Assembly (NCBI GenBank): GCA_016182085.1
Contig: JACOYB010000005.1
Coordinates: forward strand, 66,061 to 130,060
Origin: Candidatus Magasanikiibacteriota bacterium
GTDB taxonomy: Bacteria; Patescibacteriota; Patescibacteriia; Magasanikbacterales; GWA2-37-8
Reading direction: 5' to 3'
DNA length: 64,000 nucleotides
Shown here: positions 1 to 64,000 of the stretch, one piece after another
How the letters are laid out: each line of letters starts with the position of its first letter
Position numbering within the stretch: position 1 is the stretch's first letter
Translations under genes and position numbers: made by a program
Notes under the pieces: generated by a model
Database searches by the model: none
Seen by the model: the letters and a program-made list of their open reading frames with translations, nothing else
Told to the model about the DNA's origin: nothing

Positions 1-95
1 TGGGGGCTACTTGACCCAGAAGCAGCATGTGCGTTCCCGTAGGTTCGGCAGAAAAATTGTAAATAAATTCTTTGTCCACAATATTTTAATTTAAA

Positions 96-1976
96 TTATT
101 TATAATCAAAATAGTTCTTATCTCCGGTTGTGCTAAAATTATCCCGGTTATGCCAAAAATAATTCCAGGCGCATGCCGGTTTGCGCTCACAGACATCTAT
201 TATCCTAAACAGGTTGGCATACCGGAGCATGCTCTGCAAAGCGTATGGAGTTACCAAACAAACTACCACAGCCGATATGGCTAAAAATTTATATAAAGCG
301 CCGGGTTTAATATATATATTATAAATTCCATAGGCGGCCAGCGGCACAAAAAACCAAGCGGAGATATATACGGTCCTGCCAATAAACAATGGCCAAGCGT
401 AATACGACATACTGGAAGGTATTACCGCCAGCAAATAAATCTTTATGTTTGAATGTAAATTATGCCAATTTTTGATTATAAAAAATAACCCAAGCAAAAC
501 AAAAACCCACAATATATTATAGGTAGTGGCGTGAACTCCGACCCATTTAAACAACGTGTAATTTGAGGGCGCAAAAATCCGCCAATTTTCTATAAACCAC
601 TGGGCGGAATTATAATCCACATCCTTGCCCCGAGCCGCGTTTATAAGAATTGTAAAAAATGGCAGAAAAGAAAAGTAAACAAAATTTAATATTTTATTTT
701 TCCATGAATCTTTGTTAATTAAGAAAAGAATACCGACAAATAAGGCGCCCATACAACCGCTCTCTTTAGTTAGCACGCCAAAGCTTACCGCCACCCCGCC
801 TAACAAAAGCCATTTGATTTTCTTATTTTCCCACCAAAGCCAGCCGGCATAAATAGTAAGCAAAAACCAAAAATAACCGCCAATATCCTGCACTTGCGTT
901 AAAGAATAACGTATCATGGGATAGCCGGTCATAATAATGAGCGCGGATACCAAGCCTGTGAATTTACTTTTAAATACCCTTCGGATCAGGTCGTAGGTAA
1001 CAAACACCAAACCAAAGTAAAAAATAATATTAGTCGCTATCAGGCTATCTTCCACAGATAAAAATCTAAATATAGTTGCTCCGATTACGGCATAAAAAGG
1101 ATTGAGGTACCTATTTGGATGCGCTACCACTGAATCAGGGAAACTTCCTCTAAAATATTCCATTAGCCACAAAAAACTATCTGTATCGTTATTTGGGTGA
1201 AAACCAAATAACGCTTTAAATATTAATAAATTTAAGATCGCCGCGACTCCCAAAATGATTCCTATCTTATGCTTATGTATGAACTTAAAGATTCTTGGCG
1301 CGCGATATTCTAAAAATACTTTCAGCGCCACCAAAGCGTCCCGCCAGCCAATTTTTTTACCTTCTTCTTTTGTGCGTGGATAATAATTAATTGGTATCTC
1401 AGCTATTTTTATGCCTCTTAACGCAGACAGGGCTGTAACTTCTGGACAGAATTCAAACCGCTTACAGGCCAAAGGCAAACTTCTTAAAAAGTCAGTTTTA
1501 AACATTTTATAGCAGGTTGGCTCGTCAGTAAGTTTTTGACCATATAGAATATTAGCGACCCAAGTCAAAAAAACACCCCCCAGATAATAAGATATCCCCG
1601 CGTACTTCTTATTCTCTTTATTCAGCCGACGAGATCCGTATAATACTTCCAAATTATGTTCGCGGATATATAAAAACATCTTTACCAGATCTTGCGGATC
1701 GTATTCTAAATCCGCATCTTGGATTACCGCATATTCTCCCGTAGCTTCGGCTAGTCCCGTGCGAATAGCCGCGCCCTTACCGTTATTTTTTTCGTGATAC
1801 AAAATCTTATACTTATTTTCATTTTGCATTGAGCGCAATATTTCTCGGGTACCATCCGTTGAACAGTCGTCAACTATAATAACTTCTTTAACAATATCTA
1901 AATGCGCCACTTTTTCTAGAAGCGGCAAAATTGTATTTTTTTCATTATAAACTGGAATGATAATGGTTAACTTCAT
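96..1976 (-). CDS. GT2 family glycosyltransferase (polyprenol-phosphate sugar transferase-like) fused to a C-terminal polytopic membrane domain
   Basis: N-terminus IIIPVYNE...IVDDCSTDGT...QDADLEYDP is a typical GT2 DXD-type catalytic domain. The C-terminal ~400 aa is W/F-rich with many predicted TM helices. 626 aa ORF. Confidence 0.8.
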   Translation of the reverse strand: MKLTIIIPVYNEKNTILPLLEKVAHLDIVKEVIIVDDCSTDGTREILRSMQNENKYKILYHEKNNGKGAAIRTGLAEATGEYAVIQDADLEYDPQDLVKMFLYIREHNLEVLYGSRRLNKENKKYAGISYYLGGVFLTWVANILYGQKLTDEPTCYKMFKTDFLRSLPLACKRFEFCPEVTALSALRGIKIAEIPINYYPRTKEEGKKIGWRDALVALKVFLEYRAPRIFKFIHKHKIGIILGVAAILNLLIFKALFGFHPNNDTDSFLWLMEYFRGSFPDSVVAHPNRYLNPFYAVIGATIFRFLSVEDSLIATNIIFYFGLVFVTYDLIRRVFKSKFTGLVSALIIMTGYPMIRYSLTQVQDIGGYFWFLLTIYAGWLWWENKKIKWLLLGGVAVSFGVLTKESGCMGALFVGILFLINKDSWKNKILNFVYFSFLPFFTILINAARGKDVDYNSAQWFIENWRIFAPSNYTLFKWVGVHATTYNILWVFVLLGLFFIIKNWHNLHSNIKIYLLAVIPSSMSYYAWPLFIGRTVYISAWFFVPLAAYGIYNIYIKPGALYKFLAISAVVVCLVTPYALQSMLRYANLFRIIDVCERKPACAWNYFWHNRDNFSTTGDKNYFDYK

Positions 1977-3148
1977 ACATCCGTAAGAGTTTTATAAAGA
2001 TTGCTGATTTTCTCTGCATAATTTTGGGAATTAAACCTTTGCATTTCAGTCTGGCAAGCCAATTTTAAGCTAGCATAGGACGTCTGATTATCTAAAGTCA
2101 TAAACGCGTCAGCCAGCGCTACCGGATGCGCTGGCGGCACAAGCAAGCCAGCCTTGCCCACTACCTCGGGGATCGCGCCCGAAAAAGTAGAAATAACTGG
2201 CGTGCCGGCAGAAATGGACTCAGCTAACACAAAACCAAACTGCTCTTGCCAAGTAAAAGTACTGAGACTTGCCAAAATTAATACTTTGACAAACTTATAC
2301 AAACTACGAACCTTATCATTCGGTAAATATTCAATAAATTTTACACTTGCTCCTAATCCCATTTCACCAGATAGTCTGACCAGATTTTTTTGCTCCGGGC
2401 CCTTGCCGATCAAAACTAAAACTGCATTATTTTTTTTAGATTTTTTTAAATACATTCTCCAGGCATACAAAATATCGTATACGCCTTTTTCTCTTACCAT
2501 TCTATTTACGACTAAATATATTTCTCTTTCGGCTAAACCCAGCTCTTTCACAATATTTTCTTGATTTTTTTCATCCGGCCGCACTATAGCCGGGGTAACA
2601 ACTTGCATCTTTGATTCTGGCACGCCTAAATCGGATAACAACCCCGCTGAATACGCGGTAACCGGCAAAAACATATCTACGCCGGAAATATTTTCTTTGA
2701 TAATTTCATTAACTTTTTTTCGCCAATACGCCGGAGACATTTTTAATTTTGGCCAATAATTATATTCAAAACGGCCAAAGCTGTTATCCCAGACCGTAGT
2801 CACAACTTTCAATTTTTTATTTAACGATTTAGCTCTCACCGCTTGAGTGGTGTAAAAATAATACACTTCGGCGGTGTGGGCGATATCATAATTAGCTAAT
2901 AATTTTTCCAGCCCGCCCATTTTTTGAAAAATTCCAAAATAATATTTATAGAAATTATGAATAAAAATATTATCCGTAGTTGTCGGTAATTTGATGACCG
3001 GAAAGCGCAGATTAGAAGTGCTGTATAGATTTTTTTGACTGCAAACACCGGTTACCGCAAAAGTATCGGTCAAACTATGCCACAGAGATCCTTCCCATTC
3101 GCTGAGGCTATCTCCACGCACCAGAGCTGCTTTTTTTTGAGTATTCAT
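1973..3148 (-). CDS. GT4 (group 1) glycosyltransferase
   Basis: C-terminal EQFGFVLAESISAGTPVISTFSGAIPEVV matches the GT4 E-X7-E donor-binding motif. 4-nt overlap with the upstream gene. Confidence 0.8.
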   Translation of the reverse strand: MNTQKKAALVRGDSLSEWEGSLWHSLTDTFAVTGVCSQKNLYSTSNLRFPVIKLPTTTDNIFIHNFYKYYFGIFQKMGGLEKLLANYDIAHTAEVYYFYTTQAVRAKSLNKKLKVVTTVWDNSFGRFEYNYWPKLKMSPAYWRKKVNEIIKENISGVDMFLPVTAYSAGLLSDLGVPESKMQVVTPAIVRPDEKNQENIVKELGLAEREIYLVVNRMVREKGVYDILYAWRMYLKKSKKNNAVLVLIGKGPEQKNLVRLSGEMGLGASVKFIEYLPNDKVRSLYKFVKVLILASLSTFTWQEQFGFVLAESISAGTPVISTFSGAIPEVVGKAGLLVPPAHPVALADAFMTLDNQTSYASLKLACQTEMQRFNSQNYAEKISNLYKTLTDV

Positions 3149-3167
3149 AAAATCTATCTCCCGCCTA

Positions 3168-3980
3168 TTAATACTGATTCTTTTTTAAAGAGTTGATACG
3201 TTTCGCTAATTTATATTGATATACAGCTATTTGCATGCTAATTATAAAACCATACCAGCCGTCTTTCCATGTATTCTTTAAGGACCCCAGCAAGTAATAA
3301 ACAAAATTAAAATAAGAATAAAAAACTGGATGATTTAGATAGCGCTTATACCAATCTTGGAAATCAGCCGGGATAAGATCGGCGTTAAACTTTTCTAAAT
3401 TAGAAAGCCCCTTTGAAAAATAAGCGGCATCGCGATCAATCCGATTTCTAAGCTGGCCGGAAAACCTGCCCCAAGCCACCTTACTTTGCTTGGGCTGGTG
3501 TTCTAAGATACAATCTACTTTTTGAGTTTTACCGACTGTATGTATAGAAAAATTATGGAGCCCGATCATCCAAGCCTTTGATCGGTTAAATAAGCAGGGG
3601 CGATAGTTAGAGGCGGTTACATACCGCTCGCCATCCCACAAAGGCCACTTAAAGGCGTAGGCTCCCAAAGTTCGGTCTAATGTATCATGTTGTAAAAAAT
3701 TTTTCAATTTGTCCGATAAGAACTCATCCGCATCAATCATAAAGACCCAATCATTTTGCGCCTGTTCTAAGATAAAAATACGATGCGGATCACTGCCGCC
3801 TTGCCTGGTACGAACATGCACTTTATCCGTAAATTCACGGGCAATCTCGAGAGTTTTGTCCGCACATTCTCCATCATGAACTAAAATAATTTCATCAGCT
3901 ACATCTTTGATGCTTTCCAAACATCGCCTAATCAAATTCTGCTCATTATAAACTACTAACCCAAAAGAAATTTTTGTCAT
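3168..3980 (-). CDS. GT2 family glycosyltransferase
   Basis: ISFGLVVYNEQNLIRRCLESI...ILVHDGECADKT plus a DADE motif. Start trimmed to the internal Met (MTKISFG) so it does not run through the upstream gene. Confidence 0.75.
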   Translation of the reverse strand: MTKISFGLVVYNEQNLIRRCLESIKDVADEIILVHDGECADKTLEIAREFTDKVHVRTRQGGSDPHRIFILEQAQNDWVFMIDADEFLSDKLKNFLQHDTLDRTLGAYAFKWPLWDGERYVTASNYRPCLFNRSKAWMIGLHNFSIHTVGKTQKVDCILEHQPKQSKVAWGRFSGQLRNRIDRDAAYFSKGLSNLEKFNADLIPADFQDWYKRYLNHPVFYSYFNFVYYLLGSLKNTWKDGWYGFIISMQIAVYQYKLAKRINSLKKNQY

Positions 3981-3985
3981 AAAAA

Positions 3986-5311
3986 CTATGGAACTTGTTT
4001 TTTTAATTTTACAAACCCCCGAGATATTAATGAGTCGAGTACGCGCCAATACCAGTATAAGACCTTTCTTCTAAGCTCTGATGAAATATTTTGTGAATGC
4101 GAAAAATCTAACCGGCTTAATTTCTGATATTGCTTGCCATACTCCAAAAGCATCTCAGCTGAAGGAAAAATTTGTTTTAACACTTCGGAGCTCGGTACTA
4201 TACCAGCTAATTGCTCATAAGCTAATTCATATTGTCTAATGCCTACTGGTAAGCCAAAACTTTTTTCCACCTTTTCTCGGCCAGCCTTACCAAAGGCTTC
4301 CACATGCTGCGGCTTACCCGCTAAATCTGCGATCGCTGCAGTTAGACCGCCCACACTATGAACAACCCAGCCAGTTTTACCATTTTCAACTTGCTCTAGC
4401 TGTCCATTATCCCAGTGAGGCGTATTTTCAACCACGATGGGTAAAGACCAAACCATGGCTTCATTCAAGCTATTTCCAAAAGCTTCGCCGCGACGCGAGG
4501 TATGAATGTATATATCAAGCATCTGATACGTTTCGGCAATTTCTTGCTCCAATGATGATTCTGGCAATACGATTACCCTGCCATCAAAAAAATGATGCTT
4601 TTTTAACCAATTCAAACGAGAAGCGGGTATGGTACGAAACAAAATTTTAATTTTATTATTTATTTTAAATATATCCGGCAAAGCGGATAAAACTAAATCG
4701 CCCCATTTAACCGGATCATTGCGTCCGATACGCCCCAGCAGTATTTCATCTGATTTTACGCCCACAGCCTCGCGCAATGCTTGCCGACGTTCCGGTGAAA
4801 TCTGAAACTGCTGGAAATAACTTATCGTAACCGGATTATATATCACGCGCTGCTTAAGACATTTGTTTTGTTCGGCTTGTTTACCTTGCCAAATTCGCTC
4901 ACTCACCATCATCATGCTTTTAAAAATTTGTAAATCAAACTTTGGGCCAAGATTTGGATCAGAAAAAGCAAATACATTGGTTTCCATAAGTTTTTTTGGA
5001 CGCAAATAATCAGTCGCGGCTTGATGCAGCTGCTCAAATTGGCCGCTGCGATGGAAATGTAAAATATCAATATCCGGATTTGGCATTAACTCTTTTATTT
5101 TCTCCAGAGTTCCATTTCCAATTAAAATCCGCACGCCTTTTTCTTCCAATAATTTAACTCTGGACCCGCCTCGCTCCAAACAAAGCACCGTTACATCAAA
5201 TTTTGATTTATCTAAATACAAAGCCAGAGTCTGCACTGTTCTTTCGGCGCCGCCAATATCAAAGATATTTGTCGCGATAACTATTTTAATTTTATTGCTT
5301 GTCATAGGCAA
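3986..5311 (-). CDS. GT4 (group 1) glycosyltransferase
   Basis: GEAFGNSLNEAMVWSLPIVVENTPHWDNGQLEQVENGKTGWV is a GT4 C-terminal Rossmann motif. 441 aa. Confidence 0.8.
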   Translation of the reverse strand: MPMTSNKIKIVIATNIFDIGGAERTVQTLALYLDKSKFDVTVLCLERGGSRVKLLEEKGVRILIGNGTLEKIKELMPNPDIDILHFHRSGQFEQLHQAATDYLRPKKLMETNVFAFSDPNLGPKFDLQIFKSMMMVSERIWQGKQAEQNKCLKQRVIYNPVTISYFQQFQISPERRQALREAVGVKSDEILLGRIGRNDPVKWGDLVLSALPDIFKINNKIKILFRTIPASRLNWLKKHHFFDGRVIVLPESSLEQEIAETYQMLDIYIHTSRRGEAFGNSLNEAMVWSLPIVVENTPHWDNGQLEQVENGKTGWVVHSVGGLTAAIADLAGKPQHVEAFGKAGREKVEKSFGLPVGIRQYELAYEQLAGIVPSSEVLKQIFPSAEMLLEYGKQYQKLSRLDFSHSQNISSELRRKVLYWYWRVLDSLISRGFVKLKKQVP

Positions 5312-7220
5312 AAAAAGTCTGCAGCCATTGTTTTAAGAGCAGTAAACACCATAAATGATTGCTGTAATCTGCCCGTCCTTTTTTATGGTCTTCCAAAAGT
5401 TTTATAATACAATTTTTATTAAAATATTTATACAGTAAACTATCCGAAACAATCAAACTATCATAGACATAACTGTATAGTTCATTCCGCATCCAAGATC
5501 CGATCGGGATGCCAAAACCAATTTTACGCCGAGCGATGATTTCAGTTGGAATTTTATCTTTTACTATCTCTTTCCAAATCCACTTTACTTGTCCGTTTCT
5601 AACTTTATATTGCTCGGGCAAACTCAAAGCCAATTCTACCAGCCGATGATCTAAAAATGGCGCGCGATTTTCCAAAGCGGAAATCATGCTGGCAAAATCA
5701 ACTTTTAACAAATAATTATCCCCCAGCCTGCCAACGATATCGGCAAGCATCGCTTTATTCATTGTGCCGTAATGCGAAACCCTGCCTTCTCCCCACCACT
5801 GGCGCATTAATTTTTCAGACAAATCAAAATCAATCTGTTCTTTGAGCTCATCAGAATATAAATCGTCTTTGGTCAAATAAAAATGGCTTTGTTTTAATTC
5901 TTTTTTCCAAATTGCGTAATAATCAACATAGGCTTGCTCTAAACTATGGCTCAAGACCTCGGCGCGATAAAATAATTTTTGCAACGATAGTTGGCCGGTA
6001 GCCGCCAGCAACTTTGCGGCTTGTGGAATAATTTTTTTATAAACCACGCCTGGCAAACTTTGATAATTCTTTAAATTTCTTAGAAAAGAATGGTTTGGAT
6101 AACCGCCAAAACATTCATCGGCGCCATCTCCGGTCAAAACCACGGTAACATGCTTTTTTGTTTCCTTGGCCATAATCATCGTTGGCAAGGCGGCATTATC
6201 AAAAAATGGCTCCTCAAATTGATGCACGAGCGCTGGCAAATTTTCTACAACATTTGGCTCAATAATAATTTCCGTATGATCTGTCTTAAATCGATCTGCG
6301 ACAAGTTTTGCAAAAGACAGCTCGCTTTGAGCCTGGTCTTTAAGACCAACTGAGAAAGTTTTTATACTGCTTGTAGATACTTCCGCCATCGCGGCCACAA
6401 CCGAACTTGAATCTAAACCGCCGCTTAAAAAAGCGCCTACCGGCACGTCGCTAATCATTCTGCCTTTAATTGAATCTTTAAATATATCCCAAATATCTTT
6501 TTTCCATTCTTCCAGCGACTTATTTTTATTTTCTTTGGCATAATCAAAAGCTTGCCAGTATGGAGTAACAGAAATATTTCCTTGTCGCCAAATTAAATAA
6601 TGGCCGGCTGGCAATTTTTTAATATGTTTAAATCCGGTCTGGGGCGCTGGCACAAACCGATAGGTCATGGCCAAATCTACCGCCTGCCAATCTGGTTCTC
6701 TGGCCACGCTTGGGTCTATTAAAATTGATTTTAGTTCGGAGGCAAAAATAAATTTCTCTTGATCTGCATAATACTTAAATGGTTTTTCACCCAATCTATC
6801 CCTGGCTGCAAATAAAGTTTGTTCTTGATTATCCCAAATCGCAAACGCAAACATGCCGTTTAACTTATCCAAACATTTTTCTTTCCACTGAATATATGCG
6901 TTTAATAACACCTCTGTATCGCTTTGCGTGTTAAAACTCCAACCCAAGCCGATCAGCTCATTCTTAATTTGTTCGTAATTATAAATTTCACCATTAAAGG
7001 TAATGATAAAACGGCTATCCCGGCTCAGTTTGGGCTGATGACCGCCTGGCGACAAATCAATAATCGCCAAACGACGATGTCCCAAAGCCACAGTCTCTGA
7101 TTGGTTCATCCAGGTGCCATCGCTTTCTGGACCGCGATGCCGCACCGCCAAAAGCATCTTGGCAAAAAGATTTTTATCAATTTTTTGTTTGTTTTGAATA
7201 ACACCGACAATACCGCACAT
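5292..7220 (-). CDS. asnB: Asparagine synthetase (glutamine-hydrolysing) family amidotransferase
   Basis: MCGIVGV N-terminal nucleophile Cys. SGGLDSS PP-loop ATP pyrophosphatase motif. Start set so Cys is residue 2. Confidence 0.9.
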   Translation of the reverse strand: MCGIVGVIQNKQKIDKNLFAKMLLAVRHRGPESDGTWMNQSETVALGHRRLAIIDLSPGGHQPKLSRDSRFIITFNGEIYNYEQIKNELIGLGWSFNTQSDTEVLLNAYIQWKEKCLDKLNGMFAFAIWDNQEQTLFAARDRLGEKPFKYYADQEKFIFASELKSILIDPSVAREPDWQAVDLAMTYRFVPAPQTGFKHIKKLPAGHYLIWRQGNISVTPYWQAFDYAKENKNKSLEEWKKDIWDIFKDSIKGRMISDVPVGAFLSGGLDSSSVVAAMAEVSTSSIKTFSVGLKDQAQSELSFAKLVADRFKTDHTEIIIEPNVVENLPALVHQFEEPFFDNAALPTMIMAKETKKHVTVVLTGDGADECFGGYPNHSFLRNLKNYQSLPGVVYKKIIPQAAKLLAATGQLSLQKLFYRAEVLSHSLEQAYVDYYAIWKKELKQSHFYLTKDDLYSDELKEQIDFDLSEKLMRQWWGEGRVSHYGTMNKAMLADIVGRLGDNYLLKVDFASMISALENRAPFLDHRLVELALSLPEQYKVRNGQVKWIWKEIVKDKIPTEIIARRKIGFGIPIGSWMRNELYSYVYDSLIVSDSLLYKYFNKNCIIKLLEDHKKGRADYSNHLWCLLLLKQWLQTFFAYDKQ

Positions 7221-7345
7221 AAACAATATTTAGAAATTGTTATAAATAAATACTTCCGAAGAGCCTTTGGACAAGACAAGCAAAGCCCCAAGCATTATAG
7301 CGAGCAGCATGCCAAATAATATATTTTTTGCCATGTCCTTAGAAA

Positions 7346-8062
7346 TCATAATTCGCTTGATTCTCCGGCGGTTACGGGCACCGACAGGCCGCTTAAATAT
7401 TTCGCTTTATCGGATATTAAAAATAATACTACTTCGGCAACTTCTTCGGGCGCTACCAAATGTTTCATTGGATTTTTTTCAACCAAAAAATCATCCATAC
7501 GGCCCGGAATATCTTTATTAAGCTTTGTTCTCATAAAACCCGGAGCAACCGCATGTACGCGCACGCCATGAACGAGAAGCTCGTGGTTCATTTGTCGCAA
7601 CACGCCCCGCAAAGCATATTTAGCCGCGACATATCCGCCCATTTTACCAGATGTGTAATTTGGCTCAGTTACGGCTGAGGTAACTCCGATAACCGCGCCA
7701 TGTTTTTGATTTTTCATAACTTGGCCAATTTCTTTCAGCACATTAAAGCCGCCAAAAACCAACGTCTCAAAATCTTCCCGGAATTCTTCGGCGGATAAAT
7801 CCAGCATATGTTGGCGCTTGATTTCCGAGGTAGCAGTGTAAATACAGGCATCAATATTGTTAAACTTTTCAATAATTTGTCTTATGGCTTCTTGTACTTG
7901 CGCCATGTCTCTAATATCACACTTAAAAAATACATATTCTGAATTGGCATCAAAACTTCTGGATATAATCGCTACCGCGTATCCTTGCCCGGCTAATTTT
8001 TTTGCCACAGCCTTGCCGACATCGCCATATCCGCAAACTATAGCTACTTTAGGATTTTTCAT
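7346..8062 (-). CDS. Short-chain dehydrogenase/reductase (3-oxoacyl-ACP reductase-like)
   Basis: N-terminal GxGxxG-like Rossmann segment VAIVCGYGDVGKAVAKKL. SDR YxxxK region (YVAAKYAL). 238 aa. Confidence 0.85.
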   Translation of the reverse strand: MKNPKVAIVCGYGDVGKAVAKKLAGQGYAVAIISRSFDANSEYVFFKCDIRDMAQVQEAIRQIIEKFNNIDACIYTATSEIKRQHMLDLSAEEFREDFETLVFGGFNVLKEIGQVMKNQKHGAVIGVTSAVTEPNYTSGKMGGYVAAKYALRGVLRQMNHELLVHGVRVHAVAPGFMRTKLNKDIPGRMDDFLVEKNPMKHLVAPEEVAEVVLFLISDKAKYLSGLSVPVTAGESSEL

Positions 8063-8066
8063 ATGA

Positions 8067-8486
8067 TTATTTTAATAATTTTACCAGAGCCTTTCCTTCG
8101 ATCATGCGTTCGCCTGTTTCTATATTTTTAATGCTGGTTTCTATTTCTATAGTTTTAAAGGCCTCAACTTTTTGAGTTACCTTGCCCGATACTTCAACCA
8201 TAGTGCCTAAAAAAATTGGTTTTTTAAATTGCAATGTTTGCGATAGGTATAGACAATACTCACCCGGCAAATATACGCCAACAAGTTTTGAAAACAAACA
8301 GCCGCCGATCATACCGTGAGCCACGCGCCCCTTAAATTCAGTAGCGCGAGCATATTCACTATTTGTATGCAATGGGTTTTCATCTCCCGAAAAAGCCGCA
8401 AAGTTGTCTACCACTTCTTCCGTAACTGGAAAAGCAAAGCTGGCTGCATCGCCGATATTAATCTCGTCAAATGTGTACTTATTCAT
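8067..8486 (-). CDS. MaoC-like (R)-specific enoyl/hydroxyacyl dehydratase, hot-dog fold
   Basis: NPLHTNSEYARATEFKGRVAHGM is a MaoC dehydratase signature. 139 aa. Confidence 0.75.
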   Translation of the reverse strand: MNKYTFDEINIGDAASFAFPVTEEVVDNFAAFSGDENPLHTNSEYARATEFKGRVAHGMIGGCLFSKLVGVYLPGEYCLYLSQTLQFKKPIFLGTMVEVSGKVTQKVEAFKTIEIETSIKNIETGERMIEGKALVKLLK

Positions 8487-8715
8487 GGCTTTTGCCTCCT
8501 TTTGATTCTACCAGTTTAGTAGCGTCGCCAAAATTTTTAACCGCCATCGCTTCGTCAAACGTAAATTTAACTCCAAATGCTTTTTCAATTTCCGTAATTA
8601 AAATAATTGCATTAAGCGAATCCCAGGCCGGACAATTATCCGGAGATAGATCATCGTGTATATTTTCTACGGACATGCCCAGCACAGCTGCAAAAACAGT
8701 CTTTAACTTTTCCAT
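8479..8715 (-). CDS. Acyl carrier protein (DltC/ACP-like)
   Basis: 78 aa from the internal Met (MEKLKTVFAAVLG...). WDSLNAI provides a DSL phosphopantetheine-attachment serine. Four-helix ACP length. Overlaps the MaoC start by 8 nt. Confidence 0.75.
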   Translation of the reverse strand: MEKLKTVFAAVLGMSVENIHDDLSPDNCPAWDSLNAIILITEIEKAFGVKFTFDEAMAVKNFGDATKLVESKGGKSHE

Positions 8716-8883
8716 AATTAAAATAGCGTATAAATAAATGGGGCGAGCGGCGATGTCTGCGCAAACACAAGCAAAGTCGCGAACAAGAACAAGATAATTA
8801 TAATTGGCGCTAACCACCACTTTTTTCTTATTTTAAGAAAACTCCACATTTGTTTAAGCAACCTGAGTGTGTCGTTCATATTA

Positions 8884-10614
8884 TTAATTATTAATTATTA
8901 ATTCTATTTGAGTTCCGGCTGTTTCATGATTATTTAAGTACTCGTCAGCAGTTAGCTCGTAATCTACAGCCTCTTCATTGCTTTGTATTATTTTAAAATC
9001 CATGCTGGCATAAAAATCTTTAGCTGGAATATTTTTAGCAGTAGGGATATACTTTGCGGTTATACGTTCTACCCCCTTGGCGTGCAAATCGCGAATAATA
9101 TAATCCAAAAATGTTTTTTCAATTTCTCGGCCCATTACTCTGCAGCTCATTAAAAATGAATCCACCGCGGCAATTTTATCTTTTATTTCCACAATCGCCA
9201 TAATAGTTAATCCGTAATCGCCAAATTTATCTTTGACTGTCCCGCCATAGACCAAACCTTCTTTCATAAAACCTTCAACTGCGGTTTCCGCATACCTGCG
9301 CGTCGTTAAATTGAATTGGTTTGTTTTATTAGTAAGTTGGGCTAGGCGCTCTAACTGGTCTCTACTATTACACCTAATTTGCATAGATATGGCAAGCTGG
9401 GCCATATACTCAGCCGGGCTTTTAGCGGTAGAAATGATATTTTTTCGCGTTAACTCAGCCGCGTACATTTTGCCTTTGGACTTATCTTCTTCGGTTAATC
9501 TAAACTGGCTAAAAATATTAAGTGAAAATAAAGTCTGTATATATTCTTCGGGTGAAATCGTAAAATGCGGCACAATCACGTCTGGCAAACGACTTTTTAC
9601 CAGCTCTCTATTTACCGGATCATCATCAAAGAATACTAAACTATCCATGCCAATATTTAATTCATTGGCTATTTCTATTAAGTTTTGCGCCTTATCATTC
9701 CAATTTATTTTAGTCGCGGCAAAATGTTCTTTTTTTAAAATCATGTATGGATGTCTTTCAAACACCTCATCTACATCTGTCATGTTGTTACGGCTATTAA
9801 TCGCCAAGATCATGCCGCGGTTATAACATTCTAAGAGCGCTCTTTGAAAATTTTGAAAAGCTACGCCCGGATACTCCGGTCCTAGCGCGATACCGTTTAA
9901 ACCAACTTCTCCGACAATGCCGCCCCACAGCGTATTATCCAAATCCACTACAATACATTTTTTTGTTTTTCCGGCCAAAGCATATATATACGGCAGCCAC
10001 TCGTTTGCCACATAAAGCAGGAAATCATTGGTAAACGGCATGTCAAAAGCATAGAGCCCGCGATAATCGCGAGCGTTGCGCTCTCCAAAAAAATGAAGCA
10101 GCCTATTTATATCAAAAATAAATAAATTTTTTTGCTGCTGGGCCAGCTTGTGCAGCTGCGCGTTATATTCTTGTACTTGGCTATAAAAATGACTCTGATT
10201 AAATAAGTTGCCAAACGGTCCCATATATGGCCAGGCTAAAGTACAAAACACAACTGGACCATTTTGTATCTGGCAAAATTCTTGCACGCGCTCTATAATT
10301 TCAGAAAAATGAGAAATATCCTCCGAAAAAGCGGAAGTTATATAATGATTGATATCAAAAAAAATAAAAGTAATGTCGGCCGAATTAGAATGCAGCTGGC
10401 TATCTTTATTATGTAGAAAAAAATTATATTGCTTATATGGTACGCAGTAGAGTTGCGGATAAATATTACTTTCTAAGCAAACACCTACCAATAATTTTTG
10501 CAGCGTAGTATCGGTAAAATTCGTAACAAGATTAATGCGCATGCTAGCCGGGAAATCAGCGGCATTTCTCTGTTTTAGAGTATTGGCCAGTTCAATGTAT
10601 CGTAAAGTTTGCAT
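8884..10614 (-). CDS. FkbH-like protein (HAD-superfamily subfamily IIIC domain plus C-terminal GNAT-like domain)
   Basis: IVVDLDNTLWGGIVGE is the HAD DxDxT motif characteristic of FkbH/HAD-IIIC. 576 aa with an N-terminal SGNH-like region and a C-terminal acyltransferase-like region. It sits next to the ACP and AcpS. Confidence 0.7.
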   Translation of the reverse strand: MQTLRYIELANTLKQRNAADFPASMRINLVTNFTDTTLQKLLVGVCLESNIYPQLYCVPYKQYNFFLHNKDSQLHSNSADITFIFFDINHYITSAFSEDISHFSEIIERVQEFCQIQNGPVVFCTLAWPYMGPFGNLFNQSHFYSQVQEYNAQLHKLAQQQKNLFIFDINRLLHFFGERNARDYRGLYAFDMPFTNDFLLYVANEWLPYIYALAGKTKKCIVVDLDNTLWGGIVGEVGLNGIALGPEYPGVAFQNFQRALLECYNRGMILAINSRNNMTDVDEVFERHPYMILKKEHFAATKINWNDKAQNLIEIANELNIGMDSLVFFDDDPVNRELVKSRLPDVIVPHFTISPEEYIQTLFSLNIFSQFRLTEEDKSKGKMYAAELTRKNIISTAKSPAEYMAQLAISMQIRCNSRDQLERLAQLTNKTNQFNLTTRRYAETAVEGFMKEGLVYGGTVKDKFGDYGLTIMAIVEIKDKIAAVDSFLMSCRVMGREIEKTFLDYIIRDLHAKGVERITAKYIPTAKNIPAKDFYASMDFKIIQSNEEAVDYELTADEYLNNHETAGTQIELIINN

Positions 10615-10615
10615 A

Positions 10616-10948
10616 TTATTCCACTATAGCTACAGCCGCCGCGTGAGTATCGCTGTGGCTTAAACTTACCTGAGCCGTGAATTTACGTAGCTTTTCATTT
10701 AAAAACACAACTGTTGGCTTTAGACCGTCTTTTTTAATTTCAAAATCATGCATTGAAACTGGCAAGGGCATGGCTTTGATCACAGCTTCTTTGGCGGCAA
10801 ATCTTGAAGATATATAGGCAAATTTATCGGTTTTTTCTTCTAAAACTTTCATTTCCTCCGGCAAAAATACAAACTCTAAAAAACGGCTTAAACTAGCTAT
10901 TTTTTTAAACCGCTCAACCTCCACAATATCTATACCAATACCTTGCAT
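10616..10948 (-). CDS. acpS: Holo-ACP synthase (4'-phosphopantetheinyl transferase, AcpS type)
   Basis: MQGIGIDIVEVERF is the AcpS N-terminus. 110 aa. Confidence 0.85.
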   Translation of the reverse strand: MQGIGIDIVEVERFKKIASLSRFLEFVFLPEEMKVLEEKTDKFAYISSRFAAKEAVIKAMPLPVSMHDFEIKKDGLKPTVVFLNEKLRKFTAQVSLSHSDTHAAAVAIVE

Positions 10949-10985
10949 ACTATACTATAAAAATAAAGCTAAAAATAGCCGTTAT

Positions 10986-12167
10986 TTATATAAATATAGC
11001 AAAAATCTTCTGATAAAGCAACAACGAATCGCTGAGGCTGGAAGTGACAAAAAATGGCCAACCCAAGGTAACAAACCCGAATGTTACAATCACTCCGAAT
11101 CCGTATTTAAGCCATCCTGGCAAAAACTTGGGATTAAATGAGAAAACCTTGGTCTGCAAAATAGCCAGGCCCAAACCATGATATAGGCCGAAGAAAAGAA
11201 AATTCCAAGACGAACCATGCCATAAACCAATAAGTCCCATCGTAAATATCACGGCTATAGAAGTAATAAATTTGCTATTACGAAACCGAAAAACGAGCGG
11301 CATATAGATATAGTCGCGTATCCAGCTCGTGAGCGACATATGCCAGTATTTCCAAAAGCCAGCGAGATCTTTACGCAAATACGGCCAAGAAAAATTTATT
11401 GGCACCGTAATGCCAAATAGCAAGGCGCTGCCAATAGCTATATTACTTAATCCCGCAAAATCAAAATAAATACGGAATGAGTAAAAGAATAGACCGCTTA
11501 ACACCGCCAAACTGCTTGGCGCAATATTTGGCGAAGATAAAAATGTTGTTTGTTCTACCAAATTATCGGCGATAAAATATTTTTGCGCGTAACCCAGCAG
11601 GATAAAAAATATACCGGTAATAAATATATTTTTGGAAAATGACTGATCGTGAGTTGACTCAAAAAATTTATTAAACCGTTTGATTGGACCGCTGGCGAGC
11701 GTAGGAAAAAATAAAGCAAATGAAAAAAAATCCGCGAGCGTGTGTTTAGGCAATCGCCCATAGTACATTTCAACTAAATAATGGATAAATTCAAATGTAA
11801 AAAAAGAGATGCCGAGAGGTAAAAAAATCTTGCTTATTTCCCAATTACCTCCCATAAGATCCTTGGCCGTACTGACAAGTAAATTGCTATATTTAAAAAA
11901 TATTAAAACCAAAACTATCACTACTATCCCCTGCCATAAGTGTTTCTTTTTTTGTGTTTTATTTTCTACTTCTTGCATTCTTTTCCCTATCCAATAAGTA
12001 AACGCCGACAGAAGCAAAACTAAAGCTAAAAATTTCAAGCCGTTAAACCCATAAAATACGGCTGACGAAAAAAGAAGCGACGATAAACGCCATTTTTTTG
12101 GAGTTAGCCAAAATAAAGTTACGGCCCCAACCAAGAAAAACGGATAAATAAATGTGTTAAAAAGCAT
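10986..12167 (-). CDS. MBOAT family membrane-bound O-acyltransferase (DltB/AlgI-like)
   Basis: Polytopic membrane protein. WHGSSWNFLFFGLYHG contains the MBOAT catalytic His. N-terminus MLFNTF. Confidence 0.85.
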   Translation of the reverse strand: MLFNTFIYPFFLVGAVTLFWLTPKKWRLSSLLFSSAVFYGFNGLKFLALVLLLSAFTYWIGKRMQEVENKTQKKKHLWQGIVVIVLVLIFFKYSNLLVSTAKDLMGGNWEISKIFLPLGISFFTFEFIHYLVEMYYGRLPKHTLADFFSFALFFPTLASGPIKRFNKFFESTHDQSFSKNIFITGIFFILLGYAQKYFIADNLVEQTTFLSSPNIAPSSLAVLSGLFFYSFRIYFDFAGLSNIAIGSALLFGITVPINFSWPYLRKDLAGFWKYWHMSLTSWIRDYIYMPLVFRFRNSKFITSIAVIFTMGLIGLWHGSSWNFLFFGLYHGLGLAILQTKVFSFNPKFLPGWLKYGFGVIVTFGFVTLGWPFFVTSSLSDSLLLYQKIFAIFI

Positions 12168-12168
12168 A

Positions 12169-13311
12169 CTATTTCACAAGCTCCTTATAGCCGTTCGCGG
12201 TTTTTATAAAATTAACTAAAGACTCGGCAACTTGTTTGTGCCCGGTTTTATTAAAATGTATTTCATCAATAAAATTACTGCTAGCCACTGCCTGCGCAGC
12301 ATCTAAATCAATTATGTTGGCATTTTTATACAGGCCTAAAATAAATTTTTTGTTTTTACCGTACTCTGCCTGGGGTCTTTGCAGCTTGGTAACTTCAGGA
12401 CTGCGCGGGGTCAAATAAAAAATCGCTGGAATATTTGTAGCGGCAATATAACCGGCTAAAGCTTGGGAAACGCAGCTGTTAATTGACGGTTTGAGCTCTT
12501 CTACTTTTCCCTCATGAATATTAATATTATTAACCGGGAAATCTTCTTTGGGTTTAAAAATATCGCGCCAAACCACCTGCTTCTGGCCAGACTTAAACAG
12601 CTCAAGCGCGCCATTTAAAACATTAGAGAAAAAAAGAGGAAAAGGCTTGCCAAATAACGCATAATTTATTTCATCTTTATATTTTAGCAAAGGGATATGT
12701 GGAGCAATATCTATAAATATTTCATAGGGTTCTCGGAGTTCATACTGGCTCAAACAACCTTCAACCGCGCTGCTTTCTTTAAAAACATTGCGATAATTGG
12801 CAGACAACAGTCTATGTACGCGTAAATATTTTTTCCTATCTTCCTTTGCCCCAGCTACCGCATCCGCCTTTAGATAATCAGAATTTATATCAATCACAAA
12901 TAGATCAGCTTGATCTTTAAGCAGCGTTGTAATAATTAAAACGTCCAAAGGATGCGCGGATGGAAAAGAAAAGTTATATACCGACACGCCACCGGCAATA
13001 TGCCGGGCAAATTGAAAAGGTATCGTATCTTCGGCGTCGGTTATCCCCGGAGCGCCCCACATAGAGCTGGCTCCTAAAAATATTATTTTTTTATTTTTAT
13101 CCCGCTTAACTGCTTCAATTTTATTTTTTATTTCTCCGTATGATGTCGGGCTGTGCAAGCGCTTATAATTGGTCGGGCTATTTTTAAAAATAAAAAAGAT
13201 AGCTATATTAACTACTATAAAAAAAATAACAAAACTAACGAGCGAACTCCACTTTAAAAAGGCGAGTATTTTAGGGTAGTTTTTTTGATTCATGCTATGG
13301 TAACGAAACAA
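12169..13311 (-). CDS. DltD/AlgJ-like membrane-anchored SGNH-fold protein (MBOAT partner)
   Basis: N-terminal TM helix, then IIFLGASSMWG, a GxSxxxG-like SGNH block I. Immediately follows the MBOAT gene with a 1-nt gap. Confidence 0.5.
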   Translation of the reverse strand: MFRYHSMNQKNYPKILAFLKWSSLVSFVIFFIVVNIAIFFIFKNSPTNYKRLHSPTSYGEIKNKIEAVKRDKNKKIIFLGASSMWGAPGITDAEDTIPFQFARHIAGGVSVYNFSFPSAHPLDVLIITTLLKDQADLFVIDINSDYLKADAVAGAKEDRKKYLRVHRLLSANYRNVFKESSAVEGCLSQYELREPYEIFIDIAPHIPLLKYKDEINYALFGKPFPLFFSNVLNGALELFKSGQKQVVWRDIFKPKEDFPVNNINIHEGKVEELKPSINSCVSQALAGYIAATNIPAIFYLTPRSPEVTKLQRPQAEYGKNKKFILGLYKNANIIDLDAAQAVASSNFIDEIHFNKTGHKQVAESLVNFIKTANGYKELVK

Positions 13312-14476
13312 TAAACTTGGCTAATTCTTCCGAAACTACAATATGTCCTTTTTCAGAAAAATGATGAATGCCGGAGTTATACATTTCATTATGATTTAAA
13401 ACTTGCCGTTCTAACGATCCGCGCAAATTAAGCACCGCCGCACCCGGATTCAAGCCCTCGATTAATTTATTCTCCATGCCGACTGGATTAAACACATAGT
13501 CCTTTAATTTGGGATGGTTATTTTTAAACGCGTTTAACAAATCTTGATTGACTGTTTTACCCTCCGGTATAAGCATCACAATTAATTTCACTCCGTCTTT
13601 TTCTAATTCATTTCTAAAATTATTTATAAGTTCAGAACTAAACGCCGCATGCTTAGCCCTCTCGCTATCTAGCGGATCTAAATAATAATAGTCCCAGTGA
13701 GGTAAATTCAAGCCGGCCTCATCTACCGGCACTGGCGGTCGGAAAAGGCCTAATGTGACAGCTAAATTATTTAAAACCGGCAACGTGCGCACCGCTTTAT
13801 CCATAAATCGAACGATCGCAAGCTTTCGATAAATTTTATCCTTTAGCGCTAAAAAGTCTTTGCCTTTTACAGCCCCATACTGCGGCACCGCATCCCAATC
13901 TGCCGTGCTCGAAGAGAGTAATTTTTCTCTATCTTCAAAATAATAGCCATTGTCGCTAATGTCATTGCCGAGATAAAAACTTAATACCACAACATCAGGA
14001 TGATACTGGCTTGCATATTTGCTGTAATATTTCATTTCATCGGCTGTACCCATGCCTCCAATGCCAAAATTTAATACCTCGGCGGATTTATATGAAGAAC
14101 TGGGATTAGAAGCAAGCGAACTTTGCAAATTATTTTTTAATAAATAAACATAGGTTTTTTCATAATCAATCTGAATGCCCTGCGCGAAAGAATCGCCAAG
14201 TACCGCCACTCTCAAGGCACCCTCGTTTTTTTCCTTTATAAATTCTTCGCCCACAAATCCAAGACTGTTAGTTTTTACATGCACTTTTCTTTTTACTTCC
14301 CCGTCATAACGGCCCCGATCAACATTAGTTTTATGGGTTACAAATCCATCTTCATTAATCCGAGTTAACATATCAAAATCAGTTGGATCAAACATTCTCA
14401 AAAAAAACTCTATGCCTATAAGCGATAGTAAAAGCGCAATTACCAAAGTTAAAATATTTTTTTTAGCCTCTGTCAT
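13295..14476 (-). CDS. SGNH/GDSL-type hydrolase or acyltransferase, membrane anchored
   Basis: N-terminal TM helix. RVAVLGDSFAQG has a GDS block I motif. 393 aa. Confidence 0.6.
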   Translation of the reverse strand: MTEAKKNILTLVIALLLSLIGIEFFLRMFDPTDFDMLTRINEDGFVTHKTNVDRGRYDGEVKRKVHVKTNSLGFVGEEFIKEKNEGALRVAVLGDSFAQGIQIDYEKTYVYLLKNNLQSSLASNPSSSYKSAEVLNFGIGGMGTADEMKYYSKYASQYHPDVVVLSFYLGNDISDNGYYFEDREKLLSSSTADWDAVPQYGAVKGKDFLALKDKIYRKLAIVRFMDKAVRTLPVLNNLAVTLGLFRPPVPVDEAGLNLPHWDYYYLDPLDSERAKHAAFSSELINNFRNELEKDGVKLIVMLIPEGKTVNQDLLNAFKNNHPKLKDYVFNPVGMENKLIEGLNPGAAVLNLRGSLERQVLNHNEMYNSGIHHFSEKGHIVVSEELAKFIVSLP

Positions 14477-14484
14477 ACTTATTT

Positions 14485-16287
14485 TTAATCCAATTTAAAC
14501 TTGCCCAAATATTTGTTCATTTTTTCTTTATCAACGAGCTGCTGGTTATCCTGTTTGGATATAATATAATTTCCCATAACTAAATAATCCATAAATGTAT
14601 GGAGGAACGTATTAAACGCGTCTTGAGGCGACATAACAATCGGCTCACCCCTTACATTAAAGGAAGTGTTAATAATAATCGGACAGCCGGTTTTCTTATA
14701 GAAAGCCTCTATTAAATCATAATACTTTTTATTTTGTTCAGGATTCACTGTTTGCACGCGCGCCGAATTATCAACATGAGTAATTGCCGGCACATCGGTT
14801 CTTTTTACGGGCGCGACCAGGAGCATGTACGGACTAGGCACGGTCAAATCAAAACACTCGGCGCTTTTATCTTCCAAAACGGTAGGGGCAAACGGCCTAA
14901 AACTTTCTCTAAATTTGATCTTTAAATTAACTTTCTGCCAATTCTCTTTATTTCTCGCGTCGGCAATGATAGACCGATTTCCCAAAGAGCGAGGGCCATA
15001 CTCCATTCTGCCTTGAAACCAGCCAATCACATTATTGCCATTTATCAAATTTGAAACTTGATCTATAAGATCATTATATTCTAATCGCTTATAAACTAGC
15101 TTTTTATCTTCTCCAATAATAGCCTTAACATCTTCTTCTAAGAATTTCTCAAGCTCGCTTTCAGAATATTCCGGTCCCAAATAAACGGTCTCCATGGTAC
15201 TGCCTTCCGGCAAAGGATAATTTTTATTTAACCTGTCAAAATAAACATACAAAGCTGCGCCTACAGCTCCGCCGGCATCGCCCGCAGCTGGCTGAATATA
15301 AATATTATCAAACCATTTTTTTTCTAAAATTTTTCCATTGGTTACGCAATTTAAAGCCACGCCTCCGGCTAAGCAAAGATTTTTGTACGGATATAGCGTG
15401 CGAGCTTGCGCAATAATTTTTAAAACAATTTCATTGGTAATTTTTTGCAAAGCGGCGGCAATATCTTTTTCTCTTTGAGTTAGCGGCGATTCAGGCTGGC
15501 GCGCGGGGCCGCCAAACAACTTATCAAATCTTCTGTTTGTCATGCGAAGTCCGTACTCGTAAGAAAAATATTTCATGTTAAGCTTAACGCTGCCATCATC
15601 TCTGATCTCAACAAGTTCTTTAAACGTATCATAATATTTATTTGGATCTCCATACGGAGCCAGGCCCATAACTTTATACTCGGCGCTGTTTACCTTAAAA
15701 CCTAAATAATACGTAAGCGCGGAATAAAACAAGCCTAAGGAATGAGGGAACTCCAGAGTGTGAGAAAGGTTGAGTTTATTGCCTTTTCCATAACCAAACG
15801 TGGTAGTATCAAATTCCCCGACTCCATCCATAGTTACCACAATCGCTTCGCTAAAACCGGAACAAAAATAAGCGCTGGCCGCGTGCGAATAATGATGCTG
15901 GGTAAATAATATGCTGCCCTTGTAACCGTCTAAAGCTTTTCTAATCCTACTCTCTACCCATAGTTTAGTTTTTAAAAATACAAGCATCGCCTTGAGGAAT
16001 GATAAAAACCCTAAAGGCCAAGTGCTAATATACGTCTTAAGCAAACGTTCAAATTTTATGAAGGGTTTTTCATAAAAAACCACATAGCTTAACTGATCGC
16101 TTGTAATGCCGGCAAAATCTAGGCAATATTTAATTGAATGCGCGGGTAGCGAAGAATCCTGCTTATCGCGGGTAAATCTTTCCTCTTGCACAGCCGCCAC
16201 TACTTTGCCATTTTTTATCAGCGCCGCGGCGGCATCGTGATAATCAAATGATAGGCCTAAAATATAAATATCTTGTTCTGACGACAT
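14485..16287 (-). CDS. Carbamoyltransferase (NodU/CmcH family)
   Basis: N-terminal YILGLSFDYHDAAAALIKNGKVVAAVQEERFTR (ASKHA/Kae1-like) and a C-terminal YrdC-like region, typical of O-carbamoyltransferases. Start set at the Met of MSSEQDIY. Confidence 0.8.
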   Translation of the reverse strand: MSSEQDIYILGLSFDYHDAAAALIKNGKVVAAVQEERFTRDKQDSSLPAHSIKYCLDFAGITSDQLSYVVFYEKPFIKFERLLKTYISTWPLGFLSFLKAMLVFLKTKLWVESRIRKALDGYKGSILFTQHHYSHAASAYFCSGFSEAIVVTMDGVGEFDTTTFGYGKGNKLNLSHTLEFPHSLGLFYSALTYYLGFKVNSAEYKVMGLAPYGDPNKYYDTFKELVEIRDDGSVKLNMKYFSYEYGLRMTNRRFDKLFGGPARQPESPLTQREKDIAAALQKITNEIVLKIIAQARTLYPYKNLCLAGGVALNCVTNGKILEKKWFDNIYIQPAAGDAGGAVGAALYVYFDRLNKNYPLPEGSTMETVYLGPEYSESELEKFLEEDVKAIIGEDKKLVYKRLEYNDLIDQVSNLINGNNVIGWFQGRMEYGPRSLGNRSIIADARNKENWQKVNLKIKFRESFRPFAPTVLEDKSAECFDLTVPSPYMLLVAPVKRTDVPAITHVDNSARVQTVNPEQNKKYYDLIEAFYKKTGCPIIINTSFNVRGEPIVMSPQDAFNTFLHTFMDYLVMGNYIISKQDNQQLVDKEKMNKYLGKFKLD

Positions 16288-16295
16288 ATGCAATA

Positions 16296-16526
16296 TTAAA
16301 ACTGATAGGTTAAATCTTCTATACCCTCGCCTGTTTCTTCCTTTGCATGCCAATATGATTCCGGCCTAACTTCCTTTGAAAAAAGTTTAATGACTTTTTG
16401 CACAATTGCGTATAAGCCAATAATAATAAAATAAAAGGCAAATAAAATAACAAACCCGTTGATCGTGGCTAAAACATGGGCGAACTTCATCCAGTACTTA
16501 TATACTATTTTAAAAAACTTTTTCAT
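16296..16526 (-). CDS. Small membrane protein (hypothetical)
   Basis: 76 aa ORF with one strongly hydrophobic helix (GFVILFAFYFIIIGLYAIV). It sits between genes on the same strand and fits once the carbamoyltransferase start is trimmed. Confidence 0.35.
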   Translation of the reverse strand: MKKFFKIVYKYWMKFAHVLATINGFVILFAFYFIIIGLYAIVQKVIKLFSKEVRPESYWHAKEETGEGIEDLTYQF

Positions 16527-16536
16527 ATATTATGAA

Positions 16537-17307
16537 CTAATGAAATATCTTTTTTGCCAACCAGGGCCAAAAATTAATAAAGGACTTAAAAAAAGGCAGC
16601 CCTGTCTGTTGAAAAACCTCCGGCGCGGATTCGTTAATTTTTCTGCCAATTAAAAAATAAGTGTTGATTAGCTTATCCGACCGGCGGCCGCCCGAAGAAA
16701 AATCCGTATCTATGGAAGACCGAACCAAGTGAGTGGCGTGCCAAAATCTATTTGTTAAAATAACCGTATTGTCTTTATTAAAAAAAATTTCATTGCGACT
16801 GTTATAGACTGCATCTTGATTATAGTCCCCTTGCCAATGCAGGCCCTCTAGCATTTTAAAGAAACGAGGGTAAAAAAAATCTTTTTTACCTAGCATTTCT
16901 ATACTGCCGCTTTTATAATGTTTATGAAATATATCGCCAACGAGCAAATAAAATGGCGCCATAACACACTCAACTGCTGTATTTTTTTGCAGCATATCTA
17001 TAGCCTCTTGCATGCCTCGCTTGGTCCACACCTCGTCTCCATCAAGAACCATGAACCAATCTGTTTTAGTCTTTTCAACCATTTCTTGCCTCAGTTTAGT
17101 ATGTCCCGCCTTATCGCACTCGCCCTTTTCTTCAAAAAATATTTTGTGAGGGTACTTCTGAACCAAATTTTTAATTATATCTACGGTTTTATCTGTTGAG
17201 CCCGTATCAAAAATTATAACGGCGTCCACAAAATCTACTACCGATGTAATCGCATAGAGAATAAAATTCTCTTCGTTTTTTACCAGACAATGAGCCGTGA
17301 CTGACAT
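16537..17307 (-). CDS. GT2 family glycosyltransferase
   Basis: HCLVKNEENFI...IFDTGSTDKT...VLDGDE (DXD). Confidence 0.75.
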   Translation of the reverse strand: MSVTAHCLVKNEENFILYAITSVVDFVDAVIIFDTGSTDKTVDIIKNLVQKYPHKIFFEEKGECDKAGHTKLRQEMVEKTKTDWFMVLDGDEVWTKRGMQEAIDMLQKNTAVECVMAPFYLLVGDIFHKHYKSGSIEMLGKKDFFYPRFFKMLEGLHWQGDYNQDAVYNSRNEIFFNKDNTVILTNRFWHATHLVRSSIDTDFSSGGRRSDKLINTYFLIGRKINESAPEVFQQTGLPFFKSFINFWPWLAKKIFH

Positions 17308-17313
17308 AAAAAA

Positions 17314-18198
17314 TTAATCCTGAAACGGTAAAACGTTTTTTGGCAGCAATGGCAGCTTTTTTTGAATCTTTTTACGATAAATAAAGCGAGCTAACTGGTA
17401 TAGGCCAACTAAAGAAGTAACATACTTAAACGAACGGAAGACGACCTCTCGCGCGAGGCCTTGAGCATGAAAAAGATCCGTTTTCGCGCCGGGGAAATAA
17501 TGTCTGCAAAACTTCCAATTCTCCAACCGGCCCTTAAGCCAATTTGTACTGGAAAAGCCCAACGTCCCCACTCGAAAAACTATTAAGTCTAAACGCTCAA
17601 ATACGCACCCTGCGGCCGCCGAGCGGACCATAAACTCTCCGTCAGCAGAAACTCTGTAATCAGTATTAAATTTAAATTTTTTCATGAGTGCTGTCCGGGC
17701 AAATACGGCCGTATGACAAACCGGCATGCCTTTCCAAGACCTATCACTCACACTTGGCGGGGCAACACATTCAACCGCCTGGTTATTAAAATTACCTATA
17801 AAACTACCATACAGCAAATCAGCCGTAGGATGGGTTTTTGAAAAAATTGTTTCAAAAACCTGATTATTGAAAAAATAGTCTCCGCTATTTAAATAATTGA
17901 TCCATTCCCCTGTCGCCTTCTCGGCCCCTTTATTGGTCGCATAAAATATGCCTTTGTCTTTTTCGCTAACCCAAAAAGCAAGGCGGTCCTGGTATTTTTT
18001 TATAATATCAACCGTGCCATCGGTAGAACCCCCGTCAATTATGATATATTCAATATTCTTATATGTTTGGTTAAGTACGCTCAAAATTGTTTGTTCTAAA
18101 TGTTTTACATCATTTAACACAACTGTAACCACTGTTACGAGTGGCTGCGAGATATCTTCTGCGCGTCTAACTGGCGTGTCTGGATTATACGTATTCAT
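17314..18198 (-). CDS. GT2 family glycosyltransferase
   Basis: VTVVTVVLNDVKHLEQTILSVLNQTYKNIEYIIIDGGSTDGT. Confidence 0.8.
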   Translation of the reverse strand: MNTYNPDTPVRRAEDISQPLVTVVTVVLNDVKHLEQTILSVLNQTYKNIEYIIIDGGSTDGTVDIIKKYQDRLAFWVSEKDKGIFYATNKGAEKATGEWINYLNSGDYFFNNQVFETIFSKTHPTADLLYGSFIGNFNNQAVECVAPPSVSDRSWKGMPVCHTAVFARTALMKKFKFNTDYRVSADGEFMVRSAAAGCVFERLDLIVFRVGTLGFSSTNWLKGRLENWKFCRHYFPGAKTDLFHAQGLAREVVFRSFKYVTSLVGLYQLARFIYRKKIQKKLPLLPKNVLPFQD

Positions 18199-18210
18199 AT
18201 CTAAACGGAA

Positions 18211-19515
18211 TTAAATTTCTACGGCAAATTCTTTTCTAGTTAAGAAATAAATGGCCAGCGCGACGTTCCATAAAAAAGTAAAAATAGTAGCCATCGCAAA
18301 GGCATACGCTGCGCCCATTATACCATACATAGGAATAAAAACCATATTGGCCGCCAGATTAATCAGTATCTGCGCTACCCCCGAAATAGCCACCCAATGC
18401 GTCTTATTAAATACATTAATCACGAGCGAAAATGGCACGGCAAGCACGGTCAAGAGATATCCGTAAGCTAAAATTAAATAGACAGGCATTGAGGCTATAT
18501 ATTTATCGCCAAATAAAAACTGAATTAAATATTGAGAGGGGTAAATAATGATTCCTAAGCCCGCTACCACCACCAGCACCCATTTAAAACTTCTCTTTAC
18601 AAAAATTACCAAATCTTCTTTTTTGGTCAAGCTGCTTATTTTAGGCATAAGCACGGAAGTAATTGAACTGTACACTATCGGGAAAAACTGAATTAATTGC
18701 CATGCTACCGTAAATATAGCCACTTCAACCAAACCTAAAAGCCGGCTTACCATGACCTGATCAATACGGCTCACAAAAATGGACATAAAAGAACTAACTG
18801 TCAGCCAAAAACTAAACCGAGCCAATTGGGAATGTAATTTGTTCTTTATGCTTGCGTCAACCGTAACTTCCCGAAATTTTTCGGGAAAAACTTTAAAATT
18901 AGCTATAAACAATACCCAGGGCACTAAAATATATACTGACAAGTAAGCAAACAGATTTTTTACTCCGAAAAATAATAGGATTAATACTATTACTAAACGC
19001 AGAAAGCCTTTTAACGACTGCAGCGAGGCATGATAAAAAAACCTCTGTTTTGTCTGCAAATAAGTTGCTAAAAAACCGAGCAGAATTATGCCGCCAATTC
19101 CCAAGGACGCGAATGCTAAGTATGGTGTTAATTTTACTTGTCCTAACAAATATCTTGCGAGCGGATAAGCTAAAACCAAACCTGCCACGGTAAGAATGAT
19201 ACTTAAAGATACTCGCCAGCGCCAAATTGTTTTAAGCAATTGTTTTAGCTTATCCGGCTGATCAGTCGCTATATAATAGGGACCAAACCGCAACAACCCC
19301 ATATTCAAACCAAAATCAGATAATTCCGCCACGGTCATAAGCACTAACACGGAAAGAGAAAAAATCCCAAAAAGTTCTTGGTTAAAAATTTTAGCCAAGA
19401 CAATATTTAAAGCAAACAAAGACAACCCGTTTACCATTGAACCCGTATATACAAAAATTGTTTGATGCAACGCCTTTTTTTGAAGAATTAATTTTAATCG
19501 TGAGACTATTTCCAT
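18211..19515 (-). CDS. Polysaccharide/oligosaccharide flippase (Wzx-like, MOP superfamily)
   Basis: 434 aa with ~12 predicted TM helices, which is Wzx-like length and topology. Located within the glycan locus. Confidence 0.65.
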   Translation of the reverse strand: MEIVSRLKLILQKKALHQTIFVYTGSMVNGLSLFALNIVLAKIFNQELFGIFSLSVLVLMTVAELSDFGLNMGLLRFGPYYIATDQPDKLKQLLKTIWRWRVSLSIILTVAGLVLAYPLARYLLGQVKLTPYLAFASLGIGGIILLGFLATYLQTKQRFFYHASLQSLKGFLRLVIVLILLFFGVKNLFAYLSVYILVPWVLFIANFKVFPEKFREVTVDASIKNKLHSQLARFSFWLTVSSFMSIFVSRIDQVMVSRLLGLVEVAIFTVAWQLIQFFPIVYSSITSVLMPKISSLTKKEDLVIFVKRSFKWVLVVVAGLGIIIYPSQYLIQFLFGDKYIASMPVYLILAYGYLLTVLAVPFSLVINVFNKTHWVAISGVAQILINLAANMVFIPMYGIMGAAYAFAMATIFTFLWNVALAIYFLTRKEFAVEI

Positions 19516-19541
19516 AATAGCTTATAAATAACAGGCGCGTA

Positions 19542-20357
19542 TTATTCTTTCATCACCGTATTTGCGGCGCTTATTCCGGTTACGCCCATTTTTTCAATTG
19601 CAGTTATATATTTTTTAGGTATAAATCGCGCTAAGGTATTTTCTATGGCATAACCGATTAAAGAAAAAGGCAATCCTCTCATTAAAGCAAACTTCCACTC
19701 TTTCAACATTTCTTTTCTAAAACCATACAGCCGAGTAGAAATATAATCGGATTGTAAAAAATATAATATAAATTGGCCTGATTTCCATTTATCAAGATCA
19801 AAATCTTCATCTAGCCAGTAGCGGCCGCTTAACTTAAAATAAAAATCAGCCTCTTGGGTTAATAATTTTCTGGCTGACAAGAGCATAACGGCCTCTCCCA
19901 AACTTTTAAATCTACTGTCACAAGCCCGCCTTACAAGCGGCTTATCGCCCACATAAATATATTGATCAACTTTACTCGCCAAATCAAGAGGTAAATCACC
20001 TTGCAAACCCGCTTCAATTAAAACAATTTTAGCGCCCGGGGCTCGTAAATGAACCGATTCAATTGTAGCTAGAGTTTGTTTGGCTCTATCCTCGGGACCA
20101 AACACTGAACGGACGCTGCCGTAGGTGATTTTTTTATCCATGACCGGATAAATAACCGAGGTTATCAAAAAACAAAACGAATTAGGCTGATTTGGATTAA
20201 GTTTTGTTTCTGGTTTCAAAAAAGAAACTACCCAAATTATAATTTGAAAAGGTAAAATAAATATAATTCTATACAGCTGTCGGATTATAAAAAAAATAGG
20301 ATTTTCTAAAAAATTTTTAATACCTTTTTTAAACAGTAAAAAAAATTTATTAAACAT
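19542..20357 (-). CDS. Hypothetical membrane-anchored protein
   Basis: 271 aa with an N-terminal hydrophobic helix. No recognisable motif. Confidence 0.4.
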   Translation of the reverse strand: MFNKFFLLFKKGIKNFLENPIFFIIRQLYRIIFILPFQIIIWVVSFLKPETKLNPNQPNSFCFLITSVIYPVMDKKITYGSVRSVFGPEDRAKQTLATIESVHLRAPGAKIVLIEAGLQGDLPLDLASKVDQYIYVGDKPLVRRACDSRFKSLGEAVMLLSARKLLTQEADFYFKLSGRYWLDEDFDLDKWKSGQFILYFLQSDYISTRLYGFRKEMLKEWKFALMRGLPFSLIGYAIENTLARFIPKKYITAIEKMGVTGISAANTVMKE

Positions 20358-20371
20358 ATATTTGCCTCGTT

Positions 20372-21349
20372 TTATTTATATAGATAAAAACAGGCTGCAT
20401 CGCCATCGTTTTGCGTGTTAAGCGCCTTGGCTTTTTCTCTAAATGATTCAATTTGCTCTTTACTAAACAACGATTTATCCGGCGCTTCGGCATATGATCT
20501 TGGGTCTCGCAGCGGTATATCTTTTATATATTGCTCACTGCCCCAAAACTGCAGATCATTTGAATCAAACACTACATCCATCTTCCTAAAACCAAGCTTA
20601 TTTTTTAACACTTCCATGCTTTTGGTTGTATGTAAATAAAAATGTCTTGGCGCATCTAGCTGCACCCAATTTACTCCATATGTCTTCCACGCATATGTTC
20701 CGGCTATAGGAATGCGCACCAGCAAGCAGCCCCCGGGTTTTAATAATTTTTGAGCCTTAGCTAATATTTCTTCCTGGCCTTCCATATGCTCAAAAGAATG
20801 GTTGAAAATAATCAAATCATACTCACCGCCCATTTCCTGCAGAGATTTTTTATAAATAGTGAGTCCGCCGTCGTATGTTATATCATTTTTAATAAAAGGA
20901 TCCGCGCCGCGCAAATTAGTAAAACCTGATTTTTGTAATTTAATTAAAAGCCGGCCCGAACCGCAACCAACATCTAAAATAGCCGCGTCAAAAGCGGGTT
21001 GTATGGTTTCGAGCCAGGGATAAAAATCTTCGGGGTCGCGATATTTAAGCGACAATAACTTGCCAAGCAAGGTATTTTCCTTATAAATCTTGTACTGAAT
21101 AAGCTTTTTCTTTAAAAAAATTTTAAATGGACGGTGGGTATACGTTACATCTCCAAATGAATAATAATTGTTTGGATAATGCCGGTCCATGTCAGTTGGA
21201 ATTGTAATGATTTGCAAACAACCGCACTCTCCGCATTCCAAATAATCAAACTGTTCACGAAGCCCAAACATCATTTCTTTGACAGCATATACTTTATTAT
21301 CTTTTCTATTCCCGCAAATCTTACAAAAATGTTCGGTATAATTTTCCAT
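20372..21349 (-). CDS. Class I SAM-dependent methyltransferase with N-terminal Cys4 zinc ribbon
   Basis: CKICGN...CGECGC Zn-ribbon. LDVGCGSGRLL is methyltransferase motif I. Confidence 0.8.
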   Translation of the reverse strand: MENYTEHFCKICGNRKDNKVYAVKEMMFGLREQFDYLECGECGCLQIITIPTDMDRHYPNNYYSFGDVTYTHRPFKIFLKKKLIQYKIYKENTLLGKLLSLKYRDPEDFYPWLETIQPAFDAAILDVGCGSGRLLIKLQKSGFTNLRGADPFIKNDITYDGGLTIYKKSLQEMGGEYDLIIFNHSFEHMEGQEEILAKAQKLLKPGGCLLVRIPIAGTYAWKTYGVNWVQLDAPRHFYLHTTKSMEVLKNKLGFRKMDVVFDSNDLQFWGSEQYIKDIPLRDPRSYAEAPDKSLFSKEQIESFREKAKALNTQNDGDAACFYLYK

Positions 21350-21493
21350 AAATATATAGAATTCCTTAGCTAAAATTAACGAAAAACGACTCCGTTTTTA
21401 TAGAGTTAGACACTAAATAATCATACCTGACAAAACCTTGCCGGTCAACTAAATGAAGGCGCTTAAACTTAATATTAATACGAGACAAAAATC

Positions 21494-22294
21494 TTATTGC
21501 CCTTCGGTGCTGACAAAATCATTATAGCGGCTATGCTTAAAGAAATGGCCGATCCAAATCTTATTAAACCAAGGCTGAATAACTTTGTTTTCTAAAAAGT
21601 GATACGGAATCCCTAGTTTTATATTTTCATGAGATTGGTTAAATTCGCAAATAGCCAATCGCTCACCAATAAAATCATTATAAAGTTCTATCTCCGTGCC
21701 TAAAACATCGTCAAAATAACAAAAAAAACGGGGTAAATAATACTTTTCATCAGCCTCCAGCATTTTTAGAGCCACAACTGTTGAAGAATAAAAATCAAAA
21801 TCATACGATACGGCGGCAATCGGCGCGGGATTATACTTTTCAAAAAATTCCTTGGATGTGTCTTTTATATCCCCCAGTATCAATTTAGCTTTTTTCAACT
21901 TCGCCTGCAATCCGGGCACATCCATTTTATAAAAACCTTTTTTCCAATGATACGGCAAGTCGCGATAATCAACCGGTTCTGGCAAACCTTCGCCTGTATC
22001 AAAACCGTAGATATCAATTTCTACGCCAAATATTTTATAGGCTTCTTCCGCATGATATTCAAGGTTTAACAAACCATTTCCTTTAGCTACCCCAAACTCT
22101 AAAACACTTATTCTTTTATAGCCTAATTTTTTCGCTAACGCGGCCGCATTATAAACGCAATAACCATATTCCGGCCGATCTACCGCGCCTAATTTTAAAC
22201 GATCCTCATAAGCGCCAAACTTTTTGACGATCTGCTTGGCAAGAGTGCGCAGCGGATAGGGATCAAAAATTAAATCTTTAATTTTGTTTAACAT
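21494..22294 (-). CDS. Putative SAM-dependent O-methyltransferase (TylF/MycF-like fold)
   Basis: VLEFGVAKGNG is a glycine-rich SAM-binding loop. Its length and position beside the FkbM methyltransferase support the call; the assignment rests on motif only. Confidence 0.4.
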   Translation of the reverse strand: MLNKIKDLIFDPYPLRTLAKQIVKKFGAYEDRLKLGAVDRPEYGYCVYNAAALAKKLGYKRISVLEFGVAKGNGLLNLEYHAEEAYKIFGVEIDIYGFDTGEGLPEPVDYRDLPYHWKKGFYKMDVPGLQAKLKKAKLILGDIKDTSKEFFEKYNPAPIAAVSYDFDFYSSTVVALKMLEADEKYYLPRFFCYFDDVLGTEIELYNDFIGERLAICEFNQSHENIKLGIPYHFLENKVIQPWFNKIWIGHFFKHSRYNDFVSTEGQ

Positions 22295-22325
22295 ACATTT
22301 TTAATGAGTACAGTGGATTAAATTA

Positions 22326-23273
22326 TTATTCACAATAAAAATCCGGTTCTGCTTTTTGTAAAAGTTTAATTGTATAATCAGATCTAATTGATTGAATCAC
22401 AGCCGGCAGCCTTTCTTTGTCCGTTGGCTTGTGATAAGCCGAAAGCGCTAACACCGGCTTATCTCTAATAATTACTTTTTTCGCTCCAAGCAAAACATTC
22501 TCTTCATATCCTTCAACGTCCAATTTGATAAATCCAACTTTTTCCTCTCCGACAAAATCATCAAGCTTTATCACTTCTACCAACTGAGAGTTAGTCGCGT
22601 TTGTTGTGGCGCAAATTGTGGCTGACGAATCTCCAGCTTCAGAAAAGTTAATACTTACCTGTTCATTTTTATCTCCTAAAGCTTTATTTACAGGGATAAC
22701 TTTTCCTTCCAGATTATTTAACTTTATTTGTTTTTTTAAAATTTCAAAAGTAGATGTAATGGGCTCAAAGGCATATACCTTCGCCGCTCCAAGCCGGGCG
22801 CAAAAAATAGCAAACTCTCCCAAATTTGATCCACCGTCTATAACCACCTTATCCCTTATATTATCCTGCGAAAGATTATACTGATTTATTAAAACTGCCT
22901 TTGCATATTCGTCCAATATTCTAAAAATACTTAAAAAGGAATCCTTTTCTTCAAAATCAGCTTCTAAAATAATATTTTTACCCTTATCTGCCAATCTAAA
23001 ATGATGGCGCGGAGCTTTTGTATCCAAAAAGGATGTAATTATTTTCTGATACACCAAGCTTGATACTTCCGACTCTCCTTTGCGCAGCTGCAAGCCCAGT
23101 CTGCATTTTATATAAAAAAGCAAAAGTTTTATCAAAACTCCATGTTTTATCGCCACTTTTAATCTTTCTACTGGGGAAAACAGGATTTCTGTAAATCTAT
23201 CTGCCTGCTTGCCATCTAACCAAAATTCTATCTCTTCGTACGAGCCAAAACTCGCCAATGCTTTATGCGCCAT
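22326..23273 (-). CDS. FkbM family methyltransferase
   Basis: VIDGGSNLGEFAIFCARLGAAKVYAFEP matches the FkbM-domain DxGANxG-like motif. Confidence 0.75.
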   Translation of the reverse strand: MAHKALASFGSYEEIEFWLDGKQADRFTEILFSPVERLKVAIKHGVLIKLLLFYIKCRLGLQLRKGESEVSSLVYQKIITSFLDTKAPRHHFRLADKGKNIILEADFEEKDSFLSIFRILDEYAKAVLINQYNLSQDNIRDKVVIDGGSNLGEFAIFCARLGAAKVYAFEPITSTFEILKKQIKLNNLEGKVIPVNKALGDKNEQVSINFSEAGDSSATICATTNATNSQLVEVIKLDDFVGEEKVGFIKLDVEGYEENVLLGAKKVIIRDKPVLALSAYHKPTDKERLPAVIQSIRSDYTIKLLQKAEPDFYCE

Positions 23274-23385
23274 ATTTTAACTAAGATAAATAAAATTATA
23301 GCTAATTTATTAAGGAGGACTGCATTACTCTATAATAATTAGGGCTTATGATACCACACCGACTATACAAGTCAACTAAAATACG

Positions 23386-23414
23386 TTGACCGAGAAAAAT
23401 TTTTATACTATGAT
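23386..23414 (+). promoter_or_regulatory. Sigma70-like promoter TTGACC-17-TATGAT upstream of the MBOAT gene (near-leaderless transcript)
   Basis: TTGACC at 23386-23391, 17-nt spacer, TATGAT at 23409-23414. The ATG is at 23426. Confidence 0.35.
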
Positions 23415-23425
23415 AGCAATCAAGA

Positions 23426-24922
23426 TTGATAATTCTTACTAAAATGTTATTCAATTCGTTTAGTTTTTTAATTTTCTTCCCGATCGTTACGATCGTTTAC
23501 TTTGTACTCCCCCATCGTTTTCGTTGGTTTTGGCTGCTGCTGGCCAGCTCATACTTTTACATGAGCTTTGTGCCGATTTATATTTTAATACTCGCCTTTA
23601 CCATCATTGTTGATTATGGCGCCGGTTTAATTATTGAACACACGGAAAACAAAACAAGAAAAAGGGTTCTTTTGATTATAAGTTTGCTCGCCAACATAGG
23701 CATATTATCAATTTTTAAATACGCCAACTTTGGCATCAGCAACATAAACGCGCTCGCCCAGATAATAAACTGGAACTATTCCATAAACCTTTTAACAATT
23801 CTCCTGCCCATCGGACTTTCATTTCACACCTTCCAAAGCTTAAGCTACGTCATAGAAGTTTACCGCGGCAATCAAAAAGCGGAAAAAAATTTAGGCATAT
23901 TTGCCTTATACGTAATGTTCTACCCGCAGCTGGTGGCTGGCCCCATAGAACGTCCGCAGCATTTGCTGCATCAATTCAGAGAAAAGCACGATCTTGATTA
24001 TGAAAAAATCGTCTCTGGCCTTAAATTGATGGCCGTTGGTTTTTTTAAAAAAATGGTAGTCGCCGATCGATTGGCAGAGTTTGTAAATCCCGTATACAAC
24101 AATGCTCACAGCTACTCCGGCTGGCCTCTTATTATAACTACCATATTTTTTGCTTTTCAAATTTATTACGATTTTTCCGGGTATTCCGATATCGCGCGAG
24201 GCGCAGCCAAAATAATGGGGTTTGATTTAATGGTAAATTTTAATAATCCCTATAAATCAAAAACGATCGCGGAATTTTGGAAACGATGGCATATTTCGCT
24301 ATCTTCGTGGTTTAAAGACTATGTCTATATACCTTTGGGAGGCAGCCGAGTAAATAAATTGCGATTCAGCTTTAATATTATGGTAGTTTTTTTATTAAGC
24401 GGCTTATGGCATGGCGCTAATTGGACGTATATTTTATGGGGCGGCCTAAACGGCTTATACCTGATAATTGCCCGCTTTACAGAAAATATACGAACTAAGC
24501 TGGCTAATTTATTATTTAAGGATGATTGGAAAACCATGCAGAGTTTCATGCAGATTGGCACTGCTTTTATTTTAATTTGTTTTTCATGGATACTATTTAG
24601 AGCTCAAAGCATAAGTGACGCTTGGTATATTTTTAAAAATCTCTTGGCCGATAAAAATCTTTTAACCGGACTTATAAACCCCGTTTATATTAAACAGCAC
24701 ATTATGCTTGGCCGCGGGTTTTTAAACTTTACCGTTGTTATTGTGTTTATATTTTTAATAGAATGGGCTCATATCTACGCGGAGAAAAAAAATATTCCTA
24801 TTGAACAGGCTTTGGAAAATAAAAAGTGGTATTATAGATGGTCGGTATATTATTTTCTAATCATAGCTATTGCGGTATTTGGAATTCTAACCCCAACAAA
24901 TTTTATCTATTTTCAATTTTAA
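23426..24922 (+). CDS. MBOAT family membrane-bound O-acyltransferase (AlgI/DltB-like), second copy
   Basis: WHISLSSWFKDYVYIPLGG and LSGLWHGANWTYILWG are MBOAT His motifs. 498 aa polytopic. Confidence 0.85.
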   Translation: MIILTKMLFNSFSFLIFFPIVTIVYFVLPHRFRWFWLLLASSYFYMSFVPIYILILAFTIIVDYGAGLIIEHTENKTRKRVLLIISLLANIGILSIFKYANFGISNINALAQIINWNYSINLLTILLPIGLSFHTFQSLSYVIEVYRGNQKAEKNLGIFALYVMFYPQLVAGPIERPQHLLHQFREKHDLDYEKIVSGLKLMAVGFFKKMVVADRLAEFVNPVYNNAHSYSGWPLIITTIFFAFQIYYDFSGYSDIARGAAKIMGFDLMVNFNNPYKSKTIAEFWKRWHISLSSWFKDYVYIPLGGSRVNKLRFSFNIMVVFLLSGLWHGANWTYILWGGLNGLYLIIARFTENIRTKLANLLFKDDWKTMQSFMQIGTAFILICFSWILFRAQSISDAWYIFKNLLADKNLLTGLINPVYIKQHIMLGRGFLNFTVVIVFIFLIEWAHIYAEKKNIPIEQALENKKWYYRWSVYYFLIIAIAVFGILTPTNFIYFQF

Positions 24923-24937
24923 GAAAGCGGCCCGCTT

Positions 24938-26011
24938 ATGCGCAAACTACTCTTAAAACTCGCTCTATTTCTACCGCTGCTCTTAAGCCTGCTTATCATC
25001 CAACGCCTGGCTTATTCAAGCACTCTGTTTAATACTGCCGAAGCTGTGATTTCAAAAGCCTGGCTCAATGAGGAAAACATTGCTTTTACTTTTGATTACG
25101 ACGATCGCGTAACTCATAAATATTACATTAAAAATAATAACCGGAAAAAAGACGTCATTATTTTTGGATCGAGCCGATCGGCAAAAATTAATAATAATTT
25201 TTTTCCAAAAAAATCTTTTTTTAATCATAATGTTACGGGGGCAGAACTTGAAGATTACATAAGCATCTACCAGCTTTATCGCGCCAAAAAAAACATGCCG
25301 GCCACGGTAGTGTTTGGCCTTGATCCTTGGATACTAGATAGCAAAAATGGCAAGCCAAAACGATGGCTAGATTTGCATAAAGAATTTTATGAGTTAGCCG
25401 GCGCTTTCCCTTTTCCTCGCGATCCAAAAATAGCCCTGTGGTACTTAGGCGAACGATTAAAAGCGCCGTTTTCCATCCCCCATTTTCAATATTCTATTAA
25501 AAAAATAGCTCAAAATATACTGCTGGGGCGCGATCATTCTAAATACTACGCTACCAGCGACATTGAAGGATTTCTACCTATTGTTCATGCCGATGGCAGT
25601 ATTGCCGACAGTCTTAAAATAAGATCTAAGAGTTCAGAGCAGGTGGCCTTAGAAATTCAAGCCCTGCCAAGCAAATGCCCAACTGTTTTAAAAAATACTC
25701 TCAGCAAAGAAAAACAGTTCTTATTCATAAATTTTCTAAAAATTCTAAAAGAAGACAATGTTAAAATAATTTTTTTACTCCCCCCTTTTCACCCGCTTGC
25801 CTATAACGAAATCACTTCTAACCCCCAGTGTCATTTATCTATAGAAGCTGAAACATACTTTAGAGATATTGCCCAAGAAAATAATATCCAAATACTTGGC
25901 TCATATAACCCAAATATATACAGCCTGCAAGATGCTTATTTTTACGATTCCATTCATCCAAAACAAGCGGCTTTGGAAGTTATTTTTAAAAAAGAAGGGC
26001 TGATAAAATAA
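24938..26011 (+). CDS. DltD/AlgJ-like secreted or membrane-anchored partner protein
   Basis: Signal/anchor MRKLLLKLALFLPLLLSLLII. DVIIFGSSRSAKI is an SGNH-like block. Immediately downstream of the MBOAT. Confidence 0.5.
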   Translation: MRKLLLKLALFLPLLLSLLIIQRLAYSSTLFNTAEAVISKAWLNEENIAFTFDYDDRVTHKYYIKNNNRKKDVIIFGSSRSAKINNNFFPKKSFFNHNVTGAELEDYISIYQLYRAKKNMPATVVFGLDPWILDSKNGKPKRWLDLHKEFYELAGAFPFPRDPKIALWYLGERLKAPFSIPHFQYSIKKIAQNILLGRDHSKYYATSDIEGFLPIVHADGSIADSLKIRSKSSEQVALEIQALPSKCPTVLKNTLSKEKQFLFINFLKILKEDNVKIIFLLPPFHPLAYNEITSNPQCHLSIEAETYFRDIAQENNIQILGSYNPNIYSLQDAYFYDSIHPKQAALEVIFKKEGLIK

Positions 26012-26100
26012 CCCATTTTAAACATTTTAATTTAATTAGTCGTAATTGACAAAAAATTAAAGGATTGTTAAACTAAACCCAAATAAAATATTTAAATCCT

Positions 26101-27039
26101 ATGAAAATTTTGATAACTGGAGGCGCCGGCTATATCGGTTCATGTCTTATTCCCGAGCTACTCAACGCCGGCCATCAAGTGCGCGTTTTGGACAGTTTGT
26201 TATTTGGGCAAACTTCCCTGCTCCCCTATTTTATAAATAAAAATTTTGAATTTATTAAAGGAGATATTAGAAATGTTGAGTTAGTGCAAAAAGCTGTAAA
26301 CAACATGGATGTAATTATCCATCTTGCGGCTATTGTTGGAGCCCCGGCTTGCAAAAAAGATCCAAAGGTAGCTGAAGAAGTTAATTTTGTAGGCACAGTC
26401 AATGTTAATAACGCGCGAGATGTTTCACAAAAATTATTCTACGCTTCAACGGGCAGTGTCTATGGAAAGGTAGAAGATATTTGCAAAGAAGATTTGCCTG
26501 CCAAACCGCTGTCTAGTTATGGAGAAACCAAACTGCGCGCGGAACAAGAAGTGATGCGCAAGGGAAACGCCATTGCCTATAGATTTGCCACGGCTTTTGG
26601 CTTATCCTCGCGTCTGCGCTTAGATCTCATGCCGAATGATTTTGTATTCAACGCTTTGAAAAATAAATACCTCGTAGTATACGATAAGGGTTTTAAACGA
26701 ACATTTATTCATGTGAGGGACATTGTTTCGGCCTACATGTTTGGCATAAATAATTTTGAAAACATGAAAAATGAAGTCTACAATATTGGCTCTGAAAAAA
26801 TGAATAAAACCAAAGAAGACGTGGCTAATATGATTAGAGAAAAATTGAATTTTGAGATCTTGTTTGTAGATAAGGGCATCCCAGATCCAGACCAAAGAGA
26901 TTATGCCGTTTCATACGAAAAAATTCGCAGCAAAGGTTTTGACACTAAAATTTCATTTGAAGAAGCAATTGACGAGCTGATCTTAGGCCTGCAAACAGTA
27001 CACATCGCCAACCCTTACTCCAACATGTCTTCTTACTAA
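26101..27039 (+). CDS. NAD-dependent sugar-nucleotide epimerase/dehydratase
   Basis: MKILITGGAGYIGSCL Rossmann motif. Extended SDR. Confidence 0.85.
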   Translation: MKILITGGAGYIGSCLIPELLNAGHQVRVLDSLLFGQTSLLPYFINKNFEFIKGDIRNVELVQKAVNNMDVIIHLAAIVGAPACKKDPKVAEEVNFVGTVNVNNARDVSQKLFYASTGSVYGKVEDICKEDLPAKPLSSYGETKLRAEQEVMRKGNAIAYRFATAFGLSSRLRLDLMPNDFVFNALKNKYLVVYDKGFKRTFIHVRDIVSAYMFGINNFENMKNEVYNIGSEKMNKTKEDVANMIREKLNFEILFVDKGIPDPDQRDYAVSYEKIRSKGFDTKISFEEAIDELILGLQTVHIANPYSNMSSY

Positions 27040-27047
27040 AAGCGCTT

Positions 27048-27980
27048 ATGAAGCTAAAGATTTTAGTTCTGGGCGGCAGCGGGTTTGTCGGTCAACATCT
27101 GACCAAAGCTTTACAAAAAACCGAACATGAAATTTTTTCCGCTTCCCGCATAGACGGTCTTGACTTAAGAGATTATACAAATACCGCCGCATATTTTGGC
27201 AACATAAAGCCTGACGTTATTTTTAATTGCGCTGCTCATGTTGGCAGCGTGCATTATGTAACTACCTACGCAGCCGATGTTATCACTGATAACTTACAAA
27301 TGTCTTTAAATATTTATAAGGCGGCCGCAGAGGTTTGTCCGCAAGCGAAGATAGTAAATCTTCTTTCAAATTGCTCATACCCGGGCGCAGCTGACATTCA
27401 AATAGAATCAGAATGGTGGAACGGACCGGTTCATGAGTCGGTTTTTTCTTACGGAAATTCCAAAAAAGCGCTCTATATGATCGCCAAATGTTATGCCAAA
27501 CAACATAATATAAAAAGCGTTAATTTTTTAGTGCCTAACACATTTGGCCCGGGCGACTCTACGGACCCAAATAAAACTCACGCGCTTAACGGAATGCTCA
27601 TTCGCATGATTGAAGCTCAGAAAAAAGGAGATACCCAGTTTGAAATTTGGGGTACGGGCAGTCCGGTGCGAGAATGGGCTTATATTGATGATGTGGTAAG
27701 TATTTTAGTTAAAAGCATGGATATAACAGAGGATCTGTTAGAGCCGGTCAATCTCGCCCAAAACAAAGGCTACACGATCAAAGAATCGGCGCAATTTATC
27801 GCCGAAGCCTTGGGATTTGAGGGCGAGCTTGTATTTAATACTAAATATGCCGATGGCGCGCCGGTAAAAATTCTAGATGATAAAAAATTCAGATCCATGT
27901 TTCCGGATTTTGTTTTCGCCAATCATAAAGAAGGCATCAAAAAAACCGCTCTCTACTATCAATCAAAATTACAGGGGTAA
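27048..27980 (+). CDS. NAD(P)-dependent epimerase/reductase (GDP-L-fucose synthase-like)
   Basis: KILVLGGSGFVGQHL. About 310 aa, Fcl-like size. Confidence 0.7.
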   Translation: MKLKILVLGGSGFVGQHLTKALQKTEHEIFSASRIDGLDLRDYTNTAAYFGNIKPDVIFNCAAHVGSVHYVTTYAADVITDNLQMSLNIYKAAAEVCPQAKIVNLLSNCSYPGAADIQIESEWWNGPVHESVFSYGNSKKALYMIAKCYAKQHNIKSVNFLVPNTFGPGDSTDPNKTHALNGMLIRMIEAQKKGDTQFEIWGTGSPVREWAYIDDVVSILVKSMDITEDLLEPVNLAQNKGYTIKESAQFIAEALGFEGELVFNTKYADGAPVKILDDKKFRSMFPDFVFANHKEGIKKTALYYQSKLQG

Positions 27981-27981
27981 T

Positions 27982-28758
27982 ATGGCCGCAGCAAATGCTC
28001 TTATCGGCTATACTGGATTTGTCGGAGGAAATATTTTAGACCAAAAATCGTTTGATTTTTTGTACAACTCTAAAAATATTGAAACGATTGCGGGCAAAAA
28101 ATTTGACGTGGTAGTCTGCGCTGGCGTACCAGCCGTAAAATGGCTGGCAAACAAAGAGCCCGAAAATGATCGCGCTATTATTAAAAAGTTAACTGATAAT
28201 CTAGAAAAAATAGAAGCCAAAAAATTCATCCTAATTTCTACAGTTGACGTCTATCCAGCTACTAAAAAAATAAATGAAGATTGTGTTATTGACACGCAAA
28301 TCTTGCAGCCTTACGGCAAACATAGACGACAGCTTGAGGAATTTATCTCGCAGCGTTTTGATTCCCTCATTGTCCGATTACCCGGACTATTTGGAAGAGG
28401 ATTGAAAAAAAATCCTTTATTTGACTTGATGCAGGGAAATTTTACTTATATTCATCCCGAAAACACTCTCCAGTTTTATAACCTGGCCTATATATGGAAA
28501 GATATCAATAAATCACTGGAAAATAATCTAAAAGTTGTAAACTTTGTTACGGAACCGGTAGCGCTTAAAGTGCGCGCCGAAAAAACTTTAAAAACCCATT
28601 TGCCGGATAACCCCGCTCCTCCCACTCAATCATACGATATCTCCACCAAACATGCGGCGCTATGGGGAAATACCAACTCTTACCTATACTCCAAAAAACA
28701 AGTCCTAGAAGACATCAAAACATTTATCAGCTCATATAATAAATCACAGACTGGATAA
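27982..28758 (+). CDS. NAD(P)-dependent sugar-nucleotide reductase/epimerase family protein
   Basis: ALIGYTGFVGGNIL Rossmann motif. Start set at the internal Met 2 nt after the upstream stop. Confidence 0.7.
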   Translation: MAAANALIGYTGFVGGNILDQKSFDFLYNSKNIETIAGKKFDVVVCAGVPAVKWLANKEPENDRAIIKKLTDNLEKIEAKKFILISTVDVYPATKKINEDCVIDTQILQPYGKHRRQLEEFISQRFDSLIVRLPGLFGRGLKKNPLFDLMQGNFTYIHPENTLQFYNLAYIWKDINKSLENNLKVVNFVTEPVALKVRAEKTLKTHLPDNPAPPTQSYDISTKHAALWGNTNSYLYSKKQVLEDIKTFISSYNKSQTG

Positions 28759-28780
28759 ACAGTCTGTGATTTATTATATA
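28743..28780. terminator. Bidirectional rho-independent terminator between convergent genes
   Basis: Perfect 11-bp inverted repeat ATCACAGACTG/CAGTCTGTGAT with loop GATAAA, overlapping the stop codon. T-rich tract follows. Confidence 0.6.
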
Positions 28781-28805
28781 TTACTTTTTCTCAAAACTTC
28801 CACCC

Positions 28806-30317
28806 TTATTGATTTTTATTTTCAATATTTGAATCATAAGCAAGCTTTCGCCATTTAAATAACTGCACTAACGGATACACCCAAACAGTTAAAACAATCA
28901 TATATTGGAACCATAATTCAGAGGGCGCGTCCGTGCCGCGCAAAACATGATTATATATCCAAGGAATATAAAAGGATAAAAGCGGCACAATACTGAGCCA
29001 GATTAAAATCTTTTTAAGGAAAATGGATGGCGACAAATAAAGATAGATTAAACCAAACGGTAAAAGCCAAGATATATACCATGGCCAAAATGATTTTTGC
29101 CAAATCGCTAAATAAATGAGCATGCTGATAAAAATCGCGCCCACATACTGGGCTGGCTGCCACTGCGTCCGCTTAAGCAAAACCAAGACAGCTTTCTTAA
29201 ATAATGGATAAATAAAATACAGAGCCAAAAGAAATACGGCTGCATGCAAGGCTCTCGTTAATATCCAATGGGCTTTTTCCGTAAATAATTGTACAAATAA
29301 TGGCTTTAACGAATAATAAGAAGCGGAAAAAATACTGCTGACCGCCCATTTAGTTTGTAATAGAATTGGCTTAAGTATCTGCGGGCCTTGCCAGAAGGGG
29401 TTCCATAGCAAATAGGTCATGAGGATACCGGCCATGATGCCCACAGCCGCTTGGCTCAAGTTTTGTTTCCAATTGGACATATTTGTATCTTGCCACCACC
29501 ACAAGGCAAACCAGGGAGCCATAAGCAAGGGGATAAATTTAACCCAGATTCCTACAACCAGCAATATAATCACCAACCACCAATATTTTTTAATTGCCGC
29601 GAGGATTGCCAGCAGTACAAATACAACCCACAACACATCAAATTGCCCATTCCCCAGCCACTGCCAGACAATCATTGGCTGAACGCACCACCAAAGATAA
29701 AAATTCAATTTTTCAAATTTAGCATTAGAAAGCAATTGTATAATTTTCCAACTCACCAAAGCTGAAACAAATAAACCTAACAGGAGCAACAGCTTCCACA
29801 CTAAGACAAAAGCCAGAAAATTTCCTTGACTCAAGTTAAATACCAAAGTAAAAAAACCAAGCGTTATTGGACCATACATTATACCGTTTAAATTCGTCCC
29901 TTTAGGTTCGCAGGCATACATGTTAGCCATATACCAATCCTGGGCAAATACATTCGTACCCTGGCTCAAGGCCTTACCCGCGCTAAAGTAAAAACTTATA
30001 TCATGCGTGTTTAATGATGGCATCAGTATTGCAGCGAGCAGTAACAATCCTCCAACCGCATACAGCCATTTTTTATGTGTAACAGTTGCTACAGCCGCTT
30101 CGGAATGGATGAGTGTATAAGCAAAAAAAGCGCTTACAGCTAAGGAAGCGATAAATAACGGATAAAATAATAATGACCAGGGTATCCCGGCCAAATTTAA
30201 GCGGCCCAAAAAATTACAGTTTGCGCCGAAATTTATATAAGATACAATGGACCAAACTAAAACTACCAGCCATCCGATAATTCCCGCGCCTATGATTACT
30301 TTAGGTTTTGTAATCAT
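28806..30317 (-). CDS. Polytopic membrane protein, putative GT-C-type glycosyltransferase or polymerase
   Basis: 503 aa, about 14 predicted TM helices, W-rich loops. No soluble catalytic domain. Located within the glycan locus. Confidence 0.45.
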   Translation of the reverse strand: MITKPKVIIGAGIIGWLVVLVWSIVSYINFGANCNFLGRLNLAGIPWSLLFYPLFIASLAVSAFFAYTLIHSEAAVATVTHKKWLYAVGGLLLLAAILMPSLNTHDISFYFSAGKALSQGTNVFAQDWYMANMYACEPKGTNLNGIMYGPITLGFFTLVFNLSQGNFLAFVLVWKLLLLLGLFVSALVSWKIIQLLSNAKFEKLNFYLWWCVQPMIVWQWLGNGQFDVLWVVFVLLAILAAIKKYWWLVIILLVVGIWVKFIPLLMAPWFALWWWQDTNMSNWKQNLSQAAVGIMAGILMTYLLWNPFWQGPQILKPILLQTKWAVSSIFSASYYSLKPLFVQLFTEKAHWILTRALHAAVFLLALYFIYPLFKKAVLVLLKRTQWQPAQYVGAIFISMLIYLAIWQKSFWPWYISWLLPFGLIYLYLSPSIFLKKILIWLSIVPLLSFYIPWIYNHVLRGTDAPSELWFQYMIVLTVWVYPLVQLFKWRKLAYDSNIENKNQ

Positions 30318-30333
30318 ACACCCAAATTAAAAT

Positions 30334-31074
30334 TTAAGATTGATTTTCTTTTTTTGCAACTGCCAGTAAAGAAAGTCCCAGTGGCAATGTGCCGAGCAGT
30401 TTAAATACTTTAAGTTCAACAAAATAAACTAAGGACATTGCATAATTTACAAAAACCGAGGACTCTTTTACATCAGAACCGGCATTTTTATTTCCTAAAA
30501 TATTTTTAAGCAGCCGCAGTATAATGGCAGGCAGAAGTATAAACCCATGTATCCAGGAATTTTGCAATACGTTAAGATCGGCGCTGAGCAAAGCGTTTAA
30601 ATCGCTTTTATTATATCTTTTCTTGTGGTGCAATGACTCGTCATGGTATGACCAGAGCCACTGATGGGCAGGCACAGTTACGATAAATAAACCTCCGGGT
30701 TTTAAAACCCGCCTAACTTCCTTTACCGCCAGTTCGGGATTATCTAAATGCTCAAGGACATCTAGAGCAAATACAATATCAAATGTCTCGGCAGAATACG
30801 GCATCCTATCTGCAAACCCTTTCTCCACAGAAAAACCTTTTTGGCGGCAATATTCCAAAGCCGTATCATTCATATCAATGCCTGAAACCAAAAAATTATT
30901 TGAAGCCATCTGTTCCAGCACCGCCCCCGTACCGCAACCCACATCTAAAATCTTCACGGGCTCGCCACTTTTAACATATTTTTTGATTGCGAGGTCTATA
31001 AATTTTCTTTTAGCCGCAAAATACCAATGTTTTTTCTCCAGTTCGCCCATCTTTATATATTCTGCATTTTCCAT
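30334..31074 (-). CDS. Class I SAM-dependent methyltransferase
   Basis: ILDVGCGTGAVL is motif I. LKPGGLF is post-I. Confidence 0.8.
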   Translation of the reverse strand: MENAEYIKMGELEKKHWYFAAKRKFIDLAIKKYVKSGEPVKILDVGCGTGAVLEQMASNNFLVSGIDMNDTALEYCRQKGFSVEKGFADRMPYSAETFDIVFALDVLEHLDNPELAVKEVRRVLKPGGLFIVTVPAHQWLWSYHDESLHHKKRYNKSDLNALLSADLNVLQNSWIHGFILLPAIILRLLKNILGNKNAGSDVKESSVFVNYAMSLVYFVELKVFKLLGTLPLGLSLLAVAKKENQS

Positions 31075-31079
31075 AAATC

Positions 31080-31793
31080 CTATTTATAAAGCCCTTTGAT
31101 TTGATTCATTTTCATCTCAAACAACTCCTTTAAGCTGCTCACAACTGCTTTTAACACATTCACTCTTGAGTCCGTATCATGAGCCCAAACAACCGGCATT
31201 TGTCGCACGATAATTTTCTTTAACTTGGCAATATACAGTAACTCCGTATCAAACCCCCAGCGGTCAATGCGGGCTACAGAAAAAATTTTCTGAGCGGCAA
31301 CTTTAGAGAAACATTTAAATCCACAAGTAAAATCCGTTATACCCGGCACCAATATATTGGAAAGCTTAGTGAACCCTTGGCCCAAAAATGTTCGTATGCC
31401 AGACTCGTATCGTTCAATATGAGAATTTTTTAATCTGCGGCTGCCCACCACTACCTGATCATCAGGTTTTAAAAACTTTATTAGGTTATTAAATTCTTCT
31501 AGCGGCGTAGCTAAATCTATATCAAAAAATATTACCCAATCACCGCTCGCTGCAAAAACTCCTTGCCTGACCGCATAACCTTTGCCCCTATTTTGCTGAT
31601 AAGACACAACCTTGAAGTCGTAATCTTTTTTATAACTATTTAACATTTCCAAGGTTTTATCGCTGGATCCATCATTTACAAAAATAAGCTCGGTTTTTTG
31701 ATCGTGATTTTTAAAAAAATTAAAAATCACGGGAGCTGTTTTAAACAAACGCCGCTCCTCATTAAAGAGAGGTATGATGATTGAAAATAACAT
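31080..31793 (-). CDS. GT2 family glycosyltransferase (polyprenol-phosphate glycosyltransferase-like)
   Basis: FSIIIPLFNEERRL...FVNDGSSDKT...DIDLATP. Confidence 0.8.
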   Translation of the reverse strand: MLFSIIIPLFNEERRLFKTAPVIFNFFKNHDQKTELIFVNDGSSDKTLEMLNSYKKDYDFKVVSYQQNRGKGYAVRQGVFAASGDWVIFFDIDLATPLEEFNNLIKFLKPDDQVVVGSRRLKNSHIERYESGIRTFLGQGFTKLSNILVPGITDFTCGFKCFSKVAAQKIFSVARIDRWGFDTELLYIAKLKKIIVRQMPVVWAHDTDSRVNVLKAVVSSLKELFEMKMNQIKGLYK

Positions 31794-31798
31794 AGCTA

Positions 31799-33859
31799 CT
31801 ATTTAGCATCAACTTTAGTAGTGACAGGCGCGGATAGTATTTGGGCTATTACAGCTTGTTCCGGCTGATTAAATACAACTCCATTTTTTTCTGCCAAATC
31901 TAAAACCTCTTTGGCTTTATCCATCTTGCCAATTAATTTATAGATATAAGCCAGGCGCCAATAGCTCTCGCCCACCTTCGGATCGTCATTAATTGTTCCT
32001 TCAATTGCTTTAATCGCTTCGTCGGTTTTGCCGATTTGCAGATAAAAGTTTGCCAAATTATAAATTACTTGCTGGCGTTTTGGAGAATATGTAAGCGCGA
32101 TTTCTAAATTATTGCCGTAGTCTCCAATATATTTTGTATCTCCGGTCAAGGTATACCCCACCTGACTCAACTGAGCCAGCGTTAAATAATTTCGTATATC
32201 ATACGGATGTAAAATAACATTTTCTTTCATGGCTTCAAAAACTATATTAAAGGCTTCCAGAGATTTTTCCTTAGACAATTTACTATTTTCCGACCCTAAT
32301 GCCGAGGAAACCGTGCGAGTCAAATCACTTCTAATATCATCTATATGCGGAGAGTTAAACGCCAAGGCAGCTTTCATGAGTTCTATACCTGCTTCCGGCT
32401 GATAACTTAAGTACTTTAGCGCTTCCAGGGTTTTCATGTTAGCCCTGGCTGGTTGAATATTAAAAATAAATATGAGAAGCAATGCCGCCACGCTTGCAGT
32501 GCTGACTCCACCCATTTTCATCCGCTTATCTGGCGCAGCCACTAGCTTACTGGCTGCTGGCGCGAGATTGGATTCCATGGCTTTAGCGGACAAACCGCCG
32601 ATCATCGCAAGCCAAAACATAAAATATAAATAAGAAGTGGGATTTTCAAAAACCGTCACATTTTGCACCAGATGCGCCGCCAAAAATGAAATGCCCATGA
32701 CCACCACATGCGGATCCATCATCTTTTTTACTCTGGCCATAGTAAGCGCCACCACACCCGCGACAAAGATAAACAGATAACTAACCAACCCGACCAGTCC
32801 TTGCACAGCCAGAGTGTTAACTAAAATATTGTGAGCATTATCAAACCATGTTTCCCCGTAGCCAAAGCGCAAGGATTTGGATTGATAATACTTGTTAAAG
32901 GCGTAAAAGAAATTATTGGGACCCCAGCCAAACACCGGTTTTTCTTTCCAACTGGCCACGGCGGATTCCCACGCAATCCAACGAGGACTGTTTTTAACAC
33001 TCTCAAAAGAAGTTAAAATTGTACGATTAACAGCCGGGATTTTTTGCACAAAACTACTTTCTCTAAATGCATAGAGCAGAGCAATTACAGCCACACCGGC
33101 TACCGCTACCCCAGCCAAGATTTTTCTCGTTTTAGGAAAATCTTTCAACACTATAATATAACCAAGTATCGCTACGCCCATACCGGCAACCAACCCAAGC
33201 ATGGAACCACGGGTACCACTGAAAAACATACCCAGTAAAGCCAACACTCCGGCAGCGGGTTCTAGCCATTTCCAAACTTTATTGGTTTCTTTGATAAAGA
33301 GCAAAAATGATACAAAAATTAAAAACAAACCATAACCACCCACATAAATTGCGTTTCCGAGCGTTGCAATAACACGATCACTGCCTTGATTTAACAAAAA
33401 ATCAGGCTTCACAACTTGAAATAATGCTATCAGCATTACGAGCGTCCCGCCCGTCAAAAATACTTTAAGCGCCTTTTTCCAGTCATCCCACGTCTTAAAT
33501 ACGGAACTGCAGATAAAATAATAGGCAATATAATGAAATATCGTAAACAGTCCTAACATTCTTTCGTGGTTATCCCAAAAACTATGGTACGGATCAACGC
33601 CGGAAAAGGTTGAAATTGTAAAACTGGCAAAAAAGGCGGCCAAAGCCACATTTAATAACGTAAATTTTGGCTTAAACTCCTGCCAATTGATAATTAACAG
33701 CAAAATGTATCCGGCGATCATTAACTCTACCAAAGAACGGAACATTAAAATTTTGGGAACGATAAAAGGAAATATGAAGGAAGCGGGAAAGACAAGCAGC
33801 GGTACAAAAAACGTAGCATAGATTAAAAACTTCATCGCCTTTACTATATTCTGCTTCAT
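31799..33859 (-). CDS. O-antigen ligase/polymerase family membrane protein fused to C-terminal TPR repeats
   Basis: About 12 TM helices. GTRGSMLGLVAGMGVAILGY is a Wzy_C-like motif. C-terminal TPR-like helices (LANFYLQIGKTDEAIKAIE...WRLAYIYKLIGKMDKA). Confidence 0.7.
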   Translation of the reverse strand: MKQNIVKAMKFLIYATFFVPLLVFPASFIFPFIVPKILMFRSLVELMIAGYILLLIINWQEFKPKFTLLNVALAAFFASFTISTFSGVDPYHSFWDNHERMLGLFTIFHYIAYYFICSSVFKTWDDWKKALKVFLTGGTLVMLIALFQVVKPDFLLNQGSDRVIATLGNAIYVGGYGLFLIFVSFLLFIKETNKVWKWLEPAAGVLALLGMFFSGTRGSMLGLVAGMGVAILGYIIVLKDFPKTRKILAGVAVAGVAVIALLYAFRESSFVQKIPAVNRTILTSFESVKNSPRWIAWESAVASWKEKPVFGWGPNNFFYAFNKYYQSKSLRFGYGETWFDNAHNILVNTLAVQGLVGLVSYLFIFVAGVVALTMARVKKMMDPHVVVMGISFLAAHLVQNVTVFENPTSYLYFMFWLAMIGGLSAKAMESNLAPAASKLVAAPDKRMKMGGVSTASVAALLLIFIFNIQPARANMKTLEALKYLSYQPEAGIELMKAALAFNSPHIDDIRSDLTRTVSSALGSENSKLSKEKSLEAFNIVFEAMKENVILHPYDIRNYLTLAQLSQVGYTLTGDTKYIGDYGNNLEIALTYSPKRQQVIYNLANFYLQIGKTDEAIKAIEGTINDDPKVGESYWRLAYIYKLIGKMDKAKEVLDLAEKNGVVFNQPEQAVIAQILSAPVTTKVDAK

Positions 33860-34157
33860 AATTTTGAATACTTAAATAATATATAAAAGTACATCCGAGG
33901 ACTTCCTCGGCTGTACGCAGCTTAAAATTACATAGAATATTTTATCTTTTTCTAGGCTACCTGTCAAATAGTAACAGGGGCGTGAGTACCACTAAAAAGC
34001 GACAAAATTTAATAACCACCTTTAAATAAAAACAATCTTGATGTACTCAAGATTGCTTCCCCCTCTTCCGGGTATATAGCATACCACAAATCTTTAAATA
34101 CCACCAAACATTGACCGACCTGCTATTATTTGGTACTATAGGCCACTATAAATAGCT

Positions 34158-35618
34158 ATGTCTCAAGAAAACGTTATAATCAGCTTTGATAAGGTGAACT
34201 TCGCCTATAACCCAAACAAGCCTATTTTGGAAGAGGCCAGTTTTTCGGTGCGCCAAAATTCCAAAATCACTATCATGGGACAAAACGGCGCCGGCAAAAG
34301 CACGATTTTTAAGCTAATTACCAAAGAAATTAAACCAGAAAGCGGGCAAGCAAATGTAAGTCTGGGCTCCACCATCGCGATTGCTACTCAAGTAATGAAA
34401 CCAGAAAATTTAGAAAAAACCATCGAAGAATTCTTTGCTCAGTTGTTTGATAAAAAAATGTATGATCTGCCAAAACGCATTGCCGAGGTTTTGGACATCG
34501 TACACCTAACTGCTCCGCTTGATAAAAAAATAAAACAATTCTCAGGCGGCCAACAAGCCAGGTTACTTTTGGCATACGCGCTTATTCAAAAACCAGATAT
34601 TTTGCTTTTAGACGAACCAACCAACAATTTAGATACAGCTGGCATAGACCACTTAACCGCATTTCTGATGGCTTATCCAAAAACCTGCTTGGTTATTTCT
34701 CACGATGCCAACTTTTTGAATGCCTTTACCGATGGCGTTTTGTATTTGGATTCTTTTACTCAAAAAGTAGAGCAATACGTGGGCGACTACTACAATGTGC
34801 TCGGAGAAATCGAAGCTCGTATTGAACGCGAACGCGCCAAAAATGCTCAATTGCGCCGCAGTATTCAAGATAGAAAAGACAAAGTAAACTTCTTTGCCAA
34901 TAAAGGCGGTAAGATGCGCGCGCTGGCCAGCAAACTTCGCGACCAAATAGAAGAGGCCGAAGAAAATATGGTGGATGAACGCCAAGAAGACAAAACTATA
35001 AATGATTTTACCATCCCCTCTCAACCAGAAATTATCGGGCCAATGGTAGAAATAAAATCGGTAGGAGTGATGATAGAGAGCGTTCCGGTGCACAAAGCAA
35101 TTTCTCCAGCTATTACGGTTCGCAAAAAACAACGGCTGCTTATCAAAGGGCCAAACGGCATTGGTAAGAGCACGCTTCTGCATGCACTAGCCAGCGGCAC
35201 CGAAGAAGGTGCGATTATTACTCCAGATGTTCGCGTTGGTTATTATCGCCAAGATTTTTCCGGTTTAGATTTTGATAAAACCGCTTATCAAGCCCTAGAA
35301 GAAATGATGCCTAATCCGTGGAACCAGGAAATCTATGCCACGGGCGCGCAGTTTTTGCTTTCTTCTCAAATTTTAAAAAATAAAGTTGGATCGCTATCCG
35401 AAGGACAAAAAGGTTTACTGTGCTATGCCAGATTTGTCTTGCAAAAACCCGGCCTCCTTATTATGGATGAGCCGACCAACCATATAAACTTCCGCCACCT
35501 ACCTATTATCGCCAAGGCCTTGGATGATTTTGAAGGCGCGATAATTCTCGTAAGCCACGTTCCGGAATTTGTGGAACAAATTAAGATTGATCAGGTCTTG
35601 GATTTGGAAACTCTCTAA
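34158..35618 (+). CDS. ABC-F family ATPase (tandem ABC domains, no TMD)
   Basis: Two Walker A motifs (GQNGAGKST and GPNGIGKST), two signature motifs (LSGGQQAR and LSEGQKG) and a charged linker between the domains. Confidence 0.85.
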   Translation: MSQENVIISFDKVNFAYNPNKPILEEASFSVRQNSKITIMGQNGAGKSTIFKLITKEIKPESGQANVSLGSTIAIATQVMKPENLEKTIEEFFAQLFDKKMYDLPKRIAEVLDIVHLTAPLDKKIKQFSGGQQARLLLAYALIQKPDILLLDEPTNNLDTAGIDHLTAFLMAYPKTCLVISHDANFLNAFTDGVLYLDSFTQKVEQYVGDYYNVLGEIEARIERERAKNAQLRRSIQDRKDKVNFFANKGGKMRALASKLRDQIEEAEENMVDERQEDKTINDFTIPSQPEIIGPMVEIKSVGVMIESVPVHKAISPAITVRKKQRLLIKGPNGIGKSTLLHALASGTEEGAIITPDVRVGYYRQDFSGLDFDKTAYQALEEMMPNPWNQEIYATGAQFLLSSQILKNKVGSLSEGQKGLLCYARFVLQKPGLLIMDEPTNHINFRHLPIIAKALDDFEGAIILVSHVPEFVEQIKIDQVLDLETL

Positions 35619-35917
35619 AAACTAAGTGGGGATACCGGGAAACTCCAAAGATTTAATGGCTGCCAGAAGTAATCCACATTATTAAAGCTGGAAGACGACA
35701 TATTTTGCAGATCTACCATAAGCCCGGGCACATCGGAAGACCCGCTTTCCAGGCCAATAGATACATTGCTGAAGTTAACATTGTTTAGATTGGTCACAAC
35801 GCTGGGGGCTTTGATGCCGCGCGTGTTGGCATTTTTAACGGTTACACCGATATAAGCTTAAGCAGGGTTAATCGAGACAGGTGGCAAACTTTTAAAATTT
35901 ATAACATATATTATAAA

Positions 35918-36334
35918 TTATTCTTTTGTATCTGCAGCAGGTTGATTTAAACAAAATTCTATATAATCCCAGTCTTTTACAATATTTGCCCTATTTTTAT
36001 TAGCTTCTTTTAAGCCTTTAACCTGCGTAGAAAACAAACTACTATCATCTGTATTATCAAGTAGAGTAAAAGATGATTTGATACCACTTAGTCTATTTTT
36101 AATAGTTTCACAATCTGTATACGCATTTAAATTATACTGATTTGCTATGTCTACTAACTGATTGGAAAGCATGCTTTGCATAGCAACTCTAGTAAATATC
36201 TTATCGATATCAGAACTTTCAAGTTTTTCAATTCTCACTTCCAAATCCGCAATCTTTTCTTTGTCTTCATTATTTAAATTGCATCCAGTGCCCATCAAAA
36301 TTATAGCCAAACAAACCAATACTATTTTTTTCAT
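35918..36334 (-). CDS. Lipoprotein (hypothetical, coiled-coil)
   Basis: Signal peptide with lipobox LMGTGC. 138 aa. Confidence 0.6.
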   Translation of the reverse strand: MKKIVLVCLAIILMGTGCNLNNEDKEKIADLEVRIEKLESSDIDKIFTRVAMQSMLSNQLVDIANQYNLNAYTDCETIKNRLSGIKSSFTLLDNTDDSSLFSTQVKGLKEANKNRANIVKDWDYIEFCLNQPAADTKE

Positions 36335-36364
36335 AATTAAACATTAAAATGCTTTTACACAGAC

Positions 36365-37210
36365 TTATTCAGGCACACAAGCATCATCTACTTCAACGAA
36401 CCCTCGTTTACAGTACCAACTTGATCCTAACACATAAGCGTTTGACGGTGCGATTACTTTCTCGCAAGAATTATTAACTTCCCTGTAGCCATTCTTACAA
36501 TACCAGCTTGAACCTAATATGTATGCATTCGGAGGGGCGATAACTTTTACACAAGAATCATTTTCTTCTTTATAGCCATTCTTACAATACCAGCTTGAAC
36601 CTAAAACATAGGCGTTCACTGGGGCAATTACCTTTTCACAACTATCGCCTACTTCTTTATATCCATTCTTGCAGTACCACTGAGAGCCTAAAATATATGC
36701 ATCTTTTGGGGCAATAACTTTTTCGCAAGTTTCACCGATCTGTTTGTAACCATTTTTACAATACCACTCTGAACCCAACACATAAGCGTTTAGAGGCGCT
36801 ATTACTTTCTCACAACTCTCGCCCACTTGCCTATACCCATTCTTACAATACCAATCGGATCCTAATACATAACCATTAGCAGGTGCTTTAACTTTTTCAC
36901 AGGTTTCATCAACTTGCTTATAACCATTCTTACATACCCAACCCATACCAGATGTTAATGCATTTTCTGGAACTTTCTTTAACGGACAATCATAACAGTC
37001 TTTATAATATCCGCTTGGTGGATACACAACTCCGCCACCGGCAGGATATGTTGGATATAAGCATGGATGTCCAGCATCTCCACATGTATAAGAACCAGTA
37101 TCAGAAGGACAGGAGTGCCAACGATGACAACCAGAGCGATGGGCAAAAGCAGGTGCTGATAAAGACAATACCCCTAATAAAACAACTAAAGCTAGTATGT
37201 ATTTTTTCAT
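36365..37210 (-). CDS. Secreted cysteine-rich tandem-repeat protein
   Basis: Signal peptide (AFA cleavage site). N-terminal HRSGCHRWHSCPSD motif. About 8 tandem ~27-aa repeats with consensus NAYVLGSxWYCKNGYxxVxxSCEKVIAP, two Cys per repeat. Confidence 0.7.
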   Translation of the reverse strand: MKKYILALVVLLGVLSLSAPAFAHRSGCHRWHSCPSDTGSYTCGDAGHPCLYPTYPAGGGVVYPPSGYYKDCYDCPLKKVPENALTSGMGWVCKNGYKQVDETCEKVKAPANGYVLGSDWYCKNGYRQVGESCEKVIAPLNAYVLGSEWYCKNGYKQIGETCEKVIAPKDAYILGSQWYCKNGYKEVGDSCEKVIAPVNAYVLGSSWYCKNGYKEENDSCVKVIAPPNAYILGSSWYCKNGYREVNNSCEKVIAPSNAYVLGSSWYCKRGFVEVDDACVPE

Positions 37211-37331
37211 AACTCTCTATTACGTTTATATTAAAATCCTATCAAAATTACTAAAATTTTACAATATTACAGTAAATCAGTTTTACCCTACCGAGCTCTA
37301 CTACCAAAAAAGAAAGCAAATAATAAATCGA

Positions 37332-37856
37332 CTAAAATGGTATTTCTTCTTTAACTGTAGGTACTAAATTTAAATTTTTCAAACGATACATCATCGCTTC
37401 CTTACTCACCTGATACTGCTCAGCTAGTTTTTTTAAACTTTCACCATTAACATACAAAGCATCTTTAACTTCTCTTTTAAAATCTTCTACTAAAAACTCT
37501 TCCGGCATTAAAAAATTGGCTGCAAAAAGGTCGGCTCTTTTTTCTTTTTGCGGTTTGTCTGTAAGTGATGTCTTATTTCTATAATCAACTGTTACAGTCT
37601 GATCTGTATCAAAAATAAAATGGGCTAACTCATGGGCTATAGTAAAGCGTATTCTGGATTGTCTTTCATCAGAATTAACCCCCATAAGAACTCCCCCATC
37701 TGATTTTCTGATTAAAACCCCTGAATACTCTTTACTGGGAGCGTAGCTTATATTTATCCCATATTGTGCCACGATATATTCAACAGGCACAGGTGCTTTT
37801 TTAATACCAAAACTATCTAAAATTTCTTTTGTTTTTTCAATAGTTAATTCTTTCAT
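37332..37856 (-). CDS. ImmA/IrrE family zinc metallopeptidase
   Basis: HELAHFIFD is an HEXXH motif. Paired directly with the upstream XRE regulator. Confidence 0.8.
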   Translation of the reverse strand: MKELTIEKTKEILDSFGIKKAPVPVEYIVAQYGINISYAPSKEYSGVLIRKSDGGVLMGVNSDERQSRIRFTIAHELAHFIFDTDQTVTVDYRNKTSLTDKPQKEKRADLFAANFLMPEEFLVEDFKREVKDALYVNGESLKKLAEQYQVSKEAMMYRLKNLNLVPTVKEEIPF

Positions 37857-37860
37857 ATTT

Positions 37861-38205
37861 TTATGCTATCCAACCTAAGATTTTCCCCCATTCTAAAATC
37901 TTCTCATCTTCACTCTTTATATTTTCTATATCAGTCTTACTTAGCGCAACACCTTCTAATCTTTTCGGAAAAAAACCTGACATCTCACACCCTAACAAGG
38001 AAGACAGCTTCCACAGAGTAACGCCGTTTACATTATTTCTGCCATTCTCTATTTGTGAATATGCAACCCTTGTCATGTTTAACGAATTGGCGATAGTTTG
38101 CATGCTTATTTTCCCTCTCAATTTTATGCGTGCAATTTTAATATTTTTAGCTATTTGCTCCTTTATTTCTTTATCCGCTAGATTGCTCATCTTCTTCTTT
38201 GCCAT
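37861..38205 (-). CDS. XRE family helix-turn-helix transcriptional regulator
   Basis: QTIANSLNMTRVAYSQIENGRNNVNGVTLWKLSSLLG is an HTH_3 motif. Confidence 0.8.
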   Translation of the reverse strand: MAKKKMSNLADKEIKEQIAKNIKIARIKLRGKISMQTIANSLNMTRVAYSQIENGRNNVNGVTLWKLSSLLGCEMSGFFPKRLEGVALSKTDIENIKSEDEKILEWGKILGWIA

Positions 38206-38328
38206 ACTTATTATAATATAAGTCTTGCTTTCTTCCTATGTGTACAGAAAGTAATTTTTTATTAACTTATAAACTTTTAATTACTATTAAGATATAAATG
38301 TTTATATATGTAAAACTATAACAAATAC

Positions 38329-38357
38329 TTTACAACTTGTCAAATTAGCGCTAGAAT
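38329..38357 (+). promoter_or_regulatory. Sigma70-like promoter TTTACA-17-TAGAAT in the divergent region upstream of the DUF3892 gene
   Basis: TTTACA at 38329-38334, 17-nt spacer, TAGAAT at 38352-38357. ATG at 38437. Confidence 0.35.
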
Positions 38358-38436
38358 AAGATCAAGTTAAAGGGTTCTTTGCTAAAAAGCTGGTCGATAT
38401 TGAACCCGATTATTCATTAAGCGAATATATAAAAAT

Positions 38437-38733
38437 ATGGCAATCAAAATTAATTGTATCAATAAAGATAATGGCGATCACTATGATCCACACGAGGCTA
38501 TCATTAACCTCGGCTGGCTAGAGGAAGCCACTAACAAGCATGGGGTAAACACTCGGCTAGAAATGGTAGCGTTCATAGAAAATGAGGGGGGCCAAGCATA
38601 TGTCAAAGATGCATATGGAAATAAGGCTTACTTGGTAGTAAGAGAATCTCCGTGGGGAAATAAGTATATGAAAACTATGGCAGATGGTAGAGAAACTAAT
38701 AACTTACTGGCATTATCTGAGTGCCAACGTTAG
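38437..38733 (+). CDS. DUF3892 domain protein
   Basis: 98 aa. CINKDNGDHYDPHEAIINLGW...NNLLALSECQ matches my recollection of the DUF3892 conserved core. Confidence 0.6.
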   Translation: MAIKINCINKDNGDHYDPHEAIINLGWLEEATNKHGVNTRLEMVAFIENEGGQAYVKDAYGNKAYLVVRESPWGNKYMKTMADGRETNNLLALSECQR

Positions 38734-38840
38734 TTCAATAGAAATAGAATAAGGTGGTGGTGCGACTTAGAAACCTAACTGTTGCTCCACCACTCTTCCT
38801 AATACGCGAGCGTAGTCGAACTCGTAACACTTTATTTAAA

Positions 38841-39071
38841 CTAATTAAAAGTATGACACGCATCAGAGGAAACCAAGACGGCCCAAATGGCCGCAATGAA
38901 AGTTACCGCATTGGTAGCAGAAATCATGTCCCACGAGTTCAGGCTGTACGAGAAGTTGAACAAGGTAAACATCCGGGAGCTCATGTGGTAAATATAAACC
39001 ACAGAAATTACGTACGTGATAATCCAGATAGTTCTACAAAAGACAACGTAAATCAAAAATAGGACAGGCAT
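38841..39071 (-). CDS. Small two-helix membrane protein (hypothetical)
   Basis: 76 aa with two hydrophobic segments. The overlapping plus-strand ORF is Arg-rich and looks like antisense noise. Strand choice is uncertain. Confidence 0.3.
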   Translation of the reverse strand: MPVLFLIYVVFCRTIWIITYVISVVYIYHMSSRMFTLFNFSYSLNSWDMISATNAVTFIAAIWAVLVSSDACHTFN

Positions 39072-39337
39072 ATAAAAGAGCCCTTACTGGGTTCTTTTAT
39101 ATTATATGTAAATTAAGCAATAACCAGAAGATTTTTACTCATTTTCTAGATATACACCAGTACATTGCTTTATTTTTACACTAAACGACGATATATGAGT
39201 CGATACTTTGGCTTTAATCAGCTTGTGCATATCGGTTCATTGTCTTTGTTTTTCCTGTATGTTAGAATAATATCGACATTTACCAGTCGATATACAATTT
39301 AAAGACCTAAACCTTTATAATTAAAATATATAAACAA

Positions 39338-39376
39338 ATAACCCTCCCGAATTAGGAAGGGTTATTTTTGTTTTAA
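39338..39376. terminator. Rho-independent terminator hairpin downstream of the DUF378 gene
   Basis: ATAACCCTCC...GGAAGGGTTAT stem flanked by T-runs on both strands. Confidence 0.5.
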
Positions 39377-39382
39377 AAAATT

Positions 39383-39610
39383 CTACATCATCGGTTTTGC
39401 TTCGCAAGCTTTGCAATCTTTTTTGTGGCACAACGCCAATTCTACGGCTGATAAACCAACTAAAACGTATATCACTCTGGAAACCATTGCGCCTTGGCCG
39501 CCGAAAAGCGCGCCTACATCCCAACCAAATAATCCTACCAAGAGCCAGTTTACGCCTCCCACTATTACTAGCGCGAAAGCTACCATATGAAGCCATTTGT
39601 TTTGTTTCAT
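39383..39610 (-). CDS. DUF378 family small membrane protein
   Basis: HMVAFALVIVGGVNWLLVGLFGWDVGALFG matches the DUF378 signature. Start chosen at the Met of MKQNKW, preceded by a perfect GGAGGTG Shine-Dalgarno. Confidence 0.7.
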   Translation of the reverse strand: MKQNKWLHMVAFALVIVGGVNWLLVGLFGWDVGALFGGQGAMVSRVIYVLVGLSAVELALCHKKDCKACEAKPMM

Positions 39611-39693
39611 AATGTCACCTCCTCTCAATACAACTTAAGAGACTACCTTCTACGAACCAAAATCTGACCTGTATATTGTATCACACATTTTCT

Positions 39694-40557
39694 TTATAAT
39701 ACCAACCCTTCCCGATTCTCTTCTTCTTTTCTATTTAGAATATACACATCGGCATTGTATTCGTCATTTCCCACAAACTCGGCTTTTTTGTCTAGGATAG
39801 CTTCCATAGGGGCGCATGTGGAGCAGCCATCACCCGCGGCGCATTTGTACCGTTCCAACTGACGGGCCAATTTTACTTGTCTGGCCACATCCAAAATTCT
39901 TTTATGAGAAGTTTCCAAATCCGGCAGTTCTTTAGGCGAAAGCTGGTCACTGCTATCCAAATACCAATAGCTGGCGCGGCTGGCTTGGCGTTTTTGACAG
40001 TTTTGTACCAAGAGCCTATAAATCGGCAGCTGCAATGATTCGCCGTCTTCTTCGCTCTTGCCGGTTTTAAAATCTATAATATGCACGCTATCGGTATCGG
40101 GCAGATACTCCAGCCAATCTATCTTGCCGCATAAAATAATACTATCCTCTTCGGATAACCAAAATTGCGGCAGATCCATTTGGATTTTTACCGCTAACCC
40201 CGAAATTGGCCCGGGATTATTCATTACCCGTCGTATCATGTCTTGGCCACGAGTTTTGTATTTATATTCTGTTTCCGGGCTGGTAAAACCGCCCTTTTTG
40301 CCGGTTACTTTACCCCAGACCTTTTCAAATTTATCCATCAGCGAATCGGAAAATCTGGAATGCTTAGGTAGTACCGATAATGATTCCAATACTTCATGCA
40401 CGGCCGAACCCAACGCCAAAGCCGGGCTTACTAATTTTATTTTATGATTGGTTTTTGGGTCGCGGTATACGTTTTTTAAGTAATACGCGCGCGGACAGCG
40501 TAAAAAATCGCTTATGGAACTATGCGATACCCAGGTAGCAGTATATTTATCGGGCAT
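39694..40557 (-). CDS. PD-(D/E)XK nuclease with Cas4-like Fe-S cluster cysteines (stand-alone)
   Basis: N-terminal RCPRAYYL. IDWLEY...IIDFKTGK is a PD-(D/E)XK core. C-terminal C-x5-C-x2-C (CAAGDGCSTC). No cas genes or array nearby. Confidence 0.6.
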   Translation of the reverse strand: MPDKYTATWVSHSSISDFLRCPRAYYLKNVYRDPKTNHKIKLVSPALALGSAVHEVLESLSVLPKHSRFSDSLMDKFEKVWGKVTGKKGGFTSPETEYKYKTRGQDMIRRVMNNPGPISGLAVKIQMDLPQFWLSEEDSIILCGKIDWLEYLPDTDSVHIIDFKTGKSEEDGESLQLPIYRLLVQNCQKRQASRASYWYLDSSDQLSPKELPDLETSHKRILDVARQVKLARQLERYKCAAGDGCSTCAPMEAILDKKAEFVGNDEYNADVYILNRKEEENREGLVL

Positions 40558-40562
40558 AAGTT

Positions 40563-40715
40563 ACAATTAAAAGTGTCATCCTGAATTTATTTGCAAGTTG
40601 AGTGAGAGAAAAGTAAATTTTTACTTTTCCGAACGAGCGAAGCAAATATGTTTTAACTATATTTCAGGATCCCCCTGATACCATAAGATCCCGAAACAAG
40701 TTCGGGATGACAGCT
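40563..40715. repeat. Composite palindromic intergenic element (TGTCATCC...GGGATGACAG termini), containing one copy of the GAGTGAG-hairpin-CGAACGA module
   Basis: Terminal inverted motifs gtgtcatcctgaa and ttcgggatgacag. Internal hairpin GATCCCGAAACAAGTTCGGGATG. Internal module GTTGAGTGAGAGAAAAGTAAATTTTTACTTTTCCGAACGAGCGAAG is homologous to the ftsA-upstream tandem repeat. Confidence 0.6.
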
Positions 40716-40881
40716 AGGAATCCAAGGCATCGGCTACAGCGTCTTCTTCGCTTTCGCCTTCATCAAGAAGCCGCACTGCTTTGGCTGCCTGCTCTTCATC
40801 TAAATTAAAATCACTCATCAGTTCGTCAACCGCGGCAGCGACATCTTCTACCGGTTTTTCTTCATCAATTTGATTTTGCAT
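40714..40881 (-). CDS. Small acidic protein (55 aa, hypothetical)
   Basis: ORF MQNQIDEEKPVEDVAAAVDELMSDFNLDEEQAAKAVRLLDEGESEEDAVADALDS, found by hand and below the ORF-track cutoff. Its stop codon lies inside the palindromic element. Confidence 0.3.
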   Translation of the reverse strand: MQNQIDEEKPVEDVAAAVDELMSDFNLDEEQAAKAVRLLDEGESEEDAVADALDS

Positions 40882-41117
40882 ATATTTTTATATTAATTAT
40901 TAAAATTAAAAATTTTTAGTTCGGACATATTCATTTTTTCCCCCATCTCCACTCCGGTTTTTCACCTGTATAATAGCAGATTATAATTAAAATTACAGTG
41001 GATAAAATAAACGGCTTACCAACCTTATCTTACCCGAAAAATAAATTCGTGGCAACATTGACTTTGCTCACTCAGAAGAGTCTGGTGGAACTTATGCAAG
41101 AAAAAGACAAAAAAATT

Positions 41118-41654
41118 TTAATTTAAAGTGAGCAGGCCTGATTTTTCTAAAATATCCTGCCATCTTTTCATTTGATTTTCAGTAAGCCAAGAAAAAACCG
41201 GAATAAATTCCTCTTCCGGCGCGCTTGCTTTATTCTGCTCTTCAATCATTTTTTCAATTACTTCATCAGTTAGCGCGCCATCGTTATTTACAGGATTAAT
41301 TTCGGAAATGGATTCCAACTCATTTTGCTGCATTTGTTTCTCTAAATTTCTAACTTTTATGGCTTTCTGAAACAACACTTTCATTCTGAAACCTTTATCT
41401 AAAATATAGCTATCAACCGCTTCGGCATATAATGATTCAAAATCTTTAATGTGTTCCAAATGTCTTTCTTTATATCCTTTTATCGAGCTTTCACTAATAG
41501 TTATCGCGTCTTCCTCTGAAACTGGAGGCAAACTTAATAACATCATATCCTTTTCTAGGGATTTTTCGCCATCTCTGCAGAATTCTTCAATAAGATTTCT
41601 TAACTGCTTAACTTCTTCAAATTTTTTCTCCATCTTATTTCTTTCGCCTTCCAT
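41118..41654 (-). CDS. Hypothetical coiled-coil protein
   Basis: The long ORF reads through tRNA-Thr. Trimmed to the internal Met (MEGERNK...) downstream of the tRNA. No recognised domain. Confidence 0.45.
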   Translation of the reverse strand: MEGERNKMEKKFEEVKQLRNLIEEFCRDGEKSLEKDMMLLSLPPVSEEDAITISESSIKGYKERHLEHIKDFESLYAEAVDSYILDKGFRMKVLFQKAIKVRNLEKQMQQNELESISEINPVNNDGALTDEVIEKMIEEQNKASAPEEEFIPVFSWLTENQMKRWQDILEKSGLLTLN

Positions 41655-41680
41655 AAAAAAAATATTTACAGTTATACTAG

Positions 41681-41753
41681 AGCCGAGAATGGGGATCGAA
41701 CCCACGACCTGCGGTTTACGATACCGCTGCTCTACCAGCTGAGCTATCTCGGC
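41681..41753 (-). tRNA. tRNA-Thr (anticodon CGT)
   Basis: Hand-folded cloverleaf: acceptor GCCGAGA/TCTCGGC, D-arm GCTC-AGCTGGTA-GAGC, anticodon stem GCGGT/ACCGC with loop ATCGTAA, T-arm GTGGG-TTCGATC-CCCAT. CCA is not encoded. Confidence 0.85.
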
Positions 41754-41759
41754 GTAATT

Positions 41760-41872
41760 CCTTGAGCGGACGATGGGAATCCCCGCCCGCCATCGCAAGC
41801 TTGAGCTTGTTTAGGCGTTGCGGGCGGGGAACCCACGACTCAACCTTGCCTGCCCGCCAGCGCTTCGTTTGA
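41760..41872 (-). other. GC-rich degenerate tRNA-like fragments (pseudo-tRNA remnants)
   Basis: The minus strand contains GTCGTGGGTTCCCCGCCCGC and GGGGATTCCCATCGTCCGCTCAAGG, which resemble T-arm/acceptor halves of the flanking tRNAs. No complete cloverleaf could be folded. Confidence 0.35.
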
Positions 41873-41942
41873 GCGAGTGAAGGGAATCGAACCCTCATCT
41901 CAACCTTGGGAAGGTTGCATACTGCCACTATACTACACTCGC
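41873..41942 (-). tRNA. tRNA-Gly (anticodon CCC)
   Basis: Acceptor GCGAGTG/CACTCGC, anticodon stem CAACC/GGTTG with loop TTCCCAA, T-arm GAGGG-TTCGATT-CCCTC. CCA is not encoded. Confidence 0.8.
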
Positions 41943-42010
41943 GCAGGCGAAGCGGGCGGGGGAGAAGGTCGCGTATTACCATTACACTACGCCCGCATGC
42001 ACAGAGGCTC

Positions 42011-42039
42011 TCCGATTAAAGCGGAGAGCCTCCTTGAGC
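42011..42039. terminator. GC-rich stem-loop (terminator candidate) between the tRNA cluster and the PPIase gene
   Basis: GAGGCTCTCCG-ATTAAAG-CGGAGAGCCTC is a perfect 11-bp stem, followed by an A/T-rich tract on the plus strand. Confidence 0.45.
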
Positions 42040-42053
42040 ATTATTAAATTGTA

Positions 42054-43091
42054 TTATTCTGCCTGCGCATCCTGTTCGGCAAACGGATCATGTACCTTGA
42101 TATATAATTTAGGCTTGTTATTTTTAATAGTCTCATCAAGATAGCTAATCAAGTCTGGCAGTTTGAAAAATATATGGCTAGCCCGAAGCTGCTCCTCATT
42201 TTGAGTTTTTCCATTTTCATCTTTTACACTCTCGGTCTTACGATCATCAAGTTTAATAATATGGAAACCATAGATACTTTCTACCACTGTCGGGTATACT
42301 TCTCCTTTCTTGAGAGAGAAAACCGCTGTCTCAAATTCGGGAACCATTCTTCCTTTTCCAAACCAACCAAGATCTCCGCCGGTTCCTTTGGTGCTATCAC
42401 CATTGTACTGCTTGGCAAGCGCGGCAAAATCAGCGCCTTTTTTAACTTCTTCCAAAACCTCTTGCGCTTTTGCCTTCAAAGATTCCTTGACAGACGGATC
42501 TTCTTGCATCTTTTTAGCCAGTTTGCTCTGTAAAATAAACGGACGAATCACCTTTTGCTCATAATCGGCAAAGCTCCACCCATATCTTTTCATCAGTTCT
42601 TCTTCAAGCGCGGCTTCATCTTTAAACTGGGCGCGCATTTGATCTTTAAGATTATTAACGTCTTGTTCTTCAACGCTAACTTCGTATTGTTTGGCCGCTT
42701 CTTCAACCAACAAGTTATTTATCAAACGCCACAACACCTGATCGCTCATCTGATCTTCAGTAAGATCTGCTCCCGGACTTCGTTCCAGCGGAACCCCATT
42801 TGCTCGTTGGGTCACATCATAATCTCGCATCGCTCGAATAGCTTTTAAATCTTCGCTATATCTAACATAGGAAATTGTATCATCGCCAACTTTTACAGCC
42901 GGTAAGCGCAGCGTCTTGGCTACAGCCAAAGTGAACTTATCAGAAGCTGCTTTGGCATATACCCGATAGACTCCAAAACCTACCGTACCGACAAGAAGCA
43001 AAGCTGCGGCTCCCAATACAATAAAAAGCTTTGGGGATGCCATTTTGACTGAATTTGTATTTTTCTCTCCAGCCGCATTTATTTCTGACAT
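42054..43091 (-). CDS. Parvulin-type peptidyl-prolyl cis-trans isomerase, membrane anchored (PrsA/SurA-like)
   Basis: N-terminal TM anchor. C-terminal PpiC domain FAALAKQYNGDSTKGTGGDLGWFGKGRMVPEFETAVF...GFHIIKL. Confidence 0.75.
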   Translation of the reverse strand: MSEINAAGEKNTNSVKMASPKLFIVLGAAALLLVGTVGFGVYRVYAKAASDKFTLAVAKTLRLPAVKVGDDTISYVRYSEDLKAIRAMRDYDVTQRANGVPLERSPGADLTEDQMSDQVLWRLINNLLVEEAAKQYEVSVEEQDVNNLKDQMRAQFKDEAALEEELMKRYGWSFADYEQKVIRPFILQSKLAKKMQEDPSVKESLKAKAQEVLEEVKKGADFAALAKQYNGDSTKGTGGDLGWFGKGRMVPEFETAVFSLKKGEVYPTVVESIYGFHIIKLDDRKTESVKDENGKTQNEEQLRASHIFFKLPDLISYLDETIKNNKPKLYIKVHDPFAEQDAQAE

Positions 43092-43112
43092 ATGTAATAA
43101 TTTACTTTTTAA

Positions 43113-43505
43113 TTAATTGAAAAAATACTTATACCATTTCTTGTAATTGGAAACGTTATCCCATTTTAACACAGCCGTATTCTCTTGTCTATTCTCTGCG
43201 CCTACCTCTTGCGGCACTACCACTACATGTTCGCCAGGCTTTGCCAGATTAAGCTCTGTACGCGCCTTTTCTTCGGCAAAACTATCGGATTGTACATATT
43301 TAAGCACGCCTAAGAGCTCCATTTTTTTAGATTCTAATTTTTCTGTCTGTTCTTCTAAATAGGCTATTTCCTGGCGCACCAAATAATCCTGATAGTAAGC
43401 GCGGGCATATTCAAACGTTACCATCACTGCCACGATAGCCACAATCAAGACAAATAGTTTTGACTTGAAGAAATGTTTCCAACCATCTTCTCTTACGGAA
43501 GGCAT
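43113..43505 (-). CDS. Septum formation initiator (FtsB/DivIC-like)
   Basis: 130 aa: N-terminal TM helix, coiled-coil (LEEQTEKLESKKMELL) and C-terminal ELNLAKPGEHVVVV, typical of FtsB/DivIC. Confidence 0.65.
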   Translation of the reverse strand: MPSVREDGWKHFFKSKLFVLIVAIVAVMVTFEYARAYYQDYLVRQEIAYLEEQTEKLESKKMELLGVLKYVQSDSFAEEKARTELNLAKPGEHVVVVPQEVGAENRQENTAVLKWDNVSNYKKWYKYFFN

Positions 43506-43542
43506 ATTTCTTAAAAATCTAACGATTAGGATTTATATTATA

Positions 43543-44178
43543 TCACTTACTATTTTGAGCATTCAAATTAGGCTCAAGCTGTTCATTTATCAGTCTTTTT
43601 ACTTCTTGTAAATCACCATCCGGCAGACTCGGGATTATTCTAATGAAATTATTATAAATCACCCGGCTGTTTGATACTTTAATATCTTGTTTGTACTGCT
43701 GACTGACGTCCGAAAGCAGGTTTTGGATCTGCGCCGGATTATGAATATGAAAAATTTCCAAAGCAAAATTTTCACTTTTTGTAATAATGGACACGCCGCC
43801 TACATTAAACAAACTTTGCCAAATCCCTTTTTTTCTTATGGCTATATCTTTAATATCCAAATAATTAACCGAGGAAATAATTTCATCAAACCAGCCTAAG
43901 CGATGAATATCTACGGCTCGGGAACTGGTAACTACCAGCATATTGCCCCGATTTTTAAGCAGGGCGCTTAAGATAAAATAAAAACCAAGCAACATGCCCA
44001 CGACATAAATGACATCTCCCCACCAACTGTAAAAAAATAAACGGAACATGAAAAAGGAACTGGCGAGCAAAAACGCCCCGCCTAGCATGTATTTCCATAC
44101 ATAGGCAAGTACATACGGCCGCACAACCATAATGATTTTTTCCTCGTCTTTGAGATTTATTTTTTTGGCGAGTGACAT
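43543..44178 (-). CDS. Membrane protein with bacterial PH (bPH_2/YdbS-like) domain
   Basis: Two adjacent TM helices followed by a ~100-aa soluble region. Architecture resembles YdbS/YdbT. Confidence 0.4.
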   Translation of the reverse strand: MSLAKKINLKDEEKIIMVVRPYVLAYVWKYMLGGAFLLASSFFMFRLFFYSWWGDVIYVVGMLLGFYFILSALLKNRGNMLVVTSSRAVDIHRLGWFDEIISSVNYLDIKDIAIRKKGIWQSLFNVGGVSIITKSENFALEIFHIHNPAQIQNLLSDVSQQYKQDIKVSNSRVIYNNFIRIIPSLPDGDLQEVKRLINEQLEPNLNAQNSK

Positions 44179-44179
44179 A

Positions 44180-45475
44180 TTATTTTTTAACCTCTAAAAG
44201 TATTTCTCGCGCTACTTTACGATCATCCCAAGGGATTTTCTTACCGCCCGCAATCCCAATAAATGGCTCCGTGCCTTTAGCTGTAATCACAACCACATCG
44301 CCCGCCCTAGCCAAAGAAATTGCCTTGGCGATTCCATTTCGCCTATCTACCTCAATAAATAAATTTTCATTATCTTTTTTGCCTGCTTCGCGCGCCCCCT
44401 TGGCCAGCATTTCCGCTATTTCATGAGGGTCTTCGTCATAACAATTTACGTCTGTTACTACCACATAATCCGTGAGTCGTCCGGCAATCTCACCCATTTT
44501 CTCTCTTTTGCCCTTGTCGCGGCCGCCGCCATCGGATCCGACTACGGAAATAACTTTTTTATCCGGCCCAACCATTTGGCGTAAACTTTTAAATAATTCT
44601 GTTAAACTCATGGGTTCATGCGCATAATCTACAATTACTTTAAAATCTTGGCCCGCCTCTACCATTTCCATGCGTCCCTCAACTAACTTTACACTGCTAA
44701 GCCCTGCCGATATTTTGTCTAAAGAAATATTTTGCGACTTAGCTACAGCTACAGCTGCCAAGGCATTATACACATTAAACTCTCCTAAAATATTTAATCT
44801 ATACGTAGCGCCTTCAGCTTCAAAATCTACACCACTATTATCAGACGATACAATACGACCAGCCACATTTGGAACTTGCGGTCTTGTGTTTGTTTCTTTT
44901 ATGCTAAAAGTAAATTTTTTATCAGCTGCAAATTGCAGATAATAATCGGCATTTTTATCATCAATACTCGCCACAATGACTTTTGGCACTTTCTGCCCGC
45001 CTAACACTTTGTTTTTTGTTTTCGTGAGCTCGGCAAAAATCTTACCTTTATCTCTTTTTAAATTTTCAAATCCGCCATGACGTTCGTGATGTTCGGTGCC
45101 TAGGTTGGTAAATACCACGACATCGTAGAGCAAGCCAAAATGGCGATACTGCAAAATACCTTCGGAAGATGTCTCCACCACCACATATTTGCACTCAGCT
45201 TCCACCATTTGTTTTAACATGCTCTGAATCTGCCCGCGGCCAAGCATGGTCATTTTCTTATCATTAAGCCAGCGTTTTTCTCCAATTTGAAATTCAACGG
45301 TACTTAGCAGACCAACTTTAAAACCACCCGCTTCCAAAGCCGAAGCTATAAGGCGGCAGGTCGTAGTCTTGCCTTTTGTGCCCGTGACACCCACGACAAT
45401 TAATTTGCGAGCCGGGCGTCCATAACGCCAATACGCAAGCCAGGCCAGAAACAAATGTATAAATTTTTTTAACAT
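44180..45475 (-). CDS. Mur ligase family protein (MurE/MurF-like)
   Basis: IVVGVTGTKGKTTT is a Mur ligase P-loop, with central and C-terminal Mur ligase regions. 431 aa. Confidence 0.75.
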   Translation of the reverse strand: MLKKFIHLFLAWLAYWRYGRPARKLIVVGVTGTKGKTTTCRLIASALEAGGFKVGLLSTVEFQIGEKRWLNDKKMTMLGRGQIQSMLKQMVEAECKYVVVETSSEGILQYRHFGLLYDVVVFTNLGTEHHERHGGFENLKRDKGKIFAELTKTKNKVLGGQKVPKVIVASIDDKNADYYLQFAADKKFTFSIKETNTRPQVPNVAGRIVSSDNSGVDFEAEGATYRLNILGEFNVYNALAAVAVAKSQNISLDKISAGLSSVKLVEGRMEMVEAGQDFKVIVDYAHEPMSLTELFKSLRQMVGPDKKVISVVGSDGGGRDKGKREKMGEIAGRLTDYVVVTDVNCYDEDPHEIAEMLAKGAREAGKKDNENLFIEVDRRNGIAKAISLARAGDVVVITAKGTEPFIGIAGGKKIPWDDRKVAREILLEVKK

Positions 45476-45482
45476 AACAAAA

Positions 45483-46058
45483 CTATTGTCTCAAACTGAC
45501 TTCATATAAAACCTGCTCCAATTTATGCAGAGCTTGTTTAGCTTGATCAAATTTCTGGCGGTTATAACCGGTTAAATTCATATCAACGAGTTCGCCAATA
45601 ATTTCGTCGGCCGCAGCTCGGCATCTTTTTACTTCTTCAAACTTTTTTTCCGTAGCCGATTTTATGGCATAACGCAAAAGTTCTCCGGGCACATCGCACA
45701 AACCGCCAACAAAAATATCCGTGTCTATCTTGATTTTGGGCAACTTGCCGATAGTTTTCTTCTGCAGATAGCGATTAAACAAAGACGCTTCCACAAACTC
45801 TTCCAAGGCTGCTTTATACGATCCTTCCTCAAAAATTCCCGGCTCTTTCTTATGTTTAATGTTTAAATCCACAATAATTTTTTCCGCCTGAGATAAAAGC
45901 TGCTGAGCTTCACCGGCATCATCTCTTTGCATGGCAAAAATCGCTTTCTTGGAAAGAAACTGCGCCTGGCTGGATTCTTTTATTACTTCCTGCCGCTTAG
46001 CCGCATAGCCCAACAATTCTTGCCGCACTTCGTTAAAATATTTTTTGTCTAGTGTCAT
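45483..46058 (-). CDS. Translin-family protein (putative)
   Basis: 191 aa all-helical protein. GGLCDVPGELLRYAI resembles the translin DxxGELxR catalytic motif. Recognition is from memory. Confidence 0.4.
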   Translation of the reverse strand: MTLDKKYFNEVRQELLGYAAKRQEVIKESSQAQFLSKKAIFAMQRDDAGEAQQLLSQAEKIIVDLNIKHKKEPGIFEEGSYKAALEEFVEASLFNRYLQKKTIGKLPKIKIDTDIFVGGLCDVPGELLRYAIKSATEKKFEEVKRCRAAADEIIGELVDMNLTGYNRQKFDQAKQALHKLEQVLYEVSLRQ

Positions 46059-46084
46059 AAAAATCTTAATTTTTTGTCATTTCC

Positions 46085-46160
46085 AACTTGATTGGAAATC
46101 CAGCGCCCAAACAAATTGTCTGGATTCCCGCTTGCGGCGGGAATGACAGTGAATTATTCT
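46085..46160. repeat. Palindromic intergenic element, same family as the 40.6 kb and 54.1 kb copies
   Basis: tgtcatttccaacttgattggaaatccag...ctggattcccgcttgcggcgggaatgacag, with terminal TGTCATTTCC / GGGAATGACAG inverted motifs and two internal hairpins. Confidence 0.6.
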
Positions 46161-47155
46161 TTTTCTAAATTTTTTATATAATCAGGTATTTCGCGTTCGC
46201 CTTTGCTCTCTAACCAATACCACCACTCGGCCCCCCATAAGTACGCGCGCGGCATGCCGGTCTTATCGGCAAATCGTATATTTTTCTTCAATCTCTCCAA
46301 ATTCATTGACTTAAACTGTTCATCTACCGACGCGTCCGCTAATTTTTTATCCGGAATCCAAGGTTCAGCTTGAAGTTCGGTAATGTAAGCAGCATTTATA
46401 TCACGGCCATTTAACCATAATTTTGCTTTGTAAACAAACGCCGGCATAATCCAATCATAACTAAAATATCCCAAAGTTTGGTTCCAAACTACTCTATACA
46501 TGGTAGTGCCAAAAAGATCCGCGGCCTTGGCTGTATGTCTCCACAGGCTTAACTCGCCGCTGTCAGTCACGATAACTGGATGGTTTGGATCTAAACTTTT
46601 TACCAAACCAACTTCTTGTTTCAGGTCCTCATCAGACATTGGCATACAGTCGCCAAAACGAAGAAATGGCTCATTTTCTACTTGCCAAACTTCTAAAGCC
46701 GGGTGATTTTTATACTTCTTTATAACCGCCCTCATAAAATTTTCCAACTCTGGTTTGTATAGTGCCGCACTGGCAGAATCAACCCAACTTGGATCATGAC
46801 ATTCGGGCCAGCGCGGTGTTTTGTGGCCTATGGCCAAGACTACTTTTGCATTTTTTTTCGCGCTCTGGTCCATCATCCAATCTAAGTCGCGAAAATCATA
46901 ATCACCTTTCGTTCTTTCTATTAAATTCCATTGCGCCGATAAACGAATATGTTTAAAATTCCAATCTTGCAAAATTTTACTAAAAACAACCCTCGGATCA
47001 AAACCAAGATATTGCGCGTACTCGGTATTAAAACTGACTCCATAAATCATAGTGCCACTTCTTTTAAAATTTTTTATCTTAACAACTAAGAAAACGAGAC
47101 CGAGCGCAAGTGCTATATAAACTATAATTACCAGAATTAATTTTGACCGATTCAT
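46154..47155 (-). CDS. Glycoside hydrolase, clan GH-A (TIM barrel, NEP motif) with N-terminal membrane anchor
   Basis: N-terminal TM helix. LEVWQVENEPF provides the catalytic acid/base NEP signature. Start trimmed to the Met of MNRSKL to avoid a 35-nt overlap with the EamA gene. Confidence 0.5.
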   Translation of the reverse strand: MNRSKLILVIIVYIALALGLVFLVVKIKNFKRSGTMIYGVSFNTEYAQYLGFDPRVVFSKILQDWNFKHIRLSAQWNLIERTKGDYDFRDLDWMMDQSAKKNAKVVLAIGHKTPRWPECHDPSWVDSASAALYKPELENFMRAVIKKYKNHPALEVWQVENEPFLRFGDCMPMSDEDLKQEVGLVKSLDPNHPVIVTDSGELSLWRHTAKAADLFGTTMYRVVWNQTLGYFSYDWIMPAFVYKAKLWLNGRDINAAYITELQAEPWIPDKKLADASVDEQFKSMNLERLKKNIRFADKTGMPRAYLWGAEWWYWLESKGEREIPDYIKNLEKE

Positions 47156-47156
47156 A

Positions 47157-48110
47157 TTATGAAAGCACAAGCAACAATAAACCAAACGCAATAATAATTA
47201 TGGCCGCCGCCTTATGTATTACCTGCCGCCTGGTGAAAGTTTCTTTTAGAATAAATGGAAAGAATTTTGAAATAATAGCTACAAAAATAATAAGCAGAGC
47301 ATACTGCACCCCCGACATGGCGTTAACAAGCGATACGCTGCCAAGCGACATGGCATATTGCAATAAAATTGTAGCCACCACGCCCAAACCAACTCCCAAA
47401 CCAACAAACAATACTTGTTTCTTTTTCGGCATCTTTTCCGGGAGCGCATCTGGTTTTTTAATAAATAACGCGCGCACATCCGCGTTTAAGAGCAGCAGTG
47501 AAGCGGCAAAAATTCCGATGGGCAATTTTGTCCAAACAAAACCGCTAATAAAACCGTAGCTGTCAAAGGCATACTTGGAAGCAACGTGAGAAATAGCAAA
47601 CAAGAGTCCGGATAGTACAGCCCACCCCAAACCATCATGCCACATACCGGATGTTTGTTTTTTCTCAAACGAAATAATGAGGGAACCAAGAATTAAAAAT
47701 CCAGCGCCAATTAACGATTGCCCGGTTAATTGTTCGTATAAAAAAATCCGGCTGAGGAATAAAATAAAAAAAGGAGCTACGGCGCCGATAAGCGGACTGG
47801 CACGGCTTACTTCGCTTTCTTGGATCGCGTTATACATGGCCCATAAGGCAAAGAAGAAACATCCTCCGGAAATAATAAATATTAAATAATCGGTCCAGAC
47901 AGAGGGCATATAGACAAACCCAAACGGCAGGACAAGAAAAAATGCCAGGATAAAAATAGTGGAGTAAAAAACGAAAACAACCGGTTTGGAAACCGTTTTG
48001 GTAAGGATAAATTTATCGGTAACGCCCACGGCGGCCAAAACAGCATTCCCTAGTAGGGCTACAAGTATTGACATATATTGATTTAATAATTTTAACATTA
48101 AACCGCGCAA
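47157..48110 (-). CDS. EamA/DMT family transporter
   Basis: 317 aa, 10 predicted TM helices in two 5-TM halves. Confidence 0.6.
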   Translation of the reverse strand: MRGLMLKLLNQYMSILVALLGNAVLAAVGVTDKFILTKTVSKPVVFVFYSTIFILAFFLVLPFGFVYMPSVWTDYLIFIISGGCFFFALWAMYNAIQESEVSRASPLIGAVAPFFILFLSRIFLYEQLTGQSLIGAGFLILGSLIISFEKKQTSGMWHDGLGWAVLSGLLFAISHVASKYAFDSYGFISGFVWTKLPIGIFAASLLLLNADVRALFIKKPDALPEKMPKKKQVLFVGLGVGLGVVATILLQYAMSLGSVSLVNAMSGVQYALLIIFVAIISKFFPFILKETFTRRQVIHKAAAIIIIAFGLLLLVLS

Positions 48111-48130
48111 AGGGCAATTAAATTACGCGC

Positions 48131-48194
48131 TTGACAGAGCGCCCTAGTATGTTACAAATACAGTATCGCTTCCGCAGTATGGAAGCTGGAGGGG
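48131..48194 (+). promoter_or_regulatory. Putative promoter (TTGACA...TACAAA) and strong Shine-Dalgarno (GGAGGGG) of the GC-rich orphan gene
   Basis: TTGACA at 48131-48136, 16-nt spacer, TACAAA. GGAGGGG lies 4 nt upstream of the ATG at 48199. Confidence 0.3.
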
Positions 48195-48198
48195 AACC

Positions 48199-48618
48199 AT
48201 GTCCAAATCACAGGCCAAGCAGCTTGTAACTCCCGGGTTTGTACCGGTTCAGACTGCAACGTTGTTTCTCGGCCAATATGTGGTGGAGTTCTACGACCCG
48301 ATCTCTGACGAAGAGGATGGTCGTATTGACCTCCAGACAATCATTGGACGGGGTAATGAAGTAACCGTGGGCGCCACCATGAGCGAGGGGGATGCAAAGA
48401 AATTTGAAAGTCTGATGTTTAGCTATCCTGAACTGCATCTGCATCTTCGCGAAAAGCAGGTGATCTTTCCTGCTTCCAGCCCAAGGCCGGGATGTATTCG
48501 GTACTTTGAACTTGGGGAAGGCAATGATACATGGTACCATTATGCAGGGCCCATGGATACATGCCGAAAGGGTGTGTTGCTCGTTTGTATTTATGAGCCG
48601 GATGCCCCGAAAAACTAA
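48199..48618 (+). CDS. Hypothetical protein in a compositionally foreign (GC-rich) segment
   Basis: 139 aa ORF with a strong SD. Local GC is visibly far higher than the flanks (about 50% vs about 38%). No recognised motif. Confidence 0.55.
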   Translation: MSKSQAKQLVTPGFVPVQTATLFLGQYVVEFYDPISDEEDGRIDLQTIIGRGNEVTVGATMSEGDAKKFESLMFSYPELHLHLREKQVIFPASSPRPGCIRYFELGEGNDTWYHYAGPMDTCRKGVLLVCIYEPDAPKN

Positions 48619-48831
48619 CGAGAAGAACGACCCGTGAGTAACCGGTGGATTTTCGCAAAAACCAAGCGACAGTCCACCGGAGTTAAGTATTAAAATCTCT
48701 TTTCTCAATTTAGCGATTTTTCCTTTACATTAGCCAAAAAAATAACTTTAACCAAAAAAGCCTTTGCTCCTTGACAAAACCTCTAAAATATGGTATATTA
48801 TTTTGTTAATTTTATAATTAACCATAATCAT

Positions 48832-49992
48832 ATGCGCATAGCCATGATCGGACAAAAAGGCGTCCCGGCAATATATGGCGGCATAGAACGTCATGTGGAG
48901 GAATTGTCGGTAGAATTGGCCAAACAAGGCCACGACGTTTTTGTATACGCTCGCGAATGGTTTACTGATAAAAAGATTAAAAAATACCAAGGGGTCAATA
49001 TAATTCACACCCCTACTTTACGCACCAAACATTTGGATGCAATTGTGCATACACTCACTTCCACCATTCACGCACTCATACAAAAACCTGATGTAATTCA
49101 TTATCACGGCGTTGGTCCAGCCTTGCTTAGCTGGATTCCAAGACTTTTTTCTTCAAAAATTAAAGTGGTAGTAACCATGCACTGTCTTGATCGTTACCAC
49201 CAAAAATGGGGATTTTTTGCCCGCTTCATGCTTCGTGTTGGCGAATGGGCCGGATGCACGTTTGCCCACCAAGCGATTTCAGTTTCTAAAACCATTCAAG
49301 GTTATTGTTTGAATGAATACCGCACGTCTACAACGTATATCCCCAATGGCATCAAAACTAACGAACACCAAAATTATTCGTTAATTGACCAGTGGAACCT
49401 TACGCCGCAAAAATATATTTTGATGGTTTCCCGTTTGGTAAAACATAAAGGCGCCCATTACTTGTTGGAGGCTTGGCAAATTGCCCGCCAACAAAATCCA
49501 GAGCTTCTAAAAGATTATAAATTAGCTATAGTTGGCGACGCTGTATTTACGGATGATTATGTTGCCAAGTTGCGACAAATTGCTCGCGGTGATAACAGTG
49601 TTGTATTCACCGGCTGGCAGAAAAGCCAAGAGTTAGCTGAACTATATGATAACACCACTCTGCTTGTGCACCCTTCGGAAAATGAAGGTTTGCCTATAAC
49701 CATATTACAAGCCATGTCATACGCCAAACCAGTACTTGTTTCAGATATTGCCGAGCACAAAGAAGTAGTAAGCGATGAGGATTTCTGGTTTAGCAATACC
49801 GATGTATATTCTTTGGCGGAAAAAATTGCCGAACTTATTCAAAAACCTGAATTACTAAAAGAAAAAGGCAAAGCCAATAAAATCCTGGTGGAAAAAAATT
49901 ATAGATGGGAAGATATCGCCAAACAAACAATTGCAATCTATTCTTCTATAAACACCGACACGCTCAAAAAACTTCAAGCTTTACGAGCTTAA
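48832..49992 (+). CDS. GT4 (group 1) glycosyltransferase
   Basis: MRIAMIGQKGVPAIYGGIERHVEEL N-terminus. LVHPSENEGLPITILQAMSYAKPVLVSDIAEHKEVV is an E-X7-E motif. Start trimmed to the Met of MRIAMIG. Confidence 0.8.
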   Translation: MRIAMIGQKGVPAIYGGIERHVEELSVELAKQGHDVFVYAREWFTDKKIKKYQGVNIIHTPTLRTKHLDAIVHTLTSTIHALIQKPDVIHYHGVGPALLSWIPRLFSSKIKVVVTMHCLDRYHQKWGFFARFMLRVGEWAGCTFAHQAISVSKTIQGYCLNEYRTSTTYIPNGIKTNEHQNYSLIDQWNLTPQKYILMVSRLVKHKGAHYLLEAWQIARQQNPELLKDYKLAIVGDAVFTDDYVAKLRQIARGDNSVVFTGWQKSQELAELYDNTTLLVHPSENEGLPITILQAMSYAKPVLVSDIAEHKEVVSDEDFWFSNTDVYSLAEKIAELIQKPELLKEKGKANKILVEKNYRWEDIAKQTIAIYSSINTDTLKKLQALRA

Positions 49993-49993
49993 A

Positions 49994-50038
49994 CAAAAAC
50001 GGCCTTGCAGGGGCCGTCTTTGTTTTGGTTATTTTTTT
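49994..50038. terminator. Bidirectional rho-independent terminator between convergent GT4 genes
   Basis: ACGGCC-TTGCAGG-GGCCGT stem-loop extended by AAAAC/GTTTT, followed by TTGGTTATTTTTTT. Confidence 0.6.
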
Positions 50039-51252
50039 AAACGTATCGCTTCACGGTATATTTCTTCCAGTCTGTTGAAATAGTCGTCGGGATTATGATT
50101 TGTTCGCACTGTTTCCATAGCTGAAGCCGTAATGGCCGAGCCTTGCGCATCTGTTGTTTCCATAGCGCGCCTAATAGTTTTGGCCAGATCAGCCGGATCT
50201 TCGGGTTTAGCCAAAAATCCGCTCACCCCATTTTTTATGAGCTCCGGATTCCCGCCTCTATCTATAGAAACCACGATTCGGCCATAGCTCATAGCTTCTA
50301 GAATTGCCAAGGAACAATTTTCATAAAATAACGATGGCACCACTACAACCTTGGCTTCATTCATTACCTGTTTCCATTTCTCGCCTCCTACCCACCCCAC
50401 TCGTTCAATGTTAGATAAAATATTCTTGCGCGCGAATTCCTGAACCCAAGCATCTTCGGGGCCGCTGCCGACAATTTTGATTTTGTAATTACGCAGGTCT
50501 TTGGCCGCCTCCATAAGAATTTTTATACCTTTTTCATAATGCACGCGGCCTAAATACACAACTTTGTCGCCAAGCGGCGCGGGTGTGGTTTGCGGACTAA
50601 ACGGATTGCGAAGCAACCTCATTTTCTTGGCCGGAAATCCATACTCCACCATTTTGTCGGCCATAAACTGGCTTGGGCAGATATACAAATCAATTCGTTT
50701 CCAAATTTTTTTAAATCTGTAAAAATATGCTTCCATGACCCCAGCTATACTTGGCAACAACCTATTATCCACGCATTTATAACGAATACAACTAAATGGA
50801 TTACGATAACAACTCTCGCATAATGTTTCACCTTTCAAAAAATTACGGCTGGGAGAAATTGGAAAAAAATCATGCAAAGTAAGCACGGTCGGAACTTTTA
50901 ACTCGTACAGTTTTGTAAAGGTGCTGGCAGACAAGTGGTGATAGACGCTATGCAAATGCGCCACTTCCGGCTCTTCGGCCATAACCAATGCTCCCAATTT
51001 TTTTTCAATCTCTTTGGAAACAAATAGGCGTTTAAAAATTTTCCATTTTGTGGCGAAGTCTTGCTTTTCAAGAAGTTCCGGCACTTCCGAGGCAAAATAG
51101 GCGCTATATTCGGATGGAAAATTCCCCGTATGACTCATCGCAAATTCACTCACTTCATGCCCGCGCTGACGCAAGCCTTTGATAGTATCAAAAAGCACTA
51201 CCTCCACGCCGCCCCGGCGGTAAAAAAATTTATTTATTTGTAATACTCGCAT
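50029..51252 (-). CDS. GT4 (group 1) glycosyltransferase
   Basis: VVVPSLFYENCSLAILEAMSYGRIVVSIDRGGNPELI is an E-X7-E motif. Confidence 0.8.
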   Translation of the reverse strand: MRVLQINKFFYRRGGVEVVLFDTIKGLRQRGHEVSEFAMSHTGNFPSEYSAYFASEVPELLEKQDFATKWKIFKRLFVSKEIEKKLGALVMAEEPEVAHLHSVYHHLSASTFTKLYELKVPTVLTLHDFFPISPSRNFLKGETLCESCYRNPFSCIRYKCVDNRLLPSIAGVMEAYFYRFKKIWKRIDLYICPSQFMADKMVEYGFPAKKMRLLRNPFSPQTTPAPLGDKVVYLGRVHYEKGIKILMEAAKDLRNYKIKIVGSGPEDAWVQEFARKNILSNIERVGWVGGEKWKQVMNEAKVVVVPSLFYENCSLAILEAMSYGRIVVSIDRGGNPELIKNGVSGFLAKPEDPADLAKTIRRAMETTDAQGSAITASAMETVRTNHNPDDYFNRLEEIYREAIRLKK

Positions 51253-51258
51253 AATTTA

Positions 51259-51966
51259 TCACTTAACGGCAACAGCCACCAAATTTCGCGCGTCTTTTTT
51301 GGGGGCGCGATGATTCCCTTTTGAATAATACATTTCTTCTATCTTAAAACCCGCTTTTTTTAATAATTCTTTTAGTTCTTTTTTGGTAAAATAATGATAA
51401 TAGCGCTCTGCTAAAATTTCCCCCTCTTGGGTTTTCCAAGGAATAAGATAATCGTTTTCACTTAATAATTTCCAGTCTTTTTTAAATTTTTCCCGGGCCC
51501 AGTTACTTTCTAAATTCCAAGTCGTAATTATCAATCGGGCTTTATCTTTCATTTCTTTATACACCTGTCGCAACAGTTTAAGGCGAGATTCGGAATTTGG
51601 AAGGTGGTGGAAAGAGGCCACCATAAAAACCAAGTCAAAAAAACTATCTTTAAATTTTACTTCTTTTTTAGCATTAGAAAAAAATTTAACTGCGCCCTTT
51701 TTTACCTCTTCGGCGTGAACCTTCTTAGCGATCTTTAAAAGTTCCCCGCTCTGATCTACTCCATAATAGTGAAAAGTTTTATTTTCTAATATATATAATA
51801 ACCGGCCATTGCCGCATCCCCAATCCAAAATATATTGATCGTCATGGATAAATTCTTTGAATTTTTCCAGCTCCGCGGCGCTATATCTGGTACTGGCAAA
51901 AAGCTGGGCTATACGGTTGTAATCTTCCCGGGTTTTATGTATAATCCGTACGTCTTCCTTACGCAT
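51259..51966 (-). CDS. Class I SAM-dependent methyltransferase
   Basis: ILDWGCGNGRLL is motif I. Confidence 0.8.
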   Translation of the reverse strand: MRKEDVRIIHKTREDYNRIAQLFASTRYSAAELEKFKEFIHDDQYILDWGCGNGRLLYILENKTFHYYGVDQSGELLKIAKKVHAEEVKKGAVKFFSNAKKEVKFKDSFFDLVFMVASFHHLPNSESRLKLLRQVYKEMKDKARLIITTWNLESNWAREKFKKDWKLLSENDYLIPWKTQEGEILAERYYHYFTKKELKELLKKAGFKIEEMYYSKGNHRAPKKDARNLVAVAVK

Positions 51967-51974
51967 AAAAATGT

Positions 51975-53627
51975 ATGTCCATTACTGAAAAAGTAGTTAA
52001 ATATTTATCTATTAACCCGCCCGTAACGGCGGCTGATTTTAGCGAATCTTTACGAAAAATGCTGCGTCAAGAAAAAAATCCTGCTATTTCTATTCCCAAC
52101 AAGCGGGACCTGCTTAAATCATACCATAAATTAATAAAAACCAACAAGATCAAAAAAAGTGTTCAACTAGAAAAAATGCTCCGCCGCCGCGCGGTGCGCA
52201 CACTCTCGGGTGTTACAATTGTTACTTCTTTGGTAAAACCCTATCCTTGCCCCGGCAAATGCGTGTACTGCCCTTTGGACGCGCGTATGCCGAAAAGCTA
52301 CCTATCCGACGAGCCAGCTGCCGCCAGAGCGCTGTCGTTGGAATTTAGTCCGTATGACCAAATGGCCAAACGTATTGAAGCCCTAGAAAATAACGGCCAC
52401 CCAACCGACAAGGTAGAACTTATTATAAAAGGCGGCACTTGGAATTCGTATCCCCTGCCTTATCAATATTGGTTTATTTTAAAATCTTTTGAAGCAGCCA
52501 ACCGTACGGGACAGAAAAATAAAACCCGAGCCACCAAACTGCACGAAAATTCTTCGATTAAAAAACTGCGGGCCGAACTGCTCAAACAACAAAAACTTAA
52601 TGAGAAATCTAAGCATAGAATTATTGGCCTCACTTTGGAGACCAGACCAGACTCTGTAAATTTACGCAGCGTTTGGCAAATGCGAGAGATGGGCTGTACC
52701 CGTATAGAACTTGGCATCCAACATACCCATGACGATATTTTAAAACTAATTAAACGAGGGCACGATAATGCCAGATCAAAATGGGCCACGGAAATGCTCA
52801 AAAATTATGGCTATAAAACCGATTTTCACCTAATGCCGCAACTACCTGGGGCTACACCGGAAACCGATTTGAGCATGATGATAGATGTTTTTACTGATCC
52901 TGGATTTCGGCCGGATATGATTAAAGTTTACCCATGTTCGGTAATCAAAAATTCTGAGCTATACGATTGGTTTAAAGCTGGAAAATACAGAGCTTACCCA
53001 ACCGAAGACTTACTAACCATGCTTAAAAAATTTAAGCCGCACGTCCCTCGCTACTGCCGCATCTCGCGCTTGATTCGCGATATACCGGGTCAATATATTG
53101 AAAATGGCAATACCGTTACCAACTTGCGCCAAGTAATCCAAGAGCAAATGAAAAAAGAAGGCACCAAATGTGTCTGTTTGCGCTGCCGAGAAATATCTCA
53201 TGTGGATATTACTAATATTAAAGACCTAACACCTCATCTGTTTGTAGATGAATATGCCACCCAGGGCGGCACGGAATATTTTTTGAGCTTTGAAGATAAA
53301 GACCGACTGGTTGTGTTTGGTTTTTGCCGTTTGCGCATCGTAGATAAAAATATAATAGCAAAAAAAGACAAAAAACTAGCGCCATTTCCAGCCTACATCC
53401 GCGAACTTCATACGTATGGACAGCTGGTAAAAATCGGTACCCAAGAAAAAGGACACAGCCAACATACCGGCTTAGGTAAAAAATTAATAAAATTAGCAGA
53501 AAAAATTACGGCTGAACAAGGCGTGCATAAATTGGCGGTAATTTCTGGTGTAGGTGTACGGGACTATTACCGAAAATCTGGATATAAGCTGGAAAATACC
53601 TATATGGTAAAGAGGCTAAAAAGATAG
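51975..53627 (+). CDS. Elp3-like radical SAM / GNAT acetyltransferase (tRNA wobble-uridine modification family)
   Basis: CPGKCVYCP radical-SAM Cys cluster in the N-terminal half, and a C-terminal GNAT fold (GLGKKLIKLAEKI). 550 aa, matching Elp3 architecture. Confidence 0.75.
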   Translation: MSITEKVVKYLSINPPVTAADFSESLRKMLRQEKNPAISIPNKRDLLKSYHKLIKTNKIKKSVQLEKMLRRRAVRTLSGVTIVTSLVKPYPCPGKCVYCPLDARMPKSYLSDEPAAARALSLEFSPYDQMAKRIEALENNGHPTDKVELIIKGGTWNSYPLPYQYWFILKSFEAANRTGQKNKTRATKLHENSSIKKLRAELLKQQKLNEKSKHRIIGLTLETRPDSVNLRSVWQMREMGCTRIELGIQHTHDDILKLIKRGHDNARSKWATEMLKNYGYKTDFHLMPQLPGATPETDLSMMIDVFTDPGFRPDMIKVYPCSVIKNSELYDWFKAGKYRAYPTEDLLTMLKKFKPHVPRYCRISRLIRDIPGQYIENGNTVTNLRQVIQEQMKKEGTKCVCLRCREISHVDITNIKDLTPHLFVDEYATQGGTEYFLSFEDKDRLVVFGFCRLRIVDKNIIAKKDKKLAPFPAYIRELHTYGQLVKIGTQEKGHSQHTGLGKKLIKLAEKITAEQGVHKLAVISGVGVRDYYRKSGYKLENTYMVKRLKR

Positions 53628-53635
53628 TAAGATAT

Positions 53636-54028
53636 ATGGGTATGCAGCTACCTCCTAATTCAATTATCGCTTCTGGGCCGGTTATCATAGAAGATAACAA
53701 GGTTTTGCTTAATCGTGAAAAAAAAGAAAACGGCATTACACCCTGGATGTTTCCAGGCGGTGAAGTAGAAGAATTTGATAAAAGCTTAGAAGAGGCTTGC
53801 CACCGAGAAGTAGGCGAAGAAATGGGAATAAAAATAGAAATCATAAAACCACTCAAGCCAATAATGATTTACCAAAACGAACGAGTGATTATTCTAGCTC
53901 ATTACTTGGCCAAGAGAATTGGAGAGATAAGCCCGGGCAAAGATATATCGGAATGGGCCTGGCATGATATAAATAATTTACCTAATAACTGTGCACAAAA
54001 CGTATATGATATAATTAGTTCTCTATAA
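53636..54028 (+). CDS. NUDIX hydrolase
   Basis: FPGGEVEEFDKSLEEACHREVGEEMGIK is a Nudix box. Confidence 0.8.
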   Translation: MGMQLPPNSIIASGPVIIEDNKVLLNREKKENGITPWMFPGGEVEEFDKSLEEACHREVGEEMGIKIEIIKPLKPIMIYQNERVIILAHYLAKRIGEISPGKDISEWAWHDINNLPNNCAQNVYDIISSL

Positions 54029-54039
54029 ACTCTCGGTTA

Positions 54040-54175
54040 CTGTCATTCCCGCTGCAGCGGGAATCCAGGCAATTTAGGATACTGGATTCCCAACTTGGTT
54101 GGGAATGACAAACGAAGATCCCTCATCATCCGCCTAGGCGGACTCGCTCGGGATGACAGTTAAAAACTAATTATA
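54040..54175. repeat. Palindromic intergenic element, same family, three hairpins
   Basis: tgtcattcccgctgcagcgggaatccag, ctggattcccaacttggttgggaatgaca and ccgcctaggcgg...gggatgacag. Confidence 0.6.
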
Positions 54176-54196
54176 TTAATAAAATATCATAATACT

Positions 54197-55444
54197 ATGC
54201 ACACATCTTCACTCAAAGACTTTGATTCTGACATTTATCAAAGTATTAAAAAAGAACAACAGCGCCAAGAAGAAGGACTGGAAATGATCCCTTCGGAGAA
54301 TTTTGTTTCTCCGGCGGTGCTGGAAGCTTTAGGGTCGGTTTTAACTAATAAATATTCCGAAGGCTATCCGGGCAAACGATATTATGGCGGTTGTGAATTT
54401 ATTGATGAAGTGGAAACTTTGGCCATAGACCGAGCCAAACAACTTTTTGGGGCCGAACATGTAAACGTACAGCCTTTGTCTGGCGCGCCGGCCAATGTAG
54501 CGGTGTATTTTGCCCTACTTAAACCTGGCGACACGGTGCTTGGCATGGACTTGTCTCATGGCGGACACCTTACTCACGGGCACCCGGTAACCTACATGGC
54601 CAAAATATATAACTTTGTCCGCTATAAAACCAACGCCGAAGGATTGATAGATTTGGATAATTTGCGCCAAATGGCATTGGAGCACAAACCAAAAATAATT
54701 TTGGTTGGCTACAGCGCTTATTCACGAGAAATTGAATATGAAAAAATAAAGGCGATTGCCGATGAAGTGGGCGCGATTACCATGGCCGACATTGCCCATA
54801 TTGCGGGCTTGATTGCTGGCGGACAAATGAATAATCCGGTGCCGATTTTTGATATAGTAACTACCACCACTCATAAAACTTTGCGCGGCCCTCGCGGCGG
54901 CATGATTATGTGTAAAGAAAAATTTGCCAAAGATATAGACAAATCTGTTTTCCCCGGATTTCAGGGAGGCCCGCACGAAAACAATATCGCGGCTAAAGCA
55001 ATCGCATTTAAAGAAGCACTGGAGCCGGAATTTAAAGAATATACCAAACAAATAAAGAAAAATATAAAAGTTTTGGAAGAAGAATTGCGCAAACGAGATT
55101 ATAAATTGTGTTTTGGCGGTTCGGATAATCACCTGCTACTTATAGATGTAACACCAAAAGGCGTGTCGGGAAAAGAAGCACAAATCGCCCTAGACAAAGC
55201 CGGCATTACCGTAAACAAAAATATGATCCCGGACGACCCACGCTCGCCTATGGACCCTTCCGGTATCCGCTTGGGTACACCGGCTATCACCACTCGCGGC
55301 ATGAAAGAAGAAGAAATGAAAATGATTGCGACCTGGATAGACGAAGCGATAGCCAATCACGGGGATGATGCCAAACTGGCAGGCATAAAACAACAAGTGG
55401 CCGAGCTGACCAAAAAATTTCCACTTTACCCAACCTTGAAGTAA
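54197..55444 (+). CDS. glyA: Serine hydroxymethyltransferase
   Basis: Full-length SHMT: [37 protein letters not shown], with the PLP-lysine region [14 protein letters not shown]. Confidence 0.95.
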
Positions 55445-55463
55445 ATTAAAAATACATTTTATT

Positions 55464-57203
55464 TTAACCGGAAACAACGTCTTCAAACTTATAGGCCTGG
55501 TAAATGCCACCCTTTCCTAACGCCGCTGTTTTTATAGATACAGAAAATAAATTTTTTTCTGTTATAATTTTTTGAACCTGTCTTACGCTGACTTTCAATT
55601 TATTTGCGATTGTTTTTATTGGACCCCAATGCTCATTAGAAGAGGGGCTGATATAAAACCCTCTCCATTCTCCCTGAGCCTCCACTTGTTTTGCTTCTCT
55701 AAGTTCTATAATTCTAGAGACACCGGATATATCTTCGTACTTATACGCCTCTACTACCTTCTGATTGAAAATATTCTTACTTTGGAAGCTGTGTTCTTCA
55801 ATTAATTTTTTAATGAGTTTGCCGCTTATTTGCAGCTTTGCAGACAAAACATTAATTGAAGCCCAGTGATCACTCTTCTCATCAACATAAAACCCTTCCC
55901 AATCTCCAGATACTTCTGCTTTAGGAATAGAAATTCGTTCTTTTATCAGGTCATTTTCTGATATTAGCTCATATGGATATACAACTGCCTTCATATTTGG
56001 AGGACAGCGAACTATTTTTGATACCAAATTCACACCTTGGCTTTTTATAATTTCTTCTACAAACTTATAACTAATTTCTAATTTATTAGCTAGTACTAGA
56101 ACTGTGCCAAAATGATTGCCGGTTTCTGGATCTATCCAAAAATTTTTCCATTCACCCGCTTTTTCCACTATAGGCAACTCTAGAATTTCTCTGACCGCTG
56201 GCAATTTAACCACGTCCTCATAAGCATACGCATTCACAAATTTTCCACCCTTTCTACGTCTAATTTCTTTAATATGAATGGTTGCCATAGCCATTAAACT
56301 ACTAAGAAAATCTTTTGATAATCCTAATTTATCTGCGATGATATTTAAAGCAGCATAATGCTTATTTGTATCCGGGTCTATCCAAAAACCTTCCCATTCA
56401 CCCGCGTCGTCTACCTGCGGCGATTCAAGATATTTTTTAACTTCTGCGGTATTTATAAAGTCTTCAAAAGAATAAGCTGCTCTTTTATGGCCAAAAACAT
56501 CCACAACAATTTTTTTCTCCAATTCTAGAGAAACAGCCATATCACTCAGGCTGCGGTAACTTCTTTTATAGGTTGCTTTTTTTATAATAGTTGTAATTGG
56601 CCCCCAGTGTTTGCCTTCCTGATCTGTCCAAAATCCTTTCCAAGGATCTAGTTCAATTTTTGATACTTGGGGCAATTCTTGGTCATTTTCAAAAGAGTCG
56701 CCCGGCGACAATTGAAGCTCTTTAAAATCTTCGTATAGCAGGCTTTCCAGTATAGCTGCCCATTTTGGCCCTTGAATAAACCTTTGTCCTGCCTGACGGT
56801 TTTGAAGTAAAAAAGTATTTTTCTCTTCTTTTGACATTGTATTAACATCGGGCACATTGACTCCGAGTTCTTGCAGATGAGCCATATCAAAAACATAACT
56901 TGCATTCCCTTCCTCATCACACACTTGTACGATTCTATTAATTTTTTCAATGACAACTGTTATATAACTAGTTTTTCTAATCATTTCTGGCGATATTTCT
57001 CCTTCAAAAATTTGGATATCGTCAAGTTCTATGCCATTATTTTGAAGCGTGTAAAGCAGAGTTTTCAATCTGTTTTTTAAATCTGCTTTTTCAAATTCTC
57101 CTTTTCCTCTAACAATCCCGTGTTTGATTGCGTCAGGCGGAGTTATGACCTGTCCAATCAGTTGGGTCTGGGTACGAATATAATCTAGTATCAATATTAT
57201 CAA
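55464..57203 (-). CDS. Tandem-repeat protein with 5-6 copies of an uncharacterised ~70-aa module (acidic W-rich hairpin plus HTH-like helix pair)
   Basis: Repeats GEWEGFWIDPDTNKHYAALNIIADKLGLS, GEWKNFWIDPETGNHFGTVLVLANKLEISYKFVEEI, GDWEGFYVDEKSDHWASINVLSAKLQISGKLIKKLIE, GEWRGFYISPSSNEHWGPIKTIANKLKVSVRQVQKII and GFWTDQEGKHWGPITTIIKKA. Confidence 0.6.
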   Translation of the reverse strand: MIILILDYIRTQTQLIGQVITPPDAIKHGIVRGKGEFEKADLKNRLKTLLYTLQNNGIELDDIQIFEGEISPEMIRKTSYITVVIEKINRIVQVCDEEGNASYVFDMAHLQELGVNVPDVNTMSKEEKNTFLLQNRQAGQRFIQGPKWAAILESLLYEDFKELQLSPGDSFENDQELPQVSKIELDPWKGFWTDQEGKHWGPITTIIKKATYKRSYRSLSDMAVSLELEKKIVVDVFGHKRAAYSFEDFINTAEVKKYLESPQVDDAGEWEGFWIDPDTNKHYAALNIIADKLGLSKDFLSSLMAMATIHIKEIRRRKGGKFVNAYAYEDVVKLPAVREILELPIVEKAGEWKNFWIDPETGNHFGTVLVLANKLEISYKFVEEIIKSQGVNLVSKIVRCPPNMKAVVYPYELISENDLIKERISIPKAEVSGDWEGFYVDEKSDHWASINVLSAKLQISGKLIKKLIEEHSFQSKNIFNQKVVEAYKYEDISGVSRIIELREAKQVEAQGEWRGFYISPSSNEHWGPIKTIANKLKVSVRQVQKIITEKNLFSVSIKTAALGKGGIYQAYKFEDVVSG

Positions 57204-57369
57204 CTGTGAGTTCTCGCTGAAGAATCTTATCCAACTGTGTTTTAAACTGTTCTTTATTCCTGAGATAATCGCTCTTAACAGATAAATCTCGTTGCGCTGT
57301 CATCTCTTCTGGTAATTTACCTGGCCTGTCACCCATACAAGTAATTAATAAATAAACTACACAGTATAA

Positions 57370-58809
57370 TTATTTTATCTCCCGCACCTCAACCAAATTC
57401 ACATGTCCCGCGTGCCCAACCGGCTCGCCGGCTACGACCACCATCTGATCTCCGGTTTTGCCAAGCTTATTTTTCTTTATATACGCAATAGACCGTTCTA
57501 CTAATTCTTCAATGGATTGGCAAGGTTCCAAAATAAACGGTACTACGCCCCAAGATAAATTGAGTTGTCTTTGCACTCTTTGGCTGCTGGTACCGACCAG
57601 AATAGACAAAGGCGGACGCACATGGCTAATAAGCCGGCCAGTTTCTCCGGAAAGAGAGGCGGCTAAAATTATCTTTGCTTTTACTTCTTCAGCCAAGATA
57701 CGGGACAGCTCGGTTATGGCTACTTCCATAGTTGTGCCGCTTTTATGAACGCCCGGTAAAACGGTATCGTCATAATGCGATTTTTCGGTATTAGCGATTA
57801 TTTCGGCCATAGTTTCTACTACCAAAACCGGATGTTTGCCTACCGCTGTTTCGTTGGACAACATGAGCGTGTCGGCATGATCTATAACCGCATTGGCCAC
57901 ATCGCTGACTTCGGCTCTGGTGGGACGGCGATTCTCCCGCATAGAATCCAGCATTTGCGTGGCCACAATTACCGGTTTTGCCAAACTATTGGCTTCGTCT
58001 ATGATTTTCTTTTGCGCGAGCGGTACTTCGGACGCATGCATTTCCAGACCCAAATCTCCACGCGCGACCATCACTCCGTCGCTGGCATCTAAAATTTCTT
58101 TTAGATTATCTACAGCTACTCGCCTTTCTATTTTGGCAATGATATGAAGCGGCGGCTGATTTTTTATTCCCAACTCGCTTTCAAATTGTTTTATTAAAAA
58201 TCGCAAATCCAGAATATCTTTGGCGCTGCGCACAAAAGACATGGCTACCAAATCTACTCCTTGTTCCAAACCAAACTTCAAATCATTTTTATCTTTAACA
58301 TCGAGAGTCTCCACATCCAAATCACTATCTGGAAAATTTAAACCTTTATGGGAAAAAATTAAACTGCCTTCTACAACCTCACCTGTTATTTTTGTGCCTT
58401 CCACACTTTTTACCTTTATCTCAATATGTCCGTCATCTACCAAAATTCTATGGCCCGCTTCTATAAATTTATGTAAGTTTTTATAATCCACCGGAATAAT
58501 TCCGTCCTTATACTCTGCCAAAGAAGTATCTAAAACCACTTCTCCGCCCACTTTAATTGGCGCGCCTTCATCCGGCATTTTTCCTACGCGTATTTTCGGC
58601 CCTTGTAAATCCTGCATGATTGCCAGCGGCTCACCTGTTTCTTCTTCTACTTTTCTTAAATTTTTTATCAAAACGGCGTGGCTGGAGTAATCACCATGAG
58701 AAAAATTTAACCTCGCAATGTTCATGCCGGCTTTTACCATATCTGTAAGCCTGGCAATATCCTGACAAGCCGGACCAATCGTGGCGCAAATTTTTGTTTT
58801 CTTAAACAT
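57370..58809 (-). CDS. pyk: Pyruvate kinase
   Basis: KTKICATIGPA...MVARGDLG, canonical PK motifs. 479 aa. Confidence 0.95.
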   Translation of the reverse strand: MFKKTKICATIGPACQDIARLTDMVKAGMNIARLNFSHGDYSSHAVLIKNLRKVEEETGEPLAIMQDLQGPKIRVGKMPDEGAPIKVGGEVVLDTSLAEYKDGIIPVDYKNLHKFIEAGHRILVDDGHIEIKVKSVEGTKITGEVVEGSLIFSHKGLNFPDSDLDVETLDVKDKNDLKFGLEQGVDLVAMSFVRSAKDILDLRFLIKQFESELGIKNQPPLHIIAKIERRVAVDNLKEILDASDGVMVARGDLGLEMHASEVPLAQKKIIDEANSLAKPVIVATQMLDSMRENRRPTRAEVSDVANAVIDHADTLMLSNETAVGKHPVLVVETMAEIIANTEKSHYDDTVLPGVHKSGTTMEVAITELSRILAEEVKAKIILAASLSGETGRLISHVRPPLSILVGTSSQRVQRQLNLSWGVVPFILEPCQSIEELVERSIAYIKKNKLGKTGDQMVVVAGEPVGHAGHVNLVEVREIK

Positions 58810-58868
58810 AGATTGTAATTTTAGCAGAGCGATCCCATTCGGTTCCGCCTCAGGGCAAGCTCTTCAGG

Positions 58869-59294
58869 TTACTTTAACAATGCCTTCAGCTGCTCTTGTC
58901 TGGCTGGATCCAGGTTAAATAATTTTATAACGGTATCAAAAGACGGCGTACTGGTGCTGTTTGCATTTCCCAAGAGGTCGCTATATCCTGACCAAAAATC
59001 GGCCAAAAGCGGCGGCAAAAAAAGAATCGCGGCAATGAGAGGCAGGAGTATCAGCAGAATCTTTACCCAACCACCGATCGCTATCCATAATAATTTATTA
59101 TTTATTTTACGGTTTTGTTCGTAGATAATCTGCGACCATTTTAAATTCTTTTCAATCAGTTCTTTTAGGGATGCTTCTGGTTGCACTGGCGATATGGTTT
59201 TATTTTTATCCAAAACCACAGCTGAATCTGCGGCTTGGTCTTCTTTTGGATTAGCCGGTTCTTCGGCACTGGGAGTTTGTTTATGCCTAAACAT
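58869..59294 (-). CDS. Hypothetical membrane protein
   Basis: 141 aa: charged N-terminus plus one TM segment (LLWIAIGGWVKILLILLPLIAAILFL). Confidence 0.4.
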   Translation of the reverse strand: MFRHKQTPSAEEPANPKEDQAADSAVVLDKNKTISPVQPEASLKELIEKNLKWSQIIYEQNRKINNKLLWIAIGGWVKILLILLPLIAAILFLPPLLADFWSGYSDLLGNANSTSTPSFDTVIKLFNLDPARQEQLKALLK

Positions 59295-59314
59295 AATACA
59301 AAGGCTTAATAAAA

Positions 59315-59779
59315 TTAAACTGGTTTCTTTTTAGAAGATAATTTTTTTAATTCTTTTTCAAAAGTTCGCACGTCTCTAAAGTCGCGATAGACGCTGGCAA
59401 ATCGGATATAGGCTACCTTGTCAAAGCCGCGCAGGTGTTTTATGACTACCTCTCCTAATTCTTTGCTGGAAATTTCTTTTGATTTCTTTTTTTGAATATC
59501 AAGTTCAATGGCATGTATCAAGCGATGAAAATTATCGCGGGTATAGGGGCGCTTGGTAAGCGACATTTTGATGCCATTTTCTATCTTATCACGCATATAT
59601 ATTTCTCTATGCCCATCGCCTTTTACAACAATTATATCTAAAAGCTCCATTTCTTCCACAGTAGAGAATCTATATTGACATTTGTCACATTCTCGGCGGC
59701 GGCGGATGGATAAATCGTCTTCAGCCGGACGGGTGTCCACGACACTGGTTTCGGTATTGTTACAAATTGGACAACGCAT
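59315..59779 (-). CDS. nrdR: Transcriptional repressor NrdR
   Basis: MRCPICNNTETSVVDTR...CDKCQYRF Zn-ribbon plus ATP-cone. Start at the Met of MRCP. Confidence 0.9.
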   Translation of the reverse strand: MRCPICNNTETSVVDTRPAEDDLSIRRRRECDKCQYRFSTVEEMELLDIIVVKGDGHREIYMRDKIENGIKMSLTKRPYTRDNFHRLIHAIELDIQKKKSKEISSKELGEVVIKHLRGFDKVAYIRFASVYRDFRDVRTFEKELKKLSSKKKPV

Positions 59780-59866
59780 AAATTTGATTTCTTGCAATTA
59801 TTATACCCTTAGCTTGTTTAAAAAACAACACCCTGATTAGGCGTTGCTTTTTATTTATTAATATAT

Positions 59867-61081
59867 TTATATACCCATTTTCTTCCTGATAAAGGCCGGT
59901 ATTTCCAAATCATCATCAGGATTTTTTTCCTTAGCTGGAGGGGTGATAGGATTTCGAGATAACGGGGTCGGAGTTACGGTAGGATTATGAATAATTTGTT
60001 TAAATTTCTTCTCTTCCTCTTCTTCATCCTTTTGTACTCGCCTCATGAAGTTGCTTGGCGCGTATTTGCTGCTGGAAAAAAATGACTGGGCAGGCTGCTC
60101 TTCTTCAACTGCAGAAAAATTAGCACGACGATCTTCAAAGCCAGTGGCAATCACCGCGATACGCATGCTGCCATTTAAGGATTCGTCAATCGTGGCGCCA
60201 AAAATAACTTTGGCATCCTCGGAAGCAGAGCTGGTAACAATCTTGGCCGCTTCGCTAACTTCACTCATGGTCATATCCGGGCCGCCAGTAATGGTAAATA
60301 AGATACCTCGGGCACCATCTATGGAAAGCTCCAGAAGCGGACTGGAAATAGCCATTTTCGCGGCGTCTATGGCCCTATTTTCACCCGTGCCACTGCCAAT
60401 ACCCATAAGGGCGGAGCCGGCATTATGCATAATAGTCTTTACGTCGGCAAAGTCTACGTTGATAAGACCGGGAATTGTAATAAGTTCGGCAATACCCTGA
60501 ACACCTTGACGTAAAATATCATCTACAATTTTAAATGATTCTAGAAGCGTGGTTTTTTTATCTATAATTTGTAAAATCCTGTCGTTGGGAATAGTAATAA
60601 TAGCATCTACATTTCGAGCCAATTGTTCCCAAGCTTTTTCAGCAATATCTCGGCGCTGCGGGCCTTCAAACGCAAACGGTTTGGTAACTACCGCTACGGT
60701 AAGTGATCCGGCTTCTTTAGCCACACCGGCAACTATCGGCGCGGCGCCCGAACCGGTTCCTCCGCCCAGTCCACAGGTAATAAAAACCATGTCTGCGTCT
60801 TTAACGATATCTCTAATTTCATTTTGACTTTCTTCGGCAGCTTTTTTACCAATTTCCGGATCCATGCCGGCGCCGAGTCCGCGGGTTACACTTTTACCAA
60901 TGTGGAGTTTGTGGGGAGCGGAATTATGGTGCAAAGCTTGCACATCGGTATTTAAAGCAATAAAATCCACGCCGCGAATATTGCTTCGCACCATGCGATT
61001 GATTGCCGAACCGCCTGATCCGCCAACGCCAATCACTTTTATTTTAGCAAATGTTTCTATATCAGGTTTTACTTGAGGCAT
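59867..61081 (-). CDS. ftsZ: Cell division GTPase FtsZ
   Basis: GVGGSGGSAINRM and the GGGTGSGAAPIVA tubulin signature. Confidence 0.97.
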   Translation of the reverse strand: MPQVKPDIETFAKIKVIGVGGSGGSAINRMVRSNIRGVDFIALNTDVQALHHNSAPHKLHIGKSVTRGLGAGMDPEIGKKAAEESQNEIRDIVKDADMVFITCGLGGGTGSGAAPIVAGVAKEAGSLTVAVVTKPFAFEGPQRRDIAEKAWEQLARNVDAIITIPNDRILQIIDKKTTLLESFKIVDDILRQGVQGIAELITIPGLINVDFADVKTIMHNAGSALMGIGSGTGENRAIDAAKMAISSPLLELSIDGARGILFTITGGPDMTMSEVSEAAKIVTSSASEDAKVIFGATIDESLNGSMRIAVIATGFEDRRANFSAVEEEQPAQSFFSSSKYAPSNFMRRVQKDEEEEEKKFKQIIHNPTVTPTPLSRNPITPPAKEKNPDDDLEIPAFIRKKMGI

Positions 61082-61253
61082 ACAATTATAGTTAAAGCTA
61101 AACTCTGAGTTATCTGCTTACAGTACTGTTGAACAAATTTTGTATTCAACATGCGCTTAAATAAAATAACGGGGCTTTCCCCGCTATATAGTGTATAATT
61201 AAAAATTTTTACTGTCAAGAAAACTATTTCACTTAATGTGGACAACGAAATAC

Positions 61254-62519
61254 CTATGGTATGAGTGTTTTAAATAATTTTTTTACATGATCAAGTGCTT
61301 TACCCGTACCTCTAAAAACATCACCCACTCCCGACTTACCATACCCGCTGCCTGCCTGCATACTACTTCCCCATTTTACCAACCCCACAGCCGTGGCAAA
61401 ACCCAAATCATTCACTTTATCGGTAACGCTTATCACGTTAATCGGATATCCTAAATTAGTCGGCAAACGCAAAACTTTCTTAGATATTTCTACGAGCCCC
61501 GGAAGTTTGGCGCCAGCGCCGGTAAACATAACCCCGGCCGGAAGCAGGCCTGAACGTTGAATTTTTCTAAGTTCATTATCAATTTTTTGTAAAATCTCTT
61601 CCACGCGCGCGGAAATTATTTCGGTTAAATATTTCTTTTTAACAATATCGTGTTCCGGGGACCCCAATTCAAATAGATCTATCTCATCTTTTTTGGAAGT
61701 AAGATCAACCCGACAATCCCCATTTTCCAATTTTACACGCTCCGCAACATCTACCGACGTTCGCAGCCCTACGGCAATATCATTGGTAATGAGCTGGGAA
61801 CCGATTGGAATAATAGCTGTATGAATTAACTGCCCCTCTTCAAAAACGGCCAGACTGGTAGTTGACCCGCCAAGATTAACCACCATCACGCCTAATTCTT
61901 TCTGACGTTTAGTTACAACTGTTTCAGACGTGGCAATAATAGATAACACCAAGTCTTCAATATCAAGACCGGCGCGGTATACGGCTTTAGTTAAATTCTT
62001 TATTTGTGAAGATGAACCTAAAATTATTTGAGTGTCGACTTCCAAGCGTACGCCCGTCATTGAAGTTGGGTCTTTAATGCCCGACTGGCCATCAACCGTA
62101 TAATGCTTCGGCAGGACGTGCAGCACTTCATAATTAAGCGGTGTTGCGATTGATCTGGCGGCTTCTACAGCTCTTTGTATATCTTCTTCAGCTATTTCGT
62201 TATTGGCTTTGGAAACCGCAATCACACCTTTGCTGTTTTGGGACAAGATGTGCAGCCCGGATATCCCCACCCAGGTACTATCTACAGGAACCCCCACCAT
62301 TCTTTCCACTCTTTCCAAACATGCAGAAACGGAAGACACGACGTCTTCAATGCTATTTATTACCCCTTTTTGCACGCCATCTGAAGGAAATTCAGCTGCG
62401 CCTAAAATTTGCAATTCCTGGGCGCCAGCTTCTTTATCTATAAGCTGACCTACAACCATGCGCACAAAATTAGAGCCAATATCCAGTCCGCTAATTAAAT
62501 TGCCTTGATTTTTTCTCAT
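61254..62519 (-). CDS. ftsA: Cell division protein FtsA
   Basis: Actin/ASKHA fold: ISGLDIGSNFVRMVVGQ N-terminus and MFTGAGAKLPGL. Start set at the Met of MRKNQ, because the longer ORF N-terminus is a translation of the upstream repeat. Confidence 0.9.
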   Translation of the reverse strand: MRKNQGNLISGLDIGSNFVRMVVGQLIDKEAGAQELQILGAAEFPSDGVQKGVINSIEDVVSSVSACLERVERMVGVPVDSTWVGISGLHILSQNSKGVIAVSKANNEIAEEDIQRAVEAARSIATPLNYEVLHVLPKHYTVDGQSGIKDPTSMTGVRLEVDTQIILGSSSQIKNLTKAVYRAGLDIEDLVLSIIATSETVVTKRQKELGVMVVNLGGSTTSLAVFEEGQLIHTAIIPIGSQLITNDIAVGLRTSVDVAERVKLENGDCRVDLTSKKDEIDLFELGSPEHDIVKKKYLTEIISARVEEILQKIDNELRKIQRSGLLPAGVMFTGAGAKLPGLVEISKKVLRLPTNLGYPINVISVTDKVNDLGFATAVGLVKWGSSMQAGSGYGKSGVGDVFRGTGKALDHVKKLFKTLIP

Positions 62520-62740
62520 AAACGAAATGAGTGAGTGAAGTGACAAGCTTGCTTGATCACTTCCGAACGAATAAGTTTATATCGCGGATATAATCGAAAT
62601 GAGTGAGTGAAATGTCTGGCTTGCCAAGACATTTCCGAACGAATAAGTTTATATCTGCTATATAAACGAAATGAGTGAGTGAAGTGACAAGCTTGCTTGA
62701 TCACTTCCGAACGAATGAGTTTATACCACAGATATAAGTT
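62520..62740. repeat. 3 tandem ~72-nt structured repeats abutting the ftsA start codon
   Basis: Unit: AAACGAAATGAGTGAGTGAA-[hairpin]-TTCCGAACGAATAAGTTTATAT. Hairpin GTGACAAGCTTGCTTGATCAC in units 1 and 3 versus ATGTCTGGCTTGCCAAGACAT in unit 2. Stems differ but the structure is conserved. Confidence 0.8.
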
Positions 62741-62759
62741 TTATAGCTGGTCTATTATA

Positions 62760-63128
62760 TCACCATTTAAACAGGTCTTTCAAATAGGGGTACAGGATCA
62801 TAACTCCCACAACCAGAGCTACCAGGGAAGTTAGAAGCACCGCTCCAGCCATTACATCCTTGATTACATATACATAATGATGTAATCGGGGTTTGAGCAA
62901 ATCACTGAAATACTCAAAAACCGTATTTAAAATTTCTACGAGAAGCACCAGAAACACTAAAAGAATTACAAGTATCATTTCCCAGGTTTGCAGCGGTAAA
63001 AAAATTGCAGCTACTAAAACCAGCGCTCCTGCCACAACTTGAATTCTAAAATTTTGTTCTGATTTAAAAACATGCCCCAGTCCCCGGCCCGCGGCGGCAA
63101 AACTTTTTACTAATCTGGATAAAACCAT
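62760..63128 (-). CDS. dgkA: Diacylglycerol/undecaprenol kinase (DgkA family)
   Basis: 122 aa, three TM helices. Prokaryotic DAGK motif region EILNTVFEYFSD. Confidence 0.75.
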   Translation of the reverse strand: MVLSRLVKSFAAAGRGLGHVFKSEQNFRIQVVAGALVLVAAIFLPLQTWEMILVILLVFLVLLVEILNTVFEYFSDLLKPRLHHYVYVIKDVMAGAVLLTSLVALVVGVMILYPYLKDLFKW

Positions 63129-63132
63129 ACAG

Positions 63133-63561
63133 CTAGTTATTTAAAAAATCATCCACAATATTTTCTTGAATACCAAACATTACTTTTGCTTCCTTTTTTT
63201 CTATGTGGTCGTGGCCGATAATATGCAGAAAACCATGAGCGAGCATCCGCACAAACTCCTCTTCCGAATCTATACGAAGCTCTTTTGCCTGCTTTGCTAT
63301 TTGCGGATAAGAAATATAAATCTGCCCTAAATAACTTGATTTAATTATCTTATCTTCCTGCCAAGCAAAAGATAGAACATCGGTCGTTTTATTTAATCCT
63401 CTATAGTGAAAATTCAAACTTTTCATTTCCTTATCTCCTACGATGTTTACTTCCACTTCACCGTTTATTTTTGTATGCTTATAAATAAGTTTGAACACTT
63501 TTTTTATACCCTCCAAACTCCACGGATTTTTCACTCGTTTATTTAATTCAAAAGATAGCAT
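63133..63561 (-). CDS. ybeY: rRNA maturation endoribonuclease YbeY
   Basis: HGFLHIIGHDH is the H-x3-H-x5-H zinc motif. Confidence 0.85.
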   Translation of the reverse strand: MLSFELNKRVKNPWSLEGIKKVFKLIYKHTKINGEVEVNIVGDKEMKSLNFHYRGLNKTTDVLSFAWQEDKIIKSSYLGQIYISYPQIAKQAKELRIDSEEEFVRMLAHGFLHIIGHDHIEKKEAKVMFGIQENIVDDFLNN

Positions 63562-63581
63562 GCTGGTATGGTTAATGATTA

Positions 63582-64000
63582 CTAACTGGAACTATCCATT
63601 GACGGAGGCATTTCATCGGGGAAATTATCCGAGGCCGAAGGCGCGGGAATAACTTCCGGAGGAATATGTCCAACACTCCTAAAGCTTCGGGCCATCATGA
63701 CAAGTACGGAACGGAAATTAACCGCATTAGAATCAGTGGTGTGGTAGACTAAAACATACACATGATTATTATCCGTGAAATAATAGACCAGATTATCCGC
63801 TCGGCTTTTGCCGGGTTCAACAAATTTAGTCTGAAAATCTTTTAGGTTCTGAAAATTTTCGTTTGGCGCCCACCTTGTAAACCAATCGCCAAAAGTCTGG
63901 TCTGGCAGCAGATCGAAGGTCCTTACCTCTATATTTTCACCGGTTAAGGTGCTAAATAGCACATCGCGCGAACTATCATCTACCGCACCGACTGCCCAAT
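63582..64000 (-). CDS. Hypothetical protein, N-terminus truncated by the window edge
   Basis: The open frame continues without a stop to position 64000. No recognised motif. PhoH would be expected at this position but the sequence does not look PhoH-like. Confidence 0.4.
   Translation of the reverse strand, partial: WAVGAVDDSSRDVLFSTLTGENIEVRTFDLLPDQTFGDWFTRWAPNENFQNLKDFQTKFVEPGKSRADNLVYYFTDNNHVYVLVYHTTDSNAVNFRSVLVMMARSFRSVGHIPPEVIPAPSASDNFPDEMPPSMDSSS

Follow-up and report, generated by a model that had tools for sequence, protein, structure and literature searches.

A strongly conserved His/Cys head and an array of EGF-like hairpin repeats in a predicted exported protein of Patescibacteria

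What is the role of a Candidatus Magasanikiibacteriota protein that seems to be exported and combines a short His/Cys-rich head with a regular array of Cys-containing repeats? Its gene lies in the 64,000-nucleotide stretch of DNA analysed here (the window), where a preliminary description had placed an open reading frame at 36365-37210. The frame is a real coding sequence, 36365..37210 on the minus strand of the window, which the ORF list gives as 281 amino acids plus a stop codon. The exact protein has no record in a protein look-up, and the 411 homologues found at E ≤ 1e-3 are all derived from metagenomes or from CPR MAGs. We read the product as a three-module protein of Patescibacteria (CPR) that is exported by Sec and located in the envelope or outside the cell. 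Taken whole, including the binding cap and the rod discussed below, this explanation stands in our estimate slightly short of an even chance. The features of the gene are as follows.

36365..37210, minus strand: complete coding sequence, 281 aa plus stop (from the ORF list, homologues and codon-position identities)
37142..37210, minus strand: signal peptide, aa 1-23, with MKK, a hydrophobic core and AFA (read from sequence)
37061..37141, minus strand: head core, aa 24-50, HRSGCHRWHSCPSDTGSYTCGDAGHPC, with four Cys, three invariant His and two invariant Asp (from invariant columns)
36971..37060, minus strand: head extension, aa 51-80, LYPTYPAGGGVVYPPSGYYKDCYDCPLKKV, with C-x-x-C (conserved in long-head homologues)
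36884..36970, minus strand: repeat 1, aa 81-109, the most divergent unit
36797..36883, minus strand: repeat 2, aa 110-138, with strands at 113-116, 119-122, 126-129 and 132-135 (pLDDT ~97)
36710..36796, minus strand: repeat 3, aa 139-167
36623..36709, minus strand: repeat 4, aa 168-196
36536..36622, minus strand: repeat 5, aa 197-225
36449..36535, minus strand: repeat 6, aa 226-254
36368..36448, minus strand: repeat 7, aa 255-281, a 27-aa terminal unit reaching the C terminus

The protein starts with MKKYILALVVLLGVLSLSAPAFA, which resembles a signal peptide, followed by HRSGCHRWHSCPSD. In the N-terminal segment a basic n-region is followed by a hydrophobic core of 14 residues and by an A-x-A site, with AFA/H at its end, and AlphaFold2 models a helix at aa 2-17. 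We infer from these features that the segment is a classical Sec/signal peptidase I signal peptide with cleavage after AFA. Among homologues, the residue at position -3 relative to the head is A, V, S or T in 214 of 228, and that at -1 is Gly in 3 of 228 and Ala in 223 of 228, which, together with the signal-peptide-like N terminus, supports the earlier proposal that the protein is secreted, or at least extracytoplasmic. A bacterial lipoprotein was considered and rejected. There is no lipobox ([LVI][ASTVI][GAS]C) at the signal end (...SAPAFA/HRSGC), the residues H-R-S-G before Cys28 are not hydrophobic, and His24 is invariant.

The repeat array is defined by the motif W-x-C-x-x-G-[YF], which starts at aa 91, 120, 149, 178, 207, 236 and 265. 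All six spacings between these starts are exactly 29 residues (87 nt), a regularity that is far beyond chance, and every unit carries one Cys pair, at unit positions 13 and 24. The preliminary description was right about the regularity and about the two Cys per unit, but its count of eight tandem repeats of ~27 residues has to be corrected to seven units of 29 residues. Its DNA periodicity of ~75 nt likewise gives way to a period of 87 nt in Tandem Repeats Finder (6.1 copies, 72% matches, score 253; period 174 is also reported, with a score of 448). The 29-residue period holds family-wide, in 56 of 64 spacings among homologues, and the number of units per homologue ranges from one to seven. 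From 112 homologue units, the consensus is P-x-N-[AS]-x-[VT]-x-G-x-x-W-[YS]-C-[ND]-x-G-[YF]-[KR]-x-V-G-x-x-C-[EV]-K-[VI]-x-x, with W11, Y/F17, G8, G16, C13 and C24 conserved in the repeat logo. The closest genome relative, L001 from a Patescibacteria MAG, has seven units, as in the window protein, to which it is 69% identical over the best tblastx segment (211 aa). Among genome loci the repeats are confined to Patescibacteria. Homologue queries with the repeats only, as a single sequence and as a profile, returned a handful of short proteins each, probably because the word index serves short queries poorly, and tell nothing about the spread of the repeats.

Repeats of this kind at the DNA level might form a contingency locus, in which 87-nt units would rapidly change in copy number by slippage or recombination and bring about phase or antigenic variation. 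The spread of copy numbers among homologues is in keeping with such a locus, as is an exact run of 32 nt common to units 5 and 6, but this is the longest run shared by any two units and most others are ≤17 nt. Nor are the units near-identical: their pairwise DNA identity is 58-78%, falling to 48-65% in pairs with unit 7; among units 2-6 it is 66-78%, with 69-79% at the protein level. Inter-repeat identities at codon positions 1, 2 and 3 are 0.82, 0.85 and 0.44, respectively, which points to purifying selection on the protein; the low value at the third position indicates old, protein-selected duplications with no slippage-prone tract. We give the contingency locus almost no weight. The copy-number variation anticipated in the preliminary description is thus seen as a difference between homologues, whereas instability driven by the repeats themselves is unlikely given the third-codon identity.

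The AlphaFold2 model of the window protein, built on a 32-sequence alignment, folds the repeat region with pLDDT values of 94-98. Each unit has four short strands that make up two β-hairpins, and the β-hairpin array suggested beforehand is thereby supported. The first Cys of a unit is placed at the end of strand 2 and the second at the start of strand 4. The pair occupies the C5-C6 position of EGF domains, and each unit is probably stapled by one predicted disulfide with EGF C5-C6 geometry, as expected of the disulfide-stabilised repeats that had been proposed. Placed end to end, the seven units would form a stiff, aromatic-rich rod.

This likeness to EGF domains is also seen in profile and fold searches. 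Pfam matches to the whole protein are limited to a partial EGF_MSP1_1 (PF12946) alignment, along with spurious LIM and other matches, and neither NCBIfam nor PHROGs has a significant match to it. The EGF_MSP1_1 score of 33.4 bits exceeds the cut-off of 27 when summed over five partial matches, and the alignment is confined to the C5-x-x-G-Y-...-C6 half of the profile (positions 22-37 of 37). The motif of the EGF C-terminal sub-domain, C-[KN]-x-G-[YF]-x6-C, is found in 7/7 units and is spanned by the hairpin of the AlphaFold2 model. Foldseek places NELL2 EGF1-6 (6pog_B; E 5.8e-4, probability 0.99) first among PDB structures and Delta-like 1 (4xbm) next. E-values for the Eph cysteine-rich domain, TNFR and MSP1-19 (1n1i) are non-significant and TM-scores are low throughout, and we regard the modelled resemblance to tandem EGF, Eph and TNFR cysteine-rich rods as weak. 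Searching the PDB by sequence with the whole protein gave only chance matches to MHC.

The unit is not a member of the EGF domain family because it has two of the six cysteines and matches half of the profile. It lacks the set of three disulfides (C1-C3, C2-C4 and C5-C6), and the searches gave neither a full-length profile match nor a fold match that would be significant for membership. Instead, the unit is like a minimal, one-disulfide EGF-like double hairpin. Like EGF arrays, it presents C-x-x-G-[YF]-x(6)-C in a β-hairpin and belongs to an elongated head-to-tail rod of small Cys-stapled modules. Unlike them, it measures 29 rather than ~40 residues, has two Cys rather than six and is part of a CPR bacterial protein, and its consensus shows no obvious calcium-binding EGF signature. 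The repeats also resemble those of CW_binding_1 and of the TcdA CROPs, which are short, aromatic-rich β-hairpin repeats in extended arrays of secreted bacterial proteins, and TcdA (2qj6) is a weak Foldseek match (E 0.24). Those repeats, however, are ~20 residues long, have no disulfide and wind into a solenoid, and the window repeats show no significant similarity or Pfam match to them. Although EGF_MSP1_1 formally passes its cut-off, a match over half the profile with two of six Cys does not place the repeats in a well-characterised domain family, the outcome that would have gone against the preliminary description. We consider them a new form of the EGF-like cysteine-stapled hairpin module.

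The preliminary description had noted that the His/Cys-rich N-terminal head could bind metal. Its conservation is far more remarkable than was then seen and supports a putative ligand- or metal-binding element. The core, of 25-27 residues, has the motif H-[RQ]-[SD]-G-C-H-R-W-H-S-C-P-S-D-x-G-S-Y-x-C-G-D-x-G; aa 24-47 of the window protein match it at every invariant column, with AFA immediately before His24. Among the top 120 of the 411 homologues, 106 have H-[RQ]-S-G-C-H-R-W-H-S-C-P-S right after the signal peptide. His occupies the predicted +1 position in 228/228 proteins, in which the head is always N-terminal with a median start at residue 26, and 231 of 245 proteins carry a single head. 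Even the columns that were outside the search pattern (S13, D14, G16, Y18, C20, G21, D22 and G24) are at least 99% conserved in the 228 proteins. Within 24 residues, the head has invariant His at positions 1, 6 and 9 as well as two Asp, one Trp and one Tyr, and exactly four Cys are found within the first 34 residues of 217/228 heads. Position 25 is Tyr in 66% and His in 31%.

The head core is modelled with pLDDT values from below 50 to 63, and the extension with values of 75-87. The AlphaFold2 model that had been proposed as a check on the preliminary description therefore resolves the repeats with confidence and the head core poorly; the low head-core values may reflect a missing cofactor or intrinsic disorder. 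A 57-aa long head, which includes an extra YYKDCYDC segment, is found among genome loci only in those of Patescibacteria.

As far as the searched resources show, this N-terminal His/Cys module, widespread and conserved to a striking degree, is undescribed. Scans with the head only and with the whole protein gave no match to the head in Pfam-A (2025 copy), NCBIfam 20 or PHROGs, and the PDB holds no relative of it by sequence profile or by fold. Those PDB matches that the head profile did produce are due to chance, namely the Ig F-strand D-x-G-x-Y-x-C and the HIV nucleocapsid zinc knuckle (E 0.16). Strings of the head motif led to no paper among 8 million full texts. Public names of head proteins are either 'hypothetical' or taken from the partner domain, cluster names are only 'hypothetical protein', and for most head proteins the precomputed annotation with a newer Pfam is '-' or the partner domain alone. 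That annotation also lists PF27023 and PF27744, two families outside the Pfam-A copy scanned here, for P0007/P0040 and P0008/P0015. Several candidate identities were rejected. The Pfam 'YHYH' domain is a different domain, tied to phage tails. A zinc knuckle or zinc ribbon does not fit the head, in which the ligand spacing C-x2-C...H/C-x(n)-C is not found; nor does the presence of Zn_ribbon_Top1 matches in relatives make the head a zinc ribbon, because these sit in a separate, cytoplasmic C-terminal domain.

The module is old and spread across two domains of life. When 1.84 billion cluster representatives were searched in full by HMMER with aa 24-80, 530 clusters (50% identity) were found at E ≤ 1e-3. 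Among GTDB genomes, taken one per species, 122 relatives were found, of which 80 loci were kept. These include isolates (Streptomyces, Actinacidiphila, Microlunatus flavus and Deinococcus saxicola) as well as Nitrospinota (among them a single-cell genome), Chloroflexota, proteobacteria, Rokubacteria and Saprospiraceae. Archaeal head loci come from one Woesearchaeote and from Nitrososphaerota, whose contigs reach 1.27 Mb. Identity over head residues 1-25 is 84-92% in the bacterial and archaeal loci listed, and a range of 84-100% applies to the head core in Streptomyces, Deinococcus, Nitrospinota, Chloroflexota, proteobacteria, Nitrososphaerota and Woesearchaeota. Amino-acid identity to the window head averages 0.87 over 79 bacterial and archaeal loci, where third-codon identity is only 0.36. 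Moreover, the GC3 of the head tracks that of the host genome, with the window at 0.16 and an Intrasporangiaceae genome at 0.96 as the extremes. The low third-codon identity and host-matched GC3 indicate a long-resident module under protein-level selection with no recent horizontal transfer. An identity of ~87% between Streptomyces, Deinococcus, CPR and ammonia-oxidising archaea, kept in DNA that is adapted to each host, points to a precise, shared chemical constraint; a module so short is seldom conserved so strongly. No head was found in GenBank phages or IMG/VR, and a plasmid search found two Deinococcus records, both annotated only as 'SH3 domain-containing protein'.

Head proteins differ widely in what follows the head. 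The partners and architectures found are listed below.

PG_binding_1: the commonest partner in CPR, in 11/125 representatives
SH3_3, G5, GW, PG_binding_3 and Excalibur
Nucleases: staphylococcal nuclease (SNase) and Endonuclease_NS
HNH-like nuclease with a sunset domain
HtrA-type protease
NHL propeller: in Nitrososphaeraceae
DUF4214 and DUF6636
Big_13-type Ig arrays joined through a transmembrane segment to a cytoplasmic domain: in Actinomycetota, 630-710 aa
Head joined through a transmembrane segment to a cytoplasmic Zn_ribbon_Top1

In each of these architectures the position of the head is extracytoplasmic. The extracytoplasmic partners and the proteins that join head, transmembrane segment and Zn-ribbon fit an autonomous binding or sensing module that can be used in any type of envelope. 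The window protein belongs in this series. Patescibacteria proteins with head and PG_binding_1 (for example P0012, P0016 and P0072) have in common with it a signal peptide, the 57-aa long head and often repeat 1, which is thus retained in these paralogues, and they are 70-87% identical to it over the common region. Whereas they total ~170-195 aa and end in PG_binding_1, the window protein ends in six further repeats. It is clearly a member of a CPR family with the arrangement long head, repeat 1 and PG_binding_1, in which six repeats have replaced the peptidoglycan-binding domain.

These comparisons suggest how the protein might work. Signal peptidase I would cut after AFA, so that the mature chain would start with the His of the head. 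The head would then act as a small cap that binds a ligand, most probably a metal, and as the functional end of the protein; its candidate ligands are the free amine and side chain of the N-terminal His1, His6, His9 and possibly Asp14 and Asp22. The four head Cys would form two disulfides or serve as thiolate ligands, and they could all be purely structural. The seven-repeat rod would tether the head, or space it, at the cell wall or a partner surface, since it occupies the place of PG_binding_1 in the commonest paralogues. That the head should be the functional or sensing end is suggested by proteins that consist of a head and a wall-binding domain only, or of a head, a transmembrane segment and a cytoplasmic Zn-ribbon.

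Histidine braces (LPMO families AA9-AA17, CopC and YcnI) and the Ni-hook of NiSOD depend on a processed N-terminal His. In histidine braces, copper is held by the N-terminal amine, the side chain of His1 and a second His. The head would be like these proteins in that predicted cleavage would expose an N-terminal His with invariant H6, H9, C5 and C11 nearby, and by this analogy its most likely role is to cap the protein outside the cytoplasm and to bind a ligand or metal through the free N-terminal His. The analogy does not extend to common descent: with ~27 residues against more than 100 in histidine-brace domains, the head has no detectable sequence or fold relationship to them, and its metal binding is putative. 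Searches of Pfam, NCBIfam and the PDB by sequence and fold found no homology between the head and LPMO, CopC or DUF1775 folds, and a search of the histidine-brace literature turned up nothing relevant to the head. It is not a Ni-hook either. The NiSOD motif is H-C-x-x-P-C-G-x-Y, and the predicted mature start of the window protein, H-R-S-G-C-H-R-W-H-S-C, has Cys at position 5 rather than 2 and no P5-C6-G7.

The same obligate +1 His after predicted cleavage, a hallmark of histidine braces and of the Ni-hook, would also favour a catalytic role, with the head as a miniature redox or catalytic metal centre (histidine-brace-like with Cu, or Ni-hook-like) that acts on envelope polymers or nucleic acids and is targeted to them by the repeats or by PG_binding_1. 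Proteins in which the head is joined to PG_binding_1, SH3 or G5 contain no other candidate catalytic domain, and the CPR extension contributes a C-x-x-C. Against this, the head resembles no histidine-brace family in sequence or fold, has only ~27 residues, is fused also to enzymes with a catalytic activity of their own (SNase, HtrA and Endonuclease_NS) and is found in no redox-partner or copper-chaperone context. We consider a catalytic centre distinctly improbable.

Alternatively, the head might bind nothing. It would then be a structural, disulfide-knotted cap without a ligand, which resists aminopeptidases or nucleates folding, and the repeats would carry the function of the protein by mediating adhesion to a host or partner cell, which is expected of episymbiotic CPR. 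Four Cys in 217/228 heads and a genomic context without metal-related genes agree with such a cap, and repeats that are aromatic-rich, rod-like, variable in number (1-7) and closest in structure to eukaryotic cell-surface interaction modules agree with an adhesin. A structural cap, however, has no need of three invariant His, two Asp, a Trp and a Tyr at ~87% identity across two domains of life, nor of a His placed exactly at +1. Furthermore, in many members the head is accompanied by a wall-binding domain or a transmembrane segment alone, and in those members the head must be the functional part. The combination of inert cap and adhesin seems to us rather unlikely.

The genes around the head give little indication of a partner. 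In the window, an ImmA/IrrE-XRE pair precedes the gene, and DUF3892, a PD-(D/E)XK nuclease and two tRNAs lie further upstream, at higher coordinates. Only 30 nt downstream, on the same strand, is a lipoprotein-like ORF (35918-36334) with no Pfam match, and there is no convincing terminator between the two. Over 36-38 kb the G+C content falls to 0.348, below the roughly 0.36-0.43 of the other 2-kb bins. The flanks show no synteny with the closest relatives, in which the gene itself is the sole match. No metal-handling or other conserved gene was found beside head genes, either in a Pfam census of 109 flanking ORFs or by all-against-all ORF clustering over the 80 loci.

This census bears on a further reading, in which the head would be an N-terminal sorting or anchoring tag for a dedicated machinery, a counterpart of LPXTG or PEP-CTERM. 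A strictly N-terminal, single-copy position before very diverse passenger domains is what such a tag would show, but no conserved neighbour gene co-occurs with the head in any phylum. Monoderms, diderms, Deinococcus, CPR and archaea, moreover, have no envelope attachment target in common, and known sorting tags are far less conserved in sequence. We find a sorting tag very doubtful.

For the ligand-binding head, the most far-reaching proposal that we would make is an undescribed, pan-prokaryotic extracytoplasmic metal centre, in which the amine and side chain of His1 together with His6 and/or His9 bind the metal and two disulfides hold the fold. Wall-binding proteins, nucleases, proteases and transmembrane sensors of Bacteria and Archaea would share it as a plug-in module for sensing, scavenging or redox chemistry. 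We put this forward tentatively, as possible rather than probable. The repeats are of narrower interest, as a minimal one-disulfide EGF-like hairpin unit that serves as a building block for a bacterial rod. If the N-terminal-His metal site is real, the head would be a new and very small member of the extracellular metal centres, and a role could be assigned to hundreds of envelope proteins that lack annotation, abundant wall proteins of Patescibacteria among them.

The gene for the secreted repeat protein lies in what looks like a low-GC accessory region (window 36000-42000). G+C is 0.348 across window 36-38 kb, and no integrase was seen in 36000-42000. The features surrounding the gene are as follows (window coordinates; strand where assigned).

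34158-35618, (+), ABC-F-type double ATPase
35918-36334, (-), lipoprotein-like ORF, MKKIVLVCLAIILMGTGC..., with coiled-coil-like sequence
37332-37856, ImmA/IrrE peptidase
37861-38205, XRE helix-turn-helix regulator
38437-38733, DUF3892
39383-39628, (-), small membrane protein containing VGGVNWLLVGLFGWD, which may resemble DUF378
39694-40557, PD-(D/E)XK nuclease
41680-41753, tRNA-Thr
41871-41942, tRNA-Gly

The lipoprotein-like ORF starts 30 nt past the stop codon of the repeat-protein gene and shares its strand, so the two may be co-transcribed. Pfam yields no match to this ORF, and its matches to PHROG are weak and non-significant, the best (E 0.0056) being to families of unknown function and another, to an Rz-like spanin, reaching E 0.03. 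Nor is it conserved beside genes in other genomes that encode the head, the His/Cys module that directly follows the predicted signal-peptide cleavage site.

Head and repeats each occur in other settings. In the homologue alignment, the WxCxxGY repeats (the two-cysteine hairpin units) of P0008, P0010, P0013, P0085, P0086 and P0091 stand behind an alternative conserved post-signal-peptide module that replaces the head. Its consensus is Y-[VI]-x-V-x-G-Y-Y-R-K-N-G-T-Y-V-x-P-H-x-R-S-N-P-N-G-x-x-Y-D-N-Y, and precomputed annotation labels it PF27744 and PF18836. The head, for its part, is joined in P0148, P0155, P0157, P0159 and P0195 through a low-complexity linker to a transmembrane segment, behind which lies a cytoplasmic C4 zinc ribbon of the Topoisomerase type. 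This architecture looks like that of a single-pass transmembrane sensor whose only external domain is the head. A protein of 630-710 aa from Streptomyces and relatives begins with the head (loci L024, L029, L031, L033, L036, L058 and other Actinomycetota loci; locus positions about 5001-7000); Big_13-type Ig-like arrays come next, then a single transmembrane helix, and last a cytoplasmic domain of ~200 aa. The tuf/ribosomal-protein S10 operon adjoins the gene for this protein in several genomes.

Large-serine-recombinase-type ORFs lie <5 kb from head genes at five loci in three lineages (candidate phyla radiation (CPR), Actinomycetota and Archaea; for example, L014:115-1659), and some copies may therefore be carried on mobile elements. 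An ABC-F-type double ATPase is found near the head gene both in the window and at three other loci (L007:5989-7794 is one such ORF). Two of these loci are from CPR, one of them in Uhrbacteria, and the third is from Deinococcus; this proximity is probably coincidental.

Flanking ORFs were surveyed at 109 non-Streptomyces positions around head genes. Excalibur, at 3 loci, was the sole neighbour family found more than twice, and the extracellular-nuclease families Endonuclease_NS and Endonuclease_1 were matched by single ORFs adjoining head genes. These nuclease neighbours, together with fusions of the head to SNase, Endonuclease_NS and HNH domains, hint that the head is associated with extracellular nucleases.

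Follow-up and report, generated by a model that had tools for sequence, protein, structure and literature searches.

A strongly conserved stand-alone Cas4/AddB-type nuclease gene of Patescibacteria beside a variable chromosomal segment

What is a Cas4-like nuclease gene doing in a bacterium of the Patescibacteria (CPR) when no CRISPR-Cas system accompanies it? The question is raised by an ORF that encodes 287 amino acids at 39694..40557 (minus strand) in a 64-kb window from a Candidatus Magasanikiibacteriota bacterium, the window being the whole stretch of DNA that was analysed. An initial annotation, which gave no strand, had described the product as a stand-alone Cas4-like PD-(D/E)XK nuclease with Fe-S cysteines and had placed the gene in an island next to ImmA and XRE genes. 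Its description as a stand-alone nuclease of this type with four conserved cysteines was borne out by the PF12705 match, the sequence alignment, and the fold comparison, whereas its placement in an island had to be revised.

Catalytic core, fold, and family of the nuclease

The ORF is real. It begins with ATG, and its product matches PF12705 (PDDEXK_1) over the full length of the profile (residues 10–249 aligned with profile positions 2–241 of 247), with an E-value of 2.4e-24 and a score of 87.1 bits against a gathering cut-off of 22. Because this full-length match is joined by 7031 homologous clusters retrieved in a word-indexed search, the assignment lies far beyond chance. The N-terminal RCPRAYYL segment that had been noted earlier occupies residues 20–27 (R20-C21-P22-R23-A24-Y25-Y26-L27), and the RecB nuclease motifs are complete. 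Motifs II (D147) and III (D162-F-K164) are encoded at 40066..40119 and the RecB-family QhxxY motif (Q176-x3-Y180, here Q176-L-P-I-Y180) at 40018..40032, both on the minus strand. All five residues (D147, D162, K164, Q176, and Y180) are invariant in an alignment of 39 sequences, and D147, D162, and K164 are the predicted metal-binding and catalytic residues of the PD-(D/E)XK fold. The core had been written as D...E.K; a catalytic core is indeed present, but its third motif is D-x-K, not E-x-K.

A ColabFold model, for which an alignment of 39 diverse relatives served as the input, had a pLDDT of 93.9 and a pTM of 0.89, with disorder confined to the last four residues (pLDDT <50 for 284–287). Both Pfam and the model describe a single domain of 287 amino acids with no fused helicase module. 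When the model was compared with known structures, ACE1 (16.1), the AdnA nuclease domain (15.5), and the Dna2 nuclease (15.2) gave the highest values, and the true Cas4 structures were ranked below these three (type I-C Cas4, 11.7; SSO0001 Cas4, 10.1; Pcal_0546 Cas4, 7.4), with AddB at 7.9. The Foldseek E-values were 3e-9 for ACE1, 5e-8 for AdnA, 1e-5 for AddB, and 1e-3 for SSO0001, a ranking that broadly agrees with the structure comparison. ACE1, the nearest solved relative by fold, is an ssDNA endonuclease with an Fe4S4 cluster, and its D-DxK site lies buried within a narrow channel (PMC12094033); ACE1 shares 14–16% identity with the nuclease, with a sequence match of E 0.04. It occurs only in cyanobacteria and is defined by its co-encoding with a long-A pAgo, whereas no Argonaute gene lies beside the nuclease in the window or in any of 81 orthologous loci. 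The nuclease domains of AdnA (mycobacterial AdnAB), AddB (Bacillus AddAB), and Dna2 are also among the near fold relatives. In AddB and AdnA, the domain is fused to an SF1 helicase or helicase-like module and is accompanied by a gene for a partner subunit, whereas the Patescibacteria nuclease is a single domain, with no helicase gene in the window or among its conserved neighbours.

The profile models for CRISPR-associated Cas4 did not recognise the protein. TIGR00372 (Cas4) reached 32.9 bits against a cut-off of 65 and covered only residues 12–62, and PF01930 gave no match at E 0.01, which means that one of the two profiles proposed earlier as a check, PF12705, detected the nuclease and the other did not. 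The score for the addB model TIGR02786 was 17.7 bits, against the 486.5 required, and the PADLOC models for Cas4, Aga_Cas4-like, and DruK matched weakly (19–34 bits, with the Cas4 models at about 33). Since the nuclease fails the CRISPR Cas4 models, it is placed in the iron-staple, RecB-like PF12705 branch of the wider Cas4 family; it is a Cas4/AddB-type RecB-like nuclease and not a Cas4 in the strict sense. Its orthologues are inconsistently named across databases, as 'PD-(D/E)XK nuclease family protein', 'Cas4', 'RecB family exonuclease', or 'helicase/DNAse subunit B'.

These data bear directly on the idea that the gene encodes a true Cas4 of CRISPR adaptation, with cas1/cas2 and an array elsewhere in the genome, which we regard as extremely improbable. 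JGI names some orthologues 'CRISPR/Cas system-associated exonuclease Cas4', a few orthologues carry a PF01930 match, and TIGR00372 matches the N-terminal 50 residues of the nuclease. However, the nuclease scores below the thresholds of the family to which SSO0001, Pcal_0546, and the type I-C protein belong (DUF83/PF01930, TIGR00372), the structures of true Cas4 proteins rank below those of ACE1, AdnA, and Dna2, the cysteine order differs, and the protein, at 287 amino acids, is approximately 70–100 residues longer than CRISPR Cas4 (171–221 amino acids for DUF83 Cas4; PMC4176176). Moreover, CRISPR Cas4 sits with cas genes, whereas the nuclease has no such context. In the 64-kb window, tandem-repeat, repeat, and Rfam scans detected no CRISPR array and a Pfam search of approximately 48 ORFs detected no cas or helicase genes, in agreement with the earlier statement that the stretch contains neither an array nor cas1/cas2; across the 81 orthologous loci, no cas, helicase, or Argonaute gene was found beside the nuclease orthologue.

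CPR and DPANN genomes without CRISPR are enriched in solo Cas4-family genes; these genes are inherited mainly vertically and are under purifying selection, with repair or defence as possible roles, and pfam12705 contains no major CRISPR-associated branches (Hudaiberdiev et al. 2017, PMC5704561). The gene studied here resembles the solo-Cas4/pfam12705 genes of that survey in that it is unconnected with CRISPR, occurs in CPR bacteria, is inherited vertically, and has an uncharacterised role. The survey dealt with pfam12705 briefly (phage clades and UvrD fusions), and the Patescibacteria subfamily, its cysteine spacing, and its C-terminal tip are absent from it.

Cysteine order and the C-terminal tip

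The nuclease has the four conserved cysteines, one N-terminal and three C-terminal, that characterise an iron staple. The predicted N-terminal cluster ligand, C21, lies within RCPRAYYL (codon 40495..40497, minus strand) and is invariant in the 39-sequence alignment. The predicted C-terminal cluster cysteines form C239-x5-C245-x2-C248 (39814..39843, minus strand), and their codons were checked in the DNA sequence (C239, 39841-39843; C245, 39823-39825; C248, 39814-39816). Of these, C248 never varies, at least 90% of the aligned sequences retain C245, and C239 is invariant within the closer group. The initial annotation had taken C-x5-C-x2-C as a Cas4/AddB signature. The motif does exist, but the canonical Cas4 spacing, taken here from PMC4176176, is C-x2-C-x5-C, as in the Cas4 protein Pcal_0546, with ligands C64, C200, C203, and C209. 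The same annotation had tied its reading to the presence of a fourth cysteine and to a position apart from the RecB-family housekeeping nucleases; the fourth cysteine is present, yet by fold the protein groups with the AdnA/AddB/Dna2 type ahead of CRISPR Cas4 and behaves like a housekeeping gene.

The non-canonical order is the rule in the family. Among 244 full-length relatives, 228 have C-x(4-8)-C-x2-C without a cysteine five residues past the CxxC, whereas the canonical C-x2-C-x5-C occurs in seven, which are solely the most distant ones, and both positions of the third cysteine are never occupied together (0 of 244). Because the upstream and downstream positions are mutually exclusive, the pattern fits one four-ligand site in which one ligand has been relocated, that is, a lone third cysteine that would have moved from after to before the CxxC while the single four-cysteine site was kept. 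To judge from the fold relatives, the four cysteines would bind an Fe-S cluster, by which the N-terminal and C-terminal portions of the domain would be stapled to each other. Some characterised members of the Cas4 family are active nucleases without a cluster (PMC4176176).

A second feature lies at the very end of the protein. After the last strand (DVYIL) and a variable acidic linker, the chain ends in a conserved tip, E-G-L-V-L (39697..39711, minus strand), with the consensus [ED][GS]x[IVL]L. Among 202 orthologues, 198 have G or S at position -4 and 162 have E or D at position -5; approximately 194 end in L, and I, L, or V occupies position -2 in nearly every one. The conservation of a disordered terminal peptide beyond a variable linker suggests a docking motif, and the tip is therefore a candidate site at which a partner protein may bind. 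Among the distant relatives, some have no tail and others end in D-[LI]-P-F (DLPF/DIPF), like bacterial SSB tails. Mimicry of the SSB tail by the nuclease was considered and ruled out: two CPR SSBs from the compared loci end in EDIPF and DDMPF, and because these ends differ from [GS]x[IVL]L, the tip is no copy of an SSB tail.

Distribution, descent, and chromosomal setting

In the word-indexed search, the best 120 of the 7031 clusters shared 66–92% identity with the nuclease and were 284–323 amino acids long (mostly 287–290), and those with names were assigned to Magasanikbacteria or the Patescibacteria group. An exhaustive search of representatives at 50% identity yielded 554 matches at E ≤1e-3, of which 63 reached E ≤1e-30; on the evidence of its sequences, the family is compact. 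A profile scan of one genome per species, made with a narrow alignment, found relatives in at least 491 genomes, the best 80 of which encoded proteins with 61–87% identity to the nuclease. Carriers with lineage names include Magasanik-, Shapiro-, Woese-, Collier-, Levy-, and Pace-bacteria and CPR3. When distant clusters were looked up, one was named Patescibacteria and the rest had no taxon name.

The protein is under strong constraint. Its identity to the orthologues at four compared loci (L006, L010, L014, and L015) is 85, 79, 73, and 74%, respectively, and the flanking DivIC (70, 62, 43, and 40%), PpiC (51, 61, 39, and 50%), and Mur ligase (72, 59, and 67% at the last three loci) are less conserved; the corresponding values for the translin-family protein at the last three loci are 80, 60, and 64%. 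Against 11 orthologues, dN was 0.10–0.33; only dN, and no dN/dS, can be reported because the synonymous sites are saturated. In a neighbor-joining tree of 81 orthologues, all the labelled Magasanikbacteria formed one clade with the window sequence and three Shapirobacteria grouped together. The tree thus follows the taxon labels, which is consistent with vertical descent, and the nuclease gene has the appearance of a chromosomal gene that is passed on vertically, with strong conservation, in these tiny-genome bacteria. Many of the carrier records are TPA metagenome-assembled genomes titled 'uncultured Gammaproteobacteria' or 'Pseudomonadales'. In the tree, several of the sequences so titled fall among labelled Patescibacteria, some of them inside the Magasanikbacteria clade, and we treated their titles as unreliable.

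Among the approximately 48 ORFs of the window, Pfam identified polysaccharide and glycosyltransferase genes, FtsA/FtsZ, NrdR, pyruvate kinase, SHMT, a Mur ligase, DivIC, PpiC, and a translin-family gene. In the close clade, the backbone runs translin, Mur ligase, a 211-aa ORF, DivIC, PpiC, zero to five variable genes, a small acidic ORF, the nuclease, DUF378, further variable genes, FtsE, and FtsX. The small acidic ORF encodes 55 amino acids directly upstream of the nuclease (40714..40881, minus strand); its position is kept in the close clade, tblastn matches lie just upstream of the orthologue at 11 of the compared loci (L001-L003 and L006-L013), and no family match was found for it. The DUF378 gene directly downstream (39383..39628, minus strand; PF04070, E 7.6e-19) encodes a small membrane protein, is likewise kept downstream of the orthologue in the close clade, and is probably co-transcribed with the nuclease. 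It is followed by a terminator-like hairpin at 39336..39367 (minus strand), a 13-pair stem with a T-rich tail that matches the terminator consensus only. As a predicted terminator, this hairpin would close the unit of the small 55-aa ORF, the nuclease, and DUF378, and would part this unit from the variable segment. When the ORFs of the 81 orthologous loci were clustered, no conserved partner gene emerged; the most frequent neighbour cluster was present at 10 of 81 loci, and the commonest clusters were FtsE-like ABC ATPases, epimerases, glycosyltransferases, FtsX, MetK, and DUF378. In the absence of a conserved neighbour, the genomic context gives no clue to the pathway of the nuclease.

There is indeed a variable segment, but its boundary leaves the nuclease within the conserved part. 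None of the 81 loci contains a counterpart of the genes at 35.9–39.3 kb, namely those for a lipoprotein, a Cys-rich repeat protein, ImmA (37332-37856), and XRE (37861-38205), and two DUF3892 ORFs. Both genes named in the earlier island claim are real, and they lie 1.5–2.4 kb from the nuclease, past DUF378, the terminator-like hairpin, and the two DUF3892 ORFs on the opposite strand. Some of the variable genes are AT-rich (ImmA, GC 0.328 and GC3 0.229; lipoprotein, 0.295 and 0.216) and others are less so (XRE and the DUF3892 ORFs, GC 0.357 and 0.407), whereas the nuclease, with a GC of 0.442 and a GC3 of 0.458, resembles FtsZ, SHMT, and pyruvate kinase. Because the nuclease belongs to the syntenic backbone, has a core-like GC and GC3, is conserved above its housekeeping neighbours, and is separated by the terminator-like hairpin, it is placed outside the island; a sequence search of phage records also detected no relative. 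The tempting reading of a 'defence island' is thus corrected: the nuclease is part of the core chromosome, and the island starts beside it.

This correction weighs on the possibility that the protein is a defence nuclease that degrades or processes invading DNA, either as cargo of the ImmA/XRE island or as a helper that acts in trans for a distant defence system, as ACE1 does with Argonaute. The closest solved structure is the Argonaute-associated ACE1, the weak PADLOC matches (19–34 bits) are to Cas4, Aga_Cas4-like, and DruK models, the neighbouring ImmA matches capP with an E-value of 2.4e-31, and defence or repair roles have been proposed for solo Cas4 in small genomes (PMC5704561). Nevertheless, the likeness to ACE1 amounts to the low identity and marginal sequence match given above, neither pAgo nor any other defence gene is a conserved neighbour at the 81 loci, and the AT-rich ImmA segment is unique to the window genome among the compared loci and lies beyond the hairpin from a backbone gene of core-like composition. 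Furthermore, the nuclease is more conserved than its cell-division neighbours, unlike genes engaged in an arms race. We consider a role in defence quite unlikely.

The spacer upstream of the nuclease (40558-40713, 156 bp) shows strong secondary structure (fold z-scores, -5.7 and -6.5) and contains a nested palindromic insertion (40574..40712, with no strand assigned). Within it lies a core copy (40600-40636, plus strand) of a repeat, GAGTGAGNGAA-[hairpin]-TTCCGAACGA, which occurs in four copies in the window versus zero expected; the remaining three stand in tandem immediately upstream of ftsA. At least 120 metagenome stretches also contain the element, as does the interval between divIC and ppiC in a relative. 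Both of its stems vary in sequence yet stay complementary, and its orientation relative to the flanking ORFs is unbiased (95 opposite, 85 same). A comparison of the upstream structure with Rfam gave no match, either at the gathering threshold or with the E-value limit relaxed to 5. In most close relatives (L007 and L009-L012), the orthologous spacer is 12–37 bp long, versus 156 bp in the window, and at L006 it holds a GIY-YIG-like ORF instead of the palindrome. The structured repeat reported in the first reading of the sequence is thus real, but it is dispersed and missing from the spacer of the relatives. Because it occurs at other sites, shows no orientation bias, and is absent from the relatives, a role as a cis-regulator of the nuclease was ruled out, and we interpret the element as a dispersed palindrome, similar to REP/MITE elements, that came to lie in a spacer prone to insertions.

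Such small mobile insertions on the flank of the gene (the palindrome in the window and the GIY-YIG-like ORF at L006), together with tRNA genes 1.1 kb away, could also be expected if the nuclease were a Cas4-family or RecB-like recombination exonuclease derived from a phage or another mobile element and left in a prophage remnant. The phage PF12705 exonucleases share its fold and size (TM 0.6–0.65), and the phrog_69 'exonuclease' profile matches it with an E-value of 2.1e-18. However, its identity to the viral models in BFVD is 11–19%, a tblastn search of 50,697 phage records returned nothing at E 1e-3, and no SSAP, integrase, or structural genes lie nearby. With the gene in a conserved syntenic backbone, a tree that tracks the taxon labels, and a core-like composition, an origin of this kind is very unlikely.

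Proposed role and significance

We consider it reasonably probable that the protein is a metal-dependent, iron-staple nuclease of the RecB/Cas4/AddB class, with DNA ends or single strands as its targets, and that it serves the housekeeping processing of ssDNA ends, a cellular role drawn from fold relatives with which it shares 14–18% identity. By analogy with these relatives, an ssDNA end would pass into a narrow channel, where the enzyme would cleave it endonucleolytically or in the 5'-to-3' direction. The purpose would be general DNA maintenance, in which ssDNA tails or flaps are trimmed or resected during recombinational repair or replication restart, rather than CRISPR adaptation or defence as mobile cargo. 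The nuclease may act in trans, together with a helicase or hub protein from another gene; the conserved tip ([ED][GS]x[IVL]L after the acidic linker) is probably the tether to that protein. A related genome (L004) encodes RecJ, so that a 5'-3' ssDNA exonuclease is already present in the lineage and the nuclease is not simply a RecJ substitute. One solo-Cas4 prefers dsDNA (PMC12501428), and because of this preference and of the activity of cluster-less enzymes (PMC4176176), the choice of substrate is not safely transferable to the nuclease. Our search of the literature on the recombination repertoire of Patescibacteria returned nothing usable.

CPR bacteria import DNA and, for the most part, cannot make nucleotides de novo. 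A conserved cytoplasmic ssDNA nuclease could convert such DNA into nucleotides, and the restriction of the named family members to Patescibacteria, the strong constraint, and the preference for ssDNA ends predicted from the fold relatives are all compatible with such a salvage function. On the other hand, no competence or nucleotide-metabolism gene is linked to the nuclease at the 81 loci, and nothing in the sequence sets salvage apart from repair; we judge salvage to be unlikely. As for the housekeeping processing of DNA ends, a stronger form can be envisaged, in which the protein is the Patescibacteria's own stand-alone end-resection or flap nuclease, indispensable to them, with a moved Fe-S ligand and C-terminal docking to a replication or repair hub (helicase, clamp, RecA, or the SSB network), and replaces AddAB/RecBCD. 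This is offered as a speculative proposal of doubtful standing.

That solo Cas4-family genes occur in CPR bacteria has been known since 2017 (PMC5704561), and the presence of one here will not surprise a specialist. The unusually high conservation of the subfamily, its relocated cysteine ligand, and its C-terminal tip, in contrast, appear to be undescribed so far. The nuclease is among the most conserved proteins of unknown role in the Patescibacteria, which cannot be grown alone and whose DNA-maintenance toolkit is poorly understood. As a small protein with a confident model, it is a candidate for expression, and it offers two testable peculiarities, namely the putative relocation of an Fe-S ligand and a conserved C-terminal peptide through which the partner should be identifiable. 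The identity of that partner would show how minimal bacteria process DNA ends.

Spacer and insertions around the nuclease gene

Directly upstream of the stand-alone nuclease gene (39694-40557, minus strand), a very acidic 55-amino-acid ORF (40714-40881, minus strand), which matched no known family, is retained at the same position in 11 related loci (L001–L003 and L006–L013). The spacer between this ORF and the nuclease gene contains a palindrome in the window, whereas in locus L006 it contains an 84-amino-acid ORF (positions 5744-5998 of that locus), which we read as GIY-YIG-like. The presence of these two different elements at the same site makes this spacer look like a hot spot for insertions. 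Between the nuclease unit and the genes for tRNA-Thr (41680-41753) and tRNA-Gly (41871-41942) lies an AT-rich ORF (41118-41600, minus strand; GC content 0.34) that encodes about 160 amino acids. It matched no protein family and had no counterpart in the related loci, and is probably another small insertion. Further along, a translin-family gene (45483-46058, minus strand; PF01997, E = 1.7e-16) adjoins a Mur ligase gene, and its position is conserved in three related loci (L010, L014, and L015). Translin is a nucleic-acid-binding protein found mainly in eukaryotes and archaea.

A widespread family of intergenic palindromes

The palindrome in the spacer (40600-40636) belongs to a widespread intergenic family detected in at least 120 metagenome stretches; its copies include those at 62518-62737 of the window, at 1334-1376 of the related locus L001, and in the loci L086–L165. 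The copies, which occur singly or in tandem arrays, share the layout GAGTGAGNGAA-[variable hairpin]-TTCCGAACGA, with a second variable stem around the whole, and complementarity is retained in both stems despite their changing sequences. On our reading, the conserved 7+7 "loop" (GAGUGAG/CGAACGA) could be drawn with two G.A/A.G pairs in tandem and a G-C and a U-A pair between them. The palindromes showed no orientation bias relative to the flanking genes and matched no Rfam family.

Taxonomic labels and distant relatives of the nuclease

Many of the TPA metagenome-assembled genomes in which close orthologues occur (L006–L085) bear the title "uncultured Gammaproteobacteria" or "Pseudomonadales". 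Several sequences with these titles nest among labelled Patescibacteria, some of them within the Magasanikbacteria clade, and the titles look like mislabels. Among the more distant relatives, one metagenomic protein of 1047 amino acids (P0247) is composed of four tandem copies of the nuclease domain, each with 21–26% identity to the nuclease in the window. Some distant members of the family (P0146, P0156, P0190, P0216, P0268, and P0269) have D-L-P-F or D-I-P-F as their last residues, a tip shared with the C-termini of bacterial SSBs; EDIPF and DDMPF are the C-terminal sequences of the two CPR SSBs identified in L057 and L084. The SSB-like tips of these distant nucleases suggest a link to the SSB-interaction network, into which the proteins would plug.

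The variable segment and its XRE/ImmA pair

The variable segment at 35.9–39.3 kb of the window had no counterpart in the 81 related loci. It includes a secreted Cys-rich protein (36365-37210, minus strand) consisting of approximately six repeats of 29 amino acids (an 87-nucleotide period in the DNA) with the recurring motif W-x-C-K-N-G-Y...C-E-K-V, to which Pfam gave only spurious EGF- and LIM-type matches. The same segment carries a pair of genes encoding an XRE-HTH protein and an ImmA/IrrE metallopeptidase (37332-38205, minus strand), the latter matching the PADLOC capP model (E = 2.4e-31); the ImmA gene and the adjoining lipoprotein gene are AT-rich. Transcribed divergently from the pair are a DUF3892 gene and another ORF (38437-39062, plus strand; the latter at 38754-39062), and a weak DUF3892 gene was called on the source contig in the stretch of this latter ORF. 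The XRE/ImmA pair may constitute a small damage-responsive accessory module.

Follow-up and report, generated by a model that had tools for sequence, protein, structure and literature searches.

The dRS3 repeat of Neisseria is defined as ATTCCC(N8)GGGAAT, and half of its copies are an oriented 28-nt 'NTS', CGTCATTCCCGCGMAVGCGGGAATCYRG (Chenal et al., Nat Commun 2025, PMC11893778). NTS-like 'Ssn-related motifs' (SRM) are found in many phyla, where they are described as multi-copy, almost exclusively intergenic and enriched relative to dinucleotide shuffles, and they are associated with, and often flank, ssnA, a 94-aa single-domain GIY-YIG gene (cd10448; PMC11893778). SsnA recognizes the hairpin solely in ssDNA of the sense strand; dsDNA, RNA and the reverse strand are not bound. 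Its cut falls a few nucleotides 5' of the motif. Mutagenesis identified the C just 3' of the palindrome as key to binding and the 5' GTC as key to cleavage, with the loop sequence free and extendable (PMC11893778). In N. meningitidis, the system reduces integration of transforming DNA bearing NTS. The Ssn systems studied experimentally are those of Neisseria and Wolbachia, and the main text of Chenal et al. names no Candidate Phyla Radiation (CPR) or Candidatus taxa (PMC11893778).

We analyzed a 64-kb stretch of DNA from a CPR host, Candidatus Magasanikbacteria (hereafter the window), in which an initial annotation had reported palindromic elements with inverted terminal motifs at three intergenic loci. 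These elements are real and, judged by their sequence, they are members of the NTS/SRM-Ssn class rather than REP-RAYT elements or terminators, which would extend the Ssn/SRM hairpin-repeat system to the CPR. Genomes of the CPR are minimal, and their dependence on DNA uptake is presumed. The assignment would also account for a class of spurious small ORFs and of assembly breaks in CPR MAGs.

Hairpin modules at three intergenic loci

Direct reading of the sequence resolved seven hairpin modules across the three loci, not three uniform elements. The loci themselves had been placed correctly, and our refined bounds show that the ends first given for loci 2 and 3 lay ~10–15 nt too far. The arrays and their modules are:

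Locus 1, 40574-40713, from a 55-aa acidic ORF to a PD-(D/E)XK nuclease gene: TGTC-ATCCTGAA-(78 nt)-TTCAGGAT-C; 15 nt; ATCCCGAAACAAGTTCGGGAT-GACAG
M1a, 40574..40671, + strand: TGTC + ATCCTGAA (78-nt expanded loop) TTCAGGAT + C; SRM-type hairpin of the 'ATCCTGAA' subclass (sequence and ssDNA fold)
M1a loop insert, 40588..40648, + strand: second-family hairpin with outer stem TATTTGC/GCAAATA, then GAGTGAG / CGAACGA, and inner hairpin GAAAAGTAAA/TTTACTTTTC
M1b, 40687..40713, - strand: CTGTC + ATCCCGAAC ttg TTTCGGGAT + C on the - strand (sequence and signature scan)
Locus 2, 46075-46149, from a GH-family glycosidase gene to the translin gene: TGTC-ATTTCCAA-cttga-TTGGAAAT-CCAG; 16-nt spacer; CTGG-ATTCCCGC-ttgcg-GCGGGAAT-GACAG
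M2a, 46075..46103, + strand: TGTC + ATTTCCAA cttga TTGGAAAT + CCAG (sequence and signature scan)
Spacer of the tail-to-tail doublet at locus 2, 46104..46119: 16 nt
M2b, 46120..46149, - strand: CTGTC + ATTCCCGC cgcaa GCGGGAAT + CCAG on the - strand (sequence, motif and signature scans)
Locus 3, 54040-54159, from a NUDIX gene to glyA: CTGTC-ATTCCCGC-tgca-GCGGGAAT-CCAG; 13-nt spacer; CTGG-ATTCCCAAC-ttg-GTTGGGAAT-GACA; third module ATCCC...GGGAT-GACAG
M3a, 54040..54068, + strand: CTGTC + ATTCCCGC tgca GCGGGAAT + CCAG; exact dRS3 (ATTCCC-N8-GGGAAT)
Spacer of the doublet at locus 3, 54069..54081: 13 nt
M3b, 54082..54110, - strand: TGTC + ATTCCCAAC caa GTTGGGAAT + CCAG on the - strand
M3c, 54117..54159, - strand: CTGTC + ATCCC ... 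GGGAT + C on the - strand, with inner hairpin TCCGCCTAGGCGGA (sequence and ssDNA fold)

On its sense strand, each of the seven modules reads (T)GTC, a palindrome with an ATYYC start, and C, the palindrome base being ATYYC...GRRAT. Most modules are paired tail-to-tail with their GTC ends outward (TGTC-hairpin-CCAG / spacer / CTGG-hairpin-GACA). The 5-bp outer stem of M3c encloses a hairpin of its own, making M3c an expanded-loop module. Every stem in the window modules is perfect, and 7/7 modules retain both the GTC and the C flank. Watson-Crick pairing in the stems is perfect on both strands, the arrays are strand-symmetric, and their predicted ssDNA folds are far more stable than those of shuffled sequences (z = -3.4 to -5.5).

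The terminal motif GGRATGACA occurs five times in the window against 0.48 expected, a count reached in 0/100 shuffles, and ATTCCC-N6-16-GGGAAT occurs three times against 0.07 expected. A sequence-agnostic search for GTC followed by a perfect stem of >=7 bp and C returned five matches in 64 kb, exclusively at these loci, all intergenic and all with ATYYC stems; dinucleotide shuffles gave a mean of 0.28 and a maximum of 2, so that the signature is ~10–20 times commoner in the window than in shuffles. As a background control we used 1.17 Mb of unrelated genomes (the UPF0213 loci described below), which held 13 matches, one of them with an ATYYC stem.

Similarity between the loci is uneven. Loci 2 and 3 have one module in common (M2b/M3a; 37 nt, 92% identity, inverted, E = 8e-7), and this part of the reported similarity stands; the terminal 12-mer is all that locus 1 has in common with them (E about 0.4). 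Stems, loops and spacers vary, and what the loci have in common is ~10 nt of flank plus architecture. We therefore see a motif-and-architecture family, not copies of one master element, and the idea of a single MITE with common internal sequence is not supported. The description as palindromic intergenic repeats, REP/MITE-like and with conserved inverted motifs at their ends, remains apt.

The match to dRS3 and NTS is closest in M3a, where 54045-54064 is an exact ATTCCC(N8)GGGAAT and the module fits the NTS consensus except at the first base and the hairpin center. M2b and M3b have N9, and the stems of M2a, M1a, M1b and M3c deviate from dRS3 (ATTTCC, ATCCTG, ATCCC). The GTC on the 5' side and the C on the 3' side, carried by all seven modules, are the SRM cleavage and binding determinants, and the tolerance of SsnA for loop extension fits the expanded loops of M1a and M3c. 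The published SRM pattern, HGTCWYN(0-2)YYVSBRHN(0-5)WNVSBRGN(0-2)RNCYNB, was built manually and matches one of the seven modules, M2b (46120-46148, - strand), with 0.06 matches expected in shuffles; the other six fail at loop and inner-stem positions. The window loops are N4–N5 rather than the Neisseria GCGMAVGC core, which explains why the regular expression catches so few.

Related hairpins are widespread. In the viral collection, at least 120 contigs carry the form GTCATTCCC-N6-14-GGGAATCCAG (G+C of 41–71% among the matches listed), and 60 carry the low-GC variant of locus 1, GTCATCCTGAA-N3-8-TTCAGGAT (including ATCCTGAA-N5-TTCAGGAT-C). The base that follows the low-GC variant was left unspecified in the query and is C in 83 of 88 matches, giving independent support for the 3' C binding determinant.

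Each array lies between co-directional genes and starts 0–11 nt past the stop codon of the upstream gene; M1b directly abuts the stop codon (40714-40716) of the 55-aa acidic ORF. The NUDIX-glyA and translin-glycosidase contexts were read correctly at the outset, and the neighbor taken for Cas4, next to the small acidic ORF, has only a PD-(D/E)XK family match. A Pfam scan of ~50 window ORFs identified only housekeeping and polysaccharide-synthesis genes; transposase, RAYT/Y1_Tnp and integrase genes were absent from these ORFs. The product of glyA, SHMT, is 100% identical to MBI2037857.1.

Several other features of this region were noted in passing. The gene beside locus 2 (45483-46058, - strand) belongs to the Translin family (PF01997), which is unusual in bacteria, and the order Mur ligase-translin-glycosidase is kept across Magasanikbacteria relatives (contigs L121 and L396). 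Within a 281-aa ORF (36365-37210, - strand), positions 36397-37021 hold six tandem 87-nt repeats that are 60–75% identical; the only matches of this ORF are weak ones to Cys-rich EGF/LIM-like repeats, and it is thus probably a repeat-containing surface protein. A 226-aa ORF listed at 41118-41798 overlaps tRNA-Thr (41680-41753), which indicates that its 5' part is spurious, and a tRNA-Gly gene lies at 41871-41942.

A second hairpin family

The copy at 40.6 kb had been said to embed an 'ftsA-type' repeat, physically linking two repeat families. Both observations hold: the repeat sits inside the loop of the hairpin ATCCTGAA...TTCAGGAT, so that a second-family hairpin is nested in M1a. Members of this family in the window are the 61-nt insert in M1a (40588-40648) and three 72-nt tandem units (62518-62737) that abut the ftsA start codon. 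Each comprises a variable outer stem, two covarying closing pairs, GAGTGAG opposite CGAACGA, GAA/TTC and a covarying inner stem, the conserved blocks GAGTGAG-N-GAA ... TTC-CGAACGA lying between the covarying stems. Opposite each other, GAGTGAG and CGAACGA can make two tandem G.A/A.G pairs with Watson-Crick pairs between them, and compensatory changes were seen in 10 of 16 predicted pairs.

We found the second family in >120 metagenome contigs (e.g. L121 16578-16619 and L261-L380), in 0 viral contigs and in no Rfam family, and no recurrent neighboring gene accompanied it. The ftsA-DAGK spacer holds three copies in the window, one in L121 and none in four other relatives. Among 140 copies, 19 have an ATG start codon exactly 9 nt from CTCACTC, and the genes behind these are diverse (e.g. 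ftsA, eno, L31, L24, L18 and ssb). The family inserts both into SRM loops and beside start codons. TIGR arrays, which consist of tandem units with UG / CCA box motifs and 8–12 nt dual spacers adjoining a Tas (Nop-domain) gene, were considered for the tandem copies and rejected: the conserved blocks here are GAGTGAG/CGAACGA, most copies stand alone at scattered sites, and no neighboring gene recurs. This hairpin family is undescribed and may be a more novel object than the SRM elements.

Empty sites, dispersal and Ssn-like genes

The initial annotation had proposed looking for presence or absence of the elements in related strains. We compared the window with close relatives whose SHMT is 92–94% identical (L121, L122, L395, L396/L397 and L398), and found the orthologous spacer of locus 3 empty in five of them and that of locus 2 empty in two:

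NUDIX-glyA spacer: window, 120-nt array in a 168-nt spacer; L121, L122, L395 and L396/L397, 34–42 nt, empty
Translin-GH spacer: window, 74-nt doublet; L395, 1 nt; L396/L397, 13 nt
Mur ligase-translin spacer: window, 7 nt; L121, a perfect TTGTCATCCTGAAC..GTTCAGGATGACAA module

L398 is likewise without an element upstream of glyA, and the translin-GH spacer of L121 carries two different hairpins that have no flanks. In L121 (9866-9960), most of the NUDIX gene has been lost and its last ~90 nt and stop codon remain upstream of glyA, indicating that this gene is dispensable in the lineage.

The composite of M1a, an SRM hairpin with its nested insert, has a ~95% identical copy over ~100 nt in another metagenome contig (L299:3197-3295). 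Its neighbors there are an rpoD-like gene and murG, and its flanks are unrelated, which makes the locus non-orthologous; the copy adjoins an ATTCCC-type doublet, and the ends of the composite coincide with TGTC...GGATC. Together with the empty orthologous spacers, this copy indicates that the elements are recent and dispersed. The insertions are younger than the split from the relatives with 92–94% identical SHMT.

No consistent target-site duplication was seen at the junctions compared. Locus 3 is bracketed by TTA (54037-54039 and 54160-54162) and the empty sites of the relatives have a single TTA, which may represent a 3-bp duplication; loci 1 and 2 show none of this type, and neither do L299, L380 and L121.

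The enzyme presumed to act on the elements had been expected to be encoded elsewhere, and by tblastn and profile search the 64-kb window has no GIY-YIG/Ssn gene. Ssn-like proteins are encoded in five of the 120 listed SRM-bearing contigs, and in L034, L084 and L120 an inverted pair of SRMs brackets the gene, GTC ends outward, which is the geometry of the window doublets with ~320 nt in place of 13–16 nt. A low-GC contig, L326, supplied a CPR-type Ssn seed, and the homologues in CPR proved numerous, with source names including Paceibacterota, Yonathbacteria, Moranbacteria, Staskawiczbacteria and 'Patescibacteria group'. A Staskawiczbacteria unit (L383) reads TGTCATTGC..GCAATCCAG-ssn-CTGGATTGC..GCAATGACA, or in a longer reading AGTGTCATTGC...GCAATCCAG-ssn-CTGGATTGC...GCAATGACATT, and similar SRM-flanked ssn genes occur in L387 (Moranbacteria), L326, L399 and L402. 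In other CPR lineages, Ssn-like genes are thus found between inverted SRMs with the TGTCAT...ATGACA ends of the window elements.

The SRMs that flank the CPR Ssn-like genes we examined are of the ATTGC/TTTGCGAG type, whereas the window has ATTCCC and ATCCTGAA types, and no Ssn-like gene was found in contigs with the ATCCTGAA variant. The 120 best CPR Ssn-like matches included no Magasanikbacteria name and no contig matching the relatives of the window. Two of the gene's settings stood out: in L402 (658-3291, Paceibacterota), an Ssn-like gene and several SRM hairpins lie between bAvd and reverse-transcriptase genes in a DGR-like locus, and in L399 (1501-2716, a CPR contig) an Ssn-like gene neighbors a Gp49/HTH (toxin-antitoxin-like) pair.

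A GIY-YIG gene does occur in one relative. This 85-aa gene (L122 4546-4803) sits in a relative-specific insertion with TerC, zinc-finger and cupredoxin genes. It is UPF0213-type (PDB 1zg2/1ywl, E = 2e-16), a subfamily common in CPR and Firmicutes from which the CPR Ssn-like proteins are distant (E = 0.004 to PDB 1zg2). Across 80 loci (1.17 Mb in total), genes of UPF0213 type were not associated with SRMs. We rejected the gene as the partner nuclease given its type, its absence from the window and from L121, and the lack of an SRM link.

Candidate explanations and known systems

We consider it probable that the elements are oriented dRS3/NTS/SRM hairpin arrays, substrates of an Ssn-type nuclease, that spread in a MITE-like manner. 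The modules would fold out as hairpins in intermediates of replication or in transforming ssDNA on its way into the cell, and there would be acted on by an Ssn-type GIY-YIG nuclease encoded outside the window. The tail-to-tail doublets (TGTC-hairpin-CCAG, 13–16 nt, CTGG-hairpin-GACA) would be gene-less miniatures of the SRM-ssn-SRM unit, spreading selfishly by insertion directly behind stop codons, among the few sites that a compact genome tolerates.

A stronger version, in which the doublets are non-autonomous mobile elements derived from SRM-ssn-SRM and Ssn, alone or with host factors, is the mobilizing enzyme, is tentative, and we think it rather doubtful. This version is compatible with the indel polymorphisms, with the composite that ends exactly at TGTC...GGATC and with the termini that units with and without a gene have in common. 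In a doublet, however, each strand holds one of the two cleavable (sense) hairpins, so Ssn cutting alone explains neither excision nor insertion. That NTS-ssnA-NTS looks like an IS was put forward by Chenal et al. only hypothetically (PMC11893778). If the mobile version were true, it would describe an ssDNA transposon/MITE system that is GIY-YIG-based, depends on hairpins and is active even in CPR genomes of ~1 Mb. The pairs of filled and empty sites, and the composite at non-orthologous loci, provide material for testing both mobility and the mover.

The repeats could instead be orphans in decay, inherited or acquired by recombination in a genome that has no cognate enzyme and in which they have no current activity. 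An SsnA homologue is missing from 19% of SRM-rich genomes (PMC11893778), the partner gene was neither found in the window nor assigned to this lineage, and degraded copies exist (L275, and the flank-less hairpins of the L121 translin-GH spacer). Given that the window modules keep perfect stems and both flanks, and that their insertions postdate the split from close relatives, we regard this explanation as unlikely.

A role in RNA, with the arrays acting as 3'-UTR hairpins (terminators, insulators or mRNA stabilizers) between co-directional genes, seems quite improbable, even though all three start just past a stop codon and fold far more stably than shuffles. The hairpins lack a U-tract on their 3' side, and a scan of 40-56 kb (40000-56000) gave 25 terminator-like sites of which none falls on an element, so that the terminator function once suggested for them is not supported; the arrays are also missing at the orthologous operon junctions of five relatives. 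Rfam gave no match to either repeat family at the gathering threshold or at E <= 5. The stems pair perfectly on both strands in strand-symmetric arrays, and SsnA does not bind RNA (PMC11893778). Side effects of the arrays on transcripts may nonetheless occur.

REP/REPIN-type elements carry a conserved 5' GTAG/GTGG tetranucleotide beside the palindrome (Nunvar 2010, Ton-Hoang 2012). Mobilization by a RAYT (IS200/IS605-like Y1 transposase) encoded elsewhere, as first proposed, would suit inverted doublets of short GC-rich intergenic hairpins, which resemble REPINs/BIMEs, and their polymorphism between relatives. It is nevertheless very unlikely: the modules start with GTC-AT, no Y1_Tnp or other transposase is among the window ORFs, and the motif matches NTS/SRM, whose documented partner is a GIY-YIG ssDNA nuclease and which elsewhere flanks GIY-YIG genes and not RAYTs. 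We similarly give very little weight to attachment or target sites for a site-specific recombinase or IS110-type transposase, modeled on dRS3 as the Nf1 integration target of Neisseria Nf prophages and on the precise insertion of the second family into the M1a loop, as there are no IS110, integrase or prophage genes in the window or beside the arrays in relatives, and use of such sites would not account for their origin.

Against this background, the Ssn-substrate reading can be set beside each described system. Like REP/BIME/REPIN elements, the window repeats are short GC-rich extragenic palindromes, often in inverted doublets, and for both the presumed actor is a domesticated nuclease or transposase, present in single copy, that works on the hairpins as ssDNA; the window modules differ from REP/REPIN-RAYT in having no GTAG/GTGG and in the enzyme superfamily, which would be GIY-YIG rather than HUH/Y1. 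With MITEs such as the Neisseria Correia elements, they have in common terminal inverted repeats (TGTCAT...ATGACA), small size, non-coding content, presence/absence polymorphism and an autonomous-looking counterpart with the same termini (SRM-ssn-SRM). Unlike MITEs, the window loci share no conserved internal sequence, although the M1a composite does with its L299 copy, and they lack a consistent target-site duplication, the only possible one being the TTA of locus 3. Self-complementary hairpins form each of their termini, and there is no DDE transposase.

The neisserial intergenic mosaic elements (NIMEs), RS elements bracketed by dRS3, share the layout GTCATTCCC..GGGAATCCAG - RS/spacer - CTGGATTCCC..GGGAATGAC (Neisseria array L015) and the presence of several modules per array. 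Their RS elements are ~50–150 nt and their arrays run to kilobases, whereas the window has spacers of 13–16 nt and arrays of two or three modules. Density can be compared as ~7 modules per 64 kb in the window with ~700 in a 2.2-Mb Neisseria genome.

The closest correspondence is to dRS3/NTS/SRM, with which the window elements share the palindrome base, the 5' GTC, the 3' C(CAG), orientation-defining flanks, an intergenic site, inverted pairs with GTC outward, variable or expanded loops, and repeat-flanked Ssn-like genes in related phyla. They differ in that no cognate nuclease was located in the window or assigned to its lineage, and in their low-GC stem variants (ATTTCCAA, ATCCTGAA and ATCCCGAA), which are unlike published SRM. 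New relative to the published systems are the CPR host, the clean pairs of filled and empty sites, the gene-less doublet geometry that matches SRM-ssn-SRM, and the nesting of a second hairpin family.

Follow-up and report, generated by a model that had tools for sequence, protein, structure and literature searches.

Prophage 'morons', known from lambdoid phages through Hendrix and colleagues, are reportedly autonomous promoter-gene-terminator units situated between conserved genes. ORFans that lie in compositional islets are narrowly distributed genes, and in most genomes ORFans tend to be AT-richer than the host. Integron cassettes are discrete single-ORF units as well. CPR/Patescibacteria have small, streamlined genomes in which, nevertheless, hypothetical genes make up a large share. 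The locus described here belongs to a kind that is already familiar; its gene is already annotated as hypothetical, and a lineage-specific orphan is fairly ordinary. Alone, the 139-aa protein is one more hypothetical protein. The locus is of interest as a clean, datable example of the arrival of an orphan in a CPR genome.

The DNA analysed is a stretch of 64 kb, which is termed the window. Related loci fetched by their GT4 glycosyltransferase gene place the window lineage in Candidatus Magasanikbacteria (CPR). A GC-rich segment between an EamA-family transporter gene and the GT4 gene carries a single open reading frame of 139 codons, termed ORF139. The features of the locus, with window coordinates and strand, are as follows.

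47157–48074, minus strand: EamA-family transporter gene, left flank, ancestral (Pfam EamA, E=3.6e-13)
48089–48117, minus strand: EamA promoter-like site, TTGCCC-17-TAAAAT with TG, in the ancestral part of the spacer (promoter scan)
48120–48705, no strand assigned: GC-rich inserted segment of about 586 bp (~590), GC 0.49–0.50, missing from all outgroups
48131–48158, plus strand: cassette promoter-like box, TTGACA (48131–48136), 16-nt spacer, TACAAA (48153–48158), read from the sequence
48168–48186, plus strand: predicted 5′ leader stem-loop of 7 bp with a 5-nt loop, directly before the Shine-Dalgarno (SD) sequence (RNAalifold pairs)
48188–48194, plus strand: putative SD sequence GGAGGGG, with GGAGG 6 nt from the ORF139 ATG (sequence)
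48199–48618, plus strand: ORF139, 139-aa orphan reading frame, annotated as a hypothetical protein (NCBI MBI2037851.1)
48208–48708, minus strand: antisense 'shadow' reading frame of 166 aa, its codons in register with those of ORF139, discounted as a gene (no homologues, no family)
48642–48680, plus strand: 3′ stem-loop with 15-nt arms and a 9-nt loop, then an interrupted T-rich tract; terminator-like (inverted repeat)
48706–48799, plus strand: ancestral spacer resumes, with the TTAGCCAAAA element and the GT4 promoter (homologous to the spacers of L042, L046, L012, L013 and others)
48771–48799, plus strand: predicted GT4 promoter, TTGACA-17-TATATT (promoter scan, 11/12 matches with TG)
48832–49992, plus strand: GT4 glycosyltransferase gene, right flank, ancestral (Pfam Glycos_transf_1, E=5e-31; Glyco_transf_4, E=7e-25)

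An earlier note on this DNA, made from the sequence alone, had proposed a recently acquired foreign cassette that carries an orphan gene with its own promoter-like box and a strong SD. The box is indeed present, as a partial match to the consensus: the last three bases of its spacer (48150–48152) form a TGn extended -10 element, the -10 hexamer is imperfect, and the box is absent from the list of a strict scanner. It is invariant in the window and in loci L002 and L001, which represent three diverged genomes. The strong SD was also said to set the gene apart from most of its neighbours, and a census of 50 long reading frames of the window agrees, as 28 of the 50 have no SD-like motif and only one besides ORF139 has GGAGG. 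An anti-SD motif was detected in only 48% of Parcubacteria 16S genes (PMC9297842), and this figure fits an SD-poor host. Neither the window nor the fetched loci contain an rRNA gene.

The box, the hairpin, the SD and the ATG are all unchanged in three genomes that differ at 38 of the first 399 positions of the reading frame. In the three-genome alignment the sole substitution in the 5′ stem-loop sits in its loop. The 3′ stem-loop is invariant in three genomes, and by scan it is non-canonical as a terminator. On the EamA side, the promoter-like site at 48089–48117 is homologous to ATTTTACCAT/GGCAA motifs that adjoin EamA in outgroup spacers; the EamA gene as called in L001–L003 encodes 304–305 aa. 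At the ends of the insert, a search for terminal inverted or direct repeats and for a target-site duplication gave just short AT-rich matches of chance quality, and there is no integrase, transposase or recombinase among the 14 genes called on locus L001.

The cassette resembles a prophage moron in several respects. It is a lone small gene that brings promoter-like and terminator-like signals of its own and deviates in base composition, it lies between genes that are adjacent in relatives, and it is dispensable, judging by its absence there. However, its flanks are the conserved chromosomal genes EamA and GT4, and no phage proteins or PHROG matches are found nearby. The cassette is not inside a prophage, and it is therefore not a moron in the strict sense.

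There is also a likeness to ORFans in compositional islets. ORF139 is restricted to a narrow clade, short, fast-evolving (dN/dS about 0.5), atypical in GC content and codon usage, and annotated as hypothetical. It differs from the usual ORFan in being GC-richer than its AT-rich host and in having a strong SD in an SD-poor genome. The SD might be of practical use: where a lineage is SD-poor, a strong SD helps to mark genes of foreign origin, and when applied genome-wide this marker could lead to the accessory gene pool, and perhaps to the phages or donors, of uncultured CPR bacteria.

Integron cassettes share with the insert the form of a discrete single-ORF unit, and unrelated units are found at one site, as in the window, L012 and L073. 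An imperfect palindrome follows the stop codon and is followed in turn by GTTAAGT (48682–48688), which conforms to GTTRRRY, although this is a loose match of seven bases only. In contrast to integron cassettes, the insert has its own promoter-like box and is a single unit rather than an array, and the L073 unit is on the opposite strand. Neither an integrase nor attI was found in ~12.8 kb of L001 (~2.4 kb of it towards EamA, ~10 kb towards GT4). By the promoter-like box of its own, the single unit and the lack of an integrase in that stretch, the insert is unlikely to be an integron cassette, and this reading was set aside.

The base composition of the insert stands out in the window. The segment 48120–48700 has a GC content of 0.491 against a window mean of 0.392 (550-bp windows, sd 0.034; z=3.1), and ORF139 itself has 0.495. 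The jump to ~50% GC over one gene length that the earlier note described is therefore confirmed by calculation. Sliding-window GC and tetranucleotide profiles, both of which had been suggested as checks, show the deviation. In the GC profile the insert is the second-highest peak in 64 kb, the top peak being a tRNA-Thr/tRNA-Gly pair near 41.7 kb. A third peak near 57.5 kb is within a pyruvate kinase gene. The tetranucleotide distance between insert and window has a z of 3.0 and ranks 8 among 634 windows. At third codon positions the GC content of ORF139 is 0.518 (z=3.3), and the maximum among 47 other genes is 0.46 (length-matched P=0.003). In synonymous codon choice, no gene of the window is as atypical as ORF139 (z=-2.97). 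These data support the conclusion that the insert is compositionally foreign DNA, with a GC content, codon usage and strong SD that are atypical for the host.

ORF139 is an orphan in the strict sense. A word-indexed search of 5.8 billion clusters yielded two relatives of 89–91% identity, and an exhaustive phmmer (HMMER) search of 1.84 billion representatives returned ORF139's own cluster alone. Among about 15 billion sequences there are only three distinct ORF139 sequences, which are about 90% identical. The copy in the window is NCBI MBI2037851.1, 'hypothetical protein HYT15_02880 [Candidatus Magasanikbacteria bacterium]'. Profile searches against Pfam, NCBIfam, PHROGs, PADLOC and PDB gave zero matches. 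A tblastn search of phage and plasmid records produced nothing real, and neither did back-translated scans of contigs from viruses and metagenomes. The lone metagenome match, L076, is a false positive, as the true frame there encodes cytochrome oxidase subunit I. AlphaFold2, run on an alignment of three sequences, yielded a model of low confidence (pLDDT 37.6). With a pI of 5.0 the protein is acidic; it lacks a transmembrane segment, and its maximum 19-residue hydropathy is 1.0.

The guesses at the nature of the gene that had been offered earlier lack support. A toxin or immunity protein is not indicated: PADLOC and Pfam give no match, a partner gene is lacking, and the protein has no hydrophobic character. 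A pair of toxin and antitoxin, or of toxin and immunity protein, was likewise rejected for a single acidic 139-aa reading frame that has no co-oriented partner gene. Nor is a phage origin indicated by PHROGs, by phage and plasmid records or by viral contigs. Since ORF139 has no homologue anywhere searched, no donor can be named.

The comparison with related genomes was anchored on GT4, for which 72 loci were fetched from one-genome-per-species collections (about 70 related genomes). EamA and GT4 flanks are syntenic across about 50 Magasanikbacteria genomes. The cassette is present at the same EamA/ORF/GT4 position in three other assemblies; it is thus seen in four independent assemblies and therefore is not an assembly artefact. 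A tblastn search of the fetched loci with ORF139 gave matches confined to the window's own clade, and a narrow lineage of homologues is what defines an orphan.

The EamA–GT4 spacer is 757 bp in the window, as opposed to 142–295 bp with about 30% GC in L005, L010, L007, L008, L013 and L046. These empty outgroup spacers are intact and contain only two promoters, those of EamA and GT4. Spacer DNA that can be aligned with other species consists of just 48075–48119 (spacer positions 1–45) and the part from about 48706 (spacer position ~632) onward; no similarity to the insert DNA was found outside the window's own clade. In a neighbour-joining tree of GT4 the ORF139 clade is nested in empty-site genomes, with L005 as sister, followed by L010, by L007/L008/L013 and by L046. 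One gain on the branch of this clade is therefore the parsimonious reading. The pair L012/L043 was left out as a clean example of presence and absence on account of a run of N in the L043 spacer.

An acquired islet is marked by deviating composition and codon usage, by an intact orthologous site that is empty in close relatives, and by an identifiable donor or mobility gene. The first two are found here, and the third is not. ORF139 can be classed as a taxonomically restricted, probably coding orphan within a small islet of acquired DNA.

The age of the gain can be bracketed. The cassette is kept in synteny at 94–96% DNA identity in genomes that elsewhere are about 85–95% identical to the window; in L001 the cassette is 94% identical to that of the window and the other shared DNA 85–95%. 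The gain came before at least two or three lineages parted that now share about 90% DNA identity, and so it is not a recent event at the strain level. With respect to the earlier note, the empty outgroup spacers and the atypical GC content, codon usage and SD uphold a foreign cassette inserted between EamA and GT4. The word 'recently' has to be given up except relative to the outgroups. A presence/absence comparison had been proposed, with conserved synteny across relatives taken to speak against acquisition; the gene is absent from successive outgroups, as expected of an acquired gene, but within the clade it is syntenic, so that on this point the note's claim was partly contradicted.

Whether ORF139 is a coding gene under constraint is a separate matter. 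Among the six frames, that of ORF139 is the most protein-like by amino-acid composition, and it is at the 28th percentile of true gene chunks. Its codons are G-rich at the first position and A-rich at the second. An open reading frame of at least 139 codons is uncommon in shuffles (P=0.05). The indel within ORF139 in L001, near the C-terminus, is of +3 nt and in frame, whereas the one just past the stop codon is of -2 nt. Among three genomes, substitutions are found at 38 of the first 399 positions of ORF139 (8 at first, 11 at second and 19 at third codon positions). The dN/dS ratio is 0.53–0.56, as compared with 0.09–0.10 for EamA and 0.067 for GT4.

Constraint was assessed with the three genomes aligned, by a permutation that keeps the substitution spectrum. 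The observed 14 synonymous changes compare with 11.0 expected (P=0.19), and the lack of stop codons compares with 1.0 expected (P=0.35). The replacements are no more conservative than random. Constraint at the protein level is weak and statistically indistinguishable from neutrality. From the sequence patterns taken together, ORF139 is probably a translated gene under weak constraint.

Other units are found in the same spacer. That of L012 has TTGACA, AAGGAGG, a GC-rich reading frame of 105 codons (L012c) and a predicted terminator. That of L073 has TTGACA-17-TAAATT, AAGGAGG and a Cys-rich reading frame of 127 codons (L073c), on the opposite strand. Family searches gave no match for L012c or L073c, and L073c is likewise a strict orphan. 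ORF139, L012c and L073c are mutually unrelated and alike in design, each situated in the EamA–GT4 spacer: a TTGACA -35 hexamer, an AAGGAGG or GGAGG SD in SD-poor genomes, a GC-rich reading frame of 105–139 codons and a terminator hairpin. The density of strong-SD reading frames is 0.50 per kb in the EamA–GT4 spacer versus 0.20 per kb in the rest of the loci (about 2.5-fold). However, similar GC-rich, SD-led small reading frames are present elsewhere in these genomes too, and therefore the site specificity of the spacer is just suggestive. This raises the question of whether, in Magasanikbacteria, orphan mini-genes that are ready for expression have landed repeatedly in the EamA–GT4 spacer with its divergent promoters, a proposal that we regard as decidedly doubtful. 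If it were true, it would point to an unrecognised capture mechanism or to a shared GC-rich, SD-using mobile gene pool (e.g. CPR phages), and such a mobile pool would supply the streamlined genomes of CPR bacteria with orphan genes.

Relatives at a greater distance have a folD-like gene or a small-ORF unit termed 'family B' in this spacer. The latter occupies the EamA-proximal spacer in L015, L018–L023, L029, L039 and L047, all more distant Magasanikbacteria. Family B units are on EamA's strand and are GC-rich, with a hairpin fused to the SD and a fast-evolving small reading frame. A covarying long-range helix of 12 bp pairs their 5′ and 3′ ends, and they have conserved RNA motifs. The family-B proteins look Pro/Ser/Arg-rich and disordered.

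The reading that we consider probable, though by no means secure, is that the insert is a self-contained single-gene transcription unit, inserted once, which carries a lineage-restricted, weakly constrained accessory orphan. The unit would be composed of a sigma-70-like promoter, a 5′ stem-loop, a strong SD, the 139-codon reading frame and a 3′ stem-loop. It would have come from a GC-richer, SD-using source and entered by a single insertion between the back-to-back promoters of EamA and GT4, on the lineage leading to a small clade of Candidatus Magasanikbacteria. The product would most likely be a small, acidic, soluble cytoplasmic protein. The data themselves show the anomalous composition, the layout of the unit, its orphan status, its one-time gain and its synteny within the clade. 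We infer that the promoter, the SD and the hairpins work, that ORF139 is translated and that the protein has some function; that it might be a dispensable accessory or conflict-type protein is speculation. The locus can be looked at as a complete, predicted promoter-SD-ORF-terminator unit that appears to have landed in a formerly empty intergenic site, to have persisted through speciation and to be evolving almost neutrally.

In another explanation the segment is a non-functional passenger: a foreign GC-rich fragment in a permissive intergenic site, with ORF139 as a fortuitous frame or decaying remnant that makes no useful protein. Substitutions in ORF139 are not distinguishable from random placement in the frame, its dN/dS is 0.53–0.56 compared with 0.07–0.10 in the neighbours, and it has no homologue and no confident fold. 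The opposite strand, too, has a long open frame, which is what stop-poor, GC-richer DNA would be expected to show. Yet the ATG, the SD, the promoter box and both hairpins are intact and invariant in three diverged genomes, the ORF139 frame is the best of six by composition, and the indel within it is a multiple of three. The frame also stays open across 38 substitutions, although this is weak evidence (P=0.35). In addition, streamlined CPR genomes rarely retain 590 bp of junk through speciation. A mere passenger is thus possible but unlikely. A structured non-coding RNA, with ORF139 incidental to it, appears highly improbable. GC-rich intergenic islands in AT-rich genomes are frequently structured RNAs, and the GC peak here is comparable to that of a tRNA locus. 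The plus strand folds better than shuffles (z=-3.2), and the unit found in the EamA–GT4 spacer of more distant relatives has a long-range helix with proven covariation. However, at the gathering threshold Rfam has no hit in the whole window, and hits to the region at E<=10 are chance-level snoRNA, miRNA and leader matches, so that the insert cannot be assigned to any Rfam family by a covariance-model match; ARAGORN finds nothing in the region. In the RNAalifold model of three genomes, 0 of 171 predicted pairs are compensatory and 11 are broken, and the covariation term is positive. Of the predicted structure, the 5′ and 3′ hairpins alone are unchanged across the three genomes. An SD and an ATG at ideal spacing, a bias of substitutions to third codon positions (19 versus 8 and 11) and the absence of family-B motifs from the window also speak against an RNA, and the structured RNA was rejected.

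Two further possibilities start from reading frames rather than from RNA. The insert might be a very diverged, inverted derivative of the family B unit and not a foreign acquisition. They share the spacer, a high GC content and a small reading frame that evolves fast, and in both a hairpin runs directly into GGAGG, with ATG-TC about 6 nt further on. Unlike family B, which is on EamA's strand, the insert has no covarying 5′–3′ helix, no conserved RNA motifs and no sequence similarity to it. Protein and DNA profiles of family B gave no hit, and its most conserved motifs are missing from the window; the composition of ORF139 is globular-like, as opposed to the Pro/Ser/Arg-rich, disordered family-B proteins. 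Moreover, every intervening outgroup spacer is empty. Descent from family B therefore seems very unlikely. The possibility that the real gene is the antisense reading frame of 166 aa seems remote. In its favour, this frame is the longest stop-free stretch of the insert (P=0.01 in shuffles) and is intact at 166 aa in L002. It starts with TTG and has a poor SD, and its codons coincide exactly in register with those of ORF139, as is usual for a shadow frame. It was rejected as a gene or as a remnant of a known gene, having no homologues, no families and no constraint in its frame. Its amino-acid composition is poorer than that of ORF139, in L001 it is shortened to 156 aa, and its synonymous changes are depleted, with 8 observed against 12.3 expected.

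The intergenic spacer upstream of the EamA transporter gene carries a small open reading frame unit, family B, in ten of the more distant Magasanikbacteria. The unit lies directly upstream of EamA and on its strand. Its positions in the relative loci (L numbers) are:

L047:5022-5700, - strand, family B unit
L015:2900-3660, EamA's strand, family B unit
L018:3904-4660, EamA's strand, family B unit
L019:3978-4740, EamA's strand, family B unit
L020:3780-4540, EamA's strand, family B unit
L021:4115-4870, EamA's strand, family B unit
L022:3107-3870, EamA's strand, family B unit
L023:580-1340, EamA's strand, family B unit
L029:4245-5000, EamA's strand, family B unit
L039:3667-4430, EamA's strand, family B unit

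The RNA ends are joined by a 12-bp helix in which the 5′ motif AGAGUAGyGyGC pairs with the 3′ motif GCrCrCUACUCU, with compensatory changes on both sides at two positions. Minimum free energy folding pairs the 5′ and 3′ ends in 10/10 sequences. Inside this helix are a long covarying hairpin and a hairpin of GNRA type, to which a Shine-Dalgarno (SD) sequence, GGAGG, is fused. The helix also encloses a fast-evolving open reading frame of 68–129 codons (GC 55–76%), which contains an in-frame VG[EK]E.P[LF] motif and whose ATG is at the identical aligned position in all ten sequences. Comparison with Rfam assigned the unit to no family. An mRNA whose ends pair around a small open reading frame is reminiscent of fold-back-controlled mRNAs.

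Two further GC-rich mini-genes, which are unrelated, are found in the spacer between EamA and the GT4 glycosyltransferase gene:

L012:5318-6000, + strand, unit encoding the 105-aa protein L012c
L073:5271-6000, - strand, unit encoding the 127-aa protein L073c, with 8 Cys

Both have an AAGGAGG SD and a promoter with the consensus TTGACA. L012c has no family match and no viral match, and L073c has only one relative among 5.8 billion clusters, which is 98% identical. L043, the sister genome of L012, has a run of Ns within the spacer (L043:5664-5762, spacer positions 61–159). The flanks are 93–95% identical to those of L012, and the visible GC-rich part ahead of the terminator common to both differs in sequence from that of L012. 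L043 may have another cassette set into the same flanking scaffold.

A palindromic element of ~100 bp (TGTCATTGCGAGGAGCCGTAGCGACGCGGCAATCC...CTCGCAATGACA; L073:5290-5395) lies between EamA and its promoter and resembles a small repeat of the MITE or REP type. A viral, high-GC IMG/VR contig (L077, IMGVR_UViG_3300038468_000223) has a 99-aa open reading frame at 3995-4294. At the N-terminus, both this protein and L073c have the zinc-ribbon motif VRYQCEIC..Y..PA.A..CEA, with 57% identity over 30 aa. The match hints weakly that some of the spacer cassettes are phage-related.

Judged by the gene starts in the window (1-64000), the genome is SD-poor: in 28 of 50 long open reading frames, no SD-like motif lies within 20 nt of the start, and GGAGG is present in only two of the 50. 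This fits the reported absence of the anti-SD motif from many Parcubacteria (PMC9297842). In many genes, among them GT4, the start lies a few tens of bases 3′ of a consensus promoter. Small open reading frames led by a strong SD (GC 59–68%) are found at further sites in Magasanikbacteria loci, e.g. directly downstream of GT4:

L024:7259-7699, GC-rich strong-SD small ORF
L031:7261-7704, GC-rich strong-SD small ORF
L029:7437-7946, GC-rich strong-SD small ORF
L062:625-1059, GC-rich strong-SD small ORF
L044:10004-10474, GC-rich strong-SD small ORF
L024:11548-11946, similar small ORF, signal-peptide- or lipoprotein-like N-terminus
L031:11562-11960, similar small ORF, signal-peptide- or lipoprotein-like N-terminus

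Several of the first five also have N-termini of the latter type. GC-rich, SD-using accessory genes appear to be a general class in these AT-rich genomes.

Divergence between the window (47157-49992) and L001, a relative that carries the same cassette, is very uneven between adjacent genes. Since dS is 0.28–0.33 for EamA, 0.098 for GT4 and 0.08–0.14 for ORF139, the 139-codon cassette gene, recombination or a recent sweep over cassette and GT4 that spared EamA is suggested.

An accessory patch of the window (GC 30–33%) is a tetranucleotide outlier:

36365-38205, accessory patch, with:
a secreted 281-aa protein, ~seven Cys-containing repeats (WYCKNGY..V...CEKVIAP.NAYVLGS), preceding the next two
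an ImmA/IrrE-like peptidase, 174 aa, HELAH motif
an HTH protein, 114 aa

Such peptidase–HTH pairs are typical of mobile-element regulation modules. Another variable site is the SHMT–pyruvate kinase interval (window 55452-57371, L001:9609-10470). Here L001 has an ART-PolyVal-domain gene (260 aa), and the window has ~1.9 kb with no blastn alignment to L001 and a long - strand open reading frame at 55464-57203.
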